From an uncultured Methanosarcinaceae archaeon (GTDB lineage: Archaea > Halobacteriota > Methanosarcinia > Methanosarcinales > Methanosarcinaceae), in contig CAWJYV010000008.1 of NCBI GenBank assembly GCA_963847185.1, positions 1,024,001 to 1,088,000 on the forward strand: a stretch of DNA of 64,000 nucleotides. Direction: 5' to 3'. Numbering within the stretch: the first letter of the stretch is position 1; each line of letters begins with the position of its first letter. A program made the translations under genes and the position numbers. The notes below the pieces were generated by a model. That model was given only the letters and a program-made list of their open reading frames with translations. It made no database searches and was not told the DNA's origin. This document shows, piece after piece, positions 1 through 64,000 of this stretch.

Positions 1-1
1 C

Positions 2-1168
2 GTAGAAAGTGTTATCGGAATCTTTTCAGGAATCAGAATCTGCTTTGACAAGCAGAGAAGTATCAGAAAGCTTGAGGAACAGATAGCTTCCGGCAGGACT
101 TCAATAAAAGCTTACGAAACAAAGGTATCCGGGATTTTGCAGGAATGCAGCCGTTCAGTATCAGGGGTTTCTTTTGACACGGAAGTTGAAAAACTCCGTT
201 TAGACCTTGAGCTTGAATCTGAAAGACTTAGAAATCTGGAACAGCTTAAATTAAAATCCAAAGAGCTGGAGATCGAAATTAAAAATACCCTGAACAGGCA
301 CGAGGGAGACAGAAAAGAACTTACAACCTTCCTGGCTGCAGGCTGGGCCGAAACCGAAGACCAATTTTTTGAAAATGCAAGAATCTGGGAGCAAAGTACC
401 GGACTCAAAAGCAGGATTTACGAGGCGGAACAGCAAATCAGGAGGATTTCAGGGGATGGGGAAAAGTATGAGGCTTTTGTTGAAGAGCTTCAGAACACGG
501 ATCCCATTACTCTGCAAGAAGAAAGACAGAGGCTTGAGGAATGCCTTAAAGACCTGGACCAGAAAATATCTGAAGAAATGGACAGCCGCGGAGCAATAAG
601 AAATCAGATCGAGCAGCTTGAACATGAAGACGGAGGTTCTTTAACCCGACTCATGAAAGAGGGTCTGCTTGAGGAACTTCACGAGAAATCAAGAGACTGG
701 GCATCCCTTGTGCTCGCAAGAAAAATACTTGAAAAAGCTGTTGAAGTTTACGAAAAAGAAAGGCAGCCTGCAGTTATTATTGAAGCTCAAGCTTTTTTCT
801 CAAAGATTACAGGGGGCAGATACGCGCGGATTTATTCTCCTCTTAATTCGTCTCAAATTTACGTTGAAGATAGAGAAGGCCGTCAGAAGACTGTTACAGA
901 GCTTAGCCGCGGGACAGCCGAACAACTTTATCTCTCGCTAAGATTTGGTTTTATAAGAGAGTTTGAAAGACATTCGGAACCTCTACCTATTGTTTTTGAT
1001 GACATACTTGTAAACTTCGATCCCGAACGCTGCAGCAAGACCTGTGAAGCTATAAAAGACCTGGCAACAACCAACCAGATTTTCTACTTTACCTGTCACC
1101 CCGAAACTGTAGATATGCTTTCAGAAAGATTCCCTGAATGCCGGGTCGTTGATCTTGATAAAATTTAA
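2..1168 (+). CDS. YhaN/Rad50-like SMC-type AAA ATPase, C-terminal part (5' end outside window)
   Basis: Frame is open from the window start. Long coiled coil followed by ABC signature LSRGTAEQLYL, Walker B PIVFDDILVNFD and H-switch YFTCH. Confidence 0.85.
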   Translation, partial: VESVIGIFSGIRICFDKQRSIRKLEEQIASGRTSIKAYETKVSGILQECSRSVSGVSFDTEVEKLRLDLELESERLRNLEQLKLKSKELEIEIKNTLNRHEGDRKELTTFLAAGWAETEDQFFENARIWEQSTGLKSRIYEAEQQIRRISGDGEKYEAFVEELQNTDPITLQEERQRLEECLKDLDQKISEEMDSRGAIRNQIEQLEHEDGGSLTRLMKEGLLEELHEKSRDWASLVLARKILEKAVEVYEKERQPAVIIEAQAFFSKITGGRYARIYSPLNSSQIYVEDREGRQKTVTELSRGTAEQLYLSLRFGFIREFERHSEPLPIVFDDILVNFDPERCSKTCEAIKDLATTNQIFYFTCHPETVDMLSERFPECRVVDLDKI

Positions 1169-1173
1169 AAAAC

Positions 1174-1280
1174 AAGTTTGAGAAATGAAGTTTGAGAAAG
1201 AAAGTTTGAAAAAGAAAGTTTGAAAAAGAAAGTTTGAAAAAGAAAGTTTGAAAAATGAGTTTGAAAAATGAGTTTAAAAA
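1174..1280. repeat. Tandem repeat, ~13-14 bp unit (aagtttgaaaaaga), ~8 copies
   Basis: Directly visible between convergent stop codons. Confidence 0.9.
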
Positions 1281-1316
1281 AAGCTCGATACGAACTGTGT
1301 AAAAGGAAAATAGGCC

Positions 1317-2045
1317 TCAGGCAGTTTTCAATAATTTTTCAAGTTTTTGAATTCTATTAAGCTGTTTGAAAAGATAACGGCTATAATCCAATTCTGAACC
1401 TATGGAATCCATTTTTACTTTGATTTTTTCCCTTGAAGGATGCATTATCCAGTTCCTGAATCTGTCAAGTCCGCCGAATTGTTCAATATCTCTGATTGAT
1501 AAATCATGTTCCTGCTTGAAGGAATCATAATTTTTTAGAGCTACCAGATAATCATAAAAACTGCACTCCTCAAAAACAGACATCTCATATTCTTTCTTTT
1601 GGATTCTGCATTTTGGCTTTGCAATCTTTATAAATTCAGCTTCAGACATTCTTTCTTTAAAGAAGAGCTTCATCTGGGTTTCCAACCTGTAAAGCAATAG
1701 ATAAAAGAATACTCTGACAGCGCCTTTTCTTAGATCTGCAGCAGTAATTATCCCTACAACATCAGCATGAATTACAAAAAAGAAAGAGCTTCTATCCAGC
1801 ATTTTGATTAAAGAGATTATATCCAGGTCTTTTGAAACTATTTTATCTGGCAAAATGTAGTATTCTTTTGAGTACCTGCTGTCAAAATATTTAATAATGC
1901 TTCCATCCTCATTTTTAACAGGAAAAATAGTTATCTCTTTGTGCAACTCAGAATCTTGAGGATAAAAATAGAAGTCATCTTTTGGAGTCATTATCTGTTC
2001 TACGGTTAAACCCCTGTGAATTTGCTCAAATATATCATCATTCAC
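1317..2045 (-). CDS. Hypothetical protein with degenerate CBS-domain pair
   Basis: 242-aa ORF with LTVEQIMTP and VVGIITAADL, typical CBS motifs. C-terminal RNWIMH resembles a HEPN-like Rx4H motif. Confidence 0.6.
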   Translation of the reverse strand: MNDDIFEQIHRGLTVEQIMTPKDDFYFYPQDSELHKEITIFPVKNEDGSIIKYFDSRYSKEYYILPDKIVSKDLDIISLIKMLDRSSFFFVIHADVVGIITAADLRKGAVRVFFYLLLYRLETQMKLFFKERMSEAEFIKIAKPKCRIQKKEYEMSVFEECSFYDYLVALKNYDSFKQEHDLSIRDIEQFGGLDRFRNWIMHPSREKIKVKMDSIGSELDYSRYLFKQLNRIQKLEKLLKTA

Positions 2046-2646
2046 TTAAAACACCTAATTTTACCGACATCATTTTGAAAGGAGTAGGTTTCTTAGCTTA
2101 AATAGTACATAATAATATGGTATCTCCGAGGCAGTACAGCAATTTCTTGATATGCCCATTGAAAAGAAATGATACTTAACTTTGCTAAATGTATTAATCT
2201 GATTAATTAAAGTCTTACAGATAGGATTGGATAGAATTTATATATTTTTAGTGCAAAGGATCTGGCAAGTGCTACTCATGGTAACAGTATAAAAAGGTAA
2301 ATGTTATTTATGCCTTTCAAAAGAGCAACTTTCCATAACTCATAATCAAAAGTTTAAAGTCTCTTCTTTTCAAATTGGACTTTCCAATAAGTCAGGCCTC
2401 AAGTCACAGGTACCTTTCCCTACCCAAGCATCTTTCTTCTAATCTGTTATTGGCTCACGAAGACTTTGGTAATGTCCAGGCCCAAATTCAAGATCAAAGA
2501 GTATGAAGAGAAGAGGAAAAAGGGAAAAGAATAGGAAAAGAAGGAAAATATACTGACAAGATCAGATATTAGGACGGGTATATAAATAGATTTCACTCAA
2601 AGAAAAGCTGAAGGTAGAGACATGTCTCCCCTTCCAGAGAAAAAAC

Positions 2647-3096
2647 TCAAGCACCACCGGATGCTCCACCAGAGGCTCCGCCTGATGCACCACCGGAACC
2701 ACCATAGACTACTCCACCAGTAGCTATACCAGACGAACCGCCGCCAGAAGCTCCGCCAGAAGCGCCACCGGAACCACCATAGACTACTCCACCAGTAGCT
2801 GCACCAGATAAACCGCCGCCAGAAGACCCACCACGAGCTCCAGCAGATGAACCACCGCCAGAAGACCCAGCAGTAGCTTCACCAGATGAGCCGCCGCCAG
2901 AAACCTCACCACGAGCTCCAGCAGATGAATCACAACAGACTATCCCACCAGTAGCTTCACCAGATGAACCGCTACCAAAAATAGGAACTTTAATAGATTC
3001 TGCACTTAATGTAGCAGCTGCCACTAACATAACAAAAAAGACTACTGTGGAGATGCACAGCACCCTTTTTATTCTGTCAATCGCTTGTTTTCTCAT
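2647..3096 (-). CDS. Secreted Gly/Ser/Ala-rich repeat protein 1
   Basis: ATG at 3096 preceded by GGGGATGG RBS. Signal peptide MRKQAIDRIKRVLCISTVVFFVMLVAAATLSA, then ~12-aa SGGGSSGxATGG repeats. Confidence 0.8.
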   Translation of the reverse strand: MRKQAIDRIKRVLCISTVVFFVMLVAAATLSAESIKVPIFGSGSSGEATGGIVCCDSSAGARGEVSGGGSSGEATAGSSGGGSSAGARGGSSGGGLSGAATGGVVYGGSGGASGGASGGGSSGIATGGVVYGGSGGASGGASGGASGGA

Positions 3097-3232
3097 TTGT
3101 CCATCCCCTATTATTTGACTTTTATACTTACCTTTTGAAAGCAAAGCGAATTGAGTTATAACTATTTACTGCGCCAAAGAAAAAGCTGGAGGTGGAGAAA
3201 ATCTCCCCTTCCTCCCCTTCCAGAGAAGAAAC

Positions 3233-4226
3233 TCAAGCGCCGCCAGAGGCTCCACCAGAGCCCGCCACGAGCGCCACCGGAACCGCCAGAACCGCCACCG
3301 GATGCTCCACCAGAAGCTCCACCGGAACCACCAAAGCCGCCGCCGCCGGAAGCACCACCAGAAGCTCCACCAGAACCGCCGGAACCGCCACCGGATGCTC
3401 CACCAGAAGCTCCACCGGAACCACCAAAGCCGCCGCCGCCGGAAGCACCACCAGAAGCTCCACCAGAACCGCCGGAACCGCCACCGGAGGCTCCACCAGA
3501 AGCTCCACCGGAACCACCAAAGCCGCCGCCGCCGGAAGCACCACCAGAAGCTCCACCAGAACCGCCGGAACCGCCACCAGATGCTCCACCAGAGGCTCCA
3601 CCGGAACCGCCAAAACCGCCACCACCTGAAGCACCACCAGAGGCTCCACCGGAACCACCAAAGCCGCCGCCACCAGATGCTCCACCAGAGGCTCCACCGG
3701 AACCACCAAAGCCGCCGCCGCCAGAGGCTCCGCCAGAAGCTCCACCGGAACCACCAAAGCGGCCACCAAAGCGGCCACCAAAGCGGCCACCGGGACCGCC
3801 ACCACCAGAAGCGCCACCAGAAGCTCCACCGGAACCGCCGAAGAAGCCGCCACCGCCAGAAGCGCCACCAGAAGCTCCACCGGAACCGCCGAAGAAGCCG
3901 CCACCGCCAGAAGCGCCACCAGAAGCTCCACCGGAACCACCAGGACCGCCACCGCCAGAAGCGCCACCAGAAGCTCCACCGGAACCACCAGGACCGCCAC
4001 CGCCAGAAGCGCCACCAGAAGCTCCACCGGAACCGCCAGGACCGCCACCGCCAGAAGCGCCACCAGAAGCTCCACCGGAACCGCCAGGACCGCCACCACC
4101 AGAAGCACCACCAGAGGCTCCACCGGATTGAGCACATACTGCCTCAGCTGCCACTGATATTACAAAAAAGGCTACTACGCAAAAGCACAGCATCTTTTTC
4201 ATTCTATCAAGCGTTTGTCTTCCCAT
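3233..4226 (-). CDS. Secreted Gly/Ser/Ala-rich repeat protein 2 (silk-like); apparent +1 frameshift near the 3' end (~3261)
   Basis: Signal peptide homologous to both neighbours, then ~16-aa (SGGA)2SGGGG(F/P)GG repeats. Removing one G near 3261 gives the ending ASGGA-stop at 3233, with the same downstream sequence as protein 1. Confidence 0.8.
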
Positions 4227-4661
4227 TTAATCACTCCCCATATATTGTTATTAGTTAGATACAATTTCAGATGGTAATTTTCGCTCAATTCCCGTTGGCA
4301 AATGCAACTCATAGATAAAGGCATAGATAATTTGTTACTCATTCATTTAGATATATTTTTTAAAGATTATTGAATTGACAAATCACATTTTTTGCTATTT
4401 GTTAAGCATTTGCACCCTACAGCAAGCGATTTCGAATTGTACCACTAAGTAATAACTATCCAGAATACATAATAACTTGAGAAATATAAATAAGAAACCA
4501 ATATTAATCAAAACAAGATGTTATTTAGTCTAGGTTTCCACATGTTGTTTAAAATCTATATAAATATAATATTTAAATATTAAAAAAGGAACATCATAAA
4601 GATGAAGAACGTCAACTTTAATCTACATAGCTAATCATAAAAATAAGCAGTAAAAGATGAT

Positions 4662-5894
4662 TTACTGCTCTGAAGACCCGCTAAATAACGAATCATCTGA
4701 CATATTTTTTCCGTTAATGTTTACGTCATTGCCTGAGACGGTATTACCGTTGCCTCCCATATTGACGCCATTGCCTGAGACGGTATTACCGTCGCCCCCA
4801 ATATTGACGCCATTGCCTGAGACGGTATTACCGTCGCCCTCCATATTGACGCTTTTACCGCCTACATCACCAGAAGTAGCACTGCCAACACTATTTCCAT
4901 TGCCTCTAATATTGATACCATCACCGCCTACGCCACCAGAAGTAGCACTGCCAACACTATTACCACTACCATCAATATTGACACCTTTACCTCCTACACC
5001 TCCAGAAGTAGCACTGCCAACACTATTATCACTGCCACCAATATTGATGCCGTCACCACCTACACCTCCAGAAGTAGCGCTGCCAGCAATATTACCGCTG
5101 CCACCAATATTGACACCTTTACCACCTACTCCACCAGTAGCTCCTCCGGAAGCACCACTGCCAATGACGTCACCAGAAACACCGCCTGTAGCACTGCCAG
5201 CAATATTGCCGCTACCTCCAATATTGGTTCCGTCGCCACCTACTCCACCAGTAGCTCCACCGGATGCACCACTGCCAATAACGTCGCCAGAGATACCGCC
5301 TGTAGCACTACCGGCAATATTACCGCTACCTCCAATATTTATACCTTTACCACCTACGCCACCGGTAGCTCCGCCGGATGCACCACTGCCAATAACGTCA
5401 CCAGAAACACCGCCTGTAGCACTACCAGCAATATTGTTTCGGCCACCAATATTGATGCCGTCGCCGCCTACACCACCGGTAGCTCCGCCGGATGCACCAC
5501 TGCCAATAACGTCGCCAGAGATACCGCCTGTAGCACTACCAGCAATATTGTTTCGACCATCAACATTGATACCTTTACCACCTACGCCACCGGTAGCTCC
5601 GCCAGATGCACCACTGCCAATAACGTCACCAGAGATACCGCCTGTAGCACTGCCAGCAATATTACCACTGCCACAAACATTGATACCTTTACCACTTACT
5701 CCACCAGTAGCTCCACCGGATGCACCACTGCCAATAACGTCACCAGAGATACCGCCTGTAGCACTGCCAGCAATATTACCGTGACCTTTAAAAGGAACTG
5801 CATTTACTGTTGCAGCTGTAACTGATATTACAAGAAAGGTCAATAGCAAAATAGCCAAAATCTTTTTTAATCCGTCAAACGTCTGCTTCCCCAT
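4662..5894 (-). CDS. Secreted Gly-rich repeat protein 3 (38-aa repeats, beta-solenoid-like)
   Basis: Signal peptide MGKQTFDGLKKILAILLLTFLVISVTAATVNA. Repeats GNIAGSATGGISGDVIGSGASGGATGGVGGKGINIGGS, shortening toward the C terminus. Confidence 0.85.
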   Translation of the reverse strand: MGKQTFDGLKKILAILLLTFLVISVTAATVNAVPFKGHGNIAGSATGGISGDVIGSGASGGATGGVSGKGINVCGSGNIAGSATGGISGDVIGSGASGGATGGVGGKGINVDGRNNIAGSATGGISGDVIGSGASGGATGGVGGDGINIGGRNNIAGSATGGVSGDVIGSGASGGATGGVGGKGINIGGSGNIAGSATGGISGDVIGSGASGGATGGVGGDGTNIGGSGNIAGSATGGVSGDVIGSGASGGATGGVGGKGVNIGGSGNIAGSATSGGVGGDGINIGGSDNSVGSATSGGVGGKGVNIDGSGNSVGSATSGGVGGDGINIRGNGNSVGSATSGDVGGKSVNMEGDGNTVSGNGVNIGGDGNTVSGNGVNMGGNGNTVSGNDVNINGKNMSDDSLFSGSSEQ

Positions 5895-6558
5895 TAGCCA
5901 CACCATCTAAATTCTTACTAAAATTTTTCAATTTTAAAACTGTTTTTTTTCGCATTAATTTCTCAATTTGCATCATTGCAACTAATCTGACCCGCATTCT
6001 AGTTTACTTGCAAGAAATAAACGAAAAGTACTGCGAAAAAAAGATCAGATGCAAACAAGCAAATGTCTAGAATCTCATATTTTATTGGAAATTAAGGACA
6101 TTATTACTCATAATATCAATATATATTCGAATAAATTTTTTATTTTTTTATATTTTGTTTATATTTTAAGATTAATTTACTTAATAAATAAAAGAATTAA
6201 ATAAATTAATCAAAAAATTTTATTTTTATTGATAATAGACAAAATATCTAAATTATATAAGATGTATAGAAAAGAATATACTTAATTTTAATAATGTTTA
6301 AAAAAGTTTTTACTAAATTATTTTGTATAAAAATAGTCAAATGTAACCTGGTGGATTTGTACCAAAATGATGAAACTTGCTCTACTCGTAAAGAGCAGTT
6401 CTAGAACTTCTCAGAACGTTTTTTCTGAACATTTATTCCTAAAAATATATGCCCTTAGAAAAGAAACGATACTATAATTGCCAAATATGCTTTTAATAAG
6501 ATTTGAATCCATTCGAACGGAATATTAAATACATTTTTAAGTTGGGGGTATCAGGAAA

Positions 6559-6963
6559 ATGTTATTAATGGACATAGTAATGTGGGAACCGAAAGACTCC
6601 GAAAAAGTCGCGGAGCTCTATGCGAATTATAAATATCCGGAGAATATAAAAGTGCTCAATGAATGGTTTGACCTTACGGGATACCGCTTTTTCATAATTT
6701 ACGAAACTGATGACGAAAAAGCGTATGCATCTTCGGTTCTTCCTTTTATGGGATCCTGCTGGTTTGAAACATTTCCGGTTATGAAAGCAGAAGAATATAT
6801 CCAGCTAGCTCAGAAGCTGACTGAAGAAATGGGAGTTAAAAAAACCGGATCTGAAGAGACCAAGGGGTCTACAGGAGAAGTCCTGGAGCAAATTGAAAAT
6901 CTTGAAAAAAGAGTCGAACGTCTGGAACATCACTCCTTTGTCCAGCAGGAAGATACGACCTGA
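6559..6963 (+). CDS. DUF3303-family protein with C-terminal coiled coil
   Basis: WEP...YP..IKVL.EWFDLTG.R.F.IYE pattern of archaeal DUF3303 proteins. Confidence 0.7.
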   Translation: MLLMDIVMWEPKDSEKVAELYANYKYPENIKVLNEWFDLTGYRFFIIYETDDEKAYASSVLPFMGSCWFETFPVMKAEEYIQLAQKLTEEMGVKKTGSEETKGSTGEVLEQIENLEKRVERLEHHSFVQQEDTT

Positions 6964-7321
6964 AGATCTTCAAAACACGGTTAAGAATCGGACCTTAAGG
7001 GCCGATTGGATCTTAAGGCCCAGATTCACGAAAAACCTGGCATTAATGAAGCATATCAATTTTTCTTCTATTATTTTATCATTTAAAAGAGAACCAGATG
7101 AATAATAATAAAACAATAACTTTACATAGAATATTGTACATTCAAAAAGATGATCATTGCAGCCATTTTATAATAAGTTGAATTTCACTGGACAGATTTT
7201 TTATTCCTGATTTTTTGATTGATGGCTGTCAATTGTCAGCGAAATCAACCCTAAATTTTGACTATCCCAGAATAGATTAAAGAATCTAAAAGGGAAAAAT
7301 TGGATAAATTGGAGGAGTAGG

Positions 7322-7819
7322 ATGAATAAACAATATTTACCATTTTTTGCTGCAATTATTATTGCGCTTCTAGTAATTGCACCGGGCATTGCAGGGGCAG
7401 ATTCTAAGACTCAGTTTAGTTGCCCAACCGGATATCAGAATGTGACTGCCATTCAAGCTGAAAAAATTCTCGAAAAAGGAAATGTCTACCTTCTTGACGT
7501 TCGTATCCCTGCTGAATACAACTATACGCATATAGAAGGAGCAAAATTGATACCATTAAGAAATGCTTTCGGGTCAAACTTAAATCCAAGTACATTTTTG
7601 GAAAACAGGACAGTTGAATTGCCAAAGAACAAGAACACAAAGATAGTTGTTTACTGCAAGAGTGGAACCAGAAGTGCTCCAGCATGCGATTTCCTGGTAA
7701 AAATCGGTTACAAAAAGGTCTATAACATGCAGGGTGGCATTACTGAATGGGTAAAGACAGGATATCCGGTTATAGTGGACCCTACTTTCTGGACAGCTAA
7801 TTACCCGACAAAAGCATAA
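7322..7819 (+). CDS. Exported rhodanese-like domain protein
   Basis: Signal peptide; LLDVR..EY..HIEGA, active-site loop VYCKSGTRS, NMQGGITEW; GGAG RBS. Confidence 0.9.
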   Translation: MNKQYLPFFAAIIIALLVIAPGIAGADSKTQFSCPTGYQNVTAIQAEKILEKGNVYLLDVRIPAEYNYTHIEGAKLIPLRNAFGSNLNPSTFLENRTVELPKNKNTKIVVYCKSGTRSAPACDFLVKIGYKKVYNMQGGITEWVKTGYPVIVDPTFWTANYPTKA

Positions 7820-8209
7820 CAACATAGGCAATATTTTAGACTGAATTTAGACTGTATTAACTGTATCAACTGACTTAAACGGATTTTCAAATTCAGAAGG
7901 CGCATTTAACTCAGACTAATATGCATCTAATTGGTATTTATGTACAAATACTAAGTAGAACGATATCAATAGCCAACTCAGCTATAATTTAATCGGTTAA
8001 CTTTTGGTAACGATTTCTTTAACGTTGGTTATTGACTAATTTTTTCAGTTATTCGTATTTAGCCATCAAAAATTTTGAAAATTCAAGGAATCTCTTTGAG
8101 AACTCAAGAAATAATCACGAAATGACAGACATTTCTAAATTACGAAGACTCATAATTGAGAATCTCATGAAAAGAATTCGAGGATATGAACCATAATCAC
8201 GTATGGAGT

Positions 8210-8707
8210 TTATTTTTCAAGAGCGCTTTCAAACCTTTCCTGATTCATCCGGTAGATGTGCCACCCTTCTACAGGGCTTCCCCCCAGGTATTCATAGAAC
8301 TCTCTTGCAGGGTTCCAGTCAAGAACTGCCCATTCCATCCTTCCGCAGTTCCTTTCTTTTGCCAGCTTTACGCAGTGCAGGAACATTGCCTTTCCTATTC
8401 CTTTTCCGCGAAACTCTGGCTTTACAAAAATATCTTCAATATAAAGGCCCTGTTTCCCTACAAAAGTAGAGAAATTATGGAAAAAGACCGTAAAACCTGC
8501 AGGAACCCCCTCCAGTTCAGCAAAAAAAACCTCAGCATAGGGCTTCTCGCCGAACATGGATTTCATCAGGCTTTCTTCGGTTGCTGTAACCAGATGGGAA
8601 AGGTTTTCAAACTCGGCAATGCCTTTGACGAACTCAAGAATTAGAGGAACGTCTTTTTTCTCTGCAGTGCGAATCTTTAAACCGGTATTTATTTCAGTCT
8701 CTGCCAT
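8210..8707 (-). CDS. GNAT N-acetyltransferase (diamine acetyltransferase-like)
   Basis: LYIEDIFVKPEFRGKGIG acetyl-CoA motif and MEWAVLDWNPA. Confidence 0.9.
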   Translation of the reverse strand: MAETEINTGLKIRTAEKKDVPLILEFVKGIAEFENLSHLVTATEESLMKSMFGEKPYAEVFFAELEGVPAGFTVFFHNFSTFVGKQGLYIEDIFVKPEFRGKGIGKAMFLHCVKLAKERNCGRMEWAVLDWNPAREFYEYLGGSPVEGWHIYRMNQERFESALEK

Positions 8708-9011
8708 TTTTTATTCCTTTTTGAGTTGATAAGTTAAGATGATCATAGTAGAATTAATAATGGAATAATAATGGAATTGATAGATTGATTTTCGGTAGAT
8801 TGATTTTCCTCGATTTCATGCCACAAGTTATAATGAGGTTGAATTAATTAACCTGATTTCGAGCTTCAATTTATGATGAGGCAAATTAGTTTTCATTTCA
8901 CACTGCAAGTACATAAGTGCTGTTAGCTTAAAGATAGTCTTTAATTTAATTTATAGAAACAGATGTATTAATAATAAATAAATTCAAAGCCAAATCAAAG
9001 TTTTGTTTAAA

Positions 9012-9941
9012 ATGCTTAGTCAAGAAGATTTCAAACCAGTCACACTTGCCGACAGGGCCTTTTTCGAACGCCATTACGCGCTCTACCCGCAAACCCATAG
9101 CGACAATAATTTCACAAACATGGTCTGCTGGAGCCATTTTACTCAGTACAGCTATGCATATGTGGAAGGAAGTGTAATTCTTGCTTGCTCAACCCCCAGA
9201 GGGACCCGATTCCACCCTCCGATAGGCCCTCGTGATCCTGCACTTATGAAGGCTCTTATACAACTGGCGCTGGAAGTAGGAGACAATGATAAGCCCCTTA
9301 TAATCATCGACCCTGATACCGCAAAGTGGATAAAGGAAATCGATCCTGAACTTGTACTGGTTCCTAACCTGACCCGTTTCGAGTATGTGTACAGGACTTT
9401 AGACCTTACTAAACTCTCTGGAAAGAAATATCTTAAGATCCGGGGCCAGATCAACAGATTCCGGAAGAATTACCAGCACACAATAGAACAGGTAACTCCA
9501 GAAAATCGGGAAGAGATAATGGATTTTCTGGAAAAGTGGTGTGAGAGCAAAAGGTGCGAGGACGATTTTGTCCTTGCTCACGAAGTAGAGGCGATCTTTT
9601 ACGCAATAGAGCACTTCACAGAACTTCCCCTGCAGGGCCTATTGATCCGGGTCGATTCGAAGGTAGGTGCAATTTCTCTTTTCGAGCTTTTCAACGAAAA
9701 TACAGCCTTAATCCATTTTGAGAAAGGGCTCCCTGAATATGAAGGGATTTACAAGGTCATCAACACAGAAACAGCAGCTTTTCTTGCAGATAAGGTGGAA
9801 TACATAAACCGAGAAAGCGATCTGGGAATCAGCGGACTTCGAAAAGCAAAGCTGAGGTATCATCCGCACCACATGGTAAAAGTATATTCACTCAAACGTA
9901 GAACTTCTCCTTCCTTAACAGAAAATCCTTTTCACCTGTAA
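9012..9941 (+). CDS. DUF2156 / phosphatidylglycerol lysyltransferase-like GNAT domain protein
   Basis: YVY....L..L.GKKY, HFEKG, YINRESDLGISGLRKAKLRYHP motifs. Confidence 0.85.
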   Translation: MLSQEDFKPVTLADRAFFERHYALYPQTHSDNNFTNMVCWSHFTQYSYAYVEGSVILACSTPRGTRFHPPIGPRDPALMKALIQLALEVGDNDKPLIIIDPDTAKWIKEIDPELVLVPNLTRFEYVYRTLDLTKLSGKKYLKIRGQINRFRKNYQHTIEQVTPENREEIMDFLEKWCESKRCEDDFVLAHEVEAIFYAIEHFTELPLQGLLIRVDSKVGAISLFELFNENTALIHFEKGLPEYEGIYKVINTETAAFLADKVEYINRESDLGISGLRKAKLRYHPHHMVKVYSLKRRTSPSLTENPFHL

Positions 9942-10099
9942 AAAAGGGTTAAAAAAGTAAGAATAGAAAAAAGAGAAAGAGTTGAAAGAAAAAAAAGTTA
10001 TGAGAAAAGATTGAAAAAGAAGAGGTTATGAGAAAAAATTGAAAAAGAAAAGGTTATAAAAACTCATTTTTCCTTTAAAACTTATTCTTCCTTTAAAAC

Positions 10100-11386
10100 T
10101 CATTCTTCCTTTTTCTTTTCCTCAAAGGCTTCCTTTACGATTTTCATGGCGCAGAGATTTCCGCACATCGAACAGGCATCACTTTCTGTCTTTCGGGCAT
10201 CCCGGATTTTGCGAGCTCTTTCGCCGTCGATTGCGAGTTCAAACTGCTTTTCCCAGTCAAGGTCCCTGCGGGCATAGGCCATTGCTAAGTCTTTTTCCCA
10301 TGCACGTTCTCTTTGACCTTCTTTTATAAGGTCTATGGTGTGAGCTGCAATTTTTGTTACAAGCAGACCTTCTTTGATATCGTCAAGGGTTGGAAGGGCA
10401 AGATGTTCAGAAGGGGTTACCATACAGAGGAAATCCGTACCGTACATTCCTGCGATTGCTCCTCCGATTGCGCCTGTAATGTGGTCAAAGCCAGGGGCAA
10501 TATCGGTAACAAGAGGGCCCAGGAGGTAAAGAGGGGCGTTATTACAGAGTTCCTTCATGCCTCTGACGCTGAGTTCGATCTCATTTAAGGGAACATGGCC
10601 AGGGCCTTCAACAAAAGTCTGGACATTGGCAGCCCTTGCCCGTTTTACAAGTTCTCCAAGCGTAATGAATTCCATGAATTTCGGGCGGTCGGAAGCATCG
10701 GCAATACAGCCAGGACGCATACCATCTCCAAGGCTCAGGGTCATGTCGTATTCTTTTGCGATTTCCATGAGGTAGTCGTATTCTGTGTAAAAGGGATTGT
10801 CTTCCCCGTTGTGCAGCATCCAGGCAAGTGTAAAAGAACCTCCGCGGCTAACGACATTCATTATTCTGTCACTCTGGCGCAGGCGTTCAAGGGAGTTTAA
10901 GTTGATGCCGACATGCACGGTTACAAAGTCCACGCCCTGTTTGGCATGTTTCCTGACAGCATTGAACATGTCATCAGACGTCATTTCCACAACAACTTTG
11001 CTGGAGGCTGCAGCCTGGTAAATCGGAACGGTTCCTACCGGAATGTTTACAGCTTTAAGGATGCGGGTGCGGATTTCATCCAGATCCCCGCCTGTGGAAA
11101 GGTCCATGACTGCATTAGCTCCCAGAGCTTCTGCAGCCTTTGCTTTTTCGACTTCAGCATCAATGTCAATACAGTCCCTGGAAGTTCCTATATTGGCATT
11201 GATCTTTGTGCTCATGTACTTGCCAATCCCGACAGGAAGGGTTTCTCGCCTATCGTTTTTAGGAATGGCAATCAGCCCTTTTGCCACGCAGGAACGGACA
11301 ACTTCGGGATCTATTCCTTCAGTTTTTGCTACGGCTTCTATTGAGGGGGTGATGATTCCCTTCTTTGCATCTTCCATCAGTGTCAT
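10100..11386 (-). CDS. thiC: Phosphomethylpyrimidine synthase ThiC (ThiC/BzaF family radical SAM)
   Basis: [34 protein letters not shown] and C-terminal CSMCGNLC cluster motif. Confidence 0.9.
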
Positions 11387-12070
11387 TGCTACTCCAGATT
11401 GTTAAGTGGATGAGACATTATAACGCGATATAAATTAGGAAGTACTGATAATAAAAATATGTCAATATTAACAATTGTAATTAAACCGACATATTATATT
11501 GACCCTATTAGAATAAATGGTATAAAGATAAATCGGGGTGTTTAAGTCTCGCAGAGTAGAACAGACAGTACACGGATATATATCTTTTCACATTCGTGAA
11601 GTCATTTTATAAAGTATAAGTAAACAAATATATAAATAATGTAAGCCTATTATGTATCGTGTAGATGTAGAAAAAATTGTGGGATCGATTAAAAAGTAAA
11701 GGATTTTTACAGATAGAAGACCTTATTAAACTGGCGTATACAGAAAAAAAATAAGAAAATGGAAGCTGGAAAGCTTTTCCTTTAAATTTCTCTATATGCT
11801 TTCTTGTGCATATTCTTACACATTTCCTTTGCATTTCTTACATATTTCCTTGAGATTTGTTTGAGATTTATATAATTTTATATATCAAAAATATCTTTAC
11901 CAGATCCCGAAAATGTCTCAAGCTGTTCCCTAAATATTCAACTGATCTCAACCGGATATCAATAATCTAAAAAATATCTTAACCGGATATCAAGATATTC
12001 CAACTAATCCAGAACAACCTTCAAATTATCAAAATTTAGATTATCACAATAACAAGTTAAGGTACTCGAT

Positions 12071-14662
12071 ATGACAGTTGTCGCATTTGCTGAAAAAAAC
12101 AAGGCAGCAGCCCAGATTGCCAGCATCCTGGGCGAAGGGGACGTGGAAAAGATTGTAGTAGAAGGGCTGCCCGCATATGAATTTAAGTGGAAAGGAGAGG
12201 AGTGGGTGGTCATGGGGCTGTCCGGGCATATAATGAATTACGATTTCCCGGAGCAGTACAATAAATGGAGTGATGTTTCCCCAGGAGTACTCCTTGAAGT
12301 TGACCCTGTAAAATTTGTGACAAGAGCAGAGTATGCAGCTGCGATAAAGAGGCTTGCAAAAAGGGCTCACAAGATTATTCTTGCCTGCGACTACGACAGG
12401 GAAGGAGAAAATATAGGGTTTGAAGCAAAAACTCTTGCTGAAGAGGTTACAAATATACCGGTTGCAAGAGCCCGTTTTTCAGCCCTCTCTCCAAAAGAGG
12501 TAAGAAAAGCTTTCGAGAACCTGACAGACCCTGATTATAATATGGCAATGGCTGCAGAGGCAAGGCAGATTCTGGACCTGAAAATGGGCGCAGCTTTCAC
12601 CCGTTTTGTCACGCTGTCTGTCAGGGAAAAGGCAAGGACAAAAGATGTCCTTTCAATTGGCCCCTGCCAGACCCCTACCTGTGGTTTTGTGTACGAGAGA
12701 GAGAAATCAATTCGGGCTTTTCAGACAAAGGACTTCTGGAAGATTACGGCAATTTTCTCTACAAAAGGCGGCGAATTTGAAGGTATCCACAGGGCTGGAA
12801 ACATCTATGACAAAGAAAAAGCCGCTGAAATCTTCAAAAAGCTGAAAGGAGCAAAAGAAGGGCTTGTTGCAAAAAAGACAGTAAAGGAAACAAAAATTAG
12901 TCCTCCGAACCCGCTTAATACTACTGAATTTCTAAAGCGGGCCTCAAAGTTCCTGGGAATCAGTCCAGAAGTTGCCCTGGAAGTTGCAGAACAGCTCTAC
13001 CTCGCAGGATTTACCAGCTATCCTAGAACAGAGACAAACAAATACGCAGATGACTTTGATTTCAAGTCTCTACTCTTTGATTTTGCGCGGCAGAAAGAAT
13101 ACAAGCCCTTTGCAGAATCTATTCTTGTAGTTCCGATTGTCCCGAAAAATGGGGATAAGGACGCCCACGATCACCCTCCTATCCACCCTATAAAGGCTGC
13201 TTCAAGAAGAGAGATCAGTGCTGCAGTAAATATCCCGCAGGCCCCCGAGGTCTACGACCTTATTGCAAGACACTTCTTAGCAAACCTTATGCCTGCAGCG
13301 GTTTTTGAGAAGACTCACCTCCATATGCTTGTTCAGGAAGATCCTTTTGACTCCTCAGGAACCGTGCTTAAGGATTCAGGCTGGCTCGAAGCCTATCCCT
13401 TCGAAAACAAGAAGGACAAGCTCCTTCCTTTTGTAGAGGAAGGAGAAAAGCTTGACATAAAAAAGTTGAGTAATACAAAATCAAAAACCAGCCCTCCCAA
13501 AAAGTTAACCGAAGCCGAGCTTCTGACCCTTATGGACAAAAACGGAATCGGGACAAAAGCAACAGCTCCGACTCATATTGAGACAAATAAAAAAAGAGGG
13601 TATTTCGAGACCAAAGGAAAGACAATTTCCATTCTTGATATTGGCTTTACCCTTATGGACGGCCTCTCCTGCACGGTGCCGATACTTGTCAGGCCTGAGA
13701 TTAGGGCAAAAATAGAGGCTCTTATACAGGAAGTTGAGGACGGGAAAAAAGAGTTTGAAACCGCCCTTGAGGATGGTACGGCCCTGATTAAAGAGATGTA
13801 CGCCCAGCTTGAAGCAAACAAAAAAGAATTGACTTCAAGCATAGCAGGCACAATAAAGGATGAAGCTGCCCTTGAGGACAAGAAAAACTATATCGGAGCC
13901 TGTAAGGCATGCGGGCATATCCTCAGGATCGTACAGACAGATTCCGGCCGTTTTGTTGGTTGCACAGGCTATCCGGACTGTAAAAACTCGTTTCCTCTGC
14001 CGAAAACCGGAGCTCTTACTATACTCAGGAGCAAGGAATGCAAAAAAGAAGGGGCCGCTGTCCTGAAAGTAGGAAGCAAGTACAACTGGGCTGTAGGTAT
14101 AGGGCCCTGCTTTACATGCGACCTTGAAAAGGAATGTTATCCTCCTGAAACCGTAGGACCCTGCCCTGAATGTGACGGGAGCATGTTCCTGATAACTTTC
14201 AAGGACAATCGCTTCCTGGGCTGTACAAAACGATGCGGGTATACACACTCAGTCCCAAAAACTGGAAAACTGACCCTGCTCGACAAAACCTGCGAAACCT
14301 GCGGCTGGAAGATGTTCAGCTTAAAAGAAGAAGGAGAAGCAGCTTCTGAAGAGAATTTATGTATAAACCGGCGCTGCAAGGAAGGTAGACAATACTGGAG
14401 AAATGCAGGCCCGGGAGCTGATTCCAGATCTCAGGCAAAGGTTTCTGTTAGTTCGGCAGGAAATTCAACGGCAGGCCAGACGACAGGCTCAACTGTTAAT
14501 TCTGGAAAGAGAAGGGCAGCAAGTTCAGTGAGCTCAACAACAGGTTTAAAAGCAGATTCAGCAACAATCCCAACGGCAGGCTCAAGAACAGGCTCGGCAA
14601 CCAGTACAGGAGTAAAAAAGGTTTCAAAAATATCCGGTGAAGGTCGAAAAGAGAATAAATAA
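12071..14662 (+). CDS. topA: Type IA DNA topoisomerase with C-terminal zinc ribbons and Ser/Thr/Lys-rich tail
   Basis: TOPRIM AEK and ACDYDREGE, catalytic SYPRTE, GIGTKAT, repeated CxxC ribbons. Confidence 0.93.
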   Translation: MTVVAFAEKNKAAAQIASILGEGDVEKIVVEGLPAYEFKWKGEEWVVMGLSGHIMNYDFPEQYNKWSDVSPGVLLEVDPVKFVTRAEYAAAIKRLAKRAHKIILACDYDREGENIGFEAKTLAEEVTNIPVARARFSALSPKEVRKAFENLTDPDYNMAMAAEARQILDLKMGAAFTRFVTLSVREKARTKDVLSIGPCQTPTCGFVYEREKSIRAFQTKDFWKITAIFSTKGGEFEGIHRAGNIYDKEKAAEIFKKLKGAKEGLVAKKTVKETKISPPNPLNTTEFLKRASKFLGISPEVALEVAEQLYLAGFTSYPRTETNKYADDFDFKSLLFDFARQKEYKPFAESILVVPIVPKNGDKDAHDHPPIHPIKAASRREISAAVNIPQAPEVYDLIARHFLANLMPAAVFEKTHLHMLVQEDPFDSSGTVLKDSGWLEAYPFENKKDKLLPFVEEGEKLDIKKLSNTKSKTSPPKKLTEAELLTLMDKNGIGTKATAPTHIETNKKRGYFETKGKTISILDIGFTLMDGLSCTVPILVRPEIRAKIEALIQEVEDGKKEFETALEDGTALIKEMYAQLEANKKELTSSIAGTIKDEAALEDKKNYIGACKACGHILRIVQTDSGRFVGCTGYPDCKNSFPLPKTGALTILRSKECKKEGAAVLKVGSKYNWAVGIGPCFTCDLEKECYPPETVGPCPECDGSMFLITFKDNRFLGCTKRCGYTHSVPKTGKLTLLDKTCETCGWKMFSLKEEGEAASEENLCINRRCKEGRQYWRNAGPGADSRSQAKVSVSSAGNSTAGQTTGSTVNSGKRRAASSVSSTTGLKADSATIPTAGSRTGSATSTGVKKVSKISGEGRKENK

Positions 14663-15062
14663 ACATATAAAAATAGATGCCTGGTGATTAAACAGTTGAT
14701 ACTACTCCCAGGGAGCATGAATAGCATCCTGGGTCTTTCTTGTTCCATGCACACTCCGGGCATCTAAATTTTTGTTCAAAGCACTTTCTAATCCTGTTCT
14801 CTTCAATGCTTGATTTTATATTTATATATGAAAATAATTCTAGAGTTTTAATTTAATGCTCTTAAGTTCTTATGTAGCTCGTTTTAAGGACTAGGGTATT
14901 TTTCGCTATATAGGCATCCAAAAAAGTTATCGGGAAGGCTAAAGAAAATGAACATAAGAAACAACATGTTGGAGTAAAGAATACTTAGAGGTAATTCCAA
15001 GCAAAAAGAAGAAAAGTAAGGAGAGATAAGAAGAGACAAAATTATAAATCTACTATCATTTT

Positions 15063-15147
15063 GCGAGGGTCGCCCAGCCCGGTCAAAGGCGCCAGACTTA
15101 AGATCTGGTATCGAAGGATTTCGTGGGTTCGAATCCCATCCCTCGCA
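15063..15147 (+). tRNA. tRNA-Leu (TAA)
   Basis: Acceptor GCGAGGG/CCCTCGC, anticodon arm CCAGA-CTTAAGA-TCTGG, long variable arm, GTTCGAATC T-loop. Confidence 0.96.
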
Positions 15148-15184
15148 CTAACTTTTTTACATCGAACTTTCGATTTTGCCTTTT

Positions 15185-17693
15185 TTACTTCTTTTTATAC
15201 AGGAGTACTGCAAGCAAACCGGCTACTCCGTAATATATTTCAAAGTCTGGTGTACTCAAGATTTCTTTTTGTTCATTTTGTGGTTCTTTATTCGTTGTAT
15301 TGTTTTTATTAATTGTTTCAGGGTAATCAATCTCTGTTTTCGTTACAGTATCTTCAGGTGATGGTTTTGCTGTACCCGTTATAGCAAATGAAGAGAATCC
15401 TGAAGTTTTGGCTGTGAAATACAGGAATTTGTCATCTTCTCCTGACAGGTTTACTGGGAATTGCTCCCATTTTTTCTCGCTGTATCTGTCAAGAATAATA
15501 GAATCTTGATCGATCATTTTGTCCTTTATCCAGGATTTTTCAATCTTGAAACAGACGACTGGATTTTCTATGTTCTTAGAGGTTGCAACTCCTCCGTTTC
15601 CGACCCAGACATTAAACGACTTGTAAACCTCTCCAGAGGGTAGTTCGGGAACCAGAGTTGACTTTCCTTTCAGCATCTCTACAATAGTCGTGGTTTTACC
15701 AAAAGTTTTCGTTGAATCAAAGCTCACATACACGACACAGGTTGCATTCTTCGTGAAATCAAACTTTACAGTTTTTCCATTTGTAATAAACGCCTGTGAA
15801 AGTTCCTTTACCTGAACATTTCTTGAAGATTCTGGGGAACCGCCTGCACCACCTCCACTGGAACTACTATGGCTGCTTCCATCACTTGAGCTGCTTGGTG
15901 TAAGTACATTTATTGTAGAAAGTTTTGAGGCAGTTCCATTTGCGTTACTTACAGTCAGGTTGACAGTATAAGTTCCAGCATTTGCGTATATATAAACTGG
16001 ATTTATGTCACTGGAGTCAGACTGTCCATCGCCATTGAAGTCCCAGGTCCTTGAAGTTGCTTTCTGGGAAAGATCATTAAACTGCATTATCAGGGGAGCA
16101 TAACCCTCGGTAACGTTGCTACTGAAGTTTGCAACCGGAGTGTTTGGATCAGTAACAACTATGTAGCCTGGCCTTGACGTTGTATTGTTCCCTATAATGT
16201 TTCCCACGGTTAGACTAATTGTATAATTTCCTGGTTTCGTAAAAGTGTGAACTGTAGCCGAATCTTTTGAATCGGTACCATCGCTAAAATCCCAATACCA
16301 AGACGTAGGTTCTTCGACTTTACTTGTAGCCCCGCCTTTACTTGTAGCAGCGAATAACACCGTTAGAGGCGCTGTTCCAGAGGTTACATTAGTAGAAAAA
16401 TCTGCCACTGGTGCTTGTGGGGGAGTCACAGTAATATAATTCGGTTTCGTTATTGTGCTATTGCCTGCTTCATTTGCCACTGTTAAAGTAACGTTATACA
16501 CCCCTGGATTCGTAAAAGTGTGAGTTGCATTCGTAGCATGCTTTGAATTGATACCGTCTCCGGTGTCCCAATACCAGGAAGTTGGTACTCCACCAGTGCT
16601 GAGATCCGTGAATCGTACAACTAAAGGTAGAGTTCCAGAAGTTACGTTCGCGGTAAATTCAGCTACTGGTGGCAAGATGTTTGTGGCAGAAAGATCACTT
16701 ATATAGATGCCATTATCATTAACCCCACCATAAGCTACCTTCTATTCCCCATACAATAGTATCATTGTAGATGTCAGGTGTTGTGGAAGTCCCTTCTGGA
16801 TAAATATAGACTGGCGTGCTTTTTGCTGTAGGAATATCATAAACGTATACACCCGTATAACCAAATTGGTCATCGCCAGATTTTGAATATACGATTTTAT
16901 CCCCGTTTATGTCAACGTGAGTGCCGGTGTCGTCTCCAGCGTCAGCATATGAATTTGCGTATTCAGGTAAGGTATTACCTGTATTATCACTGGTGACATC
17001 TATAGTTTCTTTTGTATCGATGTTATACATCGAAATGTATCCCATTCTGGTGTAGAAGTCCGACCATATAACTTTGTTACCATAAATGTGTGGTCGGTAA
17101 AGATTACCGTCACGATGTCGGGCTAATATAGTCTCATTAGTGAGAATATCATATACATAGATACCTTCCGCGTCAATACCGTCATAAGAATATGCTATCC
17201 TGGTATCGTATATGTCCGGGTCCGTACCATCTGTCACTCTAGTCTGTGTGGATGTAGATATGTCCCGCATATATACTCCACCGTTTGCACTCCACACAAT
17301 TCTGTTGCCGTAAATAGCAGGTTTGCTCCAGCTGTCCACATCCTTTGTTATATACGTTTTTGCGGCAGTTGATATGTCATAAACCGTAAATCTTGGCACT
17401 CCACTGCTTTCATCATACCAAACTAATTTGTTACCGTAAATAGCTGGATGAGATGCTGCAGAAGAATCAACTGCAGTATCTGTTTTCGAGGTCAAATCAT
17501 AAACGTGAATAACACCACTGTCTGTCCATACCACTTTGTTATCATAGACAGCAGGATCAGATCCATTACCAATTCTCGTCACCTGTGCCGCTACCTGTGC
17601 CGCTGACGCCACGGATGAAATTAAAATCGAAAATACAAAAATCAAGGTTGCTGAAGCTAAGGCTATTGAATGTAACTTTTGCTTATCTTTCAT
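15185..17693 (-). CDS. Cell-surface protein: signal peptide, Methanosarcina beta-propeller, 3 PKD domains, PGF-pre-PGF domain, PGF-CTERM-like anchor; split by a +1 frameshift at ~16733
   Basis: ORFs 16719-17693 and 15185-16675 join as ...WGIEGS/YGGVNDNGIYISDLSATNILPPVAEF if one T is removed. PKD W.WDF.DG motifs; tail TPDF-TM-YKKK. Confidence 0.85.
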
Positions 17694-17852
17694 TTATTCC
17701 CTCTACCCCCTAAAAATTAATAGAATGTTATTACTGAATATATCCTAATATTCTTTATACGTATTGTTTCGCTTCAATTATGACGTTTCTGGCATCTGAG
17801 TTTCTCCTACGATTCTTTATACTCATCAAGCCATATTTTCTATTGATCTTCC

Positions 17853-18314
17853 ATGCTTGAAGAATATGAGAAGAAGAGACACTTCAAAAAGACGCCTGAG
17901 CCGCTTGCAAGTGATTTGAACGGAAATTCTGATAAGCCGATTTTTGTAGTTCAGCGGCATGATGCACGGAATCTCCATTATGATTTTCGCCTTGAGATGG
18001 ATGGGGTTTTGAAAAGCTGGGCCGTACCAAAAGAGCCGCCAAAAAAGGCAGGCGTAAAAAGGCTTGCCATCCAGACAGAAGACCATCCTCTGGCATATGC
18101 TGATTTTGAAGGGGAGATTCCCGAAGGAGAATATGGAGCCGGAAAGGTGGAGATCTGGGATAAAGGGACTTTTGAGCTTCTGAAGCGTGAAGATAAAGAA
18201 ATTGTTGTAACGCTTCATGGGGAAGAGTTGAAAGGAGATTACGTTTTAATAAGGACAAAATATGGGAAAGAAGAAAAAGGATGGCTTCTGTTTAAAAGAG
18301 TTACTGATATGTGA
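17853..18314 (+). CDS. Stand-alone LigD-type DNA 3'-phosphoesterase (PE domain)
   Basis: Y..KR.F.KTPEP, FVVQRHDARNLHYDFRLE, SWAVPK, EDHPLAY, YGAG.V.IWD.G. Confidence 0.92.
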   Translation: MLEEYEKKRHFKKTPEPLASDLNGNSDKPIFVVQRHDARNLHYDFRLEMDGVLKSWAVPKEPPKKAGVKRLAIQTEDHPLAYADFEGEIPEGEYGAGKVEIWDKGTFELLKREDKEIVVTLHGEELKGDYVLIRTKYGKEEKGWLLFKRVTDM

Positions 18315-18357
18315 AAACCAGATTTTTCGGTTTAAACCTTGGACTTTTTAAACCATT

Positions 18358-18744
18358 ATGAGAATAAACAATATGGGAATGCCTATGGAAGAACAAATAA
18401 AAATCATAGTTATGGAAACTGCTGGAGATGATTGCTGTGTTGCTGCCTGTGACGGCCAGAAGGTTCACGACAGAATTGAGGCTGCTCTCTGCGAGAAGAA
18501 GAAGGTGGAACTTTCTTTTTCAGGAATAGACGACCTGACTCCTGCCTTTTTGAATGCGGCAGTGGGACAGCTTTACGGGTGCTTTCCTCCAGAGCTAATT
18601 GAGAGTAGTCTCTCGTTTACTGACATTTCCGAGGAAGATGAAGTTATTCTTAAAAGGGTACTCGAGAGGGCAAAAACCTATATTGAGAACGCATCTTCCT
18701 GCAGAAAAGCCCTCAGGGACGTGCTGGGAGGCGAAGATGCCTGA
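18358..18744 (+). CDS. STAS-like domain protein (DUF4325)
   Basis: GQKV...I...L....VELSFSGIDDLTPAFLNAAVGQLY motif. Confidence 0.8.
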   Translation: MRINNMGMPMEEQIKIIVMETAGDDCCVAACDGQKVHDRIEAALCEKKKVELSFSGIDDLTPAFLNAAVGQLYGCFPPELIESSLSFTDISEEDEVILKRVLERAKTYIENASSCRKALRDVLGGEDA

Positions 18745-19375
18745 AAGAGCGAGTTTCCATCGGGCAACCGTATTTCCGGTAGTGCGCCGCCCTAGAATTG
18801 TTCCTGGCAGACCTATACGCGCAAAACCCGCTCCTGTAAAAATCCATTCTATAGAGAACTATGACTTTCCCGAAGAGAAGAATTATTTCTTTGATACCAA
18901 TATCTGGCTCTATATTTACGGCCCTATTGGCTGGCCTGATGAGAAGTCTGATATTTATTCCAGGGCATTAAAAAGGATCAGGGACTCAAGAGGCACAATC
19001 TATATAAATTGCCTGATACTTTCAGAATTTATCAATACTTTCTCAAGAATAGAGTTCAAGCAGCAGTCCGACATTACGAGATACAAAGATTTTCGAAACT
19101 CCCTTGCCTACAGGGGCATTGCCCAGGATATCGCCTCAAACATAAGAAAAATTCTCAGAAGCACCCTGACCTGCGACCCTGAAATGCAAGTCATAGACCT
19201 CCCTGCAGTTATGGACCTCTTCGAGCAGGGAAAATATGATTTCAATGACCTCCTCTTCGCCCAGATCTGTAGCGCAAAAAATATGGTCTTCGTAACCCAT
19301 GACAGAGATTTCAGCGAACTCGGAGTCGAGATCCTGACCGCAAACGAAAGGCTGATGGGTAAAGGAAAAGGATAA
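18737..19375 (+). CDS. PIN-domain protein (VapC-like ribonuclease)
   Basis: YFFDTNIW, ILSEF, DFND, VTHDRDF acidic tetrad. ATG at 18737 overlaps the end of the STAS gene. Confidence 0.85.
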   Translation: MPERASFHRATVFPVVRRPRIVPGRPIRAKPAPVKIHSIENYDFPEEKNYFFDTNIWLYIYGPIGWPDEKSDIYSRALKRIRDSRGTIYINCLILSEFINTFSRIEFKQQSDITRYKDFRNSLAYRGIAQDIASNIRKILRSTLTCDPEMQVIDLPAVMDLFEQGKYDFNDLLFAQICSAKNMVFVTHDRDFSELGVEILTANERLMGKGKG

Positions 19376-19516
19376 AAACTGAAGGATAAAGGAAAAGACT
19401 GAAGATTTAAGCTCCTCACTTTTCAGATTTCAGCCTCAAAGCAGATTTTAGGACTTCTTCAAAAAGAAATGGAGAGCCGACGACAGGTATAATTATCCAG
19501 ATTCCGATTTACTTAT

Positions 19517-21845
19517 ATGTCCAGACAGGCAATAGATACTGCTATTCGAATTTTAAACATTATCCCTTCCCTGATTGAAAAAGAAGATTACATTCAGGCT
19601 TTTGAAAAGGCCGACAAAGCCCAGAAGCTTGCGGAAAAAGCAAATGTTCCGGACCTCGTTAGCTGGGCGCTGATGGCAAAGGGTGAGATCCTTGACGCTT
19701 CCTGCAGGCTGGAGGAAGCTGTGGAGACTTATGAGAAGGCTCTGGATCTTTCCTCAGATCTGTTTTTCGAAGATATGGAAAAGACCAGCCACCAGGAAAT
19801 CCTGTACAGTAACATCGACCAGCTTGGAAAAACGCTTGAAGAATTAGACAGCGTTGCAAAAGCCCGGCAGGCTTGCAAAAAGGCCGGGAAAATTTTTGAA
19901 AAAATTCATACCGCGTATAAAAATCTGCTCTCAAAGAACCCTGAAAATTCGGAATATCTCTCCAATTACCTGAAAACAATGGAAAATATCTGGGTATGTT
20001 ATAATATAGCAGAAGACCTTGAAAAACAAATTACTCTTGTACCGGACATCGTGAAGAACTGTGAAAAAATAATTGAATCAGACCCGGAAGATGTGGAAAA
20101 TTACCTCAGGATGGACAATATTGTAAGAAGGACTGGAGAAGCTTGCCTGGAAAAAGGACTATTCGAAGAGGCAAAAAACACTTACGAACAGGTGTATGCT
20201 GTTTATAAAAATATCTACGAAAAATATCCGGAAAACAAACTTGCCCTTAATTTCCTGCTTTTCTCTCACGACTATTTAGGGAAACTTTATGCAAAAACTG
20301 AAGAAATTGATAAAGTTAAATACTACTATTCAGTGGCCCTTGAACTTGCTGAAGAGCACCTCCAAAAAGATCCTGAAGACTTTTCAATTATCATGAACCA
20401 GGGAAAAATTTACCGGGACATGGGGACTTTATATTCCGATTCAGAAGAGTTAGAAAAGGCAGAATTCTACTACGAAAAAGCCCTGGAAAATAATACTAAA
20501 CTTATCGGAAAGCGTCCTGAAGATCCGGGGTACAGCTACCGCCTTGTCGAGATATTTGACGAGCTTGCTGAAAATTTCATGGATATTTCCATTGTGGAAA
20601 AAGCAAAGGAATGCTATATGAAGGAAATAGAAATCTATGAATCTCTGATAGAATCTGAAATTGATGAGGTGGATAATGAGCTGAATATAGCCGAGACATT
20701 TGCCCACATTGCTAATCTCTATGCTGAAAATGATGATCCGGAAAGTGCAAAAGAGTACTATGAAAAAGAAATGGAGATATACAAAAAGCTTCTTTCCGAA
20801 TCCCCAGAAGAAACGGATTATGAACTCTATATTGCAGAAACCTTCAATGAACTTGGAGATCTTTATTTCGGAGATGATGAAATTTCTGCACTGCAGTACT
20901 ACGAAAAAGCTCTTGAAATTACTGGTAAAGCAGTAGAACGGGCTCCGGAAGACTTTCTCTCCCTATCGGATCATATTAAAACCCTAATGAATATTGCAGA
21001 GCTGAATAAGATCCATAAGCATTATGAAGACCTCAATTCTTTTTCAGCAGCGTGTACTCGAATTCCAACTTGAGATTACAAAAAGATTTCCAAAGGACTG
21101 GACCCATATACGTGACCTTGGAAATACCTTCAGCGAACTCGGAGTTCTTTTCGAAAATGTTGGCGATTTGAAGCAGGCAAAGCGTTTTCATTTAAATGCC
21201 GTAGAGACGTTTTCAGAAGTCATGTTTGGCAGGGAAAGTTCTTCCACAAGAAGACGCATGGCTACTGAAGTTCAGCTGCGTGGTTTTGGCTACCTGCGTT
21301 CCAAAAAATATCTGAGTGCCGAACCCTACCTGAGACTTGCCCATAAATACTACGAAGAAGCCTGTGAAGAGGAACCCGAGAATTCCCGCAATCTTAATGG
21401 CCTCTTTTCTGCCCTTTATGATATAGGTCTCCTGCATCATGGAATGGAAAACTTCGAAGAAGCCATTGAAAGCTACAAAGCCGCATTTTTAGTCCTTGAA
21501 AGGTTGACTGAAGCTTCTCCTGAAGAATCAGAATTGAAGGCTAAGAAACTGGACCTGTATGTAGGGTTTGGGGTATCTTATTCTGCCCTTAAAGAGTTCG
21601 AAAAGTCAAAAGATGCCTTTGAAAAAGCCCTTGCCATAAATACAGAACTCCGTGAAAAAGAACCTGAAAGCGTTTATCACCTTGAAGATAAAGCCAAAAT
21701 TTTAAAAGAATATGCAAACCTGCTCCTTAAAACAGGCAAAACTGCAGAAGCCGAAGCGTATAAAGCAGAGTCTGCAGATCTATACAAAGAAGTCGATGCT
21801 AAGGACCCAATCCTCATGAAATTCCGAAACATAGATGATATTTAA
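19517..21845 (+). CDS. Large tetratricopeptide-repeat protein, split by a +1 frameshift at ~21031
   Basis: Repeated LG.LY...A..YYEKAL TPR motifs in both ORFs. Removing one C gives ...HYED-SILFQQRVLE. Confidence 0.85.
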
Positions 21846-22234
21846 GGTAAAATGATATTTAAGGTAAATAAGCATCAGGATGTTTTTACATCCTTTCTTT
21901 TCTTTTTTCCTGTTCAACTCCAAGGTAAAGCTCGGTAGCTTCTTTAATTTTACTCTTTAATTCATCAAGTGTCTTTACCTGCATGTAACATCCCGGAAGC
22001 TCAGGTACAGAAGCTACATAAACTTTCTTTGTCCTGTTCAATGATAATAGTGAACTCTTTTATTATAAATTTCTGACTTGCTGATATTTTCTGAATAAAA
22101 TCCTACTGATTTATTTGTGAGATTGTCTATATACGTGGAGAGTAACTTATTGTTTTTCTAACAACAATAAGGATATTGGAAAGATATTGAAAAATATAGT
22201 CCTGGGAAAAATATTTTTTAAAGTAGTGATATTA

Positions 22235-23386
22235 ATGGTAAATTATTGGTTGGATTTATTTACGGGAGTTACTTGGGAAGACTTTCGAAGAGCAGGTGCA
22301 AATGTTAGTGGATTTCGGGAAAATCGTAAGAAAACAATTAATAAAGTAAAGGAAGGAGACATCCTTCTTTGCTATACTACGGGTATTATGCATTGGGTTG
22401 GAGCACTAGAAGTTATTGGCCCTAGCACTGATACTCGAAAAATTTGGAATTTAGAGGATAAATCTGAAACTTTAGAATTTCCTTCAAGGTTAGACGTAAA
22501 GCCAATAATCATACTTGATCCTGAATATGGTGTACCTATGGCTGAATTGGAAGGCAAAGTTAGTTTTTATCAGGATCCTACCGATCGCCTTAAAGGTTTT
22601 AAAGGATTTATCAGGGGAAGTCTTGGTAAATTTGGAACAGAAGATGGAGATCTTATCTTTAAGCTCTTAAGAGAGGCGGAAGAAAAACCTCAGAAGAAAC
22701 AAATAGACCCTAAAAAATGGAAAAAGGTTCCATTATATAAAACCAAACAGGGCGAACTTGACAGAGTTGTAAGTGTTCCTGATTCACAAGATGAGATTAA
22801 TAATGAAGAAACAATTAGTAAGCATAAAGTATCAGATCCCACAGAACATACCGAGATTCAATATTATCTGCTGGATTTAGGCTCAAAAATGGGCTTGAAT
22901 GTACGGGCTGCAACAAATGATTTTTCTAAAGAATTCAATGGTATTAGTTTTGCATCAATACCAAATACTATCTCAGAATTACCACTGCAATTTAATGAAG
23001 CTACCCAAAAAACAATCGAATTAATAGATGTTCTTTGGTTAAAAGGAAATACAATCGTTGCGGCCTTTGAGATTGAGTATTCAACATCCATATATTCAGG
23101 CCTTCTAAGAATGAGTGATTTAATTGCCCTTCAACCAAATCTGGATATAAAATTATACTTAGTTGCTCCCGATGCTCGAGGAGATAAAGTTAGAAGAGAA
23201 ATACTGAGACCCACCTTTGAGTATTTACAAAAGCCACTTTCGAAGACATGTGGTTTTATTCCATTCTCAGATTTGAAGGATAAAGCATCAAAAATTAAAG
23301 CTTTAGGTATTGCTCCTCATCTGAGTCCAAACTTTTTGGATGGAGTAGCTGAATACTTTTCCATAGAAAGTGAGTATCAGGAATAA
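22235..23386 (+). CDS. EVE-domain plus PD-(D/E)XK-like nuclease; putative modification-dependent restriction endonuclease
   Basis: N-terminal EVE/PUA-like NYWLDLFT..TW...VKEGDILLCY; C-terminal HTEIQ..L, IDVLW, AAFEIEYSTSIYSGLLRMSDL. Confidence 0.75.
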   Translation: MVNYWLDLFTGVTWEDFRRAGANVSGFRENRKKTINKVKEGDILLCYTTGIMHWVGALEVIGPSTDTRKIWNLEDKSETLEFPSRLDVKPIIILDPEYGVPMAELEGKVSFYQDPTDRLKGFKGFIRGSLGKFGTEDGDLIFKLLREAEEKPQKKQIDPKKWKKVPLYKTKQGELDRVVSVPDSQDEINNEETISKHKVSDPTEHTEIQYYLLDLGSKMGLNVRAATNDFSKEFNGISFASIPNTISELPLQFNEATQKTIELIDVLWLKGNTIVAAFEIEYSTSIYSGLLRMSDLIALQPNLDIKLYLVAPDARGDKVRREILRPTFEYLQKPLSKTCGFIPFSDLKDKASKIKALGIAPHLSPNFLDGVAEYFSIESEYQE

Positions 23387-23505
23387 TTAAATGCCGGTTT
23401 TACGGAGATTAACGATAGAGGTAGCAGCTAAAAATGAAATAAATGTAAAAATTCCCAAAATCATAAAAACCCTCAAATAAAACTCAGGGTCACATTTTTT
23501 CCATA

Positions 23506-26500
23506 TTATTTCAATAAGTTCTTCACCCGAATCCCCGTTAATCTGCAAACTCCATAACTTAATTCAATTTCAAATTCTCTTTCTTCCCCATTTTGCTTGC
23601 AGAAATCCACCAGATTGAGCATATGGTTAAACCCATCAGCTGCTTTTTTATTCTGAAGGATCTCTAAGGGTGGTTCCAGTAATGGGCGCGGTAAAAAGAC
23701 TATGCATTTGGATTTTGCCCTGGTAATCGATACATTCAGCCTGTTCAAACTGTAAATGAACTCTGCTTCATTCATTGCTGTGTCAGTATCGCTGACTCCG
23801 TAGCTTACTATGACAGCGTCTGCTTCCTGACCCTGAGTTTTATCAACCGTATCTACAAAGGGGCTTTGATGCCAGGTTCTTAACTTACTGAGATGGCTCT
23901 GGATTGTGCGGATCTGGGCACGGTGGGGGCTGACAATAAAGAGATTGTTTTTCCAGAAGGCAGAATCTCCCTCTTCGTTATCAGGGTATTTTTTATGCGT
24001 TTCTCCCCGGAGCAAATGTTCTCTTAAGTGTACTGCAAGTTTTGCAACAAGTTCGGCTTCTATTTCGTTTTCTACTGTCGCCTGAGTGTTTTCAAGAATA
24101 ATTACACTTAAAGAGTAGTCCGGATCAAGAATCCAGTTTATTAATTCTGCCTCTAATCCCGCTTCTATTTCTACTTCCGTTTCCGGCAAAATTTCATTGT
24201 TTGAAGGCAGGAGTTTAAGTTTTTGATTTGCAATCTCTTCTGTTGCCGGTTTATACCCTTCTCCGTAAAGGGTTGTTGAAGAGAAGCTGGATAGATGTTT
24301 CGTTCATTCTCCAGTTTTCAAGAAGCTGGCAGGTATATTTCGGATTCTCAGCATCATCTCTATGTCGCAGGTATGAGAATATCGAGTCATATAAGCCAGG
24401 GAGGCCGTCTTCTGTTTCCGGATAATCTCCTGCGATAATCGGAGGCAGCTGGAGATCGTCACCGGCTAAAACGAGTCTTTTTCCTTCCTCTAAAATTGAC
24501 ATTCCGAGAGCTAATTCTGCGGGTTTCATCTGAGAGGCTTCGTCAACAATAAGGATGTCAAAAGGATTCATTTTTCTCCTTATTTTGTTGAAACTGTTGA
24601 CAGTACCGCCCAGAATAAGGAAAGGAGAATCTAACTTGTCCTGAATTTCGTATTCTGACTGGACTCTTAAAAGTTGCTGCCCTTTGCCTGTTTTTATGTC
24701 TTTTAGCTTGTAGATCTCAAGTCCGTTGCCAAATTTCCACTCTTGGGAGAGCTCCTGGATTTTTATAAGGAGATTTTCGATTGCAGAATGCGTAAAGGCT
24801 GTAACAGCAATATGGATCTTTTCTCTCCTTTCCATTTTGGCTTTTACAAAGTTGAGAATTGCTCTGGCAAGGAAGTAAGTCTTTCCTGTGCCTGGAGGTC
24901 CCCAGATAAGGGTCAGTCTATTATTTACCATGTGCTCAAAAGCTCTTTTCTGGCTTTCCGTAAAACCGGATTCAAGAGCATATTTTTGGGCAATTTCGAA
25001 AAAGGAATTTGAAGAAGAATTGGAACGGGAACTAGATTCCCTGATTGGGACTGCAAATTCATGAGGATTTCGGAGAAGGCGGATAAAATCGTGTTCAAGC
25101 TGCTCATCCATTTCTGTGAGCCTGTCAAATATTCTTTCCGAGGAAAAATCAGTAAATCTGGGATGAAGTACAGCTTCGTCTCCTGTTTTAAAAGGTTGCT
25201 GCCCTTCGTTGTATGAAATTTCAAGGAAAAAACCCATTAATTTTCCGGTTTTTTCGTTCTCTATTTTCTTGTTTACAATGGCAAAACATACATTGCTCTG
25301 GCCTGGGTTCCTGAGATTTGTCCTGTACCTGTAATCTTCAAAAGTAAGCTGGGCTTTTTCACCTGCTTCCCCTTTTGGTACAAGAAGGTAACTGATATTT
25401 TCATTTTGCTCAAATAGTCTGAAGTCAACGTCTGCAGATACTTTCCATAAATTTTGCTCCAAATATTGTATAGGGATACTGATTCCTTCTTTTACTCTTG
25501 TATCCCAGGGCAGACTGCGTTTTTCACGAATTTCCATATTCCTCAGGTAGGATTCATATCTGGTAATGAAAATCATCTGAGAAATTTCAGGATAATTATA
25601 TTTTTTAGACGCAGGAATCTGGAATTTGGGGGCCCAGGAGACTAAATAATTCTCAGTTTTAGCGCGAAGCCCTTCCAGTACGCTGCTTGTGGCTAAAAGC
25701 CTCATTGAGAGTTCTTTTCTGATCCAGTCGATGGCTTCAATTCTATTACTTTCCCAGGCCATTGAAATTGCATCGCTTTTAAGCGCATTGCTTTGCTCAA
25801 ACCAGAATAAGCTGTTCGGATTAATTTTGAAGTCTAAATTCGGATTTGGCAAAGCTTCTACTACTTCCGGAAGCCTTAGAGAAAAAGGAATAGGTAAACT
25901 TACAAGCTTTTGGATTTCATTAGTCAGCACAACTATCGGAAAAGAAGCCCTGGAAAGAGGGTGCTGCTTTTCATTAAATAAAGAGGGATCCTGGAAGTAG
26001 AATAGTAAATCTAATGCGACTGCTGCCAGCCCGACATCTTTAACGGACTCTCGTAACAGTTCTTTTAATAAGTCAAGCTCGTAGCTGTCATAAACATATA
26101 TCTGAAGAGATTTTTGCTCCTTCCATTCAAGATTGCCATCATACATTTCATTATATTCGTGCAGTATTTTTAGCTCCCCAAATAGATCAAGCAGGAAACT
26201 CTTTTGAATTTCCGTACATTTTTCAGGACTTTCAGCTACGTAGATTCGTTCATTTACTGCATCTCCGTAAACTGATTTACCCTTAAACCGCCTGAAGCCG
26301 GCTGAATAGATCTGGCCTGAAACAGGCTCTTTCTGGAGGGTAATAAAGAGGCTTACATCTTCGTTTTTAGGTAACGCAAGTGAAGTCCTTTTATTGATTA
26401 CAACTTCTTTTTCTCTCAGAGCTCTTAATATATTACGTAAGGAATCTCCTTTATTTCGCAAAGATCCACAATTGCTTAAGACATCATCCGAGTTCTGATT

Positions 26501-27442
26501 ATTGAGAAAAACTTCCAGTTCGGAGAGAGAGTTTATTGAAGTTTGATTGCTTATTGAAGTTTGATTATTTATTGAAATCTGATTGTTTATTGAAGTCTGG
26601 TTCTCCCATTCTGCCCCTCTCAAGTATTTTCTTCCGCTAACCGAAAGGTAGGGAATAAGAGAAACAGAATATGACTCCTCAGCCTCTTTTCTACAATACT
26701 GGTAAAAATCACATAGCTCACAACGGCTATAAACATGCCATGGGACACTTTCAAGAGGAGATTCAAGGATTTTAGGTAACCGATAATGCAAAAATTCTTC
26801 AATTATCTTGGAATTGAAACTCAAATTGAATAATTCGGGTTCTTCCTGCCCATTAAGCCAGATTCCAGCCTGGTTTAAGTCCACCTGGATATCAATATAA
26901 TTTTTTGCCAGCACATCATTCAGCATCAGGGCATATAACGTAGCCTGGATTCTGTGGCTTGAACTTAATTCATCACTGGCCTTTACATCAATTATCTGTA
27001 AGCAGATGTCTCCCTGTTCCTTCTCTACAACCCGGACTAAATCAGGCCTGCAGGCGGAAAATCTGCATATTTCGGGAGATAAATGATAGTTTTGATAGAA
27101 CTGAGGTGAAACTAAAATTGTAGGCTGATAAACTGAATCTCCAGTCTTTAGTTTTCTGAATATTTCCAGGCTTGCCTCTATAGAATGTGATCTTTCATGA
27201 AGAGCCTCTTGTCCTGCAGGAATTATTACATTGCTTTTCAGTTTATTGAGAATTACGGACTCTTCCCATTTATTTCCTGCATCTAAGAGGGCTTTTGTAA
27301 CCGGATTTTGATTTTGATTTACAACCGGAACTCCTATTTTACTACGCGCCTGTAAAGGAGTAGCATTAAATCGAAGATAGCGTTCACAATTGTGATAAAA
27401 AAATCTGGCTATTAACGAGGGACTTAGATTGTGTTTTACCAT
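23506..27442 (-). CDS. Dna2/Cas4-like Fe-S PD-(D/E)XK nuclease fused to UPF1/Dna2-type SF1 helicase; split by a +1 frameshift at ~24295
   Basis: Cys19 plus CELCDFYQYC staple; RPDL..IIDVK..H.IQ..LY nuclease motifs; GPPGTGKT, VDEASQ, GDDLQLPP, SPHRAQ, TVDKTQGQE, RLNVSITRAK helicase motifs. Removing one base gives MNET-LSSFSSTTLYGEGY. Confidence 0.85.
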
Positions 27443-28000
27443 TTAACCACTGAAGATCAATAATAATTACTTAAAAAATATACTTGCAAGTTAGATACGA
27501 ATAACAGTCATGATTTATAATAATTGGCATTTACTTCTGGACTGTAAAATAAAAACTAATTGATCCAAGCAGAGCCTGATTTATCTGGCGAAATCTATTA
27601 GCAAGCAACTTAGCAAGCATAACTTTACAAAAAATGAGAAACAATCTGATTATTCACGATCAACCTGCTGCCTGAAATATAAAAGATAAGTCTTAAAAAC
27701 CAACCTCTATAAATCAGTTATATCTCTTTTCTGCCGGTCGGTTGGGAATTGATCAAAGAAGAGAAGACTAAAAACAAAAACAGAGATTTAATATGTCTTC
27801 TTGAGTGAAGCTTTTTTTGAAGCTATAATTTCAGGTGACAGGATAAACAACGTTTAATCAAGAACCATGAATGTCAATAATTTGAATATATACTTCACTT
27901 TAGTACTTACGCGGTTGAAGCACTTTTGTAAATCATATTAAAATACTTCTTTCAATATAATATATGTAATATAATCAAAAGAAATCTTTGAGTTGAATGA

Positions 28001-28986
28001 ATAAATCCGGCTAAATGCACTGAACTTGATTACATCAACTTTCTCATTGCTTCTTCTCGAGTCTTCAGCTGTACTGAAGCTTCTAAGTGCAGTTTTATAG
28101 ACTCCACTAGTCCAGCCCATGACTCTTTTTCTCGTCTTCTTCTAAGGCAGCCTCCGGACACGGAGGCTTTATGGGAAGAAGTCAATGATTTTGTCATTCC
28201 TGACACTGGATTTCTTATTATCGATGATACCGTTCTTGATAAACCTTATTCCAAACACATTGATCTTGTCTACAGGCAATGGAGTGGTAAACATCATCAG
28301 ATTGTAAATGGGATTAATCTTGAAACCGTTGTCTGGACATATAATGATGCTATAATCCCTGTTGACTTTAGAATTTACGATATAGATACTGATGGAAAAA
28401 CAAAAAATGATCACTTCCTTGATATGCTAAATAAGGCAGAAGAACGCGGTTTTAGACCCGAATTTGTTCTGTTTGATACATGGTATTCAAGCATAAAGAA
28501 TCTCAAAGAAATCAGGAAAAAAGGATGGCACTGGTTAACAAGGTTGAAGAAAAACCGGTTAGTTAACCCTAATAAGACTGGTAATGTAGCAATTGAATTG
28601 TTAACTATTCCACCAGAAGGAATTACGGTTCATCTGAAAGAATACGGCTTTATTAAGGTATTTCGGATAGTTTCCAAAGAAGGAGACACGCAATACTGGG
28701 CTACAGATGTACTGGATATGAAGGAAGAAAAAAGGAAAGAGTTGGGGAAAAAAGCCTGGAAAATTGAAGAGTATCATAGAGGAATAAAACAGTTTTGTGG
28801 AGTAGAACGCTGTCAGGCAAGAAGAAACAATGTGCAAAGAGCACACATTATGATGGCGATAAGAGCATTTCTAAGATTTGAAATCCAAAGAATAAAAACA
28901 GGGATTACATGGTTTGAACAAAGAGGAACATTACAAGAAATGCTGTTAATCAATTTATAAGAAACCCAATATATACTTTGGATTAA
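28001..28986 (+). mobile_element. IS701-family DDE transposase pseudogene
   Basis: Frame open from ATA at 28001 (INPAKCTELDYINFL..., IIDDTVLDKPYS, FDTWYSS, WKIEEYHRGIKQ). Start codon appears mutated; 1-bp deletion near 28920. Candidate left end TAGTACTTACGCGGTTGA at 27901. Confidence 0.85.
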
Positions 28987-29006
28987 AACTTGAGAAAATT
29001 AAAAAG

Positions 29007-29025
29007 TTGCCTGCAAGGCAGGCAA
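29007..29025. terminator. Hairpin ttgcctgc-aag-gcaggcaa
   Basis: Perfect 8-bp stem just downstream of the transposase. Confidence 0.4.
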
Positions 29026-29561
29026 ATGTACAGATTTTGTAAAAAATAGATATTTTATTTTTGACTCCTGGGAGCATACATTTTTAAATAATCCTCTTTT
29101 ATCTATATCAATCAGAGGTTATATTAGCAAGAGATTCGAACTACCGTGCACTACCGGATAAAAGCGGTTCTGACCGATTTGTTTATATATGGAAATGATA
29201 TGTATAGTGAGCCATTAACTAGTTATAAGCCGCTAATTTCTGAGAATTTCTGGCCATTTTCGGGATCATACTTTTGATTATCAGGAGCCTGTAGCTGCTG
29301 GCATATAGGGGATGTATCCAATTTTTGGAACAGAGGCTCGGGAATTTTATATGGGAACAGAATAAAGTGCTGAAAGCTCAAACTTTGCCGGGCAGCGCAA
29401 AATCTGTGCAGAGGCAATGAACGATCATTCACGCTCATCGATTAAGGAAAAGCCCATTAGGGCATCCGAAAAGCAGACCCTGAGCGGCCTGAGGGCCGCA
29501 GACCAAATACAATAGCATATAAAGAACTATTCTAAATTGAATATCATTTTGGAGGAATCAC

Positions 29562-30185
29562 TTGGCAAGAAAGAAAGTACAAAGAAAAGTTGACGGATGG
29601 AAATCTAAGGAATGGTATAATATCGAAGCTCCTGTCTACTTAAACAGAGCTTCTGTCGGCAACACCATTGCAGGCGACCCGTCCCTGCTCATTGGTCGCA
29701 ATGTTGAAACCACTGTTGGGGAACTCACCAACGATATGACCAAGAACAATACAAAGGTCATTCTCAGGATCAACAATGTTGTGGGAGACACAGCAACAAC
29801 AGACCTTATTGGCCATGAACTCACAACCGACTATGTCCGTTCAATTGTAAAGAGGCAGACATCCAGGATCGATGCCAATATTGATGTAAAAACCAAAGAC
29901 GGATATACTATTCGTGTAAAACCCACCTGCTTTACCATCAAGAGGGCACGCTCAAGCCAGATAAAAGCCATCAGGGAAATGATGGTTGGAATCGTCAAAA
30001 AGCACGCCTCAGACTCCGATTTCGAGACTTTCATGCAGGAAGCAATCCTTGGCAGGCTCTCAGCAGCCATTTACAGACAGGCCAAATTCATCTACCCGCT
30101 CCGCAGAGTAGAAATCAGGAAAACCCAGGTTGAAGCTGCGCCGAAAGTTGCGCCCGCACTTGCAGCAAGCATAACTTCATTTTGA
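29562..30185 (+). CDS. rps3ae: 30S ribosomal protein S3Ae (eS1)
   Basis: [38 protein letters not shown]; GGAGG RBS with TTG start. Confidence 0.96.
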
Positions 30186-30432
30186 GTTAAAAATTATAAG
30201 CAGGGGAAAATCCGAAAGGATTTTCTTATCTCTCTTTTAAAAATGTAGTTTTTGTTTTAATCTATTTATTCATTGGATTGCTTATTCATCTGAGTTTGCT
30301 CCTATCTGGATTGAGTCATTTTTTGAGTTTGTACCCGTCTGGATTTAGTTACTTTTTGAGGCCTGGTTGTTTCTTTAGATTACTACCTATTTTAGATTGC
30401 CTTCTTTTACCCGAGGGATTCTGGAACTATTA

Positions 30433-30708
30433 TCATTTTTTAGATCTAGCCAACGCATAATCTGCATAAATTTTCAAAAACTCCCTATCAGTTTGCAGGA
30501 GAACAGTTTCAAACATAGCTACGTGAATTTTTTCTTTCCTGGCGATGTCAAGCAGAATTTTACGAATTTCCTCGTTTTTCGTCAAATTTGCCATCTGTTC
30601 ATAGATATTGACAGCATCCAGTTCTGCAATCATCGCGACTCTGAGGATTTCCTTATCCAAGTCTTCAGGTTTCGTATTCTTAAGATCTGCAAGTACTTTT
30701 GAGAACAG
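30433..30708 (-). CDS. Small ferritin-like protein (encapsulated-ferritin/rubrerythrin half-domain type)
   Basis: EILRVAMIAELDAVNIYEQ and EKIH motifs. The frame extends to a CTG at 30708 behind a GGGGGAG RBS. Confidence 0.8.
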   Translation of the reverse strand: MFSKVLADLKNTKPEDLDKEILRVAMIAELDAVNIYEQMANLTKNEEIRKILLDIARKEKIHVAMFETVLLQTDREFLKIYADYALARSKK

Positions 30709-31276
30709 GCTTCTCCCCCCATAAATGCCTTGATAAGATATTGAAAGGCAAAAGTAATATTTTTTTCGATAGGAGATATAATTATGAAAAGATTAAAACT
30801 GAGGAAGTTAAATATGAAGTTGTCAAGAAAGGAATCTAAAAAAGTTCAATAAGAAAGCACAATAAAAAATTAGCTAAAAATTAGATTGAAAAAAATTATA
30901 CATAGAAACTATTATGCTTAAAACTTAAATATTCAAAATAATTAATAAATAATATCAAAATAAATGAACAATAAATGAACAAAACGGATTTATCTTTTCA
31001 AATAAAATTATACTTTTTTTAAAATATTTGACCATAAAATATGGTGAAAAAATGGTCTTTTACCAATTTAAAGGATAAATTAACTTAATTGACATCATTT
31101 TAAAAGAAAAACAAATTAATTATATTAGTTTAGACATAAATATAATTGGAAAAAGACTTATATATAAAATTTACAAATATCATAACAATAAACATAATTA
31201 TACATTTTCATGTCCCAGCCTGGGCTGGAGACCGCATCTGCATTTAGCAAAAAGCCAACTCCTGAGGCTGGAAAAC

Positions 31277-33472
31277 TTGAAAAACGTGGAATCATCCGTA
31301 CTTATAGTTATTATCCTTATTTCGTGTTTAATGAGCAGTTCATTTCTTGCTGCAGCTGTTGTAGAAAACTCTGAAGTTCCCCAAAATAATACATCTTGTT
31401 GTGCGCTTGAAACAGCACCTATGAACCCTGATTTTCAGGAATCCGGGGAGTCTGCTTCAATTGACCTTGTCTCCATAGTTGATGATCGTATATACGTGTC
31501 AGATGCAGGATACAAACCTTCTCCTGTAGATCTGTCCGAAATTGTGGAATCTGAAGTACTTGAAGGAAGACTGCTAGTGAGAGCTTCAGATGACATTCCG
31601 ACAGCATATGATTTGAGAAAAGAAGGTAAACTAACAGCTATAGGAAACCAGGGACAGATTGGAAGCTGCTGGGCTTTTTCAAGTATCGCTTCTCTTGAAT
31701 CCTATCTTTTAGGCACAGAAGGAAAAAGCTATGATTTTTCCGAAAACAATATGAAAAATCTTGTTTCAGAAAGCTATTCTGAGGGTTTTGACCTGACTCC
31801 TGAAGACGGAGGAAATGCATTCATGTCAACAGCATACCTTTCTCGCTGGGCAGGGCCTGTTAATGAATCCGAAGACCCTTACAGCGATTCATCAGTCAAT
31901 TCACCCACTGGGCTTTCTGAACAGAAACATGTGCAGGAAGTACTTTTCCTGCCATTAAGGACAGAGTCTCTGGACAATGAGATGCTCAAAAAAGCAATTA
32001 TGGAGTACGGGGCGATATATTCCACAATGTACTGGAATCAGGCCTGTTATCAGGAAAGCAATTACACCTATCGATGTATCACAAGTCTAACTCCAAATCA
32101 TGCTATAACCCTTGTGGGCTGGGATGACTCTTTTGATAGAAACAAATTTACTCTGGTCCCACCTGGAGACGGGGCTTTTATCGTAAAGAATAGCTGGGGT
32201 GAAAACTGGGGAGAGAATGGATACTTCTATATTTCTTATTATGATGCCAGAATGGGATATGATGAAAATGCCGTTTTTACGGCTGAGAAAAAAGATAATT
32301 ACGATTACATCTACCAGTATGACCCTCTTGGATGGGTGATATCAAAAGAGTATTCAGGAAGTTTAATTGCCTGGGGTGGGAATGTCTTTTCTTCGGAAAG
32401 AGATGAAACTCTCGGAGCCATAGGGTTCTATACTACTGATCTGAATACGGCTTATGAGATATATGTTTACAAGAACCCTGTAAGCGGTCCGCTTAATTCA
32501 AGAAGAGTATATGCTACAAGAGAAAGCGGTACATATTCTTTGCCAGGATATCACACCCACAAATTGAACTCTCCAGTGTCCCTGAATCCTGGAGAAAAGT
32601 TTTCAGTGGTTATAAAATTCACCAATCCTTCTGCTGGAGGGCCTCTTGCAGTCGAACAGCCCATTCTCTTTTACAGCAGCAAAGCACAGGCTAATTCCGG
32701 AGAGAGTTATGTGAGCAGTAACGGAATTACCTGGGAAGACATCTCCGGATCTTCAGAGGCAAATCTTTGCATAAAAGCTCTCACAACTACTGATATACTC
32801 CCTGAGGCAAATTTTTCCTCAAATATCAGAGGCGGAAATTATCCCCTCACAGTCCAGTTCATAGACCTCTCCAAAAATGCTTTTTCGTGGGAATGGGACC
32901 TGAACGGAGACGGACAAATAGATTCTACAGCTCAAAATCCAGTCTATACTTATGACGCTTACGGAAAGTACAATGTTTCTCTCAAAGTCAGCAACAGGAA
33001 TGGTATTGACTCCGAAACAAAACAAGATTACGTGACAGCAGCTTCTCTTTCGATCGTTTCAGCCAGCCCGGAAACATCTATCACAACCTATCAGGGAGAT
33101 ATGCAGGAGTTTAATCTCAACACAAACCAGATCTGCACTATAAGCTGGTACCTTAACGGAGAGATAAAAAGTTCGAACCTCCAGGTACAGAGCAGCTCAT
33201 ACTCTAACAGTAGCCTCTCTCCGGGATTCTATAATCTTACAGCATTTACCGAAATAGGAAATGAAGAAGTCATGTACAGCTGGAACTGGACAGTTCTTGA
33301 CTGGAATATCTGGGACAATCCGGCATCCCAGGGAGGCAAAAATGTTAGCACCGCAGAAATGAAAGAAGCTATTCATATCTATCTTAATGGAATGCAAATC
33401 TCCGAAACCGGAGCAAAAATAACAGATGAGAGGCTCAAAGAACTTATATATTTCTGGAAGGAAAATTCATAA
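31277..33472 (+). CDS. Secreted papain-family (C1A) cysteine peptidase with lectin-like, PKD and Ig-like domains and a dockerin-like C-terminal tail
   Basis: QGQIGSCWAF, NHAITLVGWDD, KNSWG catalytic motifs; YQYDPLGW lectin-like domain; WEWDLNGDG PKD. Confidence 0.92.
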   Translation: MKNVESSVLIVIILISCLMSSSFLAAAVVENSEVPQNNTSCCALETAPMNPDFQESGESASIDLVSIVDDRIYVSDAGYKPSPVDLSEIVESEVLEGRLLVRASDDIPTAYDLRKEGKLTAIGNQGQIGSCWAFSSIASLESYLLGTEGKSYDFSENNMKNLVSESYSEGFDLTPEDGGNAFMSTAYLSRWAGPVNESEDPYSDSSVNSPTGLSEQKHVQEVLFLPLRTESLDNEMLKKAIMEYGAIYSTMYWNQACYQESNYTYRCITSLTPNHAITLVGWDDSFDRNKFTLVPPGDGAFIVKNSWGENWGENGYFYISYYDARMGYDENAVFTAEKKDNYDYIYQYDPLGWVISKEYSGSLIAWGGNVFSSERDETLGAIGFYTTDLNTAYEIYVYKNPVSGPLNSRRVYATRESGTYSLPGYHTHKLNSPVSLNPGEKFSVVIKFTNPSAGGPLAVEQPILFYSSKAQANSGESYVSSNGITWEDISGSSEANLCIKALTTTDILPEANFSSNIRGGNYPLTVQFIDLSKNAFSWEWDLNGDGQIDSTAQNPVYTYDAYGKYNVSLKVSNRNGIDSETKQDYVTAASLSIVSASPETSITTYQGDMQEFNLNTNQICTISWYLNGEIKSSNLQVQSSSYSNSSLSPGFYNLTAFTEIGNEEVMYSWNWTVLDWNIWDNPASQGGKNVSTAEMKEAIHIYLNGMQISETGAKITDERLKELIYFWKENS

Positions 33473-33481
33473 AAATAAAAA

Positions 33482-33642
33482 AAGATAAGAAATAAGAAAA
33501 GATAAGAAATAAGAAAAGATAGAGAAAATAAGAAAAGATAAGAAATAAGAAAAGATAAGAAATAAGAAAAGATAAGAAATAAGAAAAGATAAGAAATAAG
33601 AAAAGATAAGAAATAAGAAAAGATTAAGAAATAAGAAAAGAG
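33482..33642. repeat. Tandem repeat, 17-bp unit (aagataagaaataagaa), ~9 copies
   Basis: Directly visible between convergent stop codons. Confidence 0.93.
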
Positions 33643-33652
33643 AAAAAGAGAT

Positions 33653-33892
33653 TTATTTACTCTTTTTCAGAGCCTGTTCAACTCCTTCCCCTATTTTAAG
33701 ATTCATGAGAAAATCATCAACTGTTGCAAGCAAGGAGCCTATTTTCTCGGCGTGGAATCTGACAGCAACTTTCTGATTACTGATTTCACTTTCCATGCTC
33801 CTGAGGTTATCCGGGGAAAGAGCTTGCAGGATTCTGGCTGCAGACTCTCTTGATTCCGGGTCAGGAAATTCAATTGTACCTGTGATTCTCAT
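33653..33892 (-). CDS. pcc1: KEOPS complex subunit Pcc1
   Basis: ALSPDN and SLLATVDDFLMNL motifs; lies downstream of the RecJ-like gene as in many archaea. Confidence 0.85.
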   Translation of the reverse strand: MRITGTIEFPDPESRESAARILQALSPDNLRSMESEISNQKVAVRFHAEKIGSLLATVDDFLMNLKIGEGVEQALKKSK

Positions 33893-33971
33893 ATGCACCC
33901 CTCAAATGTTTTTCCAAATTTTTTCCATATTCTTTTGCTTTCTTTTTCTTTGTTATGGATCCCTTATCTTT

Positions 33972-35309
33972 TTACGTTGGTTTCCCTTTACTGCTTTTTC
34001 GGAGCTGTTCCCCTATGATCCGGTCTGCAATGCTCAGGAATTCCTCTGTACTCCCAAAAGGAATTGAGGCTCCAGAGGCTACGCTGTGCCCGCCTCCACT
34101 CCCTCCGACTGCACCTGCAGCTTCCCTGAGAGCAAAGGCAAGGTCCAGACCTTTTGAGACGAGTTCACGGGTGCCCCTGGCTGAAACTTTCAGAATACCT
34201 TCGGATTCGTTTACGCAGATGAAAGGGAGTTCAGGATGGAGGTAGCGGACCACTGTGCTTGCAAGATTCCCGGTAGAAAGAGCATCAACGGTGTTAATAT
34301 ACCAGATATTCTCTCCTTTGTGGATTTTTTCTACATTTTCCCTGATGTCAAGAGCAAGCTTTTTCTCGTGTTCTTTTGTGAGGGATAGAGCTTTGTTGAC
34401 AATCTCCCTGTCTTTCAGGCAGAGGGCAAGAGCCAGCCCATAAACTTTCTCCTTTCCGCAGGTATTGAGAATGGAGATAAAATCGTAAACGTTTTTCACA
34501 AGCTCCCTGTTAAGGAGGAAGATTTCACCTATTACAGCTTCCACAGCTTCCGGGCTTGCCTGCCTGGCGAGTTTCAGGGCAATGGCATTGACAAGTCTGG
34601 AGACCTCCTCTTCAGACAAAGCCTCAATATTTCCGGAAAGCCTGAGCTGGCCCAGGAATTCTTTTACCTTTTCGGGGTAACCGGTAATGTCAAGAAAGGG
34701 TTCGGTGCTGTATGCGAGTACTTCTGAAAGGTTCCCATCCCCTACTTTCAGCCCCCTGCGGACAGACACGACTCCTGCTTTTAAGGCTTCGTCCAGAATA
34801 AAGGCATTAGCCGTCTGGAAGAGCTGCCTGTCTCCGACTGCGCCTGCAATAGCAAGCCCTGCAAGATCGACATTGCTTTCATCCAATTCCCTGGCTACAA
34901 GGTAGCAGGTACCGGAAGCCGAAATATCTGTAGCTCCGTCGATTCCTACTATATGAGGATTTACCATAGCCTTCGCAGGAGACTTACCTACTGGCTGGTG
35001 ATGATCAAGGACTACAACATCAGCTGCTACCCTACCTATAAGTTCCGGTTGTCCGCTGCCCATATCACAGAAGATAACAAGTTCTCCCTTCGAAATACTT
35101 CTGTTTATTTCTTCAATTACAGATTCGTCAAGCCTCCCGGCTATCGAAAGCTGGAAACGAGTACCTGCCCGAAACAGGGCCTGGGCCATTATCCCGGCAG
35201 AAGTCAACCCATCAGCATCATTATGTGAAACTATGCGCACAAATCTGTATTTCCGGATTTTTTCGGCCGCATTTTTTGCAAGATTTATCAGTTTTTCAAG
35301 CTCGCTCAA
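33972..35309 (-). CDS. DHH/DHHA1 phosphoesterase (archaeal RecJ-like)
   Basis: SHNDADG, CDMGSG, LDHH, GAVGD, SARG, GGGH motifs. Confidence 0.92.
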   Translation of the reverse strand: MSELEKLINLAKNAAEKIRKYRFVRIVSHNDADGLTSAGIMAQALFRAGTRFQLSIAGRLDESVIEEINRSISKGELVIFCDMGSGQPELIGRVAADVVVLDHHQPVGKSPAKAMVNPHIVGIDGATDISASGTCYLVARELDESNVDLAGLAIAGAVGDRQLFQTANAFILDEALKAGVVSVRRGLKVGDGNLSEVLAYSTEPFLDITGYPEKVKEFLGQLRLSGNIEALSEEEVSRLVNAIALKLARQASPEAVEAVIGEIFLLNRELVKNVYDFISILNTCGKEKVYGLALALCLKDREIVNKALSLTKEHEKKLALDIRENVEKIHKGENIWYINTVDALSTGNLASTVVRYLHPELPFICVNESEGILKVSARGTRELVSKGLDLAFALREAAGAVGGSGGGHSVASGASIPFGSTEEFLSIADRIIGEQLRKSSKGKPT

Positions 35310-35501
35310 AATCCATCACTCAAAAAATTCAATGATAGAATCAAAAGATCGGTTAAATACACAACTGCAGATGAATAAAGGTGTCAGTCTATACTGGCTT
35401 GATAATATAAAACACAATGCCCCAGATACATTTCAGGGGTCAACTTAATTAATGAGAAAGTGTATATAGGGGAAATCGGTAGTGAACTCTATCAGCTTAG
35501 A

Positions 35502-35573
35502 ACATCAGTAGTGTAGCGGTCATCACCGGGCGTTGCCAACGCTCGAACCCGGGTTCGAATCCCGGCTGATGTA
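35502..35573 (+). tRNA. tRNA-Gly (GCC)
   Basis: Acceptor ACATCAG/CTGATGT, anticodon arm GGGCG-TTGCCAA-CGCTC, T-arm CCGGG-TTCGAAT-CCCGG. Confidence 0.93.
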
Positions 35574-35885
35574 TACATAAAGCATTATGAAAAATTTCTC
35601 ACATTCTTTTAAATTTTGATCTTTTTCAGCAATTAGCTTTTTTAGGGTTAATTCTTCCTTACTGGCTTTCAATTAATAAAATTCTAGTTTTTACTTACCG
35701 ATCTTCCAGTTTTTACTTACTGATCTTCTAGTTTTTACTGACCTATTTTTCCATTAATTGTTTTCTACTACTGATTTTTCCTTATAGGCGGTCCCTCACT
35801 GGCTCTAAAACCAACTTTTAGATAAGCAATTATTTATTCAATCGACAATCATTTTTTATGGGGATTTTGTAGTGGAGGTTTTTGT

Positions 35886-36125
35886 ATGGAGGATTTTTTG
35901 AGGGAAAGCACGGGAAGTTTACAGAGAGTGAAAATTGCCATACAGTTGAGCTTTATTCTCTGGGTCATGCTTGGTATTCTTGTATTTTATGCTACTTTTG
36001 AGGCAACTGCCAGAATATGGGGAACTCTATTACTGCTATTTATGGTTGTGATTTTCGCTCCATTTCTGCCGGATGGATCAGGTTATGAAGATAAGGGAAA
36101 TGTAAATGGCGGCGAAGATGACTGA
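35886..36125 (+). CDS. Small two-TM membrane protein
   Basis: GGAGG RBS and two hydrophobic helices. Confidence 0.6.
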   Translation: MEDFLRESTGSLQRVKIAIQLSFILWVMLGILVFYATFEATARIWGTLLLLFMVVIFAPFLPDGSGYEDKGNVNGGEDD

Positions 36126-36466
36126 AAAACGCAGGGTAAAATGATCGAATCTCGATCTGTTGATGCCAATTACCAATATAAATTTACGAATGAACTCTGT
36201 ATTTCGGTGACGAGGCTGATCAACCAGTTCCTAATCAGCAGAATCCGTAGCTATTGTCCTTTATGGGAAAAATCAGCCAGTATATTGGTTAGCAGAATTC
36301 TTCGTTAGCACGTGGAGAAAAGACAGGAGAAGAGGTTCTCCTCCATACTGAACATATTGCTAAAATTGGACTGGGGATCATAAAACGTTTGATATAACAT
36401 TAGCAAAGGTTTTCCACATATTACATTATTTACGCTCTGAACCAGAGAGGATATCTTCTCTATTTC

Positions 36467-37600
36467 TCAGGCTTCCGTAACTCTCAGGACTGCGGCAAGT
36501 TCCCTTCCTTCATTTCCCAGGCTTGAAAGTTCACTAAAAATTTCTGATTTTTCAAGGTATTTTTCTGTTCTGATCCTTCCAGACTCTTCTATTTTGATTG
36601 TAATTTCTCCATCAGTGTATCCTCTTTCGATGCATTGGGTTACCAGCTGTCCGTATATTGAGGCAATTAACTTAAGACAATCGAAGACCCTATTATCATC
36701 AAAAACGTTTTTGCCATCGAATGTAACCCTCCTGAGTATTTTTGCTCCCACAGATGTCTTAAAGAGCTCTTTGACTTTTATCATGAATATATCGACGGAA
36801 TCCCTGTTTAGAGCTGCAACCAGTTCACTATCTCCTGTTATTTCGTAGTCCCTGTGCTGAATGAGTAAAGACTCCTCGTTAGCAGAGAATATAAATTTGT
36901 TTTCCGGATCTTTGTCTTCGAGTATAATTCTCAGCTTATTTGCTTCACATTCTACACTTGTAACATGGAAATCTGATAGATCGTATTTTTTTACCTTCTT
37001 TTCTCTGGACAGGATTCCACTCCTTACCCATATCGGCAAAACAAGGTTGTGAAGATCCTTTACTTTGAAATTGTCCTGTGTGAAGTCCAGATCAAATTCG
37101 CATTGCATACCGTTAAGAAAGCTTATCTGTTTTCCTCTCAGTTTTTTGTCTTCAAAAGAAGCATAGTAAGCTTTTTTTGCTCCATAAATACTGTTTTCAA
37201 AAAAAGAACTCAAGCTTGAGAGAATCTTTGTCTGAAGTTGCTCCACCTCTGTAAGATTCTGTTTATGCTGCTTGTTGAGTTCCTCAAGTTTCTCGTTCTT
37301 CTTGGTTATTACTGCAGTTGAAAGAGTCTGAAGGACTGTATCCTTGATCTCGAGAATAGTATCCTCTTTGATCTCCGCGGTGCGACTTTCCAGATATATA
37401 TTTAAATCTGTTTCAAACTCTTCGATATCCTGAATCGTTTTTTCGAAGATTTCGGTCTCCAATATATTTTCTTCTCTTATTTTGATAGCTGATTTTTCAA
37501 GAGGCAGGACTTCTTTTGAAATAACTACAAATTCCTGAAGGTCCTGGATGAAATCTCTCTGGACAGGTAAAGCGGTAGAATCCTGAAAAGTGTATTTCAT
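36467..37600 (-). CDS. Hypothetical protein (N-terminal coiled coil, beta-rich C-terminal half)
   Basis: 377-aa ORF with typical composition; no family recognised. Confidence 0.75.
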   Translation of the reverse strand: MKYTFQDSTALPVQRDFIQDLQEFVVISKEVLPLEKSAIKIREENILETEIFEKTIQDIEEFETDLNIYLESRTAEIKEDTILEIKDTVLQTLSTAVITKKNEKLEELNKQHKQNLTEVEQLQTKILSSLSSFFENSIYGAKKAYYASFEDKKLRGKQISFLNGMQCEFDLDFTQDNFKVKDLHNLVLPIWVRSGILSREKKVKKYDLSDFHVTSVECEANKLRIILEDKDPENKFIFSANEESLLIQHRDYEITGDSELVAALNRDSVDIFMIKVKELFKTSVGAKILRRVTFDGKNVFDDNRVFDCLKLIASIYGQLVTQCIERGYTDGEITIKIEESGRIRTEKYLEKSEIFSELSSLGNEGRELAAVLRVTEA

Positions 37601-38346
37601 TTTAAATTCCCTTTTCCTTCTAATGAAAACTTTTTTGATTTAAACTGATTATACATTATGTCTTTCTAACATTTTAAGATTTATGAGCTTATATCTTTAA
37701 GGAGACAAATGAGCTCCATTTGTTTCCTTCAAAATATCTCCGTGAACTTTAAAGGAGAATCAAACAAGAGATTTATAAAATAGATTTGATTGTTAAGGAG
37801 TATTAAATTACATAATATTTATTTTTTTCACTTAGATATATAATGATAAATATGTCGTAATTATATGAAAATGAGTCCGATAATTTTATACTTTCAGAAA
37901 GATTTATATTAGTTCCGGTTCAATCTTAGTGATATTATCGGTATTAGATAATATGTAAAGGCATGTACTCTACATAAAAATAGAATTTTGCTCTCAATAA
38001 CGTTTTTTCTTTGAGCGAAGTACTCAAAATAAATAGCCCATGCCAAAATACAGCGCTGATTGGCCAGCACTGATTGGCCAGCACTGTCATCAGGTTTCGA
38101 TCGTTGCAACATATATAGGGGGTGGGGTTAAAGATGGAGCCGTAATATATGGAATTTGAGAATCAGATGGTTTTTTTTATTCAAGTTTTGGTTACCAACA
38201 GGTTCAATTTTTAGACTTTTCATTGAACTATAACAAATAATAGGAATCTGCCATATTTCGTTAACTTTAAAATATTATTTAAAATCAAATAATAATCAAT
38301 GTTGGAATGGAGTAAAATCAATATTTGCGGAATCTAGGTGCAGAAC

Positions 38347-41058
38347 ATGAATCAAAAATTTATATTATTTGGTGCGCTGCTAATTATGGCCTTTTTAGCA
38401 GGAACGGCAAGCGCAACTGGGAATACAGCCAATAGTCCAAGTATCACATTAAGCTGTAACGAAACAGGTCCTTTCAAGATGGGAGATGTGGTAACTCTCA
38501 CTGCAACCTTCAATATACCAATCTCTAGTGCGGAATTAACTGTTGAGGACGATGTTTCTTTACCGATTACAATGGACAATATAAGTGACGCCCAATGCAG
38601 CAATGGCATTGTTTGGTCTTGTGAGTACGAAGTTCCAGACGATGTAAATAGTGCAGTGGATGCAACCGTATTAGGAGTACGCCCAAATGGAAAAACAGTT
38701 GATGAGACTTTCTTGAATGTTTTTGAAATTGACAATATAGCTCCAGAGTTTACGAAAATTACACCGGAATCAGATATTGTCAGTGAAAGTTGTGTACCCT
38801 TCAATTTCAGTGCTTACGATGAAACAAACAATGAAATATGCTACGACCTCTTTATCGATGGTGCCTCAAAGAGTACAGGAACTATAACCTCTGGGACATA
38901 TAAGCAAATTGAGCTTAACCTAAATGACGGCTATTACAAATGGGAAGTCCAACTCAGTGACGATGCCGGAAACATAGGTTCCAGTGGTATCGGTGATCTG
39001 TATGTGGACACATGCGCTCCGGAAGTAACACTTCTTTCTCCTGAAGAGGGCTATGTCTGTTCTCAAGCCGACTACATCAACTCAACAACGGGTCTTATTT
39101 TCGAATTCACTGCTGAAGATACTTTAGCTGAAAAATATGATGATCTTAAGCTCAACTATGTACTGTATGTTGACGGAGAACCTCTTGACGAAATCGACTA
39201 TGACGGAACCGAACTCCCCGACGGATTCGAACTTCCTGACGGATTCGAACTTCCCGACGGATTCGAACTCCCTGAAGGATTCGACATTGGAGGAAGTGAT
39301 CTTGGAAGTGATCTTGGAAGTGACCTTGGAAGTGGTTTTGGAAGTGGTTCAGGAACCATGGATTCAGGTGAATCTGTAGAAGTTGATGATTCTTACTTGG
39401 CTGACGGAGCGCACAACTGGTCCGTTTCAATTGAAGATGAAGCTGGAAACAGCGTTATGAGTGGAGTCCGGAACTTCTACGTAGATATGGAAGGGCTTAA
39501 TGTCGAACTCGTTTCTCCTAATGATGAGTATGCTGGAAGTGACTCAGCGTTTAACTTCAGTGTTTCAGGAGGAGCAGGACTGCCTTTCGAGTGTAAACTG
39601 CTCATTAATGGTAAGGTAGTTAAAACTGAAGACTGCGAGGCAGGAAAAAGTAGCTCTTTTGTTGTAGGGGAAGATGAGGTTAACTACTATGCATTAAGTA
39701 CTGAATTAGCCGATGGAGAGAACATGAACTGGACAGTTGACGTTACTGATTGTGCAGGCAACAACTATGTACCTGAGCCGTATTACTTCTCTCTTGATAC
39801 CATATCTCCGGCCAGTGTGGCAAACCTGGCTGTTGTAGATGCAATAGGTGAGACTCAGTGGTCTTATACGTACGATTATCCTGCACTGTTTGTTAGCTGG
39901 AATGAAAATACCGAAGAAGATCTTGCCTCTTCTCCTTATGAGATTTACATCAGCGACTCTTGTCCAGGCTCTATAGAAGAGATGGAAGAAATAGAATTTG
40001 CACAAGATGATACGGACTTTACACTAGAAGATACGGGCCTTACACTAGGAAATACGGCAGATACGGTAGATACGGACTTTTACATTGAAGAATACGAGGG
40101 AGAGCCTCTTGTCTACGGCAAAGATTACTGGGTAGCAGTTATCGCGCGGGACAGAGCAGGCAACTACAACGATTGTTTCTCCTATTGGGGCCCGGTTCAC
40201 ACGTATGAAGATATGAATATTACTCTTGATGCAGGCTGGAACCTGAAATCTGTGCCAAAGAGGCTGGTCTCATCGCTTTCATGCAAAGAAGATATCTTTG
40301 GAGAAGGCTGCACAGTCATTTATTGGGATGGCAGTTGCTGGCAATTCCCTGAGACTATCGAACCATGTAAGGGTTACTGGGTCTACAGTCCTGTAGCTTG
40401 CGAAAACAGCATAAAATTCAAACCAATGTCATATGACAGTACAACTCCTGATGCACCTGCATCTCTCTGCCTCTCCGAGGGCTGGCAGATGATAGGGCAC
40501 ACATCTACGCAACCTGCAGTATATTCTACAACCTTATCTTCACTCAAAGGTACTCTTACAGACTACAAGTACTCTAACCTGATCACCTATACCCACGATG
40601 AAGGTTGGGGAGGCATAATTCCTGAAACAGGACTTTTAGACCAGCTCACTGACGACACAAGTATAGGCAGTGCTTTCATTAATAGCACCAGTGCATCTCC
40701 GGTAGAAACGCTTCAGTATGAAGGCTACATGGTTCCTGGACAGGGATACTGGGTCTTTATGAAAGAAGACGGCACCTACGCATCCATCGAAAACGTGTAT
40801 AACAGCCAGAATGATTACTCTGATGACGGCATTGATGACGGCATTGATGATGGAATTGATGACGGAATCAACCTTGATGATCTCCTTAACGGTGGAACTG
40901 GTGATGAAGCAACTACTCCTGAGAATGTTGTAACTACTCCTGAGAATGTTGTAACTACTCCTGAGAATGTTTCTAGCTCATCTACTCCCGGAAACGCGAC
41001 TACTTCTGGAAACACAACTGATGGAGAAAACGCAACTACTCCTGGAAACACAACTTAA
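38347..41058 (+). CDS. Large secreted acidic Ig/FN3-like repeat protein with a C-terminal duplicated GWN...PGxGYWV domain and no membrane anchor
   Basis: Signal peptide; repeated D..AP / D.AGN Ig-like motifs; two copies of L..GW(N/Q)....P/H...P..GYWV; Thr/Pro-rich tail. Confidence 0.85.
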   Translation: MNQKFILFGALLIMAFLAGTASATGNTANSPSITLSCNETGPFKMGDVVTLTATFNIPISSAELTVEDDVSLPITMDNISDAQCSNGIVWSCEYEVPDDVNSAVDATVLGVRPNGKTVDETFLNVFEIDNIAPEFTKITPESDIVSESCVPFNFSAYDETNNEICYDLFIDGASKSTGTITSGTYKQIELNLNDGYYKWEVQLSDDAGNIGSSGIGDLYVDTCAPEVTLLSPEEGYVCSQADYINSTTGLIFEFTAEDTLAEKYDDLKLNYVLYVDGEPLDEIDYDGTELPDGFELPDGFELPDGFELPEGFDIGGSDLGSDLGSDLGSGFGSGSGTMDSGESVEVDDSYLADGAHNWSVSIEDEAGNSVMSGVRNFYVDMEGLNVELVSPNDEYAGSDSAFNFSVSGGAGLPFECKLLINGKVVKTEDCEAGKSSSFVVGEDEVNYYALSTELADGENMNWTVDVTDCAGNNYVPEPYYFSLDTISPASVANLAVVDAIGETQWSYTYDYPALFVSWNENTEEDLASSPYEIYISDSCPGSIEEMEEIEFAQDDTDFTLEDTGLTLGNTADTVDTDFYIEEYEGEPLVYGKDYWVAVIARDRAGNYNDCFSYWGPVHTYEDMNITLDAGWNLKSVPKRLVSSLSCKEDIFGEGCTVIYWDGSCWQFPETIEPCKGYWVYSPVACENSIKFKPMSYDSTTPDAPASLCLSEGWQMIGHTSTQPAVYSTTLSSLKGTLTDYKYSNLITYTHDEGWGGIIPETGLLDQLTDDTSIGSAFINSTSASPVETLQYEGYMVPGQGYWVFMKEDGTYASIENVYNSQNDYSDDGIDDGIDDGIDDGINLDDLLNGGTGDEATTPENVVTTPENVVTTPENVSSSSTPGNATTSGNTTDGENATTPGNTT

Positions 41059-41162
41059 GGAAGTGATTCTGAATAAGAATCGGATTTCAAAAAGTAACTG
41101 TTCAGCCATAGGTTGAACGTTTATTTTTCTTTTTATTGCTTGTGTAGCAACGGAGGAACATT

Positions 41163-41843
41163 ATGGGAAAATTATTAAAAAATGATTTGTTAGTAACAGC
41201 TGTACTGTTAATTCTTTTCTTGGCTGTCCTTCAAACAGCCGTGGCAGAAGAAGATGTCCCCCCTCTCCCAATGACAGTTAAAGGAGTTGCCCTTATTGAT
41301 GGAAATCCGGCCCCCAAAGGAACTGTTGTTGCAGCTTATCTTAATGGGGAGCAGGTAAAAGAATGCCTCATAGATACTTCTTCAGGAGACTATTGTTTCT
41401 GGATTTCCGGAACCGCTGAAGATGAAGGAAAGCCTGTTACCTTTAAGGTGGACGGAAAAGACATAGAAGGAAATATTCCCTGGGAATCTGGAAAGCTGGT
41501 TACCTCTCTCGAACTATCTGAGGGAAAGATGATCGGGTCCGGAAGTTCTGAAAAAAGTTCAGATTCAGATTCAAGCTCCAGATCTTTGATAGGAAATGGT
41601 GAATCAGGAGCTTTAGAAGAGAATTCCAAAGCCAAGGTCATTGAAAGTTCAGTTCCTGAAGCGAATGTAACGGTTCAGAAGCCTAAAGGACTAAATTCTG
41701 AAGACAAGGAGACGGCGAAATCTTCCGAAGATTCTTCTAAATCAAACCGCGCTTCAGGTTTCCAGATTGGCTATGCAATTGTAGGCATACTTTTTCTCGC
41801 TTTCGGATTCAATCGCGAAAGGGAGGGGAGAAGGAAGCCCTGA
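41163..41843 (+). CDS. Surface protein: signal peptide, PP..G...DG..AP.GT domain, Ser-rich stalk, PGF-CTERM-like anchor (SGF-TM-basic)
   Basis: PPLPMTVKGVALIDGNPAPKGTVVAAY; tail ASGFQIGYAIVGILFLAFGFNREREGRRKP. Confidence 0.85.
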   Translation: MGKLLKNDLLVTAVLLILFLAVLQTAVAEEDVPPLPMTVKGVALIDGNPAPKGTVVAAYLNGEQVKECLIDTSSGDYCFWISGTAEDEGKPVTFKVDGKDIEGNIPWESGKLVTSLELSEGKMIGSGSSEKSSDSDSSSRSLIGNGESGALEENSKAKVIESSVPEANVTVQKPKGLNSEDKETAKSSEDSSKSNRASGFQIGYAIVGILFLAFGFNREREGRRKP

Positions 41844-41894
41844 TGTGATTTTTTCAAAAAGTTTTCATTAGTAAAGTGAAAATTTCAAGGTGAC

Positions 41895-42440
41895 ATGATG
41901 ATCATTAAAGAAAAATATATAAGAATTTCATCATTCCTGATTATTTTGATACTAGGCATATCATTCGTTCCGGGTGTATCTGCCAGCGGTCCCCCTTCAA
42001 TTCCAAATGTGTTTAAAGGAAATCTACTTGCAGATGGTGCAAATGCACCTGTAGGAACCATAATCTCAGCATATATAGATTCCGAACTTGTTGGCTGGAA
42101 CCTTATTAAAGAAGTAGGGGAATACGAGCTGACAGTTAACAGTACCGAGAAAAATAACGGAAAGACAATAGTTTTCAAGCTGGGTGATGTAGGATCCGAG
42201 CCTGTTTCCGCAACATACAAATATGGGGCTCCTCCAGTGAATCTTGATTTATCTTTCAAAGGAGAAGATTTTTCAGCCATTGTTGTAGGATCTGATGAAC
42301 TCATAAACAGGTATGCCGGTATTGATAAGAAATTCTCTGCTGAAGAAATTAAAGAAATTGTGAATGACAAGACCATATCCACTGGGATGAAATACGCGAT
42401 TTTGAAAATTTACTTTGCCGACGGGTGGGATCGAATATGA
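41895..42440 (+). CDS. Secreted adaptor-like protein: PP..G...DG..AP.GT domain plus short helical dockerin-like tail
   Basis: PPSIPNVFKGNLLADGANAPVGTIISAY is homologous to the upstream gene. Tail LINRYAGIDKKFSAEEIKEIV...ISTGMKYAILKIYF. Confidence 0.8.
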   Translation: MMIIKEKYIRISSFLIILILGISFVPGVSASGPPSIPNVFKGNLLADGANAPVGTIISAYIDSELVGWNLIKEVGEYELTVNSTEKNNGKTIVFKLGDVGSEPVSATYKYGAPPVNLDLSFKGEDFSAIVVGSDELINRYAGIDKKFSAEEIKEIVNDKTISTGMKYAILKIYFADGWDRI

Positions 42441-43597
42441 AATGGCCTGAGTTTAAAATTGCTTTTGTGGTGCTCCTGGCCCTGACCTTATGTACAGCCC
42501 CGGCCTCCGCAGGCAGTGCAGAAAGGGTTCTTCCTTCTTCGGTTAACGCCAATGAACAGTTCCAAGTAACTATCAATGTTGCTGATTACGGTGCTGCCGG
42601 GCAGGTTCTTGAAAAGCTTCCTGAAGGTTTCACTTTTATCGGCTCAACCCTTCCTGAAGGAGCAACATCTGTAAATGGCAATGAGGTTTCTTTCATACTA
42701 ATGAGTGAAAAAAGCTTCGGTTACACTCTTAAAGCTCCTGCCTCAGGTGGGACATACAAATTTAGTGGAATTTTGAGAGACATAAACAAAAATGAATTTT
42801 CAATTATCCCTGCTACTTCTTCAATTGAAGTAAAGGGAGCTTCGAGCGGCTCAAGCGGAAGTTCAGGCGGAAGTTCGGGCGGAAGCTCGGGTGGAAGTTC
42901 AGGTGGAAGTTCAGGTGGAAGCTCAGGCGGCGGTGCAGCCGGGGGTTCCCCAGAACCTCAGAGCAATGTGGAAGCTAAGGAAATTTCCCAGGCAGTAGTT
43001 AATAAAGGAACACATGTAACATTCGAGTTTCCAAAGAACGCAACCTGTGTAAAATATGTAGGATTTGATGCCAAGAAAACTCTCGGAAAAATCACAACAA
43101 TTGTCGAGATGCTAAAAGGTCAGTCCAAACTTATTTCTAGCCTGCCTGAAGGCACAGTTTATAAAAATGTTAATATCTGGGTAGGTTCAGGAGGAATAGC
43201 AAACTCTGACAATATCGAAAATGCAGTTATCGGATTTAAGGTCGAAAAATCCTGGATCGAGAAAAATGGAATCGATATATCCTGTCTGGCTCTCTGGTAC
43301 TACAATGAGGCATGGAGTAAACTTGAAACCAAAAAAATGAGTGAAGATGACACTTACATTTACTTTGAAGCAAAAACCTCGGGTTTCGGTCACTTCGTTA
43401 TTGTTGAGAGCAAAGATAAAAAGGCTTCCGATTCGGTAGAAATTACACCATCTACTCAAGAAGACTCAAAATCCAACCTCGCTTCAGATTCAGAAAAATC
43501 ATCCGAAGATGACTCGAGCTTTTTGCCTGGATTTGAGTCCGCAGCAGCAATTGGAATTATCGGAACTGCATATTGCATATTGAGAAGGAAACTGTAA
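42437..43597 (+). CDS. Surface protein: cohesin-like beta-sandwich, Gly/Ser linker, PGF-pre-PGF domain, PGF-CTERM anchor
   Basis: ATGA overlap with the previous stop. SAERVLPSSV...E.LPEGFTF domain; AGGSPEPQSNV...KE PGF-pre-PGF start; LPGFE-TM-RRKL. Confidence 0.88.
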   Translation: MKWPEFKIAFVVLLALTLCTAPASAGSAERVLPSSVNANEQFQVTINVADYGAAGQVLEKLPEGFTFIGSTLPEGATSVNGNEVSFILMSEKSFGYTLKAPASGGTYKFSGILRDINKNEFSIIPATSSIEVKGASSGSSGSSGGSSGGSSGGSSGGSSGGSSGGGAAGGSPEPQSNVEAKEISQAVVNKGTHVTFEFPKNATCVKYVGFDAKKTLGKITTIVEMLKGQSKLISSLPEGTVYKNVNIWVGSGGIANSDNIENAVIGFKVEKSWIEKNGIDISCLALWYYNEAWSKLETKKMSEDDTYIYFEAKTSGFGHFVIVESKDKKASDSVEITPSTQEDSKSNLASDSEKSSEDDSSFLPGFESAAAIGIIGTAYCILRRKL

Positions 43598-44461
43598 ATT
43601 GTGAAATAATTTTTTAAGCAACTTTAACAGTTGCTTATATTCTTATTTTTAAATTCCTGGTTCTGTAGAATCTTCAAAATATTCAAATAAATGTTACTTT
43701 GAACATTTTTGTATAATCTTCTGTATAAGATTTTGAAATATTTTCTCTTTTGTATTAAGGCCCTCCTAATTGCTTTCATTATTTTGGACTTAAATTATTC
43801 AGAATGCTGAATTTGAATTAAATTTAGAGTTTCAGGATAAATTAGTATCTTTCACAACTGTAAATGAAAATTTATAGATTATCTATTTTAGAAAAATTTA
43901 TATCAGTTGTCAAACAATCTTATTTATAATATCTTCACATAGGAACGTATAAATATACGTAACTTGTGTTTTAACTAAAAAATTATATCCAGTCGACCCT
44001 TTGGATTTGACAAATCTACCACTGAGTAGAAGTATATACCTTACACATTGGGCTGATTAATGGCATTGGTACAAGAATGGGGGGATAACTTTCCTGAGTG
44101 CTGTAAGCATCAATGAAAGTTACTATTTAGTGTACCAAAGTTAAAAATTACCATATTTCTTTCGTAAATGAGTTTAGAAGAGGCAGGGGGCTCTCTTATT
44201 GAAACTCTGAAAGGATTTTGATCTTTATAGCGCAACGAGGAGTGGGGTAAAAATGAATTCATAACTGAGTTTGGCAATCTAACGTTTATTTTATTTAAAA
44301 TATGAAAAGCAAATATGCCCAACTTTTTATGTTTTTTAATAACCTAAGACTTCATTTGAAACTGATCCTGCTCATTGACTTTAGAATATTATTGAAAACA
44401 AATTATATTGAACATTTTAAGCGGAGTAAAATTGGACATTTGCTAAATCTAGGTGCAAAAC

Positions 44462-46951
44462 ATGAGACAAAAATCAGTACCATTTAGCCTGCTATTAATT
44501 ATATCACTTTTAGCATGGACAGCAAATGCGGGTATAGATGAAAACGTTTCAGAAGAAAATTTTATAGAAGAAGGCATTTCTGAAGAGGATATTTCTGAAG
44601 AGGATATTTCTGAAGAGGATATTTCTGAAGAGGATATTTCTGAAGAAGATACACCTGAAGAAGATATGTCTGAAGAAGATATTTCTGAAGAGGATATTTC
44701 TGAAGAGGATATTTCTGAAGAGGATATTTCTGAAGAGGATACATTTGAAGAAGATAACACAAAAGAGATTGTAGAAATATCCTACAACGCATCGGGTCCT
44801 TTCAAGATGGAGAATGTTGTAGGTATCACCGCAACTTTCAGTAAACCCGTTTCTCTTGCAACATTAACAGTTAATGATGACTCTTCTTCTCCTATTGACA
44901 TGGTCAGTATAAACGATACAGTCTGGTATTGCGAGTATGTGGTGGTTCCTGATGAAGTTAATGATCCAGTAGATGTATTCATATCTGCAGTTGACAAAGA
45001 CGAAAACAGTATCGATGGAACTGATGCTGAAGCTTTTGTGATTGATAATACAGCTCCGGAACTTACCCTGAATGAACCTGAGTTAAAATCTGACAACACA
45101 AATCGTGTAGTTGTCGGTACAAACGATGTTGTTTTCAACTTCAGTGCTTCCGATAATTTCGATGACAGCATAAGTTATACTTTCTACTTCAATGGTACAG
45201 AGATTGATACCGGAGAACTGAATCGAGAAGAATGTAAATTAGTAGAGCTTAATAATTTGGATGAAGGATATTACACATGGGAAGTCAAACTCGAAGACGA
45301 CTTAGGGAATGCATGTTCCAGTGGTGTTGTTGATCTGTATGTGGATACAGAAGATCCAGAAGTGACACTTATTTCCCCAGAAGATCACCTTATTGATACA
45401 GGAGACTGCCTTAATCTTAGTTTTACTGCAAAAGACGATTTTACAGATCAGTATAAAGACCTGAAACTTTATTATGACTTATCCATTGATGGAGAGCTTG
45501 TTGAAGAACAGAGTTCGGTAGAGATGCGCCCCTGGCAGTATATACAGGTCCCATGCAGTGACCTTAAAAATGGAGCTCATGAATGGTCTGTTGATATTTA
45601 TGATGATGCAGGAAACAACGTTACGAGTGAAACTCGGTACATATATGTAGACGAGGAAGATCTTAGAGTTTTGCTCATTTCTCCGGATGGTGGATACGCT
45701 TCAGCAAATACAACATTTAAATTCAGAGTCTCAGGCGGAGCAAAGATGCCTTTCGACTACAAACTGCTCATTAACGGCGAAGAAGTAGAGAGCAGAATTT
45801 GCGAAGAAGATACCATTTCAGAAGATGAGGAAGAAGACGTTTCAGAAGATGAGGGAGAAGAAGACATTTCAGAAGATGGGGGAGAAGACTTTTCAGAAGA
45901 CGAGGGAGAAGAAGACGATAACATTTTTGAAGAAGGAGAAAATACACTTTTCTTGGGAGAAGAGTCTACAAATTATTATACTTTAGAAGCTGAAGTGCCT
46001 GACGGGGATGGTATAGAATGGACAGTACTTATTACTGACTGTACAGGCGATACCTATCAACCTGATCCATACTATTTCTCTCTGGATACTGAGGCTCCTG
46101 AGCGTGTAGCAAACCTGAGTATAATAAATGTGGCAGGCGAGACTGAGTGGGATGATTCCGATCGTCCCAGACTGTACGTTGGCTGGGATGAAAATACTGA
46201 AGATGATCTTTCCTCGATGCTTTATGAGGTTTTTGTTAATAACTTTGCACCTTCATCTCTCGAAGATATGGAAAAAATTGGGTCTACATCTGATACGAGT
46301 TTCTATATTGATGAATACGGAGGAGAGCCTCTTGCAGACGGTAAAGAGTATTGGGTGGCCGTTATTGCTCGGGACAACGCAGGAAATTACAACAATTGTT
46401 TTGTTTCCATTTATGGCCCTGTTCAGATATGTGGAGATGTGAAATCAGAAAGTGTAGAGAATTTAATTTCAGATACAAATTCCGGAATTTTGACAGGAAC
46501 CGAAAGTGAAGATGTAAATACCGGAAGTTTAAATGATTCAATTTCGAATACAAATTCCGAGCTTTTAGAGGAAGAGGAATTATCAGAAAGTTCAAATGAC
46601 TCAGCTTCAAACACAAGTTCCGGAATTTTGACAGAAACTGAATTATCGGGAAATTTGAGTGATTTAACTTCAAACACAAATTATGAATTTTTGGCTGAAG
46701 ACGAAAATTCGGAAAATCTAAGAGAGAAATTCAGTACAGGGATCCTCAGAAGTATAATTCCTCAAGTGAATAAAACATCTCTAAAGACTGTGAATAAAAA
46801 TTCACTGGCTAAGAATCAGGCATCGGAATACGCAGAAGATCCTGCTGGACCAAAAAGTGCTCCAGGTTTCCATATAATTTGTTCAGCTATGAGCATCCTT
46901 CTGCTTGCCTTCTGGTTAAATCTCAAGAGGAAAACGGGTAGAAAGCTCTGA
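44462..46951 (+). CDS. Paralog of the 38347 protein with EEDIS repeats and its own PGF-CTERM anchor
   Basis: Colinear homology from GPFKM to YWVAVIARD.AGNYN.CF...GPV; tail APGF-TM-KRKTGRKL. Confidence 0.88.
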   Translation: MRQKSVPFSLLLIISLLAWTANAGIDENVSEENFIEEGISEEDISEEDISEEDISEEDISEEDTPEEDMSEEDISEEDISEEDISEEDISEEDTFEEDNTKEIVEISYNASGPFKMENVVGITATFSKPVSLATLTVNDDSSSPIDMVSINDTVWYCEYVVVPDEVNDPVDVFISAVDKDENSIDGTDAEAFVIDNTAPELTLNEPELKSDNTNRVVVGTNDVVFNFSASDNFDDSISYTFYFNGTEIDTGELNREECKLVELNNLDEGYYTWEVKLEDDLGNACSSGVVDLYVDTEDPEVTLISPEDHLIDTGDCLNLSFTAKDDFTDQYKDLKLYYDLSIDGELVEEQSSVEMRPWQYIQVPCSDLKNGAHEWSVDIYDDAGNNVTSETRYIYVDEEDLRVLLISPDGGYASANTTFKFRVSGGAKMPFDYKLLINGEEVESRICEEDTISEDEEEDVSEDEGEEDISEDGGEDFSEDEGEEDDNIFEEGENTLFLGEESTNYYTLEAEVPDGDGIEWTVLITDCTGDTYQPDPYYFSLDTEAPERVANLSIINVAGETEWDDSDRPRLYVGWDENTEDDLSSMLYEVFVNNFAPSSLEDMEKIGSTSDTSFYIDEYGGEPLADGKEYWVAVIARDNAGNYNNCFVSIYGPVQICGDVKSESVENLISDTNSGILTGTESEDVNTGSLNDSISNTNSELLEEEELSESSNDSASNTSSGILTETELSGNLSDLTSNTNYEFLAEDENSENLREKFSTGILRSIIPQVNKTSLKTVNKNSLAKNQASEYAEDPAGPKSAPGFHIICSAMSILLLAFWLNLKRKTGRKL
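44574..44752 (+). repeat. In-frame 15-bp tandem repeat encoding (ISEED)n, ~12 copies
   Basis: atttctgaagaggat repeated. Confidence 0.9.
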
Positions 46952-47005
46952 TGAGTTTTTTCAATTACTATGAGAGTCTTTGATTCTGTATTGTAATCAA
47001 AACCG

Positions 47006-47118
47006 TTTTTCTCATTTCTATTTTTCTCATTTCTATTTTTCTCATTTCTATTTTTCTCATTTCTATTTTTCTCATTTCTATTTTTCTCATTTCTATTTTT
47101 CTCATTTCTATTTTTCTC
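47006..47118. repeat. Tandem repeat, 15-bp unit (tttttctcatttcta), ~7 copies
   Basis: Directly visible between convergent stop codons. Confidence 0.93.
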
Positions 47119-47156
47119 TTTTTAAAGTTCCATTTTTTCAAAGTAATTTAACAATA

Positions 47157-48890
47157 TTAGATTTTGATAAACCTGAGTATTTTTTCTCCTTCGCTTATCC
47201 GTCTGAGAAAATCCTCCTTGTCAGTATATGTGACTCCTGTGATTACCGAATCAGCTGCTTTTCTGCCAAGTCCTGGAAGTTCCCGGATAAGGGCAGGAGA
47301 AGTCGTATTAATAGGCAAAGGATAAGGAATACCTGTAATCGAGCGCATTCCATGCCCTGTGATAGTGACATCAGTAAATTTTCTCAAAGGTATTGAAGCA
47401 GGAATTCCTACAAGCAGAGGGTATGAACCAAGCTGTCTTCCGAAAGTAACCCCCTTTTCGTGCACCTCACACATGACATCCCTGAGTATTGTACCTTCGG
47501 GCACTACCCGCTTCAGCATTGGAAGATCAATGGTCTTCCTAACCTTTTCCTTATATTCCAGAAAGAATTTCTTGTGTTTTGTGATTGCTTCGTCCCTTCC
47601 GTACATGGGGGTGCCTGGAAAAGCCATGACCTGACGAATGTTGATTCTGCGCAGGAGTAAATCCGAATCAAACACATGCTTCAGAAAATCATAGTTAAGC
47701 TGGAAAGTTTTTTTAGATTCACCCATTAAACCGTGTACGAAATTAATTCCGGGAAGAATCTCAGGAAGCCCGTTTGACCCTCTAATGGCTCCAAACCTGT
47801 TTACAAGTTTAATTGCCTCAAATACTTCCTCAGGACTGGCCTTCAGGGAATTTGCTGCAATTACCTTAGGGTCGGCGCTTTCCATTCCAAAGGCCGTCAC
47901 ATCCCCTGATGTGTGATATTTAATTATTGTTTTGAGGATCTTTTCCGACTCCTCAGAGTAAACTGCAAGTGTTATAGGGTTTGCATTATCCATATGAAGC
48001 ACGGAGAGTTCAGGGGCAGAGTTCCGAATTCCCCTGTAGAGCCTTTCAATAGCTTCAGGATTAGGTTTTGGCACAGGTCCGCCGACATCTTTTCCATGAT
48101 AGGAAAAAAGATCAGGCTGCCTTCCTATCCTGAAATAGCGAGCTCCATAGGAATAAAGTGCAGAGGCTTCGCAGACGACATCTTCCACAGGCCTGTAATC
48201 AGAAACTCCGTAGAAGGGTTCTGTACAGAAAGAGCAATGGACCTGCCTGCCGCATCCTCTGTAGGTTTCAAGCTCACACATACAGTAAGGGTAATCCGGG
48301 TGCTGCCTTATCAAAAAAGCCCCTTTATGCCCCCAGCGTCCGATTTCGGCTGTTGTCCTTAAACGATGTTCAATAGTTTCCGGATTTCTTACTCCCAAAG
48401 GTAATCCTTCACTTCCTCCAGTTCCCCTCTCCAAAAGATCATACACAAAAGCTTCAAGATCCATCCTGGCAAGCATTGCACCTTCAAGACTAACTCCACA
48501 GTCGATTCCCTGCGCTGCCCTCCCGCCTTCACTACTGAAACCAAGCCTTATAGGACCGCCTATAACTTTTACCCCACCTGCAGCCCGAAAAATTGTCTCA
48601 ATTTCTCCAGGGGTTATCGGAGAAGCCCGAAGGTATTTACCTGGTACGGTCATACCTGCAATGACGATCAGAAGGTCTGCTTTTCCTACAAGTTCCCCGG
48701 CACCAGGCGGATTTTCCCTCAGAGAATCAATAGTAAGGTAATGAATATCTTTTTCGAAAAGTCCGCGCTCCCTGAGGGCGCCTGCTATGTATCGCGGATA
48801 AGGAGAAAGGTAAGGAGGAACTCCAAGACAGGCAGGTTCATCTACATAACCGTCAACAATGAGTGCTTTCATGTAAATTCTCGTTTCCAT
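47157..48890 (-). CDS. Archaeal radical SAM protein with C-terminal helix-hairpin-helix (COG1031-like)
   Basis: DGYVDEPACLGVPPY, ETYRGC.....CSFC cluster motif, GRQLGSYP, LPGLG HhH. Start may be the second Met (MKALIVD). Confidence 0.85.
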   Translation of the reverse strand: METRIYMKALIVDGYVDEPACLGVPPYLSPYPRYIAGALRERGLFEKDIHYLTIDSLRENPPGAGELVGKADLLIVIAGMTVPGKYLRASPITPGEIETIFRAAGGVKVIGGPIRLGFSSEGGRAAQGIDCGVSLEGAMLARMDLEAFVYDLLERGTGGSEGLPLGVRNPETIEHRLRTTAEIGRWGHKGAFLIRQHPDYPYCMCELETYRGCGRQVHCSFCTEPFYGVSDYRPVEDVVCEASALYSYGARYFRIGRQPDLFSYHGKDVGGPVPKPNPEAIERLYRGIRNSAPELSVLHMDNANPITLAVYSEESEKILKTIIKYHTSGDVTAFGMESADPKVIAANSLKASPEEVFEAIKLVNRFGAIRGSNGLPEILPGINFVHGLMGESKKTFQLNYDFLKHVFDSDLLLRRINIRQVMAFPGTPMYGRDEAITKHKKFFLEYKEKVRKTIDLPMLKRVVPEGTILRDVMCEVHEKGVTFGRQLGSYPLLVGIPASIPLRKFTDVTITGHGMRSITGIPYPLPINTTSPALIRELPGLGRKAADSVITGVTYTDKEDFLRRISEGEKILRFIKI

Positions 48891-49059
48891 TTATTTGATT
48901 ACTGAAGATGGTATAGATTGCAGCTGAATATTAAATTGAAGGTGCTCGTGAAGGTATTGAAACTCCCGGATACCACAAGTGAGAAATGAAGAGGTAAATC
49001 AAGAGAAACAAATTAAGAAGAGAGAACTCAAGAGAAAGAAAAAATATAAAAATAATCAG

Positions 49060-49133
49060 GGCCGGGACCGAGAATCGAACTCGGGTCGTAGCCTCCACAG
49101 GGCCACAGGATGGACCTCTACCCTACCCCGGCC
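49060..49133 (-). tRNA. tRNA-His (GTG) with genomically encoded G-1
   Basis: Reverse complement GGCCGGGGTAGGGTAGAGGTCCATCCTGTGGCCCTGTGGAGGCTACGACCCGAGTTCGATTCTCGGTCCCGGCC; anticodon loop CTGTGGA; C73 discriminator. Confidence 0.95.
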
Positions 49134-49298
49134 ACAGGGTCTGGTACTTCAGGTTTGAAGCAAGCTATAGAAGGAGTTTTTTTATATAAAGTTTTTGCCG
49201 GAAGGAGCAGGGAACCCTCCCCTATGGAAGGAAAATTTCTGTATTCCGGCAGAAGGGATACGTTAAATCCGGTTTAAAGCGTTTCCTGGACTACTAAA

Positions 49299-50081
49299 TC
49301 AGAGTTTTTTGAGCCTGTCAATAGCCAGTTTTGCAGCCTTTTCACCTGAAAGAAGCATGCCTCCAAAGACAGGACCCATCCTCGGAGCGCAGGTTGCGGC
49401 GTTTGCAGCCATACCCGCAACGATCAAACCCGGATAGATCTCCTGAGTTGCGTCAACAGCCAGGCGCTCGCCAACTTCTGACCACATAGGTTTTTCTCCG
49501 AGCTTCCCAAGCTCCCCTATCTTTGCGTTCGGGATTTTTCTGAGAATCGTATTGCAGACAGTTGCATCATGCCCTGTCCCATCAATTACGAGTTTTGTGC
49601 GAATCATAAGAGGGTCCACATGCAGGCGCTGAGCTGAAACAGGCCCCCAGTTAATGACAATTCCTGTAACTCTGTCATTTTCCCGAATCATGACGTCTTC
49701 AAAGCTCACAAGGTTAAAGACCTCAGCTCCCGCAGATGTTGCACCTGCAATCAGCTTCCCGACAGATTCCACAGAGTTGGCAACATAGTACCCTGGTTGA
49801 TACTCTTTATATCTGATTCCGAAATCATCCAGAATATGGAGAGCAGCTTCCTGCACAACAATGCGAGGGAACATCATTCCCCCTGCCCACATGCCGCCCC
49901 CGAGGGATAACTTCTGCTCATAAATAGCAACCTTTACCCCTGTCTCTGCCAGATACTTTGCAGCCACCAGATTTGCAGGCCCTCCTCCTACAAGCGCCAC
50001 ATCAATGTCCGTATATTCAAGAAAGGTTTTAGAATACTCATCAAAAATTGCCCGTGTGATTATGACTTCGTCGAGTTCCAT
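49299..50081 (-). CDS. thi4: Sulfide-dependent adenosine diphosphate thiazole synthase
   Basis: VGGGPANL, GGGMWAGGM, HVDP (His rather than Cys), DGTGHD, PRMGPVFGGMLLSG. Confidence 0.95.
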   Translation of the reverse strand: MELDEVIITRAIFDEYSKTFLEYTDIDVALVGGGPANLVAAKYLAETGVKVAIYEQKLSLGGGMWAGGMMFPRIVVQEAALHILDDFGIRYKEYQPGYYVANSVESVGKLIAGATSAGAEVFNLVSFEDVMIRENDRVTGIVINWGPVSAQRLHVDPLMIRTKLVIDGTGHDATVCNTILRKIPNAKIGELGKLGEKPMWSEVGERLAVDATQEIYPGLIVAGMAANAATCAPRMGPVFGGMLLSGEKAAKLAIDRLKKL

Positions 50082-50384
50082 TTTAATCTCTCATAAAGCT
50101 TCTATGGTTGAAAATCCGGGAAAAACAGCCCGATCTTTTCAGAAGTAAATCGGGGAATTGTTAACCCTGGACAGAAGTATTGAAATTCACATTTTGATAA
50201 GGTGCATTGTTTTTAAAGTTGTTGGAAAATGATGGGAAGGAAGAGAGGAATAAAGAAAGATAACTTTACTCCAAAAAACATCAGAAACATAGGTAAAAGG
50301 CTTCGGCTAAATAAAGTTCCCTAATTCAAAGCTGTATGCTCCAAAATAGAAGTAAAGATATAAATTTTCACCAAAAGATAGTCC

Positions 50385-50560
50385 TCTTAAGCGAAGCAAA
50401 AGTGGCCCGTGCTGTTGTGATTAAATCGCAACTCCCAGAAAATCTCCGATTTTCTGTGATCCCGAAGCGAAACTCGGGATTCTAAGCCATAAACCAGTCT
50501 GCTTGAGCGAGCGAAGCGAGTGAAACGGACGGCGGGCTCCCGAATCGCAATTCGGGAAAG
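50385..50560. repeat. Structured dispersed repeat / MITE-like element
   Basis: GC-richer island with several hairpins (cagaaaatc/gattttctg; tcccga/tcggga; cccgaat/attcggg) and AGCGAAGC motifs. It resembles intergenic repeats I recall from Methanosarcina genomes (unverified). Confidence 0.55.
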
Positions 50561-50617
50561 AAAAAAGAGAGGCTTTATAGAATTTAGCCTCTTCATAAAG
50601 AATTTCTAAATTAAATT

Positions 50618-51394
50618 TTACTGCTCAGCCTGTCCACCATTGTTAAAGAACATGGTGTCGCCTTCACTGGAATACAGGACAAGCTGGCTGTCCTTCATAG
50701 TTGCTGATTTTACACCTGTGATAAGCGATGTGTATTCAGGGTCCATGGAATCAGGCCCGCATGCCACAAGTGTCATTGTAGCTGTGTTAAGAGTCAAATC
50801 GTTTCCTTCCAGAATATAGCTCCCGCTGCCACTATTGCAGTCTGTTTTTAGGTAGTATGTACCGTCAGATGAGAGGGAAAGAGTGTACAGTTCAGGGTTA
50901 GATACCTGAATGTTCTCGCCAGCATGCTCATAACCAGTCCACAGCCATTTGACACCGATAATACTGTCAGCAGAAACTGGATCAAGCTGCTGAGAGGTAT
51001 TTTCAGAAGATCCGGATTCAGAGGAACTGCCGCTAGAAGAGCCAGACTCAGAAGAACCATCATTTGAAGAGCTAGATCCAGAGGAACTACCACTAGAAGA
51101 GCTAGACTCAGAAGAACCCTCATTTGAAGAGACAGATTGAGAAGAAGTATTATTCACAGATTCAGGTCTTACAGATGTATTGTTTACAGATTCAGACTGT
51201 AGAGATGTATTGTTTACAGATTCAGACTGTAGAGATGTATTGTTTACAGATTCAGGCTGTACAGATGTATTATTTACTACAGGCTTTGAAACATTCTCTC
51301 CCTGTTCAGTACAGCCAAGCGAAAAAGAATACACGGTTATAACCCCTATAGCCAGGAGTAAAACCAGACCTATTGACATGTTTTTAACTTTCAT
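50618..51394 (-). CDS. META (HslJ-like) domain lipoprotein with Ser/Asn-rich linker
   Basis: Lipobox SLGC; VNNTS.Q.ES repeats; DCNSGSGSY and TLVAC META motifs. Confidence 0.85.
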   Translation of the reverse strand: MKVKNMSIGLVLLLAIGVITVYSFSLGCTEQGENVSKPVVNNTSVQPESVNNTSLQSESVNNTSLQSESVNNTSVRPESVNNTSSQSVSSNEGSSESSSSSGSSSGSSSSNDGSSESGSSSGSSSESGSSENTSQQLDPVSADSIIGVKWLWTGYEHAGENIQVSNPELYTLSLSSDGTYYLKTDCNSGSGSYILEGNDLTLNTATMTLVACGPDSMDPEYTSLITGVKSATMKDSQLVLYSSEGDTMFFNNGGQAEQ

Positions 51395-51660
51395 ATTAAC
51401 GCCTCATAAACTAAATGGTAATTTAACGACTTGTTTAAATATATCTTTTGTTTAAGCTGCAATTTGATTCGCAATTATCAGATCTGCCTTTATTTTTGCA
51501 TAAAATCTGCAGACAGATTTTGAAAATATCATAGAGAATTCTTATTGATCCCCCTAAAAAGAATTCTAATCAATCTTCTTAAAGGTCAAGTAATAAAAAT
51601 AAAACTATAAATTCCTTCTGTTTTTAATTTATATTCTGTCCTATTCGTACCTTATTTTAC

Positions 51661-51963
51661 TCAAATTTCATTTTTCACGTTCTTCCAGGATTCATATTTT
51701 ACTCTTATCTCGCTCAACCAGCTGGACACAGTTTCCCCAGAGATCTTCAAGCACAAAAAGTTTCCCCAGGGATCTTCAAGCACAAAAAGATTGTCTTCTG
51801 ACCTTGTAACAGGGCACTTCTCAATAAATGTTGCACCATTCTTTACAAGATAATCAACTATTCTTTCCATGTCTTCACCCTCCGGTGAAATATGAAACTG
51901 GAGATGATGAGTCATTTTCTCACAGAAGGAAGAAATACCTGGAAGCTTCCCCAGTTCCAGCAT
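51661..51963 (-). CDS. VOC/glyoxalase-like protein, possibly 5'-truncated
   Basis: H.QF.....D.....YL...GA....and LEDPWGN motif; only half a VOC domain. Confidence 0.5.
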   Translation of the reverse strand: MLELGKLPGISSFCEKMTHHLQFHISPEGEDMERIVDYLVKNGATFIEKCPVTRSEDNLFVLEDPWGNFLCLKISGETVSSWLSEIRVKYESWKNVKNEI

Positions 51964-52196
51964 GACCCTATCTTCAGAGTTTAAGAAAAAGCCACTGCTT
52001 TTTCACTGTGATGGACCTTTTTGATGGAAAAAAGTCTTTACAGCTCCAACTTAGTTTTAAAATGAGAATTCATGAGTCTTCAATGTATAACTTGAATTTT
52101 ATAATATAGAAATTAAGTTAAGGAAACAAGATTCCTATGCTTCTATAATTGACAAAATCAACCTTATTGATAAAAAAACAAATACTTTGGGGTAAG

Positions 52197-52405
52197 ATGA
52201 AAATAAGTGCATACAAGATCCTGAAAGGCAAATCAAAAAAGAATCCATGGATCTGTCAACTCGGAAGTGGTAGTTGAACTTCCGGGAGGGTGGGAATTGA
52301 CTCCATAATTACAAAAAGTTCTGCCGAAAGTATGAATTTGAAAGAAGGACACGAAGTATAATGCAGTAATATAAAGCAACCAGCATGATGTTAGCTTCGG
52401 AATAA
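52197..52405 (+). pseudogene. Mop/TOBE molybdate-binding protein (molbindin) pseudogene
   Basis: Fragments MKISA..ILKGK, GSVNSEVVVELPGG, SIITKSSAESMNLKEGHEV, IKATSMMLASE lie in different frames. Confidence 0.8.
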
Positions 52406-52583
52406 TATATGGATTTTGCTACTATATTTTTTAGTTGATACGGCCTCACTATACTCAATAGAGATCTTCTGATAAATAGAAAAAGCAGAAAATAAGCTTT
52501 AATAGGCTTTAATAGATAGACAAAACCGAAAGGAAAGCTGTATATAAGACTGTTTGTAAATTATATCTATAGGGGGAGTTATT

Positions 52584-52724
52584 TTGTCAAAAGAACGCAG
52601 AGAATCGTCCTTTCAGCCTGAACCAATACCAGAACCGGAACCAGAACCATTTCCTTCGCCTGAACCGATACCAGAACCGGAACCAGAACCGGAATATGAG
52701 CACAAGCCAAAGAGAAAAAAGTAA
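52584..52724 (+). CDS. 46-aa Pro/Glu-rich small protein (below the ORF-track cutoff)
   Basis: AGGGGGAG RBS and TTG start: MSKERRESSFQPEPIPEPEPEPFPSPEPIPEPEPEPEYEHKPKRKK. Pro codons vary synonymously among repeats. Confidence 0.7.
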   Translation: MSKERRESSFQPEPIPEPEPEPFPSPEPIPEPEPEPEYEHKPKRKK

Positions 52725-52745
52725 CTACAATAAAGTGCGGCAGGT

Positions 52746-53306
52746 ATGATCACAAAAGTTTACATAGCTCACTGTGAGGAGGATGAACCGCTTGCTCAGG
52801 AACTTACGAGAGCGCTCTGGGCAGTGGAACTGGAGAGTTTTTCCTCCCTTTACAGGAAAGCTCGAATTCTTTCCCTTGCCGAAAGAATACGGTTTGGCAT
52901 CCGACAGTCTGATTGTGTCATCCCGATTCTCACAAAGGAAGGTGTAAAGTCTCCTGTAGTAAACCAGGAAATAGGCCTGGCAATCGGAGCAGATCAGTTC
53001 ATAATTCCTTTGGTAGAAACCGGAGTGGAATTGCCTGTTCTTATACACCACCTCCAGCCCATCAATTTTTCTTCAGATGCTTATGAAGATGCTCTGGGAA
53101 AATTAATACAGAACATAAGACAGCTCACAAGGCTTGACTGGCTGAAAATAAAATGCCCATACTGTGGAGAAGAAATGACACAGTATATATCTCCTGAAGA
53201 GGAAGTAGAAAAAGCTCTTCTTGCAGGGAAACATCTCGAGACAAAATGCAGCTACTGTCAGAGTAAAATTAATCTGGATCCTAGGACTTTCAGGCCCCTT
53301 CTCTGA
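52746..53306 (+). CDS. TIR-domain protein with C-terminal zinc ribbon
   Basis: KVYIAH...D, IRQSDCVIPILT, SPVVNQEIG (TIR catalytic Glu position), IIPL; CPYC...CSYC. Confidence 0.8.
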   Translation: MITKVYIAHCEEDEPLAQELTRALWAVELESFSSLYRKARILSLAERIRFGIRQSDCVIPILTKEGVKSPVVNQEIGLAIGADQFIIPLVETGVELPVLIHHLQPINFSSDAYEDALGKLIQNIRQLTRLDWLKIKCPYCGEEMTQYISPEEEVEKALLAGKHLETKCSYCQSKINLDPRTFRPLL

Positions 53307-53364
53307 TCATTCTCTGACTGTTGATTAAACAGAATAGTTAAAAAATAGAAAAGAGGTTTAACTG

Positions 53365-53763
53365 ATGGAGAAAAGAGTAACTGATGAGGTAAGAGATGAG
53401 CCAGGAGAACCAATGGTAGCTAAATCAAAAATGGGCGAAGCTACAGTAAGTGAGTTAGAAGTTAAGGGAATAGAAGAGCTTACTCCAATAGAAAAGAGGC
53501 ATCTGCTCTTGCAGCTTGCCCGCGATAAGGTAAAGAACAATTCTGTAGGACCATGGGAAATAACTGATATCAGAAGGGAAGAATGGAGAACTGTTAAAGC
53601 TACATTAACCCAACCGGTAGAAATCGATGTAAAAGACACAGGAAGAGATGCTCTCTTTGAGGTATTGCTTGACATAACACAATTAGAAAGAGAGCTTGAA
53701 GCAGAAAAGGTCGAAGTAGATGAACTTGAGACACAGAAACGAAAAGCTACATCAAGAAAGTGA
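53365..53763 (+). CDS. Hypothetical protein
   Basis: 132-aa charged ORF with GAGG RBS, co-oriented with the TIR gene. Confidence 0.7.
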   Translation: MEKRVTDEVRDEPGEPMVAKSKMGEATVSELEVKGIEELTPIEKRHLLLQLARDKVKNNSVGPWEITDIRREEWRTVKATLTQPVEIDVKDTGRDALFEVLLDITQLERELEAEKVEVDELETQKRKATSRK

Positions 53764-53975
53764 TCTGAGACATGTAAGTTAAGAGCAGAAGATAACAATA
53801 AGAAATAAAAAATAAATCAAAAATAGTAAAAGATGTCTAAAAGGCAAAGATAAAAACTTCAGGAACTTATCCATATTAAACCATAGAAGTTACAGATAGA
53901 CAGATCCTGAAGTAATCTTTAAGCCTGCGCTTTGAAAAAGAATAGTTTTCCTTTTAACTCTGGAATGGATTATAT

Positions 53976-54170
53976 TTAGAATTTTTTACTTTTCCGTTTC
54001 GCGTAACACTCCCTGCAATAGACAGGTCTATCAGGGTCCGGCTCGAAGGGTACCTCTGTTTCCTGATCACATTCAGAACATTTTGTTGTGTACATCTTTC
54101 TTGGTTCTATATCTGAATCTCGGCCTCTGCTGAAACCTTGATCCTTACTCTGGAAACCTTTTCGCTCCAT
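53976..54170 (-). CDS. CxxC-x17-CxxC zinc-ribbon protein
   Basis: CSECDQETEVPFEPDPDRPVYCREC. Confidence 0.9.
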   Translation of the reverse strand: MERKGFQSKDQGFSRGRDSDIEPRKMYTTKCSECDQETEVPFEPDPDRPVYCRECYAKRKSKKF

Positions 54171-54788
54171 TATATTTTCCCCTATACTATTTCCCCTAAA
54201 GTCACACTCAAGAGATCACCAGATATTCAAAAAGCAACCTAGATAAAAATAAAATTCTTTCCGGAGAACCCTGATGAATTAAATGAGTAATTAATATCTG
54301 CTACAATAATATTTATTGTTGTTTATTTTGATATTTTTACTGGTGCTTTACTTGATAATTTAAGTCTTTCAAAACTTTACTTATGCTTATGGTTGATCTG
54401 CAATTGACATTTCTCAGTTTATATTTCTGAAATGAGATCTCATTAAAAAGCCAAGGTATAAAATGGTGTTTAGAATTGAAATGAAGCCTTTAGTAAGTTT
54501 GCTATTACCTCCTCTGACCAATTTTTAAATTAAATAGTGGAGCTATTAAAAAATGTCAAAATTTCACTAAAGGCATTATTTCATGAAAAATGAAGGAGGT
54601 TTGGAGCCTCCTTATTTCTAGTCAAATGGAAAGACTGCCTAACTTCCTCTGACTGGTCACATTCTCTGTAACAAATATAAATTGATGTTGACTCCTGAGG
54701 AATAGTGATCTTCTTGCCATTAATTATTCAGAAGTTTAGACAAATTTACTTTAACTGTTTTCCCATTTGATAACTTGCCTTAAAAAAC

Positions 54789-54977
54789 TTATTTCCCTTG
54801 GAATTCCTTGCTCACATCTGCAGCGTTTGTATATTCCCTTTCTGGAAGGTCCTCAAGAACCTGAATTACCTTGTCGCTGGCTTTGTGACTCTTAGCATGC
54901 TTAATAAGATCCTTCTTATGTACAGGATAGTCAATATCCTTCAAAGCTTTCTGAACTTCAATCGGACTTGTTAGCAT
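54789..54977 (-). CDS. DUF2795-family small protein
   Basis: QKALKDIDYPV.K.DLI..A...V...L..LP.REY....DV; GGGGG RBS. Confidence 0.85.
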   Translation of the reverse strand: MLTSPIEVQKALKDIDYPVHKKDLIKHAKSHKASDKVIQVLEDLPEREYTNAADVSKEFQGK

Positions 54978-55129
54978 AAAATTTCCCCCTATTAATTATA
55001 TTCTCAAATTCTACGCTGATATTATTATCAGTACCTGAATAACTTCTCAGAAGATCTTGTGTGAACTTCTGTTGCATAAATTCTAGCCGTATTCCCGAGC
55101 AAATTTACTTGAAAAAATATGTTCAGTAA

Positions 55130-55365
55130 ATTGGTACTCTTTGGCTTCGGCTGCCCAGATACGTTTGCTTTTCAAACGTTCGATTTCTCTGGTGACCATT
55201 ACCAGGAGTCTTATACTCTATTTCAGATATCCCCTTTAGAAGATCCAGAACATCGTTGCTTGCCTGTTTTCTTTCAGCAAACCTAATGAGGTCATCTCTG
55301 CTTGCCGGATAACCTTTGTCCCTGCGAGTTATGAACTCCTTAACCTCGCATGGACCTCTTTTGAT
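55130..55365 (-). pseudogene. Degenerate DUF2795 paralog
   Basis: Minus-strand fragment GYPASRDDLIRFAERKQASNDVLDLLKGISEIEYKTPG; GGAGGTG RBS upstream, but start and frame are disrupted. Confidence 0.6.
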
Positions 55366-55846
55366 GAATTCACCTCCCTAGATTCAGGTAGCTATTACCG
55401 TTCCCATTTAGTTGCCCACCCTCCAATGAGTATTATGTGAGGTATAATATAAAAAAGAATTCAACCCAAACGTTTGTTAGAAGATAACTAGTTAGGTCTG
55501 AAAACTCTTTATTTTTTGGGAAATTGATGAAACCTGAAAAAAGGAGTCCAAGAGGAACTTACATTGAATCTTAGGACTCATGTGTATAATCTGGATCAAA
55601 ATAGGAGGATCAAAAAAAGACCTTCAGAACAGGTGATAAGTGATAAATGATACTCCATCAGAAAATGAGTTAACCACGTTTACAAAAAACTTTATTGAAA
55701 GAGACTGGATTTCAGAATTCTGAAAAGAAAAAAAGTGATATGTATTAGGTCTATAAGTCCTGATACTTACAATAGGTACTACTTTTTGGCAGTTAGCACT
55801 TCCCTTATAGAGATTATGGCCACAGTATCTGCAACAAAGCCGGGAT

Positions 55847-56533
55847 TCAGAAGAGTCCAATAATAAACATCAATAGACCTGAGAATACAGGAATTAAAAA
55901 ATTATCGTTAAGGAAAAACTTGAGCATCGTCTGAGAATTAAATTCTCTGATAGTCTGTAAATTTATAATACTTTCCAGTAGCATCCCCCCTGCAGAACCA
56001 ACAAGAGCCTGAGCAGGAGATACAAAAAAAGAAGAGGCAAAAAAGGCTCCAATAAGGCCTGAAATAGTTCCTTCTACGGTTTTTTGTTCAGAATAGGGAA
56101 GCTTATGCCTGCCTATCAAGACACCCATTGCTGTTGCTATTGAATCTCCGAATGCAACAATTGCAATCGAGGCATAAACAATATTTTCAGGAAACAATAC
56201 AAAAGAAAGGGTTATACCGCAAAGGAGAAGAATAGTCCCTTTAAACGGGACGGTCTGTTTTGAAGGTCTTCCCCACCTGCATAAAAAAGTAGATAACGAA
56301 CTGGGAAGTTTATTTGTTAGAATTATAACTGACATTATAACATAAAAAAGAATTAGAAGTAACAGGACGGTCAATGCCTTGTTACCGGCTATCCAAATTA
56401 AAGTAATTAAAACTATTCCTGTAGACAGGTGTATTAACTGACGCTCAACTTCACCTTTAAGAGAGGATTTCCGATCGGGATAATCACACTTTAAATTTGG
56501 ATTTTGCTCGATTACCATGAAATCACTCTTCAT
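55847..56533 (-). CDS. Dolichol/phytol kinase-like (CTP-transferase family) membrane protein
   Basis: RQLIH, FGDSIATAMG..IGRHK, KTVEGT, DNFLIP motifs. Confidence 0.85.
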   Translation of the reverse strand: MKSDFMVIEQNPNLKCDYPDRKSSLKGEVERQLIHLSTGIVLITLIWIAGNKALTVLLLLILFYVIMSVIILTNKLPSSLSTFLCRWGRPSKQTVPFKGTILLLCGITLSFVLFPENIVYASIAIVAFGDSIATAMGVLIGRHKLPYSEQKTVEGTISGLIGAFFASSFFVSPAQALVGSAGGMLLESIINLQTIREFNSQTMLKFFLNDNFLIPVFSGLLMFIIGLF

Positions 56534-57397
56534 GATCTAACTTCTATGACTCTATCTCATGGCCTTACTTCATGACATCATGCTCTTTTAAGAGTAACTA
56601 GAGTTATCTGACCAAATAACTTATAAAAAATAAAATTTTAGAATTTAATCCCTTTCTTTGTAACTATGCCTGATTAGAGATATGTCCTTAGATATATAAA
56701 TAGATACAGATGAAAATCCAGTATTGTAATAGATCACCAATCCGGCTTTTCAAGTTTGATCATTTCAGCAGAAATGCCGGTAAACTTTAAAGAGAGTCCA
56801 TATCAGAAAGAAGCTTGAAAAAAGGAAGCAATAGATCAAGGAATAATGAGCTAATGAATATCAATTCATGGATGAATAACTTGGTAAAGTTGAAAGACGA
56901 GAAGGCAAAATGCTTATGCCAAAAGTAGTCGTTTCTGATGGATATATCTTGCAATCTGTGTTAATACAGAAAAAACTTTTGAAGTAGGAGAAAATAATAA
57001 AGAAGTAAAATGAATTTAACAAAAAAATTTATTTTTCCATTAGAGGGTGACTTAAAGAAGCTTTTAAAGCGTTCAATTCGAATTCTTGATGTCAGAACTT
57101 ATGGATAATATCAGCATAAATTTGGGATAAACTGAGTCACCTTCTCTTTCCAATAAAAAAATAGAATACAGCTCCCAATACTCCGAAGATGAGAGTAACT
57201 ACTATCCACATAATTTTCGTCATATCGTTCAAGCTTCTGTTTTGAGTCAATGTGTCATAGACAACCCATATGAATGAAACAAGAGAAATTAACCCCCAGA
57301 TACTGAGTAAAATCAATAAGAAACCTCCTAAGATGAAAATAAGTTTTAAAGATATATAAATATCTTCAATGTTGTCAGATTAAAGAAAAGAAGTAAT

Positions 57398-58132
57398 TCA
57401 ATCCACGAGCGAAAAATACATTCTCCTATTGCTTTTCCCTTTGTTCTGAAGTTTCTCAATCTTAACCCCTTTTATCTCTCCCGTATTCTTCAAATGAGTT
57501 CCACCGCACGCCTCAATTGTTTCGTCTTCAATTTCAACAAGACGAACTTCACTGATCTCCTCGGAAAAGCCTTTGGCAAGGGTAGTAAGCCTTGAGAGTT
57601 TCTCTTCAGCTTCTTTTCGGCTGACAAGGTAAAGATTGACAGGATGATTCTGATCTATCACGTTATTTGCTATTTTCTCATATTCAATGAACTTGTCCCT
57701 ATCAAAAGCTTCAAGGCTGAAATCCACGCGACTTTGGTCAAGGCCTAGCTGATTTCCCGTAATCTGCGCTCCTGCTTCTCTTTCAATTACACTGGCTAAA
57801 ACGTGAGTTGCCGTATGCATCCTCATATGCCTGTAGCGGCGATCCCAATCAATAAATCCTTTTACCCTGTCTCCAGCTTTCAGGCTAACAAAAACATTTT
57901 CTACAGGAACTATTTCGTGACTTATTTCTCCATTGAACTTACCGACGTAAATAACTTCAAACTCAACCCCATCATTTTCCCGAATTAACTTTCCTGTATC
58001 ATTGGGCTGACCACCGCTTTCGGGATAAAAGGCCGTGCGGTCGAGGATAATATATTTGCTATCAGTTACTTTTTCAACAGTTGCTTCAAAATCTTTCAGG
58101 TAGCAGTCAAGAAAATAAAGTACTTCTGTCAT
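57398..58132 (-). CDS. alaXM: Alanyl-tRNA editing protein AlaX-M
   Basis: LDRTAFYPESGGQPND, HMRMHTATH, CGGTH zinc motifs. Confidence 0.93.
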   Translation of the reverse strand: MTEVLYFLDCYLKDFEATVEKVTDSKYIILDRTAFYPESGGQPNDTGKLIRENDGVEFEVIYVGKFNGEISHEIVPVENVFVSLKAGDRVKGFIDWDRRYRHMRMHTATHVLASVIEREAGAQITGNQLGLDQSRVDFSLEAFDRDKFIEYEKIANNVIDQNHPVNLYLVSRKEAEEKLSRLTTLAKGFSEEISEVRLVEIEDETIEACGGTHLKNTGEIKGVKIEKLQNKGKSNRRMYFSLVD

Positions 58133-58237
58133 TGTTAAACCTCTTTTTAAATTTCTTTTAAATGGAATTAAAAGTGTTATAATCAAAAGATCTCAATAAT
58201 AATATCAGGTACGGAATACTTCCTTAAAAGAATTTCC

Positions 58238-58300
58238 AAATTACACTCTCAAATTACACTCTCAAATTACACTCTCAAATTACACTCTCAAATTACACTT
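58238..58300. repeat. Tandem repeat, 13-bp unit (aaattacactctc), ~5 copies
   Basis: Directly visible upstream of alaXM. Confidence 0.9.
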
Positions 58301-58437
58301 AATGGGTTTCGAAAAGAAGACAAAAACGAAAAAGTATAGAGATTCTCCTGTACATTCTGAGCCTTACCTTACTTTTACCAAGAGAACTCCTGCGAACAAT
58401 AAAACAGCATAGATTAAAATTTCTCTAAAATTTAAAA

Positions 58438-59709
58438 TTAGAAATGAACTGTCACGTCCTTGTCAATCAAATTAATACTGGAAAGAAGTTTTTTCTGCTT
58501 TTTTTCGAGCTCTTCCCTTAAAGCAGTCAACTTTTTCTCAGAATTTTTGATATCTTCTTCAAGTAATCGAACTCTACTCAGAAGTTCTGACTCTTTATGT
58601 TCAAGTACGACAAGTTTTCCGGTATCTGAGCTTTCAAGTTCAGACTCCTTTGCTTCAAATTCCTGTAAAATTTCAAGGTATTCTTTTTTCTTTTCTGAAA
58701 AAACCGAGATTGCAGTCTGTACCTGGTGAAGGGCTTTTTCCTTTTTCTGAGTCTGTATATCCAGAGCATTATCTTCAAACGCCTTTTGAAGTTCCGGGAA
58801 AAAAGAAGGATCAACATGTATGGGATCTTCAAGACAGATGTCAAGCTGCTTCTTTACTTCGGGCTTTAAGGTGTATCTGGTACTTTCATGAAGCTTTTTT
58901 ATCCTTGAAAGATGGCCTGAAAGCGGAAGGACAAGAGAAATTAAGCCTGTCTCGGCTTTTTTGAGCCTGTCCTTGAGAGTATTAAATTCCTCCTGAGTCT
59001 TCTGTAATTTCTGCCACATATCCCCTTTCTTGAACTCTTCAAGCTCCTGATTAACCCTGGAAATGTCGTCCTTCAAAACCTGAACCTTTCTGCTTTTAGA
59101 CTCAAATTCGAGCCTTTCTGTGGTTATCGAAACTGAAAGTTCCTGGATATCTTTTATATCCGAAGACGCCGTTTCAATAGCTTCCGTTTCTCTCTTATTT
59201 TCCAGAACTGCCCTTCCAAGTTCGTTAAAAACCTGACCTAAACTGGCAAGGCTCTCACTAACCTCTTTCGATTCTTCAGGAAAAACACCTCTTGTATACC
59301 GAAAGCTCCTGTTCATATGCTCCAGACAAATATCGAGGTTCTGCGCAGATGTCTCATAGAACCCTTTAAGAATCCTGAAATCTTTGTTTTCCTGAACCCT
59401 AATTTTATCAATCAGCATTGAGACCTGTTTTGTCACATTTTCTCTATTACTCTTCGCTCTTTTTACAGCCCTTATGTCAAAGTCTCCCTCGACTTTTGCT
59501 TCCGCAAGCTTGGAGTTGCTTTCTTTGAGTGCCGACAGTGAAATTTCAAGCTCACTCAAAAGGCCGGAAATATCCTTTTCCATTCCGGAGGATATTTTTT
59601 GATAATTTTCATCCAGCCACGCAGGCAGATATTTAAAATCGATTTCTTTGAGACCTGTTTTTTCACTAAAACCTTCTTTTTTTCCGAAGAGCTTTTTAAT
59701 CCATTTCAA
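58438..59709 (-). CDS. Coiled-coil hypothetical protein
   Basis: 423-aa E/K/L-rich ORF with N-terminal amphipathic MKWIKKLFG. Confidence 0.75.
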   Translation of the reverse strand: MKWIKKLFGKKEGFSEKTGLKEIDFKYLPAWLDENYQKISSGMEKDISGLLSELEISLSALKESNSKLAEAKVEGDFDIRAVKRAKSNRENVTKQVSMLIDKIRVQENKDFRILKGFYETSAQNLDICLEHMNRSFRYTRGVFPEESKEVSESLASLGQVFNELGRAVLENKRETEAIETASSDIKDIQELSVSITTERLEFESKSRKVQVLKDDISRVNQELEEFKKGDMWQKLQKTQEEFNTLKDRLKKAETGLISLVLPLSGHLSRIKKLHESTRYTLKPEVKKQLDICLEDPIHVDPSFFPELQKAFEDNALDIQTQKKEKALHQVQTAISVFSEKKKEYLEILQEFEAKESELESSDTGKLVVLEHKESELLSRVRLLEEDIKNSEKKLTALREELEKKQKKLLSSINLIDKDVTVHF

Positions 59710-60034
59710 CCTTGACCTTCCCTGAATTTGATGAAATTATTAAGATATTTCGTTAATCCTTTGTTTGAAGAAATTATTAAATGTATTTCGTTAATCCTCA
59801 TACGTTAAAACTTATTCTATAAAGGTTTGTTCTATGCCAAACTATTCTGCATAAAAGATGGAATGGAAGAAATCATCCTTAACAATATAATTATTAAATT
59901 AATTAATGCAGTTTTTGTTGAGGACAAACCGAATTAATTAAGTAAACACCATACATAATAAACTATATAATAAAGATATATGGAAAGGGCTTTTAGTAAG
60001 TTTGTATAAAAGAAGAAAAACGAAGAGGGTAAAA

Positions 60035-60886
60035 ATGAGTGATGGAATAATGCAGCAAATAATTCCGTATACTGACATAACAGTATCGAGAATGAGCTTT
60101 GCAGTTATAGTGCTGGTTCTTGGCTTTATTATATCAAAATACATTGTTCACGCTTTCAGAAAAATAATTCAAAAAACAAAAATTCCAGACCTTACTGTTC
60201 ATTTTCTGACTAACTTTCTGAGTATTTTCCTCTATGTAATTGTTTTCCTGGCCTTCTTGAAGAGTTTGAGTTTTGATGTAGATAGTTATATAGTAGGAAT
60301 GTCCGCAGTGATAGGTCTGGTTTTAGGTCTGGGCATGCAGGATACTTTTACAAACCTGACTGCTGGTTTATGTATTGCGACAATCAGGCCCATTGACATG
60401 GGAGAAAACGTGACCTTAAATGGGCAAACAGGAAAAGTAAAAGCAGTAGGAATTATGTCAACCAACCTCTTAACATCTGATAATCAGCTCATAACAATTC
60501 CCAATAAACTTGTATGGGGAAATTCCATCATCAATATGACACGTATGCCTACCAGAAGAGTTTCGATTGATGTAGGGATAAGCTATTCATCAGACATCGA
60601 AAAAGCCATAATGATAGCCCTTGATCTTATGAAAAGAAATTCCCTTGTACTTCAGGATCCAGAGCCTTCAGTAACTATTCAAGAACTTGCTGCTTCGTCT
60701 GTAAATCTGCAGCTTGCGGCCTGGACGAAAACTGAGGATCTTGTGACTATAAAGAACAGCCTGACTGCAGAAATCTTTGAAGCTTACAAAAAAGAAGAAA
60801 TTGAGATGCCTTTTACCCAGATGGATATACATATAAAAGACATTGAAATTAAAAACAATGTAAAAAGTGACTTAAATAAAATATAA
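60035..60886 (+). CDS. mscS: Small-conductance mechanosensitive channel
   Basis: GLGMQDTFTNL.AG, RP...GE.V, IPNK.VW, GISYSSDI, IEMPF.Q motifs. Confidence 0.9.
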   Translation: MSDGIMQQIIPYTDITVSRMSFAVIVLVLGFIISKYIVHAFRKIIQKTKIPDLTVHFLTNFLSIFLYVIVFLAFLKSLSFDVDSYIVGMSAVIGLVLGLGMQDTFTNLTAGLCIATIRPIDMGENVTLNGQTGKVKAVGIMSTNLLTSDNQLITIPNKLVWGNSIINMTRMPTRRVSIDVGISYSSDIEKAIMIALDLMKRNSLVLQDPEPSVTIQELAASSVNLQLAAWTKTEDLVTIKNSLTAEIFEAYKKEEIEMPFTQMDIHIKDIEIKNNVKSDLNKI

Positions 60887-60958
60887 TTTGGTGGGATAAA
60901 TAGAAGAGGATAAGAACTGATCAGACTTCGGGCAGTTTCAACAGAAAAAGCCATTCTG

Positions 60959-61048
60959 GCTAGTGTCGCGTCGATCATCAAGAATTGAAAAATTCTAAAT
61001 GATTGTAATCGATTTTATACGATATTTTGCTGTCGACGTGACACTAGC
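60959..61048. mobile_element. 90-bp MITE-like element with 16-bp terminal inverted repeats
   Basis: GCTAGTGTCGCGTCGA ... TCGACGTGACACTAGC (15/16 match) around an AT-rich core. Confidence 0.6.
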
Positions 61049-61112
61049 ATGTGCGTTGAATAACTTGTCTTACTTCTTTTAAGCATTATCTGTATTTTCT
61101 TATGTATATTAT

Positions 61113-61475
61113 TTAGCAGGTTACATGGAACATTGCAGTGACTCTGCCTTCAAGTTCGTTCCAGCGTTCAATTGCCCAACCTGTCGGAAAGAGTTCTACC
61201 CCACATTTATTTTTCCTGAAAAAATCCTCAGCTTCTTCCGAAAGTTTCACAAAACCTGTCTGTCCTGTTCCGATAATGATTTTTTCTATTCCTTCTTCAT
61301 AAATGTGTTTTGCTTCTTCAAGCGAGATTTTGTGGGAAGTGCCGTAAACTTCCTTTGATAACGCTTTTTCCCTTTTTTCCACCTCTCCATTGAGCCGGAT
61401 TATAATATCATGGTCAAAGGTCTTTCCGTCCACAATAATCGAACCAAAACTAGTAGAATCAATCTTTGGCTTCAT
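61113..61475 (-). CDS. Mth938/DUF498-like protein
   Basis: FGSI.VDGK.F.HD, IIIGTGQTG, T..A...WN, FHVTC. Confidence 0.85.
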   Translation of the reverse strand: MKPKIDSTSFGSIIVDGKTFDHDIIIRLNGEVEKREKALSKEVYGTSHKISLEEAKHIYEEGIEKIIIGTGQTGFVKLSEEAEDFFRKNKCGVELFPTGWAIERWNELEGRVTAMFHVTC

Positions 61476-61821
61476 GTTTTACCTCGAAGTTGAGCTGAAA
61501 ACAAGATTTGATATTCTTAATTTTGTAAGAAAGGTAGCATAAACTGATTTATCAACTAAGCTAATAACCAATATCTCTAAATTAATTATAGCCGTAAAAA
61601 TTTTTCGGTAGCAACCAAAAAAGCTAAAAAATAAGGGAATGGTAAATCTTGAGCTTACCATGTTTCTCAGTTCGGTTTAACTATCTGATATGAGTTTAGC
61701 TGGATAATTTGCCATATCCATAAGAACCTTAAACTAACTCAGATATTTCCTTTCTACTGCATTTGAAATGCCGATCTAGGGCAGATCCGAGTGCCAGAGT
61801 TCAAATAACATAGATCCGGTT

Positions 61822-62745
61822 TTACACCTTTACCTCTGGGAGATTTAACATATGGATGCTACCAGAATCGGACCATACTACGACATTGCCGGAAATGACT
61901 GGTGTTTTTGCAGTGTTGCCAGAAGACAATTGCATACTCTTTCCGGTAGCTATATTATATACGTACACATCGCCCAAATCCATATTTGCAAGGTCATTGT
62001 GTTTTAAATATACAATTCTGTTATCACTTATATCAGTTGGACCACCGGTGTCGTAACCCGTCATATCATCACCGGTTGTGGCTTCTGTCTGTTGTTTGGT
62101 AGTAAGATCATAAATACGGACATTGCCCAGTCTGGTGTAAAAATCCGACCATATGACTTTGTTATCGTAAATATGTGAGAACATGTTGTCGCCATATTGA
62201 CTAGCATCTACTACTTTTTTTGTGGCAATATCATATACGTAAATCTGCGGAGTGTCTCCAGCAGAGTCTGATTCATATGATACTTTATTACCATAAATAT
62301 CAGGATTACTTCCAGTTGCTATTTTAATCTGTTTGGATGTAGATATATCGCTTACATAGACCCCAGAATTTGCACTCCATACAATTTTGTTGCCGTAAAT
62401 AGCAGGAATGCTGCTGCGGTCTACATCTTTTGTAATGTAAGACTTGGCCCTTGTGTTAATGTCAAATACAGTAAGTTTCGGCACTCCAGTACTCTCGTCA
62501 CGCCACACTAACTTGTTACCAGAGAGAGCTGGATGAGATGCTGCAGAAGAGCTAATTGTAATGTATTTTTTAGTTGTCAGATCATAAACGTGAACAATAC
62601 CAGAATCTGTCCACGTAATTTTATCATTATCGACAGCAGGTTCAGATCCGCTACCAATTTTTGTATATTGTGCAGCTGAAACCACTGTTGATATCAAAAT
62701 AAAAAATATAAGAACTGATGATATTGAAAGTAATTTACCGTTCAT
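61822..62745 (-). CDS. Secreted Methanosarcina-type beta-propeller protein (no anchor)
   Basis: Signal peptide and P.I.GNK.VW repeats; clear paralog of 16719-17693. Confidence 0.88.
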   Translation of the reverse strand: MNGKLLSISSVLIFFILISTVVSAAQYTKIGSGSEPAVDNDKITWTDSGIVHVYDLTTKKYITISSSAASHPALSGNKLVWRDESTGVPKLTVFDINTRAKSYITKDVDRSSIPAIYGNKIVWSANSGVYVSDISTSKQIKIATGSNPDIYGNKVSYESDSAGDTPQIYVYDIATKKVVDASQYGDNMFSHIYDNKVIWSDFYTRLGNVRIYDLTTKQQTEATTGDDMTGYDTGGPTDISDNRIVYLKHNDLANMDLGDVYVYNIATGKSMQLSSGNTAKTPVISGNVVVWSDSGSIHMLNLPEVKV

Positions 62746-63647
62746 TTGTCCCCACCATTTGCCTTACATAAAGCTGAAATTTTCAAGCTCAAATTTTTTC
62801 TGGTTTAAGTATAAAAATACGAATTAGATTAATTTTAATTTGTTGGGAAGTATTTAATTGCTTATTGATTTATTACATCAGTTATTATATAAATAGAACT
62901 GATCCCCAATATATAATTACAAATGTAAAATACCTTCTAATTATAGTTGCATTTCAATATTTATTAGGAAACCTTTGAATTTTGTAGTGACATGCTGACT
63001 ATTTTTAACCTGAATTCCTGGCCAATTTTGAAGTTTGTACCTGTCCTAAATAGCAAAGTAACAAAAGCATCGGATTTAATTAAGAGTAAGTCTTGAGTTC
63101 AAATATCACTTCTGTCAATGCTGGTTCGAGATTTACAGAAACTCAACCTTCAAAGGAAGTATGATGGATATTCATCTGGAGCTTCACTTCCGATCAGTAT
63201 AGTACTCAACACGCTCCTTCAGGAACAAAGAGCGTAACTCCTCAGGACGAGTCGGAATCCTAACCGCAATCTATCAGAATCATCTTTGATGGCATATAAA
63301 TAATATCTCCCGCAGGCAGGTGAAAATAGATATCGGTATGCTTTAGGAAAGATATTACTATTGAAATGGAAGAAAAAGAGGTAATACATTGAGACTCGCA
63401 TGAGACTTTCTATCTTCTCCCTTTTATACTGTCATATGGAGAACTCGATGATGTGGAAAAGTAACAGTTAATTATATCCTCAATTTCTTATACTGTCTAT
63501 GAATTTTTTATTTACTGAAACAGCGCTGAAAAGACCTTGAATCTCTCTGCCATAGTTTCCGTACGAGGTCTGACAAAAGTAATTCAAAGTCCTGTCGTGT
63601 ATGGAATCCCATAGAAGAAGTAAAACAGTAAACTGATATAAATAAAA

Positions 63648-64000
63648 GGTATTGGTACTTAAGTATTGGTATATATTATGAGTAACTATATTTCTGTATG
63701 AACTGTCCAAGATGTAAGAGTCCCGATCACAAAAAGAACGGTAAAGTTGATGGCCGTCAACGCTACAAATGCTCTGATTGTGGATATAATTATTCAGTAG
63801 AGCTAAAATCAACTGCTAGTTCCGCATCTGTTAAGAGACAGGCTTTACAACTCTATCTTGAAGGATTAGGTTTTCGCTCAATAGGACGTTTTTTGGGAGT
63901 AAGTCATGTTTCTATCCAAAAATGGATAAAGAAATTTGGTCAGGAGCTAGAGGAACTAAGAAGCGAAAATGAGATCTCTATTGTTGAAATGGATGAGATG
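63648..64000 (+). mobile_element. IS1-family element, left end and transposase start (CDS from 63698, truncated by window edge)
   Basis: MNCPRC...KNG...GRQRYKC..CG zinc finger, LYLEGLGFRSIGRFLGVSH HTH, EMDEM. Candidate IR starts GGTATTG at 63648. Confidence 0.88.

Follow-up and report, generated by a model that had tools for sequence, protein, structure and literature searches.

The question raised by this locus is what three adjacent genes for glycine-rich repeat proteins contribute to a Methanosarcina-like archaeon, and whether the export signal that they share is theirs alone. The genes lie in a window (the whole stretch of DNA that was analysed) of 64,000 nucleotides from an uncultured member of the Methanosarcinaceae. 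The preliminary description of this DNA had proposed three co-oriented genes with a homologous signal peptide and different low-complexity bodies, and our ORF calls and N-terminal alignment confirmed the trio, on the minus strand and at the same positions (Table 1). An SD-like sequence (GGTG, GGAGTG or GGGGATG) is located 6-12 nt 5' of each of the three starts, and gene 3 has an alternative in-frame ATG upstream, at 5906. ORF length alone is no evidence for the trio, since none of the six frames is interrupted within the repeats (for example, 3151-4131 and 4657-5784 on the plus strand); the Gly-rich frame is singled out by the signal-peptide homology, the SD-like sites and a pN/pS below that of the other five. 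For the 38-aa units of gene 3, the pN/pS was 0.23 (pS 0.29, pN 0.067), which was lowest in the Gly frame. In gene 2, an identical 11-aa core is present in 17 of 18 units and is encoded by nine DNA versions (pS 0.33), and its pN of 0 is partly by construction, since the units were chosen by peptide. The differences between repeats fall mainly at synonymous sites of the Gly-rich frame. An environmental population shows about 103 differences from the trio, and the 13 of these that were listed are, within the bodies, either synonymous or conservative. These comparisons support the view, already taken in the preliminary description, that the repeats are under selection as protein and not as a DNA repeat shaped by slippage.

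Table 1. Features of the trio, with positions counted in the window. G000 is the window's own genome and G009 its closest relative. The profile E-values are partly circular, because the trio themselves are rows of the 33-position profile.
Feature	Position	Strand	Remarks
Hairpin and U-rich tract	2599..2634	(-)	directly after the gene 1 stop codon; terminator-like
Gene 1	2647..3096	(-)	149-aa precursor, counted from the family-type start
Gene 1 signal peptide, 32 aa	3001..3096	(-)	predicted cleavage after LSA; profile E 4.3e-16
Gene 1 mature part		(-)	39% Gly, 21% Ser, 14% Ala
Gene 2	3162..4226	(-)	354-aa precursor
Gene 2 frameshifted tail	3162..3260	(-)	alignment with the gene 1 3' end
Gene 2 signal peptide, 32 aa	4131..4226	(-)	predicted cleavage after VCA; profile E 5.6e-18
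Gene 2 mature part		(-)	56% Gly, 18-19% Ser, 10-11% Ala
Gene 3	4662..5894	(-)	410-aa precursor
Gene 3 13-aa tail	4665-4703	(-)	after the 14-aa repeats
Gene 3 14-aa repeats (x3)	4704..4829	(-)	NTVSGNGVNIGGDG type
Gene 3 22-aa repeats (x4)	4830..5093	(-)	TRF and unit alignment
Gene 3 38-aa repeats (x6)	5094..5777	(-)	NIAGSATGG[IV]SGDVIGSGASGGATGGVGG[KD]G[IV]N[IV]xGxx
Gene 3 signal peptide, 32 aa	5799..5894	(-)	predicted cleavage after VNA; profile E 2.6e-17
Gene 3 mature part		(-)	36% Gly, 13.5% Ser, 9% Asn, 9% Val, 8.5% Ile
Upstream of the gene 3 start	5895..6032	(-)	about 138 nt; 2 mismatches between G000 and G009

The three bodies are built on different repeats. Gene 1 is a hybrid, in which gene 2-type (GGSGGASGGASGG) and gene 3-type (ATGGVVYGG) motifs are combined. 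It is indeed repetitive, as described earlier, but the period of about 12 aa given then is only approximate, and TRF detected 39 and 78 nt (13 and 26 aa). In gene 2, SGGASGGASGG occurs 17 times, spaced by GGPGG, GGFFGG, GGFGG or GSGG, with (RFGG)x3 at the centre; TRF gave a 48-nt period (17.7 copies) and a 93-nt super-period, in agreement with the Gly/Ser/Ala repeats of about 16 aa noted before. The 38-aa repeats of gene 3 were also recovered, as its main period (114 nt, 6.2 copies). TRF detected additional periods of 66 nt (22 aa x4) and 42 nt (14 aa x3), which are absent from the preliminary description, and another of 132 nt. The 22-aa repeat is the 38-aa unit less a 16-aa insert. Lys and Asp alternate at one repeat position throughout units 2-10, and this alternation runs on through the 22-aa units. 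The K-units show a mean of about 12.7 differences among themselves versus about 16.5 to the D-units, and the alternation may be a relic of two-unit duplications. The mature part of gene 3 is net acidic (D/E 21 versus K/R 11, with 19 Asp). A collagen-like or polyglycine-II triplet, in which Gly occupies every third position, was not found in any of the three genes: the Gly fractions over the three phases were 0.46/0.33/0.38 in gene 1, 0.58/0.53/0.56 in gene 2 and 0.37/0.36/0.36 in gene 3. The polyglycine-II structure suggested earlier gains no support from Gly that lacks a three-residue phase, though a Gly content of more than 50% is still compatible with the PGII conformation.

In gene 2, the final 32 residues arise by frameshifted read-through into a 3' UTR, which is homologous to that of gene 1. 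Relative to gene 1, a 2-base gap near 3260/3261 has thrown the ancestral TGA (3233-3235) out of frame, and the ORF runs on, through the hairpin (3186-3223) of the former 3' UTR, until it meets the TAG at 3162. The ORF 3233..4135 ends in ...GSGGASGGA, and an environmental variant of gene 2 has its stop at codon 351. The hairpin behind gene 1 is homologous to the one inside the gene 2 tail. Compared with shuffled sequences, the fold energies were no better for the hairpins of gene 1 (z -0.13) and gene 3 (z -0.42), and z was -1.96 for gene 2. The nearly unchanged segment upstream of gene 3, whose flanks show about 93-96% identity between G000 and G009, is probably the 5' UTR of this gene. An Rfam search of positions 1-12000 returned nothing.

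The N-termini of the trio share 16 invariant alignment columns, including M1, Q4, D7, K10, L13, F20, V22, V25, A27 and A32, which agree with the signal-peptide motif proposed earlier. Each protein has a single hydrophobic segment, with a 19-residue Kyte-Doolittle hydropathy (KD19) of 2.5-2.65 at residues 5-37 and a maximum of 0.44-0.70 elsewhere. From the family alignment, the n-region carries K/R, the Ala at -1 is nearly invariant and the residue at -3 is small. These alignment and KD19 features are those of a Sec-type (class I) signal peptide with a predicted cleavage site. We infer that cleavage takes place after the small-x-small site and that the bodies are released outside the membrane. 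A class III (pilin-type) signal peptide was rejected on reading the N-termini; in that class a K/R-G/A cleavage motif precedes the h-region, and the trio have none there. No C-terminal anchor, either a PGF-CTERM-like sorting signal or a transmembrane helix, was found in the trio by NCBIfam, Pfam and KD19, and the two family collections gave no match (Pfam at E <= 0.1 and also at E <= 10). The earlier statement that the proteins have neither an anchor nor a catalytic domain was thereby upheld.

The signal peptide had been regarded as a mark of the trio. It is instead a genus-wide label on hundreds of unrelated low-complexity proteins, and the interesting question therefore moves from the trio to the family. 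Family membership was defined as a full-length match to a 33-position N-terminal profile at the ORF start. With this profile (E <= 1e-5), the search across the genus suggested in the preliminary description was positive in 57 of 59 genomes of the Methanosarcina-like genus, with 1-103 copies each, about 950 matches in all, and an expansion to 70-100 copies in five genomes. Other genera gave only single marginal matches in the profile search (E 8e-5 to 1e-3). The window's own genome has 19 family fragments at E <= 1e-3; an earlier profile, built from six G000 proteins of which three are the trio, detected 13 further G000 fragments at this threshold. The consensus of the family signal peptide, of about 32 residues, is MGKQxFDRIKKxLxILxxVFFVxSVTAAxVSA, and the N-terminal 33 residues have a mean column identity of 67% over 21 paralogues whose bodies are unrelated. 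These bodies are diverse in composition (G/H, G/Y/W, K/W/N/E, P/E/T or G/N, and also G/C/W- or K/W-rich). Neither the trio genes nor the family are described in the open-access literature searched, and an exact protein look-up of the trio and seven family members found none in the collection searched. The family is large, genus-wide and apparently undescribed, and the new finding is that a conserved export signal marks this whole family and not just the trio.

Outside the signal peptide, relatives are scarce. An exhaustive HMMER search with gene 3 found no body homologue among 1.84 billion representatives. It returned 13 matches; five of the six retrieved were rejected as repeat-versus-repeat matches to unrelated proteins, which include a fish butyrophilin-like protein and a GH113 enzyme, and the sixth, an 85-aa protein (P0007), has only the signal peptide in common with gene 3. 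In word-indexed homology searches, none of 8000 candidates reached E <= 0.001 for gene 3, and gene 1 matched one 168-aa hypothetical protein with 15% of the query covered. The ESM Atlas gave no usable match. The PDB searched by sequence gave nothing for gene 3, and for gene 2 only the Gly/Arg-rich tail of fibrillarin, a compositional match only (E 0.023). A 502-aa protein (L018 of G006) that matched the body of gene 2 was discarded as a relative, because it has a different signal peptide and GGDT repeats; unlike the trio, this Gly-rich protein ends in a hydrophobic C-terminal helix.

In the closest relative (about 94% DNA identity), both ends of the cluster recur. It carries the gene 3 start and the gene 1 3' end (the latter on contig C98), both at contig ends, and residues 1-45 of gene 3 are 100% identical. 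The region bounded by the flanking genes shows no synteny with other species. The neighbouring genes, scanned as upstream ORFs of at least 110 aa and selected downstream ORFs, have CBS-like, SMC-like/AAA_27, Metallophos, DUF3303, rhodanese, cupin, beta-helix, AIM24 and DUF166 domains, which are unrelated or only weakly matched. The entire stretch is represented in DNA contigs of a sludge metagenome (run X1), and the locus was found in several environmental DNA runs. Expression of the trio is weakly indicated. One 323-nt metatranscriptome contig lies in gene 3 with about 97.5% identity, and nine contigs distributed over the three genes belong to a run that can only be presumed to be RNA. These RNA data are assembled contigs, in which DNA carry-over is possible and uncovered parts are uninformative about silence.

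AlphaFold models were obtained for gene 3. The model of the whole mature protein had a pLDDT of 36.4, and that of residues 230-410 was a beta-solenoid with a strand about every 11 residues (pLDDT 56.3, pTM 0.51); the other four models of this region scored 28-44. The three 14-aa repeats were the best-scoring part of the gene 3 models. The 50 VIA fold matches listed for residues 230-410 were all beta-helices or beta-solenoids, mostly with about 3 A rmsd over 150-181 of 181 residues, and had Z scores of 9.6-12.5, although a Z below about 13 in repeat proteins may mean a common arrangement only. Foldseek gave no match at E <= 0.001. At low confidence, the C-terminal half of gene 3 is modelled as a beta-solenoid, in line with the beta-rich character of the stacked repeats suggested earlier. 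A prediction of a three-copy complex of residues 230-410 had a score of 0.00 ('no answer') and bears neither way on self-association. The RTX consensus nonapeptide is GGxGxDxUx. Gene 3 has seven GGxGx[DK]xU nonapeptides, versus a mean of 0.23 in shuffles, a comparison in which the repeats are not independent. Three of them are exact GGxGxDxUx and four are Lys variants, in addition to six GG[IV]SGDVIG, and on reading the sequence they are non-contiguous (9+8+9+12 per 38-aa unit).

The explanation that we prefer, with rather less than even confidence, is that the trio are tandem paralogues within a Sec-exported, genus-specific family and provide extracellular, non-enzymatic structural material; we infer this function from the sequences. 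A conserved signal peptide of about 32 residues would be joined to fast-evolving low-complexity mature domains. The gene 3 product would be an acidic beta-solenoid rod, whose coils are the 38-, 22- and 14-aa repeats. Each coil would consist of short N-x-V / V-N-I strands, Gly-rich arcs and RTX-like GGxGx(D/K)xUx turns, with K/D alternation from one coil to the next. The gene 2 product would be a flexible, almost uncharged Gly/Ser/Ala chain with a 'sticker-and-spacer' layout, in which Phe or Pro appears every 16-31 residues, and the gene 1 product would be a short hybrid of the two types. Jointly, they may form a coat or matrix component, and would be neither enzymes, receptors nor transporters. 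The fibre, gel or amyloid type of matrix proposed earlier was not supported, nor was a part in aggregates or biofilm. No curli, RTX or other family profile matched.

Release of the bodies would not occur if the N-terminal segment were an uncleaved signal-anchor, so that the Gly-rich bodies were tethered to the membrane and formed a surface brush, or a spacer layer beneath or through the S-layer. Conservation of the N-terminal 33 residues is higher than usual for a signal peptide, and the h-region is of membrane-spanning length (KD19 of at least 1.6 from residue 5-8 to 35-37), but the near-invariant Ala at -1 together with a small residue at -3 is the pattern of a signal-peptidase I site. In a proteomic report on M. 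mazei (PMC4350412), 31 N-termini were recovered and signal-peptide excision was seen only in the S-layer protein. It is also reported there that most of the signal peptides predicted in Methanosarcina were intact and that predictors over-call cleavage; however, these proteins are a small concanavalin A-bound set outside the family of the trio. We consider tethering unlikely, though it deserves to be kept in mind. Since the bodies are without homologues outside the closest lineage, they could also be dispensable. The trio would then be young, fast-evolving ORFs with little or no function of their own, in which the export signal is functional and the bodies behind it have grown by repeat slippage. 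The frameshifted tail of gene 2 and the non-syntenic region between the flanking genes are consistent with such an origin. The dominance of synonymous differences in genes 2 and 3 argues against it, as do the presence of both cluster ends in G009, the almost unchanged gene 3 start and upstream 138 nt, and the occurrence of the locus in several environmental DNA runs, and we regard dispensability as distinctly unlikely.

It is decidedly improbable that the family comprises secreted bioactive peptides or proteins, such as competition or antimicrobial agents or metal binders, with the trio as its Gly-rich members. A conserved signal with radically divergent mature parts, tandem arrays and 1 to 103 copies per genome would fit, and so would the paralogues rich in G/H, G/C/W or K/W, compositions familiar from glycine/histidine-rich antimicrobial peptides and metal-binding proteins. 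However, genes 2 and 3, with 322-378 mature residues, far exceed typical peptides, gene 2 is almost uncharged and gene 3 acidic, and no immunity, maturation or dedicated export gene was present among the scanned neighbours. For gene 3 alone, a calcium-binding beta-roll or beta-helix like those of RTX proteins or bacterial antifreeze adhesins, serving as an adhesin or ion-dependent rod and not as a matrix polymer, seems very improbable indeed. Its nonapeptides, its acidic mature part rich in Asp and the appearance of 3p4g, a Ca2+-dependent beta-helical antifreeze protein, among the fold matches (Z 10.6) point in this direction. On the other hand, the fold match is to beta-helices in general, the nonapeptides are interrupted, Lys replaces the key Asp in every second repeat, and no Pfam match appeared even at E <= 10, though HMMER filters drop weak matches.

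Methanosarcina lives either as single cells or in large aggregates and can change from one form to the other; it attaches to minerals and electrodes and is dominant in many digesters. To our knowledge, hardly any proteins of its outer material are known besides the S-layer protein and methanochondroitin. If the trio provide structural material as we prefer, the family is a concrete and testable gene set for this outer material, and the signal peptide is a handle for finding its members. A bolder extension, which we think unlikely as a whole, is that the trio are the tip of a Methanosarcina 'extracellular low-complexity proteome', in which the signal would be an address label and hundreds of cargos would build or tune material outside the S-layer, and that gene 3 would be a new beta-roll zipped by Lys/Asp ladders where RTX uses calcium. 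As an address label, the signal peptide might be recognised in a dedicated step of export, processing or placement; YSIRK-type signal peptides are an example of a signal that carries extra information. Should gene 3 indeed form a beta-solenoid rod and gene 2 a flexible chain, the two would be the first counterparts in archaea of the curli-like proteins of bacteria and the Gly-rich structural proteins of eukaryotes. If the function is trivial, the family still shows the birth and inflation of low-complexity secreted genes behind a fixed export signal.

Among known systems, curli CsgA and Pseudomonas FapC are, like gene 3, secreted and enzyme-free with imperfect tandem repeats of about 20 residues, and the predicted two short strands per coil and Gly/Asn turns are shared with its 22-aa units. 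Unlike them, gene 3 has no Curlin_rpt or other Pfam match; it is archaeal, about three times longer and far Gly-richer, and its coils are variable (38/22/14). No nucleator or secretion partner genes of the curli/Fap kind were found among the scanned neighbours, and FapC was a non-significant entry in the Foldseek list (rank 20, E 4.8). RTX beta-rolls and 3p4g share with gene 3 the Gly/Asp-rich turns of the GGxGxDxUx type, the acidic body and the solenoid model. In gene 3, however, no HemolysinCabind match was obtained, Asp alternates with Lys, the nonapeptides are interrupted, and the predicted export is via an N-terminal signal peptide, without the context of a C-terminal type I secretion signal.

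Eukaryotic Gly-rich proteins, such as the GGX/GPGGX modules of spider silk, plant cell-wall GRPs, the glycine loops of keratin and loricrin and FG-nucleoporin spacers, resemble gene 2 in having more than 55% Gly, Ser/Ala spacers, periodic aromatic residues or Pro and almost no charge. Gene 2 contains the motifs GGX and GPGGS, whereas the poly-Ala/(GA)n blocks and terminal domains of silk are absent from the trio (Pfam, translations), which have no homology to these proteins, are archaeal and have Sec-type export. MspA, a functional amyloid of the Methanothrix/Methanosaeta sheath, is an extracellular, non-enzymatic protein from a methanogen of the same order; no sequence relation to the trio was found, and Methanosarcina has no sheath. 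The sulfur-globule proteins SgpA-D are small structural coat proteins and, like the trio, are Gly-rich, of low complexity, signal-peptide-bearing and encoded by multigene sets. They differ in being bacterial and Gly/Tyr-rich, no Pfam SGP match was obtained for the trio, and we know of no sulfur-globule biology in this genus. A conserved signal with a hypervariable mature part is known from the conotoxin superfamilies and the precursors of amphibian antimicrobial peptides. These are eukaryotic and are built on Cys frameworks, in contrast to the low-complexity repeats of a prokaryotic host, but there, as in the family of the trio, the signal peptide is the conserved, defining element and the mature parts are unalignable.

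In this Methanosarcina-like archaeon, the three minus-strand glycine-rich genes encode precursors of exported type without enzymatic domains, and their products are members of a genus-specific family with a conserved N-terminal signal peptide. SD-like GGTG, GGAGTG or GGGGATG lies 6-12 nt upstream of each start (read from the sequence), and the aligned N-termini of the trio have 16 invariant columns, which correspond to the signal-peptide motif that the preliminary description had recognised in three co-oriented genes. Its statement that a catalytic domain and an anchor are lacking was also borne out, as far as C-terminal anchors go. Neither Pfam nor NCBIfam matched any of the three proteins, even when the domain search was relaxed to E <= 10, and the single hydrophobic segment of each protein lies within residues 5-37, the 19-residue hydropathy mean elsewhere being 0.70 at most. 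The mature products contain 39% Gly, 21% Ser and 14% Ala (gene 1), 56% Gly, 19% Ser and 11% Ala (gene 2, almost without beta-branched or charged residues), and 36% Gly, 13.5% Ser, 9% Asn, 9% Val and 8.5% Ile (gene 3). A three-residue Gly phase is absent from all three proteins, none of which contains more than one N-glycosylation sequon. The repeat periods show that the six 38-aa repeats of gene 3 are followed by four of 22 aa and three of 14 aa.

Positions and repeats of the trio, other family members and neighbouring features (repeat periods of genes 1-3 from Tandem Repeats Finder; L035, DNA just before the window; G000, the window's own genome)
Feature	Position	Strand	Product	Repeats
Gene 1	3096 to 2647	minus	149 aa, counted from the family-type start	39 and 78 nt
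Gene 2	4226 to 3162	minus	354 aa	48 nt (17.7 copies) and 93 nt
Gene 3	5894 to 4662	minus	410 aa	114 nt (6.2 copies), 66, 132 and 42 nt
AT-rich minisatellite	1160-1282			14-nt unit AAGTTTGAAAAAGA, ~7-9 copies, 83-92% matches
Metallophosphoesterase, SMC-like ATPase and CBS-like genes	2-2045 and L035:13981-17998
Two family signal-peptide carriers, 12-18 kb before the window	L035:4613-5875; L035:8096-8866
Tandem Gly/Cys/Trp-rich family pair, outside the window	G000:C8:75507-77270			GGCGGGCGGC...DWNDGWFGG and DDLGIG
Lys/Trp/Asn/Glu-rich family members	G000:C8:222996-224870; C7:799250-799643; C10:588890-589285; C10:169820-170236			WDKEKKKW-type

The repeats can be read without stops in all six frames, and the length of the ORFs therefore does not speak for these genes. 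The Gly-rich frame is singled out by the homologous signal peptide at its start, the SD-like sites and the lowest pN/pS of the six. For the six 38-aa units of gene 3, this frame gave pS 0.29 and pN 0.067 (ratio 0.23), the antisense frame sharing third positions came next with 0.35, and the remaining four frames ranged from 1.0 to 2.8; the repeat pairs behind these ratios are not independent of each other. In gene 2, an identical 11-residue core in 17 of 18 units is written in nine DNA versions with pS 0.33, and its pN of 0 is partly by construction because the units were picked by peptide. Third codon positions do differ between repeats, as had been noticed earlier, and the trio proteins are conserved at the protein level.

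Homology between genes 1 and 2 at the 3' end extends past the stop codon into the 3' UTR, and therefore the two genes are duplicates, UTR included; gene 3 has the signal peptide and a GASGGATGG-type core in common with them. A 2-base gap near 3260/3261 in the comparison of gene 2 with gene 1 puts the ancestral TGA (3233-3235) out of frame, and the gene 2 ORF past this codon traverses a conserved terminator-like hairpin with a U-rich tract. The C-terminal 32 residues of gene 2 (3162-3260) are a frameshift product and no designed tail. An environmental variant has a stop at codon 351 in the same tail.

The preliminary description had proposed to search the genus for the signal-peptide family, and a 33-column profile (21 rows, mean column identity 67%) matched 57 of 59 genus genomes at E <= 1e-5; the number of matches in a genome ran from 1 to 103. 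The family is expanded to 71-103 matches in each of G018, G064, G065, G067 and G068, all 76-92% complete assemblies, versus 1-28 in the remaining genus genomes. When 151 genomes of the order were drawn, 11 of 12 other genus genomes matched (2-23 each), and other genera gave single matches only (E 8e-5 to 1e-3), the three listed extending over the hydrophobic core only. Within G000, a profile of six N-termini found 19 fragments at E <= 1e-3, whose bodies are highly diverse (K/W/N-rich, G/C/W-rich, G/Y/D-rich and S/C-rich) and include a 519-residue member with YVTN-type repeats, read from the sequence. Members sampled elsewhere have G/H, G/Y/W, H/D/F, T/K/A, P/E/T and G/N bodies, often in tandem, in a sample biased to Gly-rich proteins because its selection relied on resemblance to genes 2 and 3. 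Within a single genus the family joins a conserved export label to hundreds of low-complexity cargos that are unrelated, and it is a more interesting result than the trio itself. Full-text searches of the open literature, and passages from PMC4158269, PMC12369344, PMC5368272 and PMC4350412, yielded a description of neither.

Several members deserve separate mention. Two loci, L025 (G053:C99) and L026 (G072:C212), contain a G/N-rich member of 411-447 aa, with ~50-aa repeats and LQNLNLAIGG strands, adjoining a ~620-aa Thr/Gly/Asn/Ala/Ser-rich member with a great many N-x-T/S sequons; other species have here a second set of long, low-complexity secreted genes arranged in tandem. The Gly/Cys/Trp-rich pair of G000 has a composition reminiscent of thiazole/oxazole-modified peptide precursors or metal binders. 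The Lys/Trp/Asn/Glu-rich type, two of whose G000 members are identical copies on different contigs, is, of all body types, conserved best in the genus (loci L010, L011, L038 and L040). One of the two carriers before the window has two cupin domains, the other, Asn-rich and 256 aa long, has no domain, and a 298-aa right-handed beta-helix protein is encoded nearby. The metallophosphoesterase gene precedes an exceptionally long AAA_27/AAA_23 SMC-like ATPase gene, which extends into the start of the window; next comes the gene of a 242-aa protein weakly similar to the CBS-domain anti-phage protein NF053863 (30.8 bits; cut-off 260), and these genes may form a DNA-repair or defence module. The minisatellite sits where the SMC-like ATPase gene (stop 1168) and the CBS-like gene (stop 1317) converge, between their ends.

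In the searches made, the bodies of the trio are lineage-restricted. Gene 3 matched 17 of 41 genomes, G000 included, all within the genus and, beyond the self-match, at the N-terminus only. An exhaustive search of 1.84 billion representatives gave 13 hits, and among the six retrieved, five were repeat-against-repeat matches to unrelated proteins and one was an 85-residue protein with the signal peptide in common. Of the 59 genus genomes, 28 (G000 among them) matched gene 2, nearly all of them over residues 1 to ~90; the exceptions were the G/N proteins of G053 and G072 and one unrelated anchored protein. In the closest relative, G009, the flanks of the cluster are 92-96% identical to G000 at the DNA level. 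One G009 contig stops 45 codons into gene 3, with 100% identity over those codons, and another ends 100 nt before the gene 1 stop codon, whose position is as in G000. Since the contigs end inside genes 3 and 1, the cluster very probably exists in G009, its assembly being interrupted by the repeats. Over the 138 nt that precede gene 3 (5895-6032), the two genomes differ at only 2 positions, the surrounding DNA being ~93-96% identical; further upstream, G009 has a ~75-nt AT-rich insertion.

Part of 4400-6400 was present in 20 of 24 public runs among those listed, from 11 studies, and half of its sampled words were reached by no run. Aligned to the window, DNA contigs from X1, a sludge metagenome, covered all 30 bins. 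X18, an RNA-seq metatranscriptome of the same study, gave one 323-nt contig (5002-5324) with 8 differences, and X17, whose RNA label is a guess, gave 9 contigs spread across all three genes. These give a weak hint of transcription only, because the contigs are assembled and DNA carry-over is possible. Among the 13 listed differences of about 103, those within the trio bodies were synonymous or conservative, and those in the frameshifted tail of gene 2 included the stop codon.

The whole mature gene 3 product, modelled with no alignment, folded poorly (pLDDT 36.4). With residues 230-410 alone, the best model (pLDDT 56.3, pTM 0.51) had a strand about every 11 residues, and the remaining four scored 28-44. 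Foldseek returned no match to this model at E <= 0.001. In a search independent of Foldseek, all 50 listed rows were beta-helix or beta-solenoid proteins (Z 9.6-12.5, mostly ~3 A rmsd, 150-181 of 181 residues), and for repeat proteins a Z below ~13 may reflect a common arrangement only. They included tailspikes, alginate and pectate lyases, NosD, autotransporter and two-partner adhesins, a Ca2+-dependent antifreeze beta-helix and hexapeptide acetyltransferases. The three repeat types of gene 3 have two short beta-like motifs in common, N-[IST]-[AV] and G-[IV]-N-[IVM]; K and D alternate at one repeat position in units 2-10, and there are 7 GGxGx[DK]xU nonapeptides versus a mean of 0.23 in shuffles. 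These features fit a solenoid, and the K/D alternation could just as well be left over from duplications of two units at a time.

We tentatively favour the reading, plausible if short of probable, that the trio is cleaved and exported structural material. The signal peptide would be cleaved after VNA (gene 3), VCA (gene 2) and LSA (gene 1), leaving an acidic beta-solenoid rod from gene 3, a flexible uncharged Gly/Ser/Ala chain with periodic Phe or Pro from gene 2, and a short hybrid from gene 1, which jointly would form extracellular structural material. The main rival is that the conserved N-terminal helix is kept as an anchor; it is favoured by PMC4350412, where the signal peptide is reported to have been lost only from the S-layer protein among 31 recovered N-termini, and we consider it unlikely. 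That the trio are dispensable young ORFs, to be set beside both their restricted bodies and their conserved protein sequence, seems improbable, and bioactive or metal-binding secreted products are quite improbable. A Ca2+-binding roll, of which the antifreeze beta-helix among the fold matches would be an example, is very improbable.

The original observation is confirmed, and the proposal of a secreted structural matrix stands in part: the exported type, the lack of an enzyme domain and the protein-level conservation agree with it, but profile searches linked the trio to no curli- or RTX-type family. Gene 3 may act like the solenoid subunits of curli/Fap type, yet it fails every profile test for membership, and it may likewise resemble RTX and antifreeze-type rolls in action, yet has no profile match to them. 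Gene 2 is similar to eukaryotic glycine-rich structural proteins by composition only, and its one sequence match in the PDB is the Gly/Arg-rich tail of fibrillarin (E 0.023).

Follow-up and report, generated by a model that had tools for sequence, protein, structure and literature searches.

In the window (the whole stretch of DNA analysed, 64,000 nucleotides), an operon-like cluster of four genes (A, B, C and D) has been found that probably displays a large Ig-rich surface protein non-covalently, through the predicted binding of its GWN domain to the PP domain of a membrane-held partner, with the downstream gene E being an anchored duplicate of A. All five genes were located on the + strand by ORF analysis of the window, and their features are the following:

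38347-41058, + strand: gene A, 903 aa, with an N-terminal hydrophobic signal and lacking a C-terminal hydrophobic segment
38347-40200, + strand: gene A, signal peptide and Ig-rich passenger (residues 1-618) with Big_13 Ig-like domains
40201-40800, + strand: gene A, GWN domain (putative docking domain), a duplicated beta unit with GWNLKSVP...EPCKGYWV and then GWQMIGHT...PGQGYWVF
40801-41058, + strand: gene A, low-complexity, acidic, Thr/Pro-rich C-terminal tail without hydrophobic anchor, and stop codon (tandem repeats at 40821-41055)
41163-41843, + strand: gene B, 226 aa, with signal peptide (residues 1-28), PP domain (41241-41525) and Ser/Glu-rich stalk
41754-41840, + strand: gene B anchor, SGF followed by 16 hydrophobic residues (transmembrane segment) and a basic tail
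41895-42440, + strand: gene C, 181 aa, with signal peptide and PP domain (41985-42272) but no anchor
42273-42437, + strand: gene C, conserved C-terminal tail, ...KYAILKIYFADGWDRI
42437-43597, + strand: gene D, 386 aa, with signal peptide, DUF11/BatD-like N-domain (~42515-42826) and Gly/Ser linker
~42953-43405, + strand: gene D, PGF_pre_PGF domain (TIGR04213, 8.4e-60)
43526-43594, + strand: gene D, C-terminal end with LPGF, a hydrophobic stretch and RRKL
44462-46951, + strand: gene E, 829 aa, with signal peptide, (EEDIS)n acidic repeat, A-like Ig region (44771-46426) and B-like stalk
46862-46948, + strand: gene E anchor, APGF followed by a transmembrane segment and a basic tail
46835-46964, + strand: gene E 3' end matching the gene B 3' end (41727-41857), reciprocal best blastn match that runs through the stop codon

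Genes A and B are separated by 104 nt, B and C by 51 nt and D and E by 864 nt, and C and D overlap by 4 nt. The GWN domain occurs once in this genome and the PP domain only in B and C, and the tail type of C and the N-domain type of D were also found once each, all of them in the A-D cluster. The order A-B-C-D is kept in 8 of 9 loci from the same genus. Genes A, B and C are partly represented in contigs from RNA libraries (two studies, at least 95% identity), and one of these contigs bridges the gap between A and B (40942-41365), which is no proof of a single transcript, as DNA may occur in RNA libraries. Almost no cover was observed over E and little over D, in contigs that cannot show absence.

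The protein encoded by gene A had been described beforehand as secreted, Ig-rich and unanchored, with a duplicated GWN..GYWV domain at its end, and this description is borne out by the signal seen at the N-terminus and the absence of a hydrophobic segment at the C-terminus. A truncation of gene A with loss of a former anchor was considered and rejected, because 9 of 9 congeneric orthologues and the GWN proteins of distant families are also unanchored. The alignment of GWN domains revealed a true internal duplication, in which GWN..SxP...EPxKGYW is followed by GW..IG....GYW in 21 of 21 sequences. No match to this domain was found in Pfam, NCBIfam or PDB sequences, and a Protein Atlas search retrieved unnamed clusters only. 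When modelled alone (pLDDT 73.9, pTM 0.75), GWN produced nothing at E <= 0.001 against the PDB by Foldseek and a best Z of only 3.7 in a wide VIA-align fold search, poor matches that do not show a new fold.

Proteins B and C both start with a PP..P..G..AP.GT domain and are 33% identical over 87 aa in this N-terminal part (E = 8e-12). The structure model of the PP domain (pLDDT 88.3) suggests a transthyretin-like beta-sandwich fold, and among its top Foldseek matches (E 9e-4 to 3e-2, TM ~0.5) were the pyrogallol transhydroxylase beta subunit, the SusC NTE domain, transthyretin and carboxypeptidase D/N domains. No family match for PP was obtained in Pfam, NCBIfam or PDB sequences. The homologues of gene B (n=89) are all unnamed or annotated as 'hypothetical protein', and those with organism names belong to Methanosarcina. 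No description of GWN or PP domains was found in the freely accessible literature that was searched.

The prediction of a complex between GWN and the PP domain of B, a check proposed with the original prediction, yielded ipSAE values of 0.80, 0.80 and 0.79 (three runs), whereas none of the 3 controls exceeded 0.00, with a partner pLDDT of 89-90 and at least 91% of the contacts shared among runs. This score, which is the model's own confidence, passed a mark that 116 of 157 solved complexes reached in the calibration, compared with 2 of 215 mismatched pairs, counts that hold only roughly here because the analysis's own alignments were used. As GWN and PP lack sequence relatives in the PDB, there was no template that the model could have memorised. 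The predicted interface involves conserved GWN tryptophans and the PP..P strand. On the GWN side the contact residues include G12, W13, W60, W95, G135, G138 and W184, and contacts are more conserved than the remainder of the domain (0.73 vs 0.49, Mann-Whitney p = 9e-5). On the PP side the predicted contacts involve residues 2-14 (the N-terminal strand), with the invariant P10 and the near-invariant P7, and also the strands around 52-56 and 84-86; as a set they are not more conserved than the remainder (0.41 vs 0.48, p = 0.93).

This last result would suit an explanation in which GWN and PP proteins are co-expressed in one surface structure without binding each other, adjacency being due to co-regulation and joint inheritance and the complex prediction being a false positive. 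According to the tool's text, neighbouring genes often pass or fail complex predictions regardless of real binding. Nevertheless, the difference from the controls, the rarity of mismatched pairs at the mark in the calibration and the location of the predicted contacts on conserved GWN tryptophans make this explanation improbable, and further evidence bearing on it comes from other genomes and from gene E.

A scan of 121 genomes of the host family detected GWN in 54 genomes and the PP profile in 58, both in 10 of 16 genera. With single-sequence queries, 66 of 81 PP matches in the family were located no more than 3 kb downstream of a GWN match on the same strand. Among 301 genomes of the phylum, 117 contain GWN and 87 contain PP, and outside the family a PP match is listed no more than 2 kb downstream for 49 of the 102 listed GWN matches, these cases coming from 31 of 49 genomes. 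Between the GWN and PP domain matches there are mostly 63-115 nt, the length expected for a stop codon followed by a short spacer and a signal peptide. As regards co-occurrence, per-genus counts are nearly identical within the host family, but the patterns diverge in families f12 (GWN in 14/15 genomes vs PP in 0/15), f4 (4/8 vs 0/8), f13 (19/38 vs 6/38) and f11 (1/19 vs 6/19). A small anchored ORF comes right after the GWN gene at 6 of 6 loci examined in f12, with a weak PP match in 1 of 6, and at 0 of 2 loci in f4. Some Methanosarcina genomes also contain extra GWN-like and PP genes that are unlinked.

At ten distant loci, 16 of 16 GWN ORFs carry the domain at the extreme C-terminus and lack a C-terminal hydrophobic segment, 9 of the 10 loci have at least one pair in which the gene behind a GWN gene begins with PP, and of the 12 PP-only proteins 10 terminate with a transmembrane segment and basic residues. 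One of these loci encodes a GWN protein, then a PP...GWN protein and then a protein with two PP domains and a transmembrane segment, and another encodes proteins in which three internal PP domains are combined with GWN. The passengers of GWN vary and include Ig, PKD, NosD/beta-helix, DUF3821 and Oxidored_molyb domains, and up to 5 GWN-PP pairs per genome were observed, on many different passengers, with 4-5 pairs in at least three genomes. In 81 gene pairs the two partners have co-diversified (Mantel r 0.736), and none of 5000 shuffles of partners within genomes (mean 0.649, SD 0.025) reached this value. Both adjacency and co-diversification would equally follow from co-inheritance and duplication as a unit, and the latter can yield co-diversification without any binding; on the other hand, the C-terminal placement of GWN, the N-terminal placement of PP and the asymmetry of their anchors hold across distant families, which argues against the non-binding explanation.

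Carbohydrate-binding sites typically display conserved tryptophans at the surface, and GWN could instead be a ligand-binding (e.g., glycan-binding) tip for adhesion, with the PP proteins unrelated to it and E an anchored paralogue devoid of the tip. A weak VIA match to the carbohydrate-binding module 5klc (Z 2.9) is in line with this role, and no fold match speaks against it. It is nonetheless a very unlikely explanation, since it accounts neither for the PP gene located 63-115 nt behind nearly every GWN gene, nor for the constant lack of an own anchor in the GWN proteins of the loci examined, nor for proteins that combine an N-terminal PP with a C-terminal GWN domain. An equally slight probability is given to GWN-PP serving chiefly to polymerise surface fibres head to tail instead of anchoring proteins, in analogy to donor-strand complementation, with A capping a short structure of B or C. 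The use of the N-terminal PP strand (residues 2-14) in the predicted interface and the PP+GWN or multi-PP proteins of other families point in that direction, but no protein in the window has both domains and the membrane anchors that end 10 of the 12 distant PP-only proteins fit termination at the membrane. Moreover, PP domains also occur internally, so that a donor strand with a free N-terminus is not needed. When compared with donor-strand systems, the predicted PP contacts include 52-56 and 84-86 in addition to 2-14, and GWN is modelled as folding alone (pTM 0.75).

Tethering of A through GWN and PP is also favoured by gene E, which had been regarded as an A-B fusion devoid of both domains. 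Proteins A and E are 40% identical in 637 alignment columns (E = 6e-129), covering E residues 104-655, and the pairwise alignment stops at A618/E655 (GPVH/GPVQ), the exact start of GWN, as anticipated. The stalk and anchor of E match those of B as also proposed, with 32% identity over 92 aa (E = 8e-7 in that single comparison) at the protein level. At the DNA level the 3' ends of both genes are reciprocal best non-self matches in the 4.04-Mb genome (68% over 131 nt, E = 6e-5), and the similarity continues 13-14 nt into the 3' flank beyond both stop codons, confirming that it passes the stop codon. The tail of E also resembles the B tails of 4 other species (1e-4 to 1e-10). A composition-corrected tblastn search of the genome with the E, B and D tails did not recover the B-E pair at E <= 10; the relation between both tails, weak as protein, was recovered at the DNA level and in pairwise or small-set protein searches only.

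Neither GWN nor PP is present in E. In the phylogenetic tree, the E clade is placed inside the Methanosarcina A clade (support 100/99), all other members of which carry GWN, and therefore GWN was lost by E. From the sequences, this loss coincides exactly with the gain of the anchor, a coincidence that the non-binding explanation does not account for. The proposal of a receptor-ligand relation between GWN and PP, which would tether A and became dispensable in E, is supported by adjacency, co-diversification, the phylogeny of E, the score of the complex prediction and the predicted interface, all of them computational evidence.

Concerning the membrane anchors, the PP domain, the stalk and the SGF-transmembrane-basic layout foreseen for B were recognised, but its likeness to PGF-CTERM was not recovered by the PGF-CTERM models, which gave nothing at E <= 10 with the B, D and E tails, being short models that are easily filtered out. 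The tripartite layout of (P/S)GF, hydrophobic segment and basic residues is visible in the tails of B, D and E, the D tail is weakly similar to those of PGF-anchored families, and one D orthologue scored 13.7 bits with PF18204, under the cut-off of 18.8. Residues 173-323 of D match PGF_pre_PGF (TIGR04213) with 201 bits vs a cut-off of 28. The genome encodes 22 PGF_pre_PGF proteins and an archaeosortase A (TIGR04125, 260.5 bits, above cut-off, G000:C7:144599-145432).

In the second tier proposed for C and D, the PP domain of C and the PGF_pre_PGF domain and LPGF end of D were confirmed, but the tail of C is not matched by dockerin models and the N-domain of D is not matched by cohesin models. 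Neither A-E nor 3 orthologues of C matched Dockerin_1 (PF00404) at E <= 0.1, and this model had no match at E <= 0.001 in the whole genome, with a positive M. acetivorans control, and Cohesin (PF00963) had no match in D, its orthologues or the genome. The Protein Atlas feature search with the C tail gave sub-threshold matches only, one of them scoring 0.80 to a cluster with Dockerin_1 in 16% of its members, a value within the chance range. The N-domain of D is only BatD/DUF11-like (BatD 8.5e-4, below the cut-off). In one relative a natural C-D fusion lacks exactly the tail of C and the N-domain of D, and this fusion, together with the 4-nt overlap and the conserved gene order, suggests that the C tail may dock on the N-domain of D.

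A mechanism is proposed in which A would be exported without an anchor and its two GWN beta units would together form one aromatic-lined site. Mature B begins with its PP domain, and the site on A would hold the N-terminal PP..P strand of this domain together with one edge of a sheet. As B would be kept in the membrane by its C-terminal (S/P)GF, transmembrane and basic anchor, A would thereby be fastened to the cell. The unanchored C, with its own PP domain, is probably an adaptor that competes with B for this site, and D, a protein with a PGF-pre-PGF anchor, may receive the conserved helical tail of C on its N-domain. Protein E would be a lineage-specific duplicate of A in which GWN was swapped for a stalk and anchor of the B type, and with this replacement E would need no partner.

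The GWN-PP pair appears to be new, and it appears to work like cohesin-dockerin or SlaA-SlaB. As in the cohesin-dockerin system of bacterial cellulosomes, a small terminal docking module is carried by diverse secreted passengers and the complementary module by anchored or adaptor proteins, and multi-module scaffoldin-like proteins and multi-tier chains occur among GWN-PP proteins; the architecture and adjacency of GWN-PP fit this working principle, the binding being predicted. Both systems differ in that GWN and PP proteins have no sequence relation to cohesin and dockerin. A dockerin is a Ca2+-binding helical module of 60-70 aa, whereas the putative GWN docking tag is a double beta domain of ~180 aa and its predicted PP receptor a probable transthyretin-like sandwich of ~95 aa with a proline-rich leading strand. 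Canonical, non-cellulosomal cohesin/dockerin proteins of ANME and other archaea, such as Archaeoglobus, are already described (PMC9012536), so that the docking concept is not new to the lineage, and the original view that no such system had been described in methanogens appears to hold for the GWN-PP pair only.

In the two-component SlaA-SlaB S-layer of Sulfolobales (PDB 8qox), as proposed for A and B, a large secreted protein is associated with a small beta-sandwich partner with a C-terminal membrane anchor, and it is the small partner that holds the assembly on the membrane. The SlaA and SlaB genes adjoin. SlaB is among the weak fold matches of PP (8qox_B, TM 0.55, E = 0.012, rank 12), as a generic beta-sandwich, and no sequence homology between PP and SlaB was found, PP having no PDB sequence match. 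No sign of a lattice was seen for GWN-PP, and GWN-PP is found on many passengers per genome, with up to 5 pairs. SlaB also has a coiled-coil stalk (PMC11641113), unlike the GWN-PP system. Features in common with PGF-CTERM/archaeosortase A lipid anchoring are the PGF_pre_PGF domain and LPGF end of D, the archaeosortase A of the genome and the layout of the (P/S)GF, transmembrane and basic ends of B and E, which the PGF-CTERM models do not score. However, that anchoring is covalent through the protein's own tail, whereas the cargo A has no tail of this kind and is proposed to borrow the anchor of its partner.

Retention of non-S-layer proteins at the archaeal surface is mainly attributed to PGF-CTERM/ArtA lipid anchoring, transmembrane tails and a few canonical cohesin-dockerin cases. 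Many related archaea have the GWN-PP pairing as well, and proteins may therefore be fastened to the surface in this way quite generally. A broader view, offered tentatively and with somewhat less than even confidence, is that GWN-PP constitutes a phylum-wide and hitherto unrecognised docking code, functionally analogous to cohesin-dockerin but built from unrelated folds, with dozens of passengers, including molybdopterin-oxidoreductase-like and NosD-like proteins, and multi-tier membrane-anchored scaffolds. There may be paralogue-specific GWN-PP pairings within one cell. GWN-PP may also be the explanation for S-layer paralogues of Methanomicrobiales that lack an anchor, and for those whose N-terminus is extended by ~100 aa without an explanation so far, as in Mhun_0425 of M. 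hungatei (PMC11641113). If true, the GWN-PP model would explain how many large secreted methanogen proteins annotated as 'hypothetical' or 'Ig-like' stay on the cell, GWN being present in 117 of the 301 phylum genomes, and would provide an annotation rule in which a C-terminal GWN marks a cargo and an N-terminal PP with a transmembrane segment marks an anchor. It would also predict which residues matter, and the pair would be usable as an orthogonal tag for protein display or assembly in methanogens.

On computational grounds, two domains encoded by five adjacent genes (A-E) probably form a binding pair that tethers protein A to the cell and that became dispensable in protein E. These domains are GWN, the duplicated C-terminal domain of A, and PP, the N-terminal domain (PP..P..G..AP.GT) of B and C. 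The genes of the cluster are the following:

A. 38347-41058, + strand: 903 aa; N-terminal signal, Big_13 Ig-like domains, C-terminal hydrophobic segment absent
B. 41163-41843, + strand: 226 aa; signal, ~95-aa domain starting EDVPPLPMTVKG, Ser/Glu-rich stalk, C-terminal end with SGF, then 16 hydrophobic residues, then a basic tail
C. 41895-42440, + strand: 181 aa; signal, B-type N-domain, conserved tail with YFADGWDRI at the end
D. 42437-43597, + strand: 386 aa; signal, DUF11/BatD-like N-domain (under the cut-off), Gly/Ser linker, PGF_pre_PGF domain (8.4e-60), then an LPGF-type end
E. 44462-46951, + strand: 829 aa

Genes C and D overlap by 4 nt, and the N-domains of B and C are 33% identical over 87 aa (E = 8e-12). 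GWN, the C tail type and the D N-domain type are each present in a single copy in this genome, and PP is found in B and C only. Eight congeneric C orthologues (L016 6938-7750, L017 6416-7237, L020 6713-7567, L023 6444-7271 and others) are 270-284 aa long versus 181 aa here; they carry between PP and tail an additional Ig-like domain of ~90 aa (Invasin_D3/Big_13-like) that C of this genome has lost. In-frame tandem repeats (44540-44756, 45814-45916, 39201-39346 and 42851-42930) generate acidic or Gly/Ser low-complexity inserts, which are the main difference between A and E: E has (EEDIS)n at its N-terminus (15 nt x 12) and one further acidic insert, A has (DGFELP)n and (GSDL)n, and the D linker has (SGGS)n. 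Another 15-nt tandem repeat, TTTTTCTCATTTCTA (x 7.8, 99% matches, nearly perfect), is located at 47006-47122 in non-coding DNA between E and a convergent radical-SAM gene.

Archaeosortase A is encoded in the genome, together with 22 PGF_pre_PGF proteins, a family to which D belongs. The tail of B had been labelled PGF-CTERM-like; the PGF-CTERM models left the B and E tails unscored, although the layout of both fits. Another of the 22 is a PKD-repeat protein (15185-16675); it and a papain-like protease that carries lectin-like and PKD domains (31277-33472) are further secreted surface proteins encoded nearby. RNA-library contigs from two studies (at least 95% identity) partially covered A, B and C, and one bridged the A/B gap (40942-41365), such contigs being no proof of a single transcript.

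GWN arose by internal duplication, its first unit reading GWN..SxP...EPxKGYW and its second GW..IG...GYW, and was kept in 21/21 aligned sequences from several genera. Neither GWN nor PP matched Pfam, NCBIfam or, by sequence, the PDB. The GWN model (pLDDT 73.9, pTM 0.75) gave no convincing PDB fold match, with nothing at E <= 0.001 in Foldseek and a top VIA Z of 3.7, and a Protein Atlas search returned unnamed clusters only. The PP model is a small beta-sandwich (pLDDT 88.3) with weak to moderate fold matches that include transthyretin-like, carboxypeptidase-regulatory-like and S-layer anchor SlaB structures. Homologues of A are named 'hypothetical' or 'Ig-like domain-containing', and those of B are unnamed or 'hypothetical protein', the ones with an organism name being from Methanosarcina. 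No paper describing either domain was found in a literature search with little cover of subscription journals.

Co-folding of GWN (40201-40800) with PP of B (41241-41525), using a separate alignment for each, produced ipSAE values of 0.80, 0.80 and 0.79, versus 0.00 for the best of three controls, with a partner pLDDT of 89-90 and contact agreement between runs of at least 91%. The calibration mark was reached by 116 of 157 solved complexes and by 2 of 215 mismatched pairs, and is only a rough guide here because own alignments were used. The model supports GWN-PP binding as a prediction of the co-folding tool, not as a demonstration. In the predicted interface both GWN repeats combine into one site (G12, W13, I40, W60, Y62, W95, 125-130, G135-G138, I140, W184 and F186) that would hold PP residues 2-14 (the mature N-terminal strand EEDVPPLPMTVK), 52-56 and 84-86. 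The GWN contact residues are more conserved than the remainder of the domain (0.73 vs 0.49, p = 9e-5); the PP contact set is no more conserved than its remainder (0.41 vs 0.48, p = 0.93), with P10 invariant and P7 near-invariant.

The gene order A-B-C-D was kept in 8 of 9 fetched congeneric loci. Among 121 genomes of the family, GWN was detected in 54 and the PP profile in 58, each in 10 of 16 genera and with almost equal counts per genus. With single-sequence queries, 66 of 81 PP matches lay within 3 kb downstream of a same-strand GWN match, and 42 of 93 GWN matches had a same-strand PP match within 3 kb downstream; many leftover GWN matches had an adjacent PP match when the PP profile was used. 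Distances among GWN domains correlated with those among their PP partners across 81 adjacent gene pairs (matrix r = 0.736), a value reached in none of 5000 shuffles of partners within the 15 genomes having 2-5 pairs (mean r 0.649, SD 0.025). This shows that the two members of a GWN-PP pair evolve together; joint duplication of both genes would also produce such a correlation, so this co-diversification is consistent with cognate binding and is not proof of it.

In 301 Halobacteriota genomes, GWN was present in 117 (46/100 genera) and PP in 87 (38/100 genera). Outside the family, among the matches listed, PP followed within 2 kb downstream of 49/102 GWN matches in 31/49 genomes, with gaps clustering at 63-115 nt. 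At ten distant loci GWN invariably formed the very C-terminal end of its carrier, a protein of 474-1871 aa that lacks an anchor; at nine of them a gene next after a GWN gene began with PP, and 10 of 12 PP-only proteins had a transmembrane segment and basic residues at their C-terminus. Locus L036 (G192, 3704-12472, minus strand) contains a three-tier series of a 1104-aa GWN protein, a 1179-aa PP + DUF3821 + PKD + GWN protein and a 629-aa 2xPP + transmembrane protein, and L037 (G306, 3475-9010) encodes two neighbouring ~910-aa proteins, each with three internal PP domains and a C-terminal GWN. The passengers carry a variety of domains (PKD, NosD/beta-helix, DUF3821, Oxidored_molyb, Big_13, DUF11); GWN is found on proteins with the molybdopterin-binding oxidoreductase domain Oxidored_molyb (L039 7079-10849 and L041 2947-6591, another family), and therefore the tag sits on enzyme-like passengers too.

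The co-occurrence on which the original prediction was to be judged is imperfect: genome counts of GWN and PP diverged in families f12 (14/15 vs 0/15), f4 (4/8 vs 0/8), f13 (19/38 vs 6/38) and f11 (1/19 vs 6/19). A small anchored ORF came right after the GWN gene in 6/6 f12 loci examined, one with a weak PP match, and in 0/2 f4 loci examined. Several Methanosarcina genomes encode a single additional PP protein of ~250 aa and a single additional GWN-like protein, the two lying apart from each other (G104:C1:367347-367643, G107:C1:4242618-4242920, G118:C1:431013-431315, G055:C1:213731-214033, G055:C1:1792453-1792953, G071:C1:3127991-3128527 and others), neither of which occurs in the genome analysed here.

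E had been read as an A-B fusion matching A up to the GWN start. A and E are 40% identical over 637 alignment columns (E = 6e-129), and the alignment ends at A618/E655, immediately before GWN. The last 92 residues of E match the end of B (32%, pairwise E = 8e-7), and the E tail also matches the B tails of four other species. The claimed likeness beyond the stop codons was recovered at the DNA level, where the B and E 3' ends are reciprocal best non-self matches genome-wide (131 nt, 68% identity, E = 6e-5) extending 13-14 nt past both stops, and was missed by genome-wide tblastn at the protein level. The original observation is thus confirmed. In a tree of Ig regions, two E sequences form a clade within the Methanosarcina A clade (support 100/99), whose remaining members all carry GWN, as do outgroups from two other genera; therefore the E ancestor carried GWN, and E swapped it for a stalk and anchor of the B type. 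Of the 9 congeneric loci, one, that of the closest relative, has an E orthologue, which likewise ends in the B-like tail. Adjacency, co-diversification, the complex model and this phylogeny give independent computational support to the proposed receptor-ligand pairing.

In L022 (G055), a shortened A that keeps GWN intact (3419-5116, 565 aa) precedes a single 352-aa protein (5318-6376) in which a C-type PP domain is joined directly to a D-type linker, PGF_pre_PGF domain and anchor, and the locus lacks B, the C tail and the D N-domain. This single case parallels the same fusion logic for the putative C tail-D N-domain pair, and a second tier in which the C tail would dock on D is plausible. The terms dockerin-like (C tail) and cohesin-like (D N-domain) find no support in the family models, no match to cohesin or dockerin models being found in the cluster proteins or the whole genome.

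The arrangement resembles cohesin-dockerin systems in its modular tag on diverse cargo, complementary module on anchors or adaptors and multi-module scaffolds, with GWN-PP binding as a prediction only. It also resembles SlaA-SlaB, whose genes are neighbours, in that a large secreted protein is held, here by prediction, by a small anchored partner; the PP-SlaB likeness is a generic fold match. By sequence, GWN-PP belongs to neither family. PMC9012536 places canonical cohesin/dockerin proteins in ANME and other archaea, and states that true scaffoldins are lacking outside ANME. In M. hungatei, as described in PMC11641113, the S-layer paralogue Mhun_0425 has a ~100-aa N-terminal extension, left unexplained there, and the PGF-CTERM found in the twin of Mhun_2513 is missing from Mhun_2513 itself. 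Given the PP + DUF3821...GWN protein of L036, both may by analogy be candidate users of the same docking pair. The results support GWN-PP as a new docking-domain pair, widespread and unannotated, whose pairing is readily testable.
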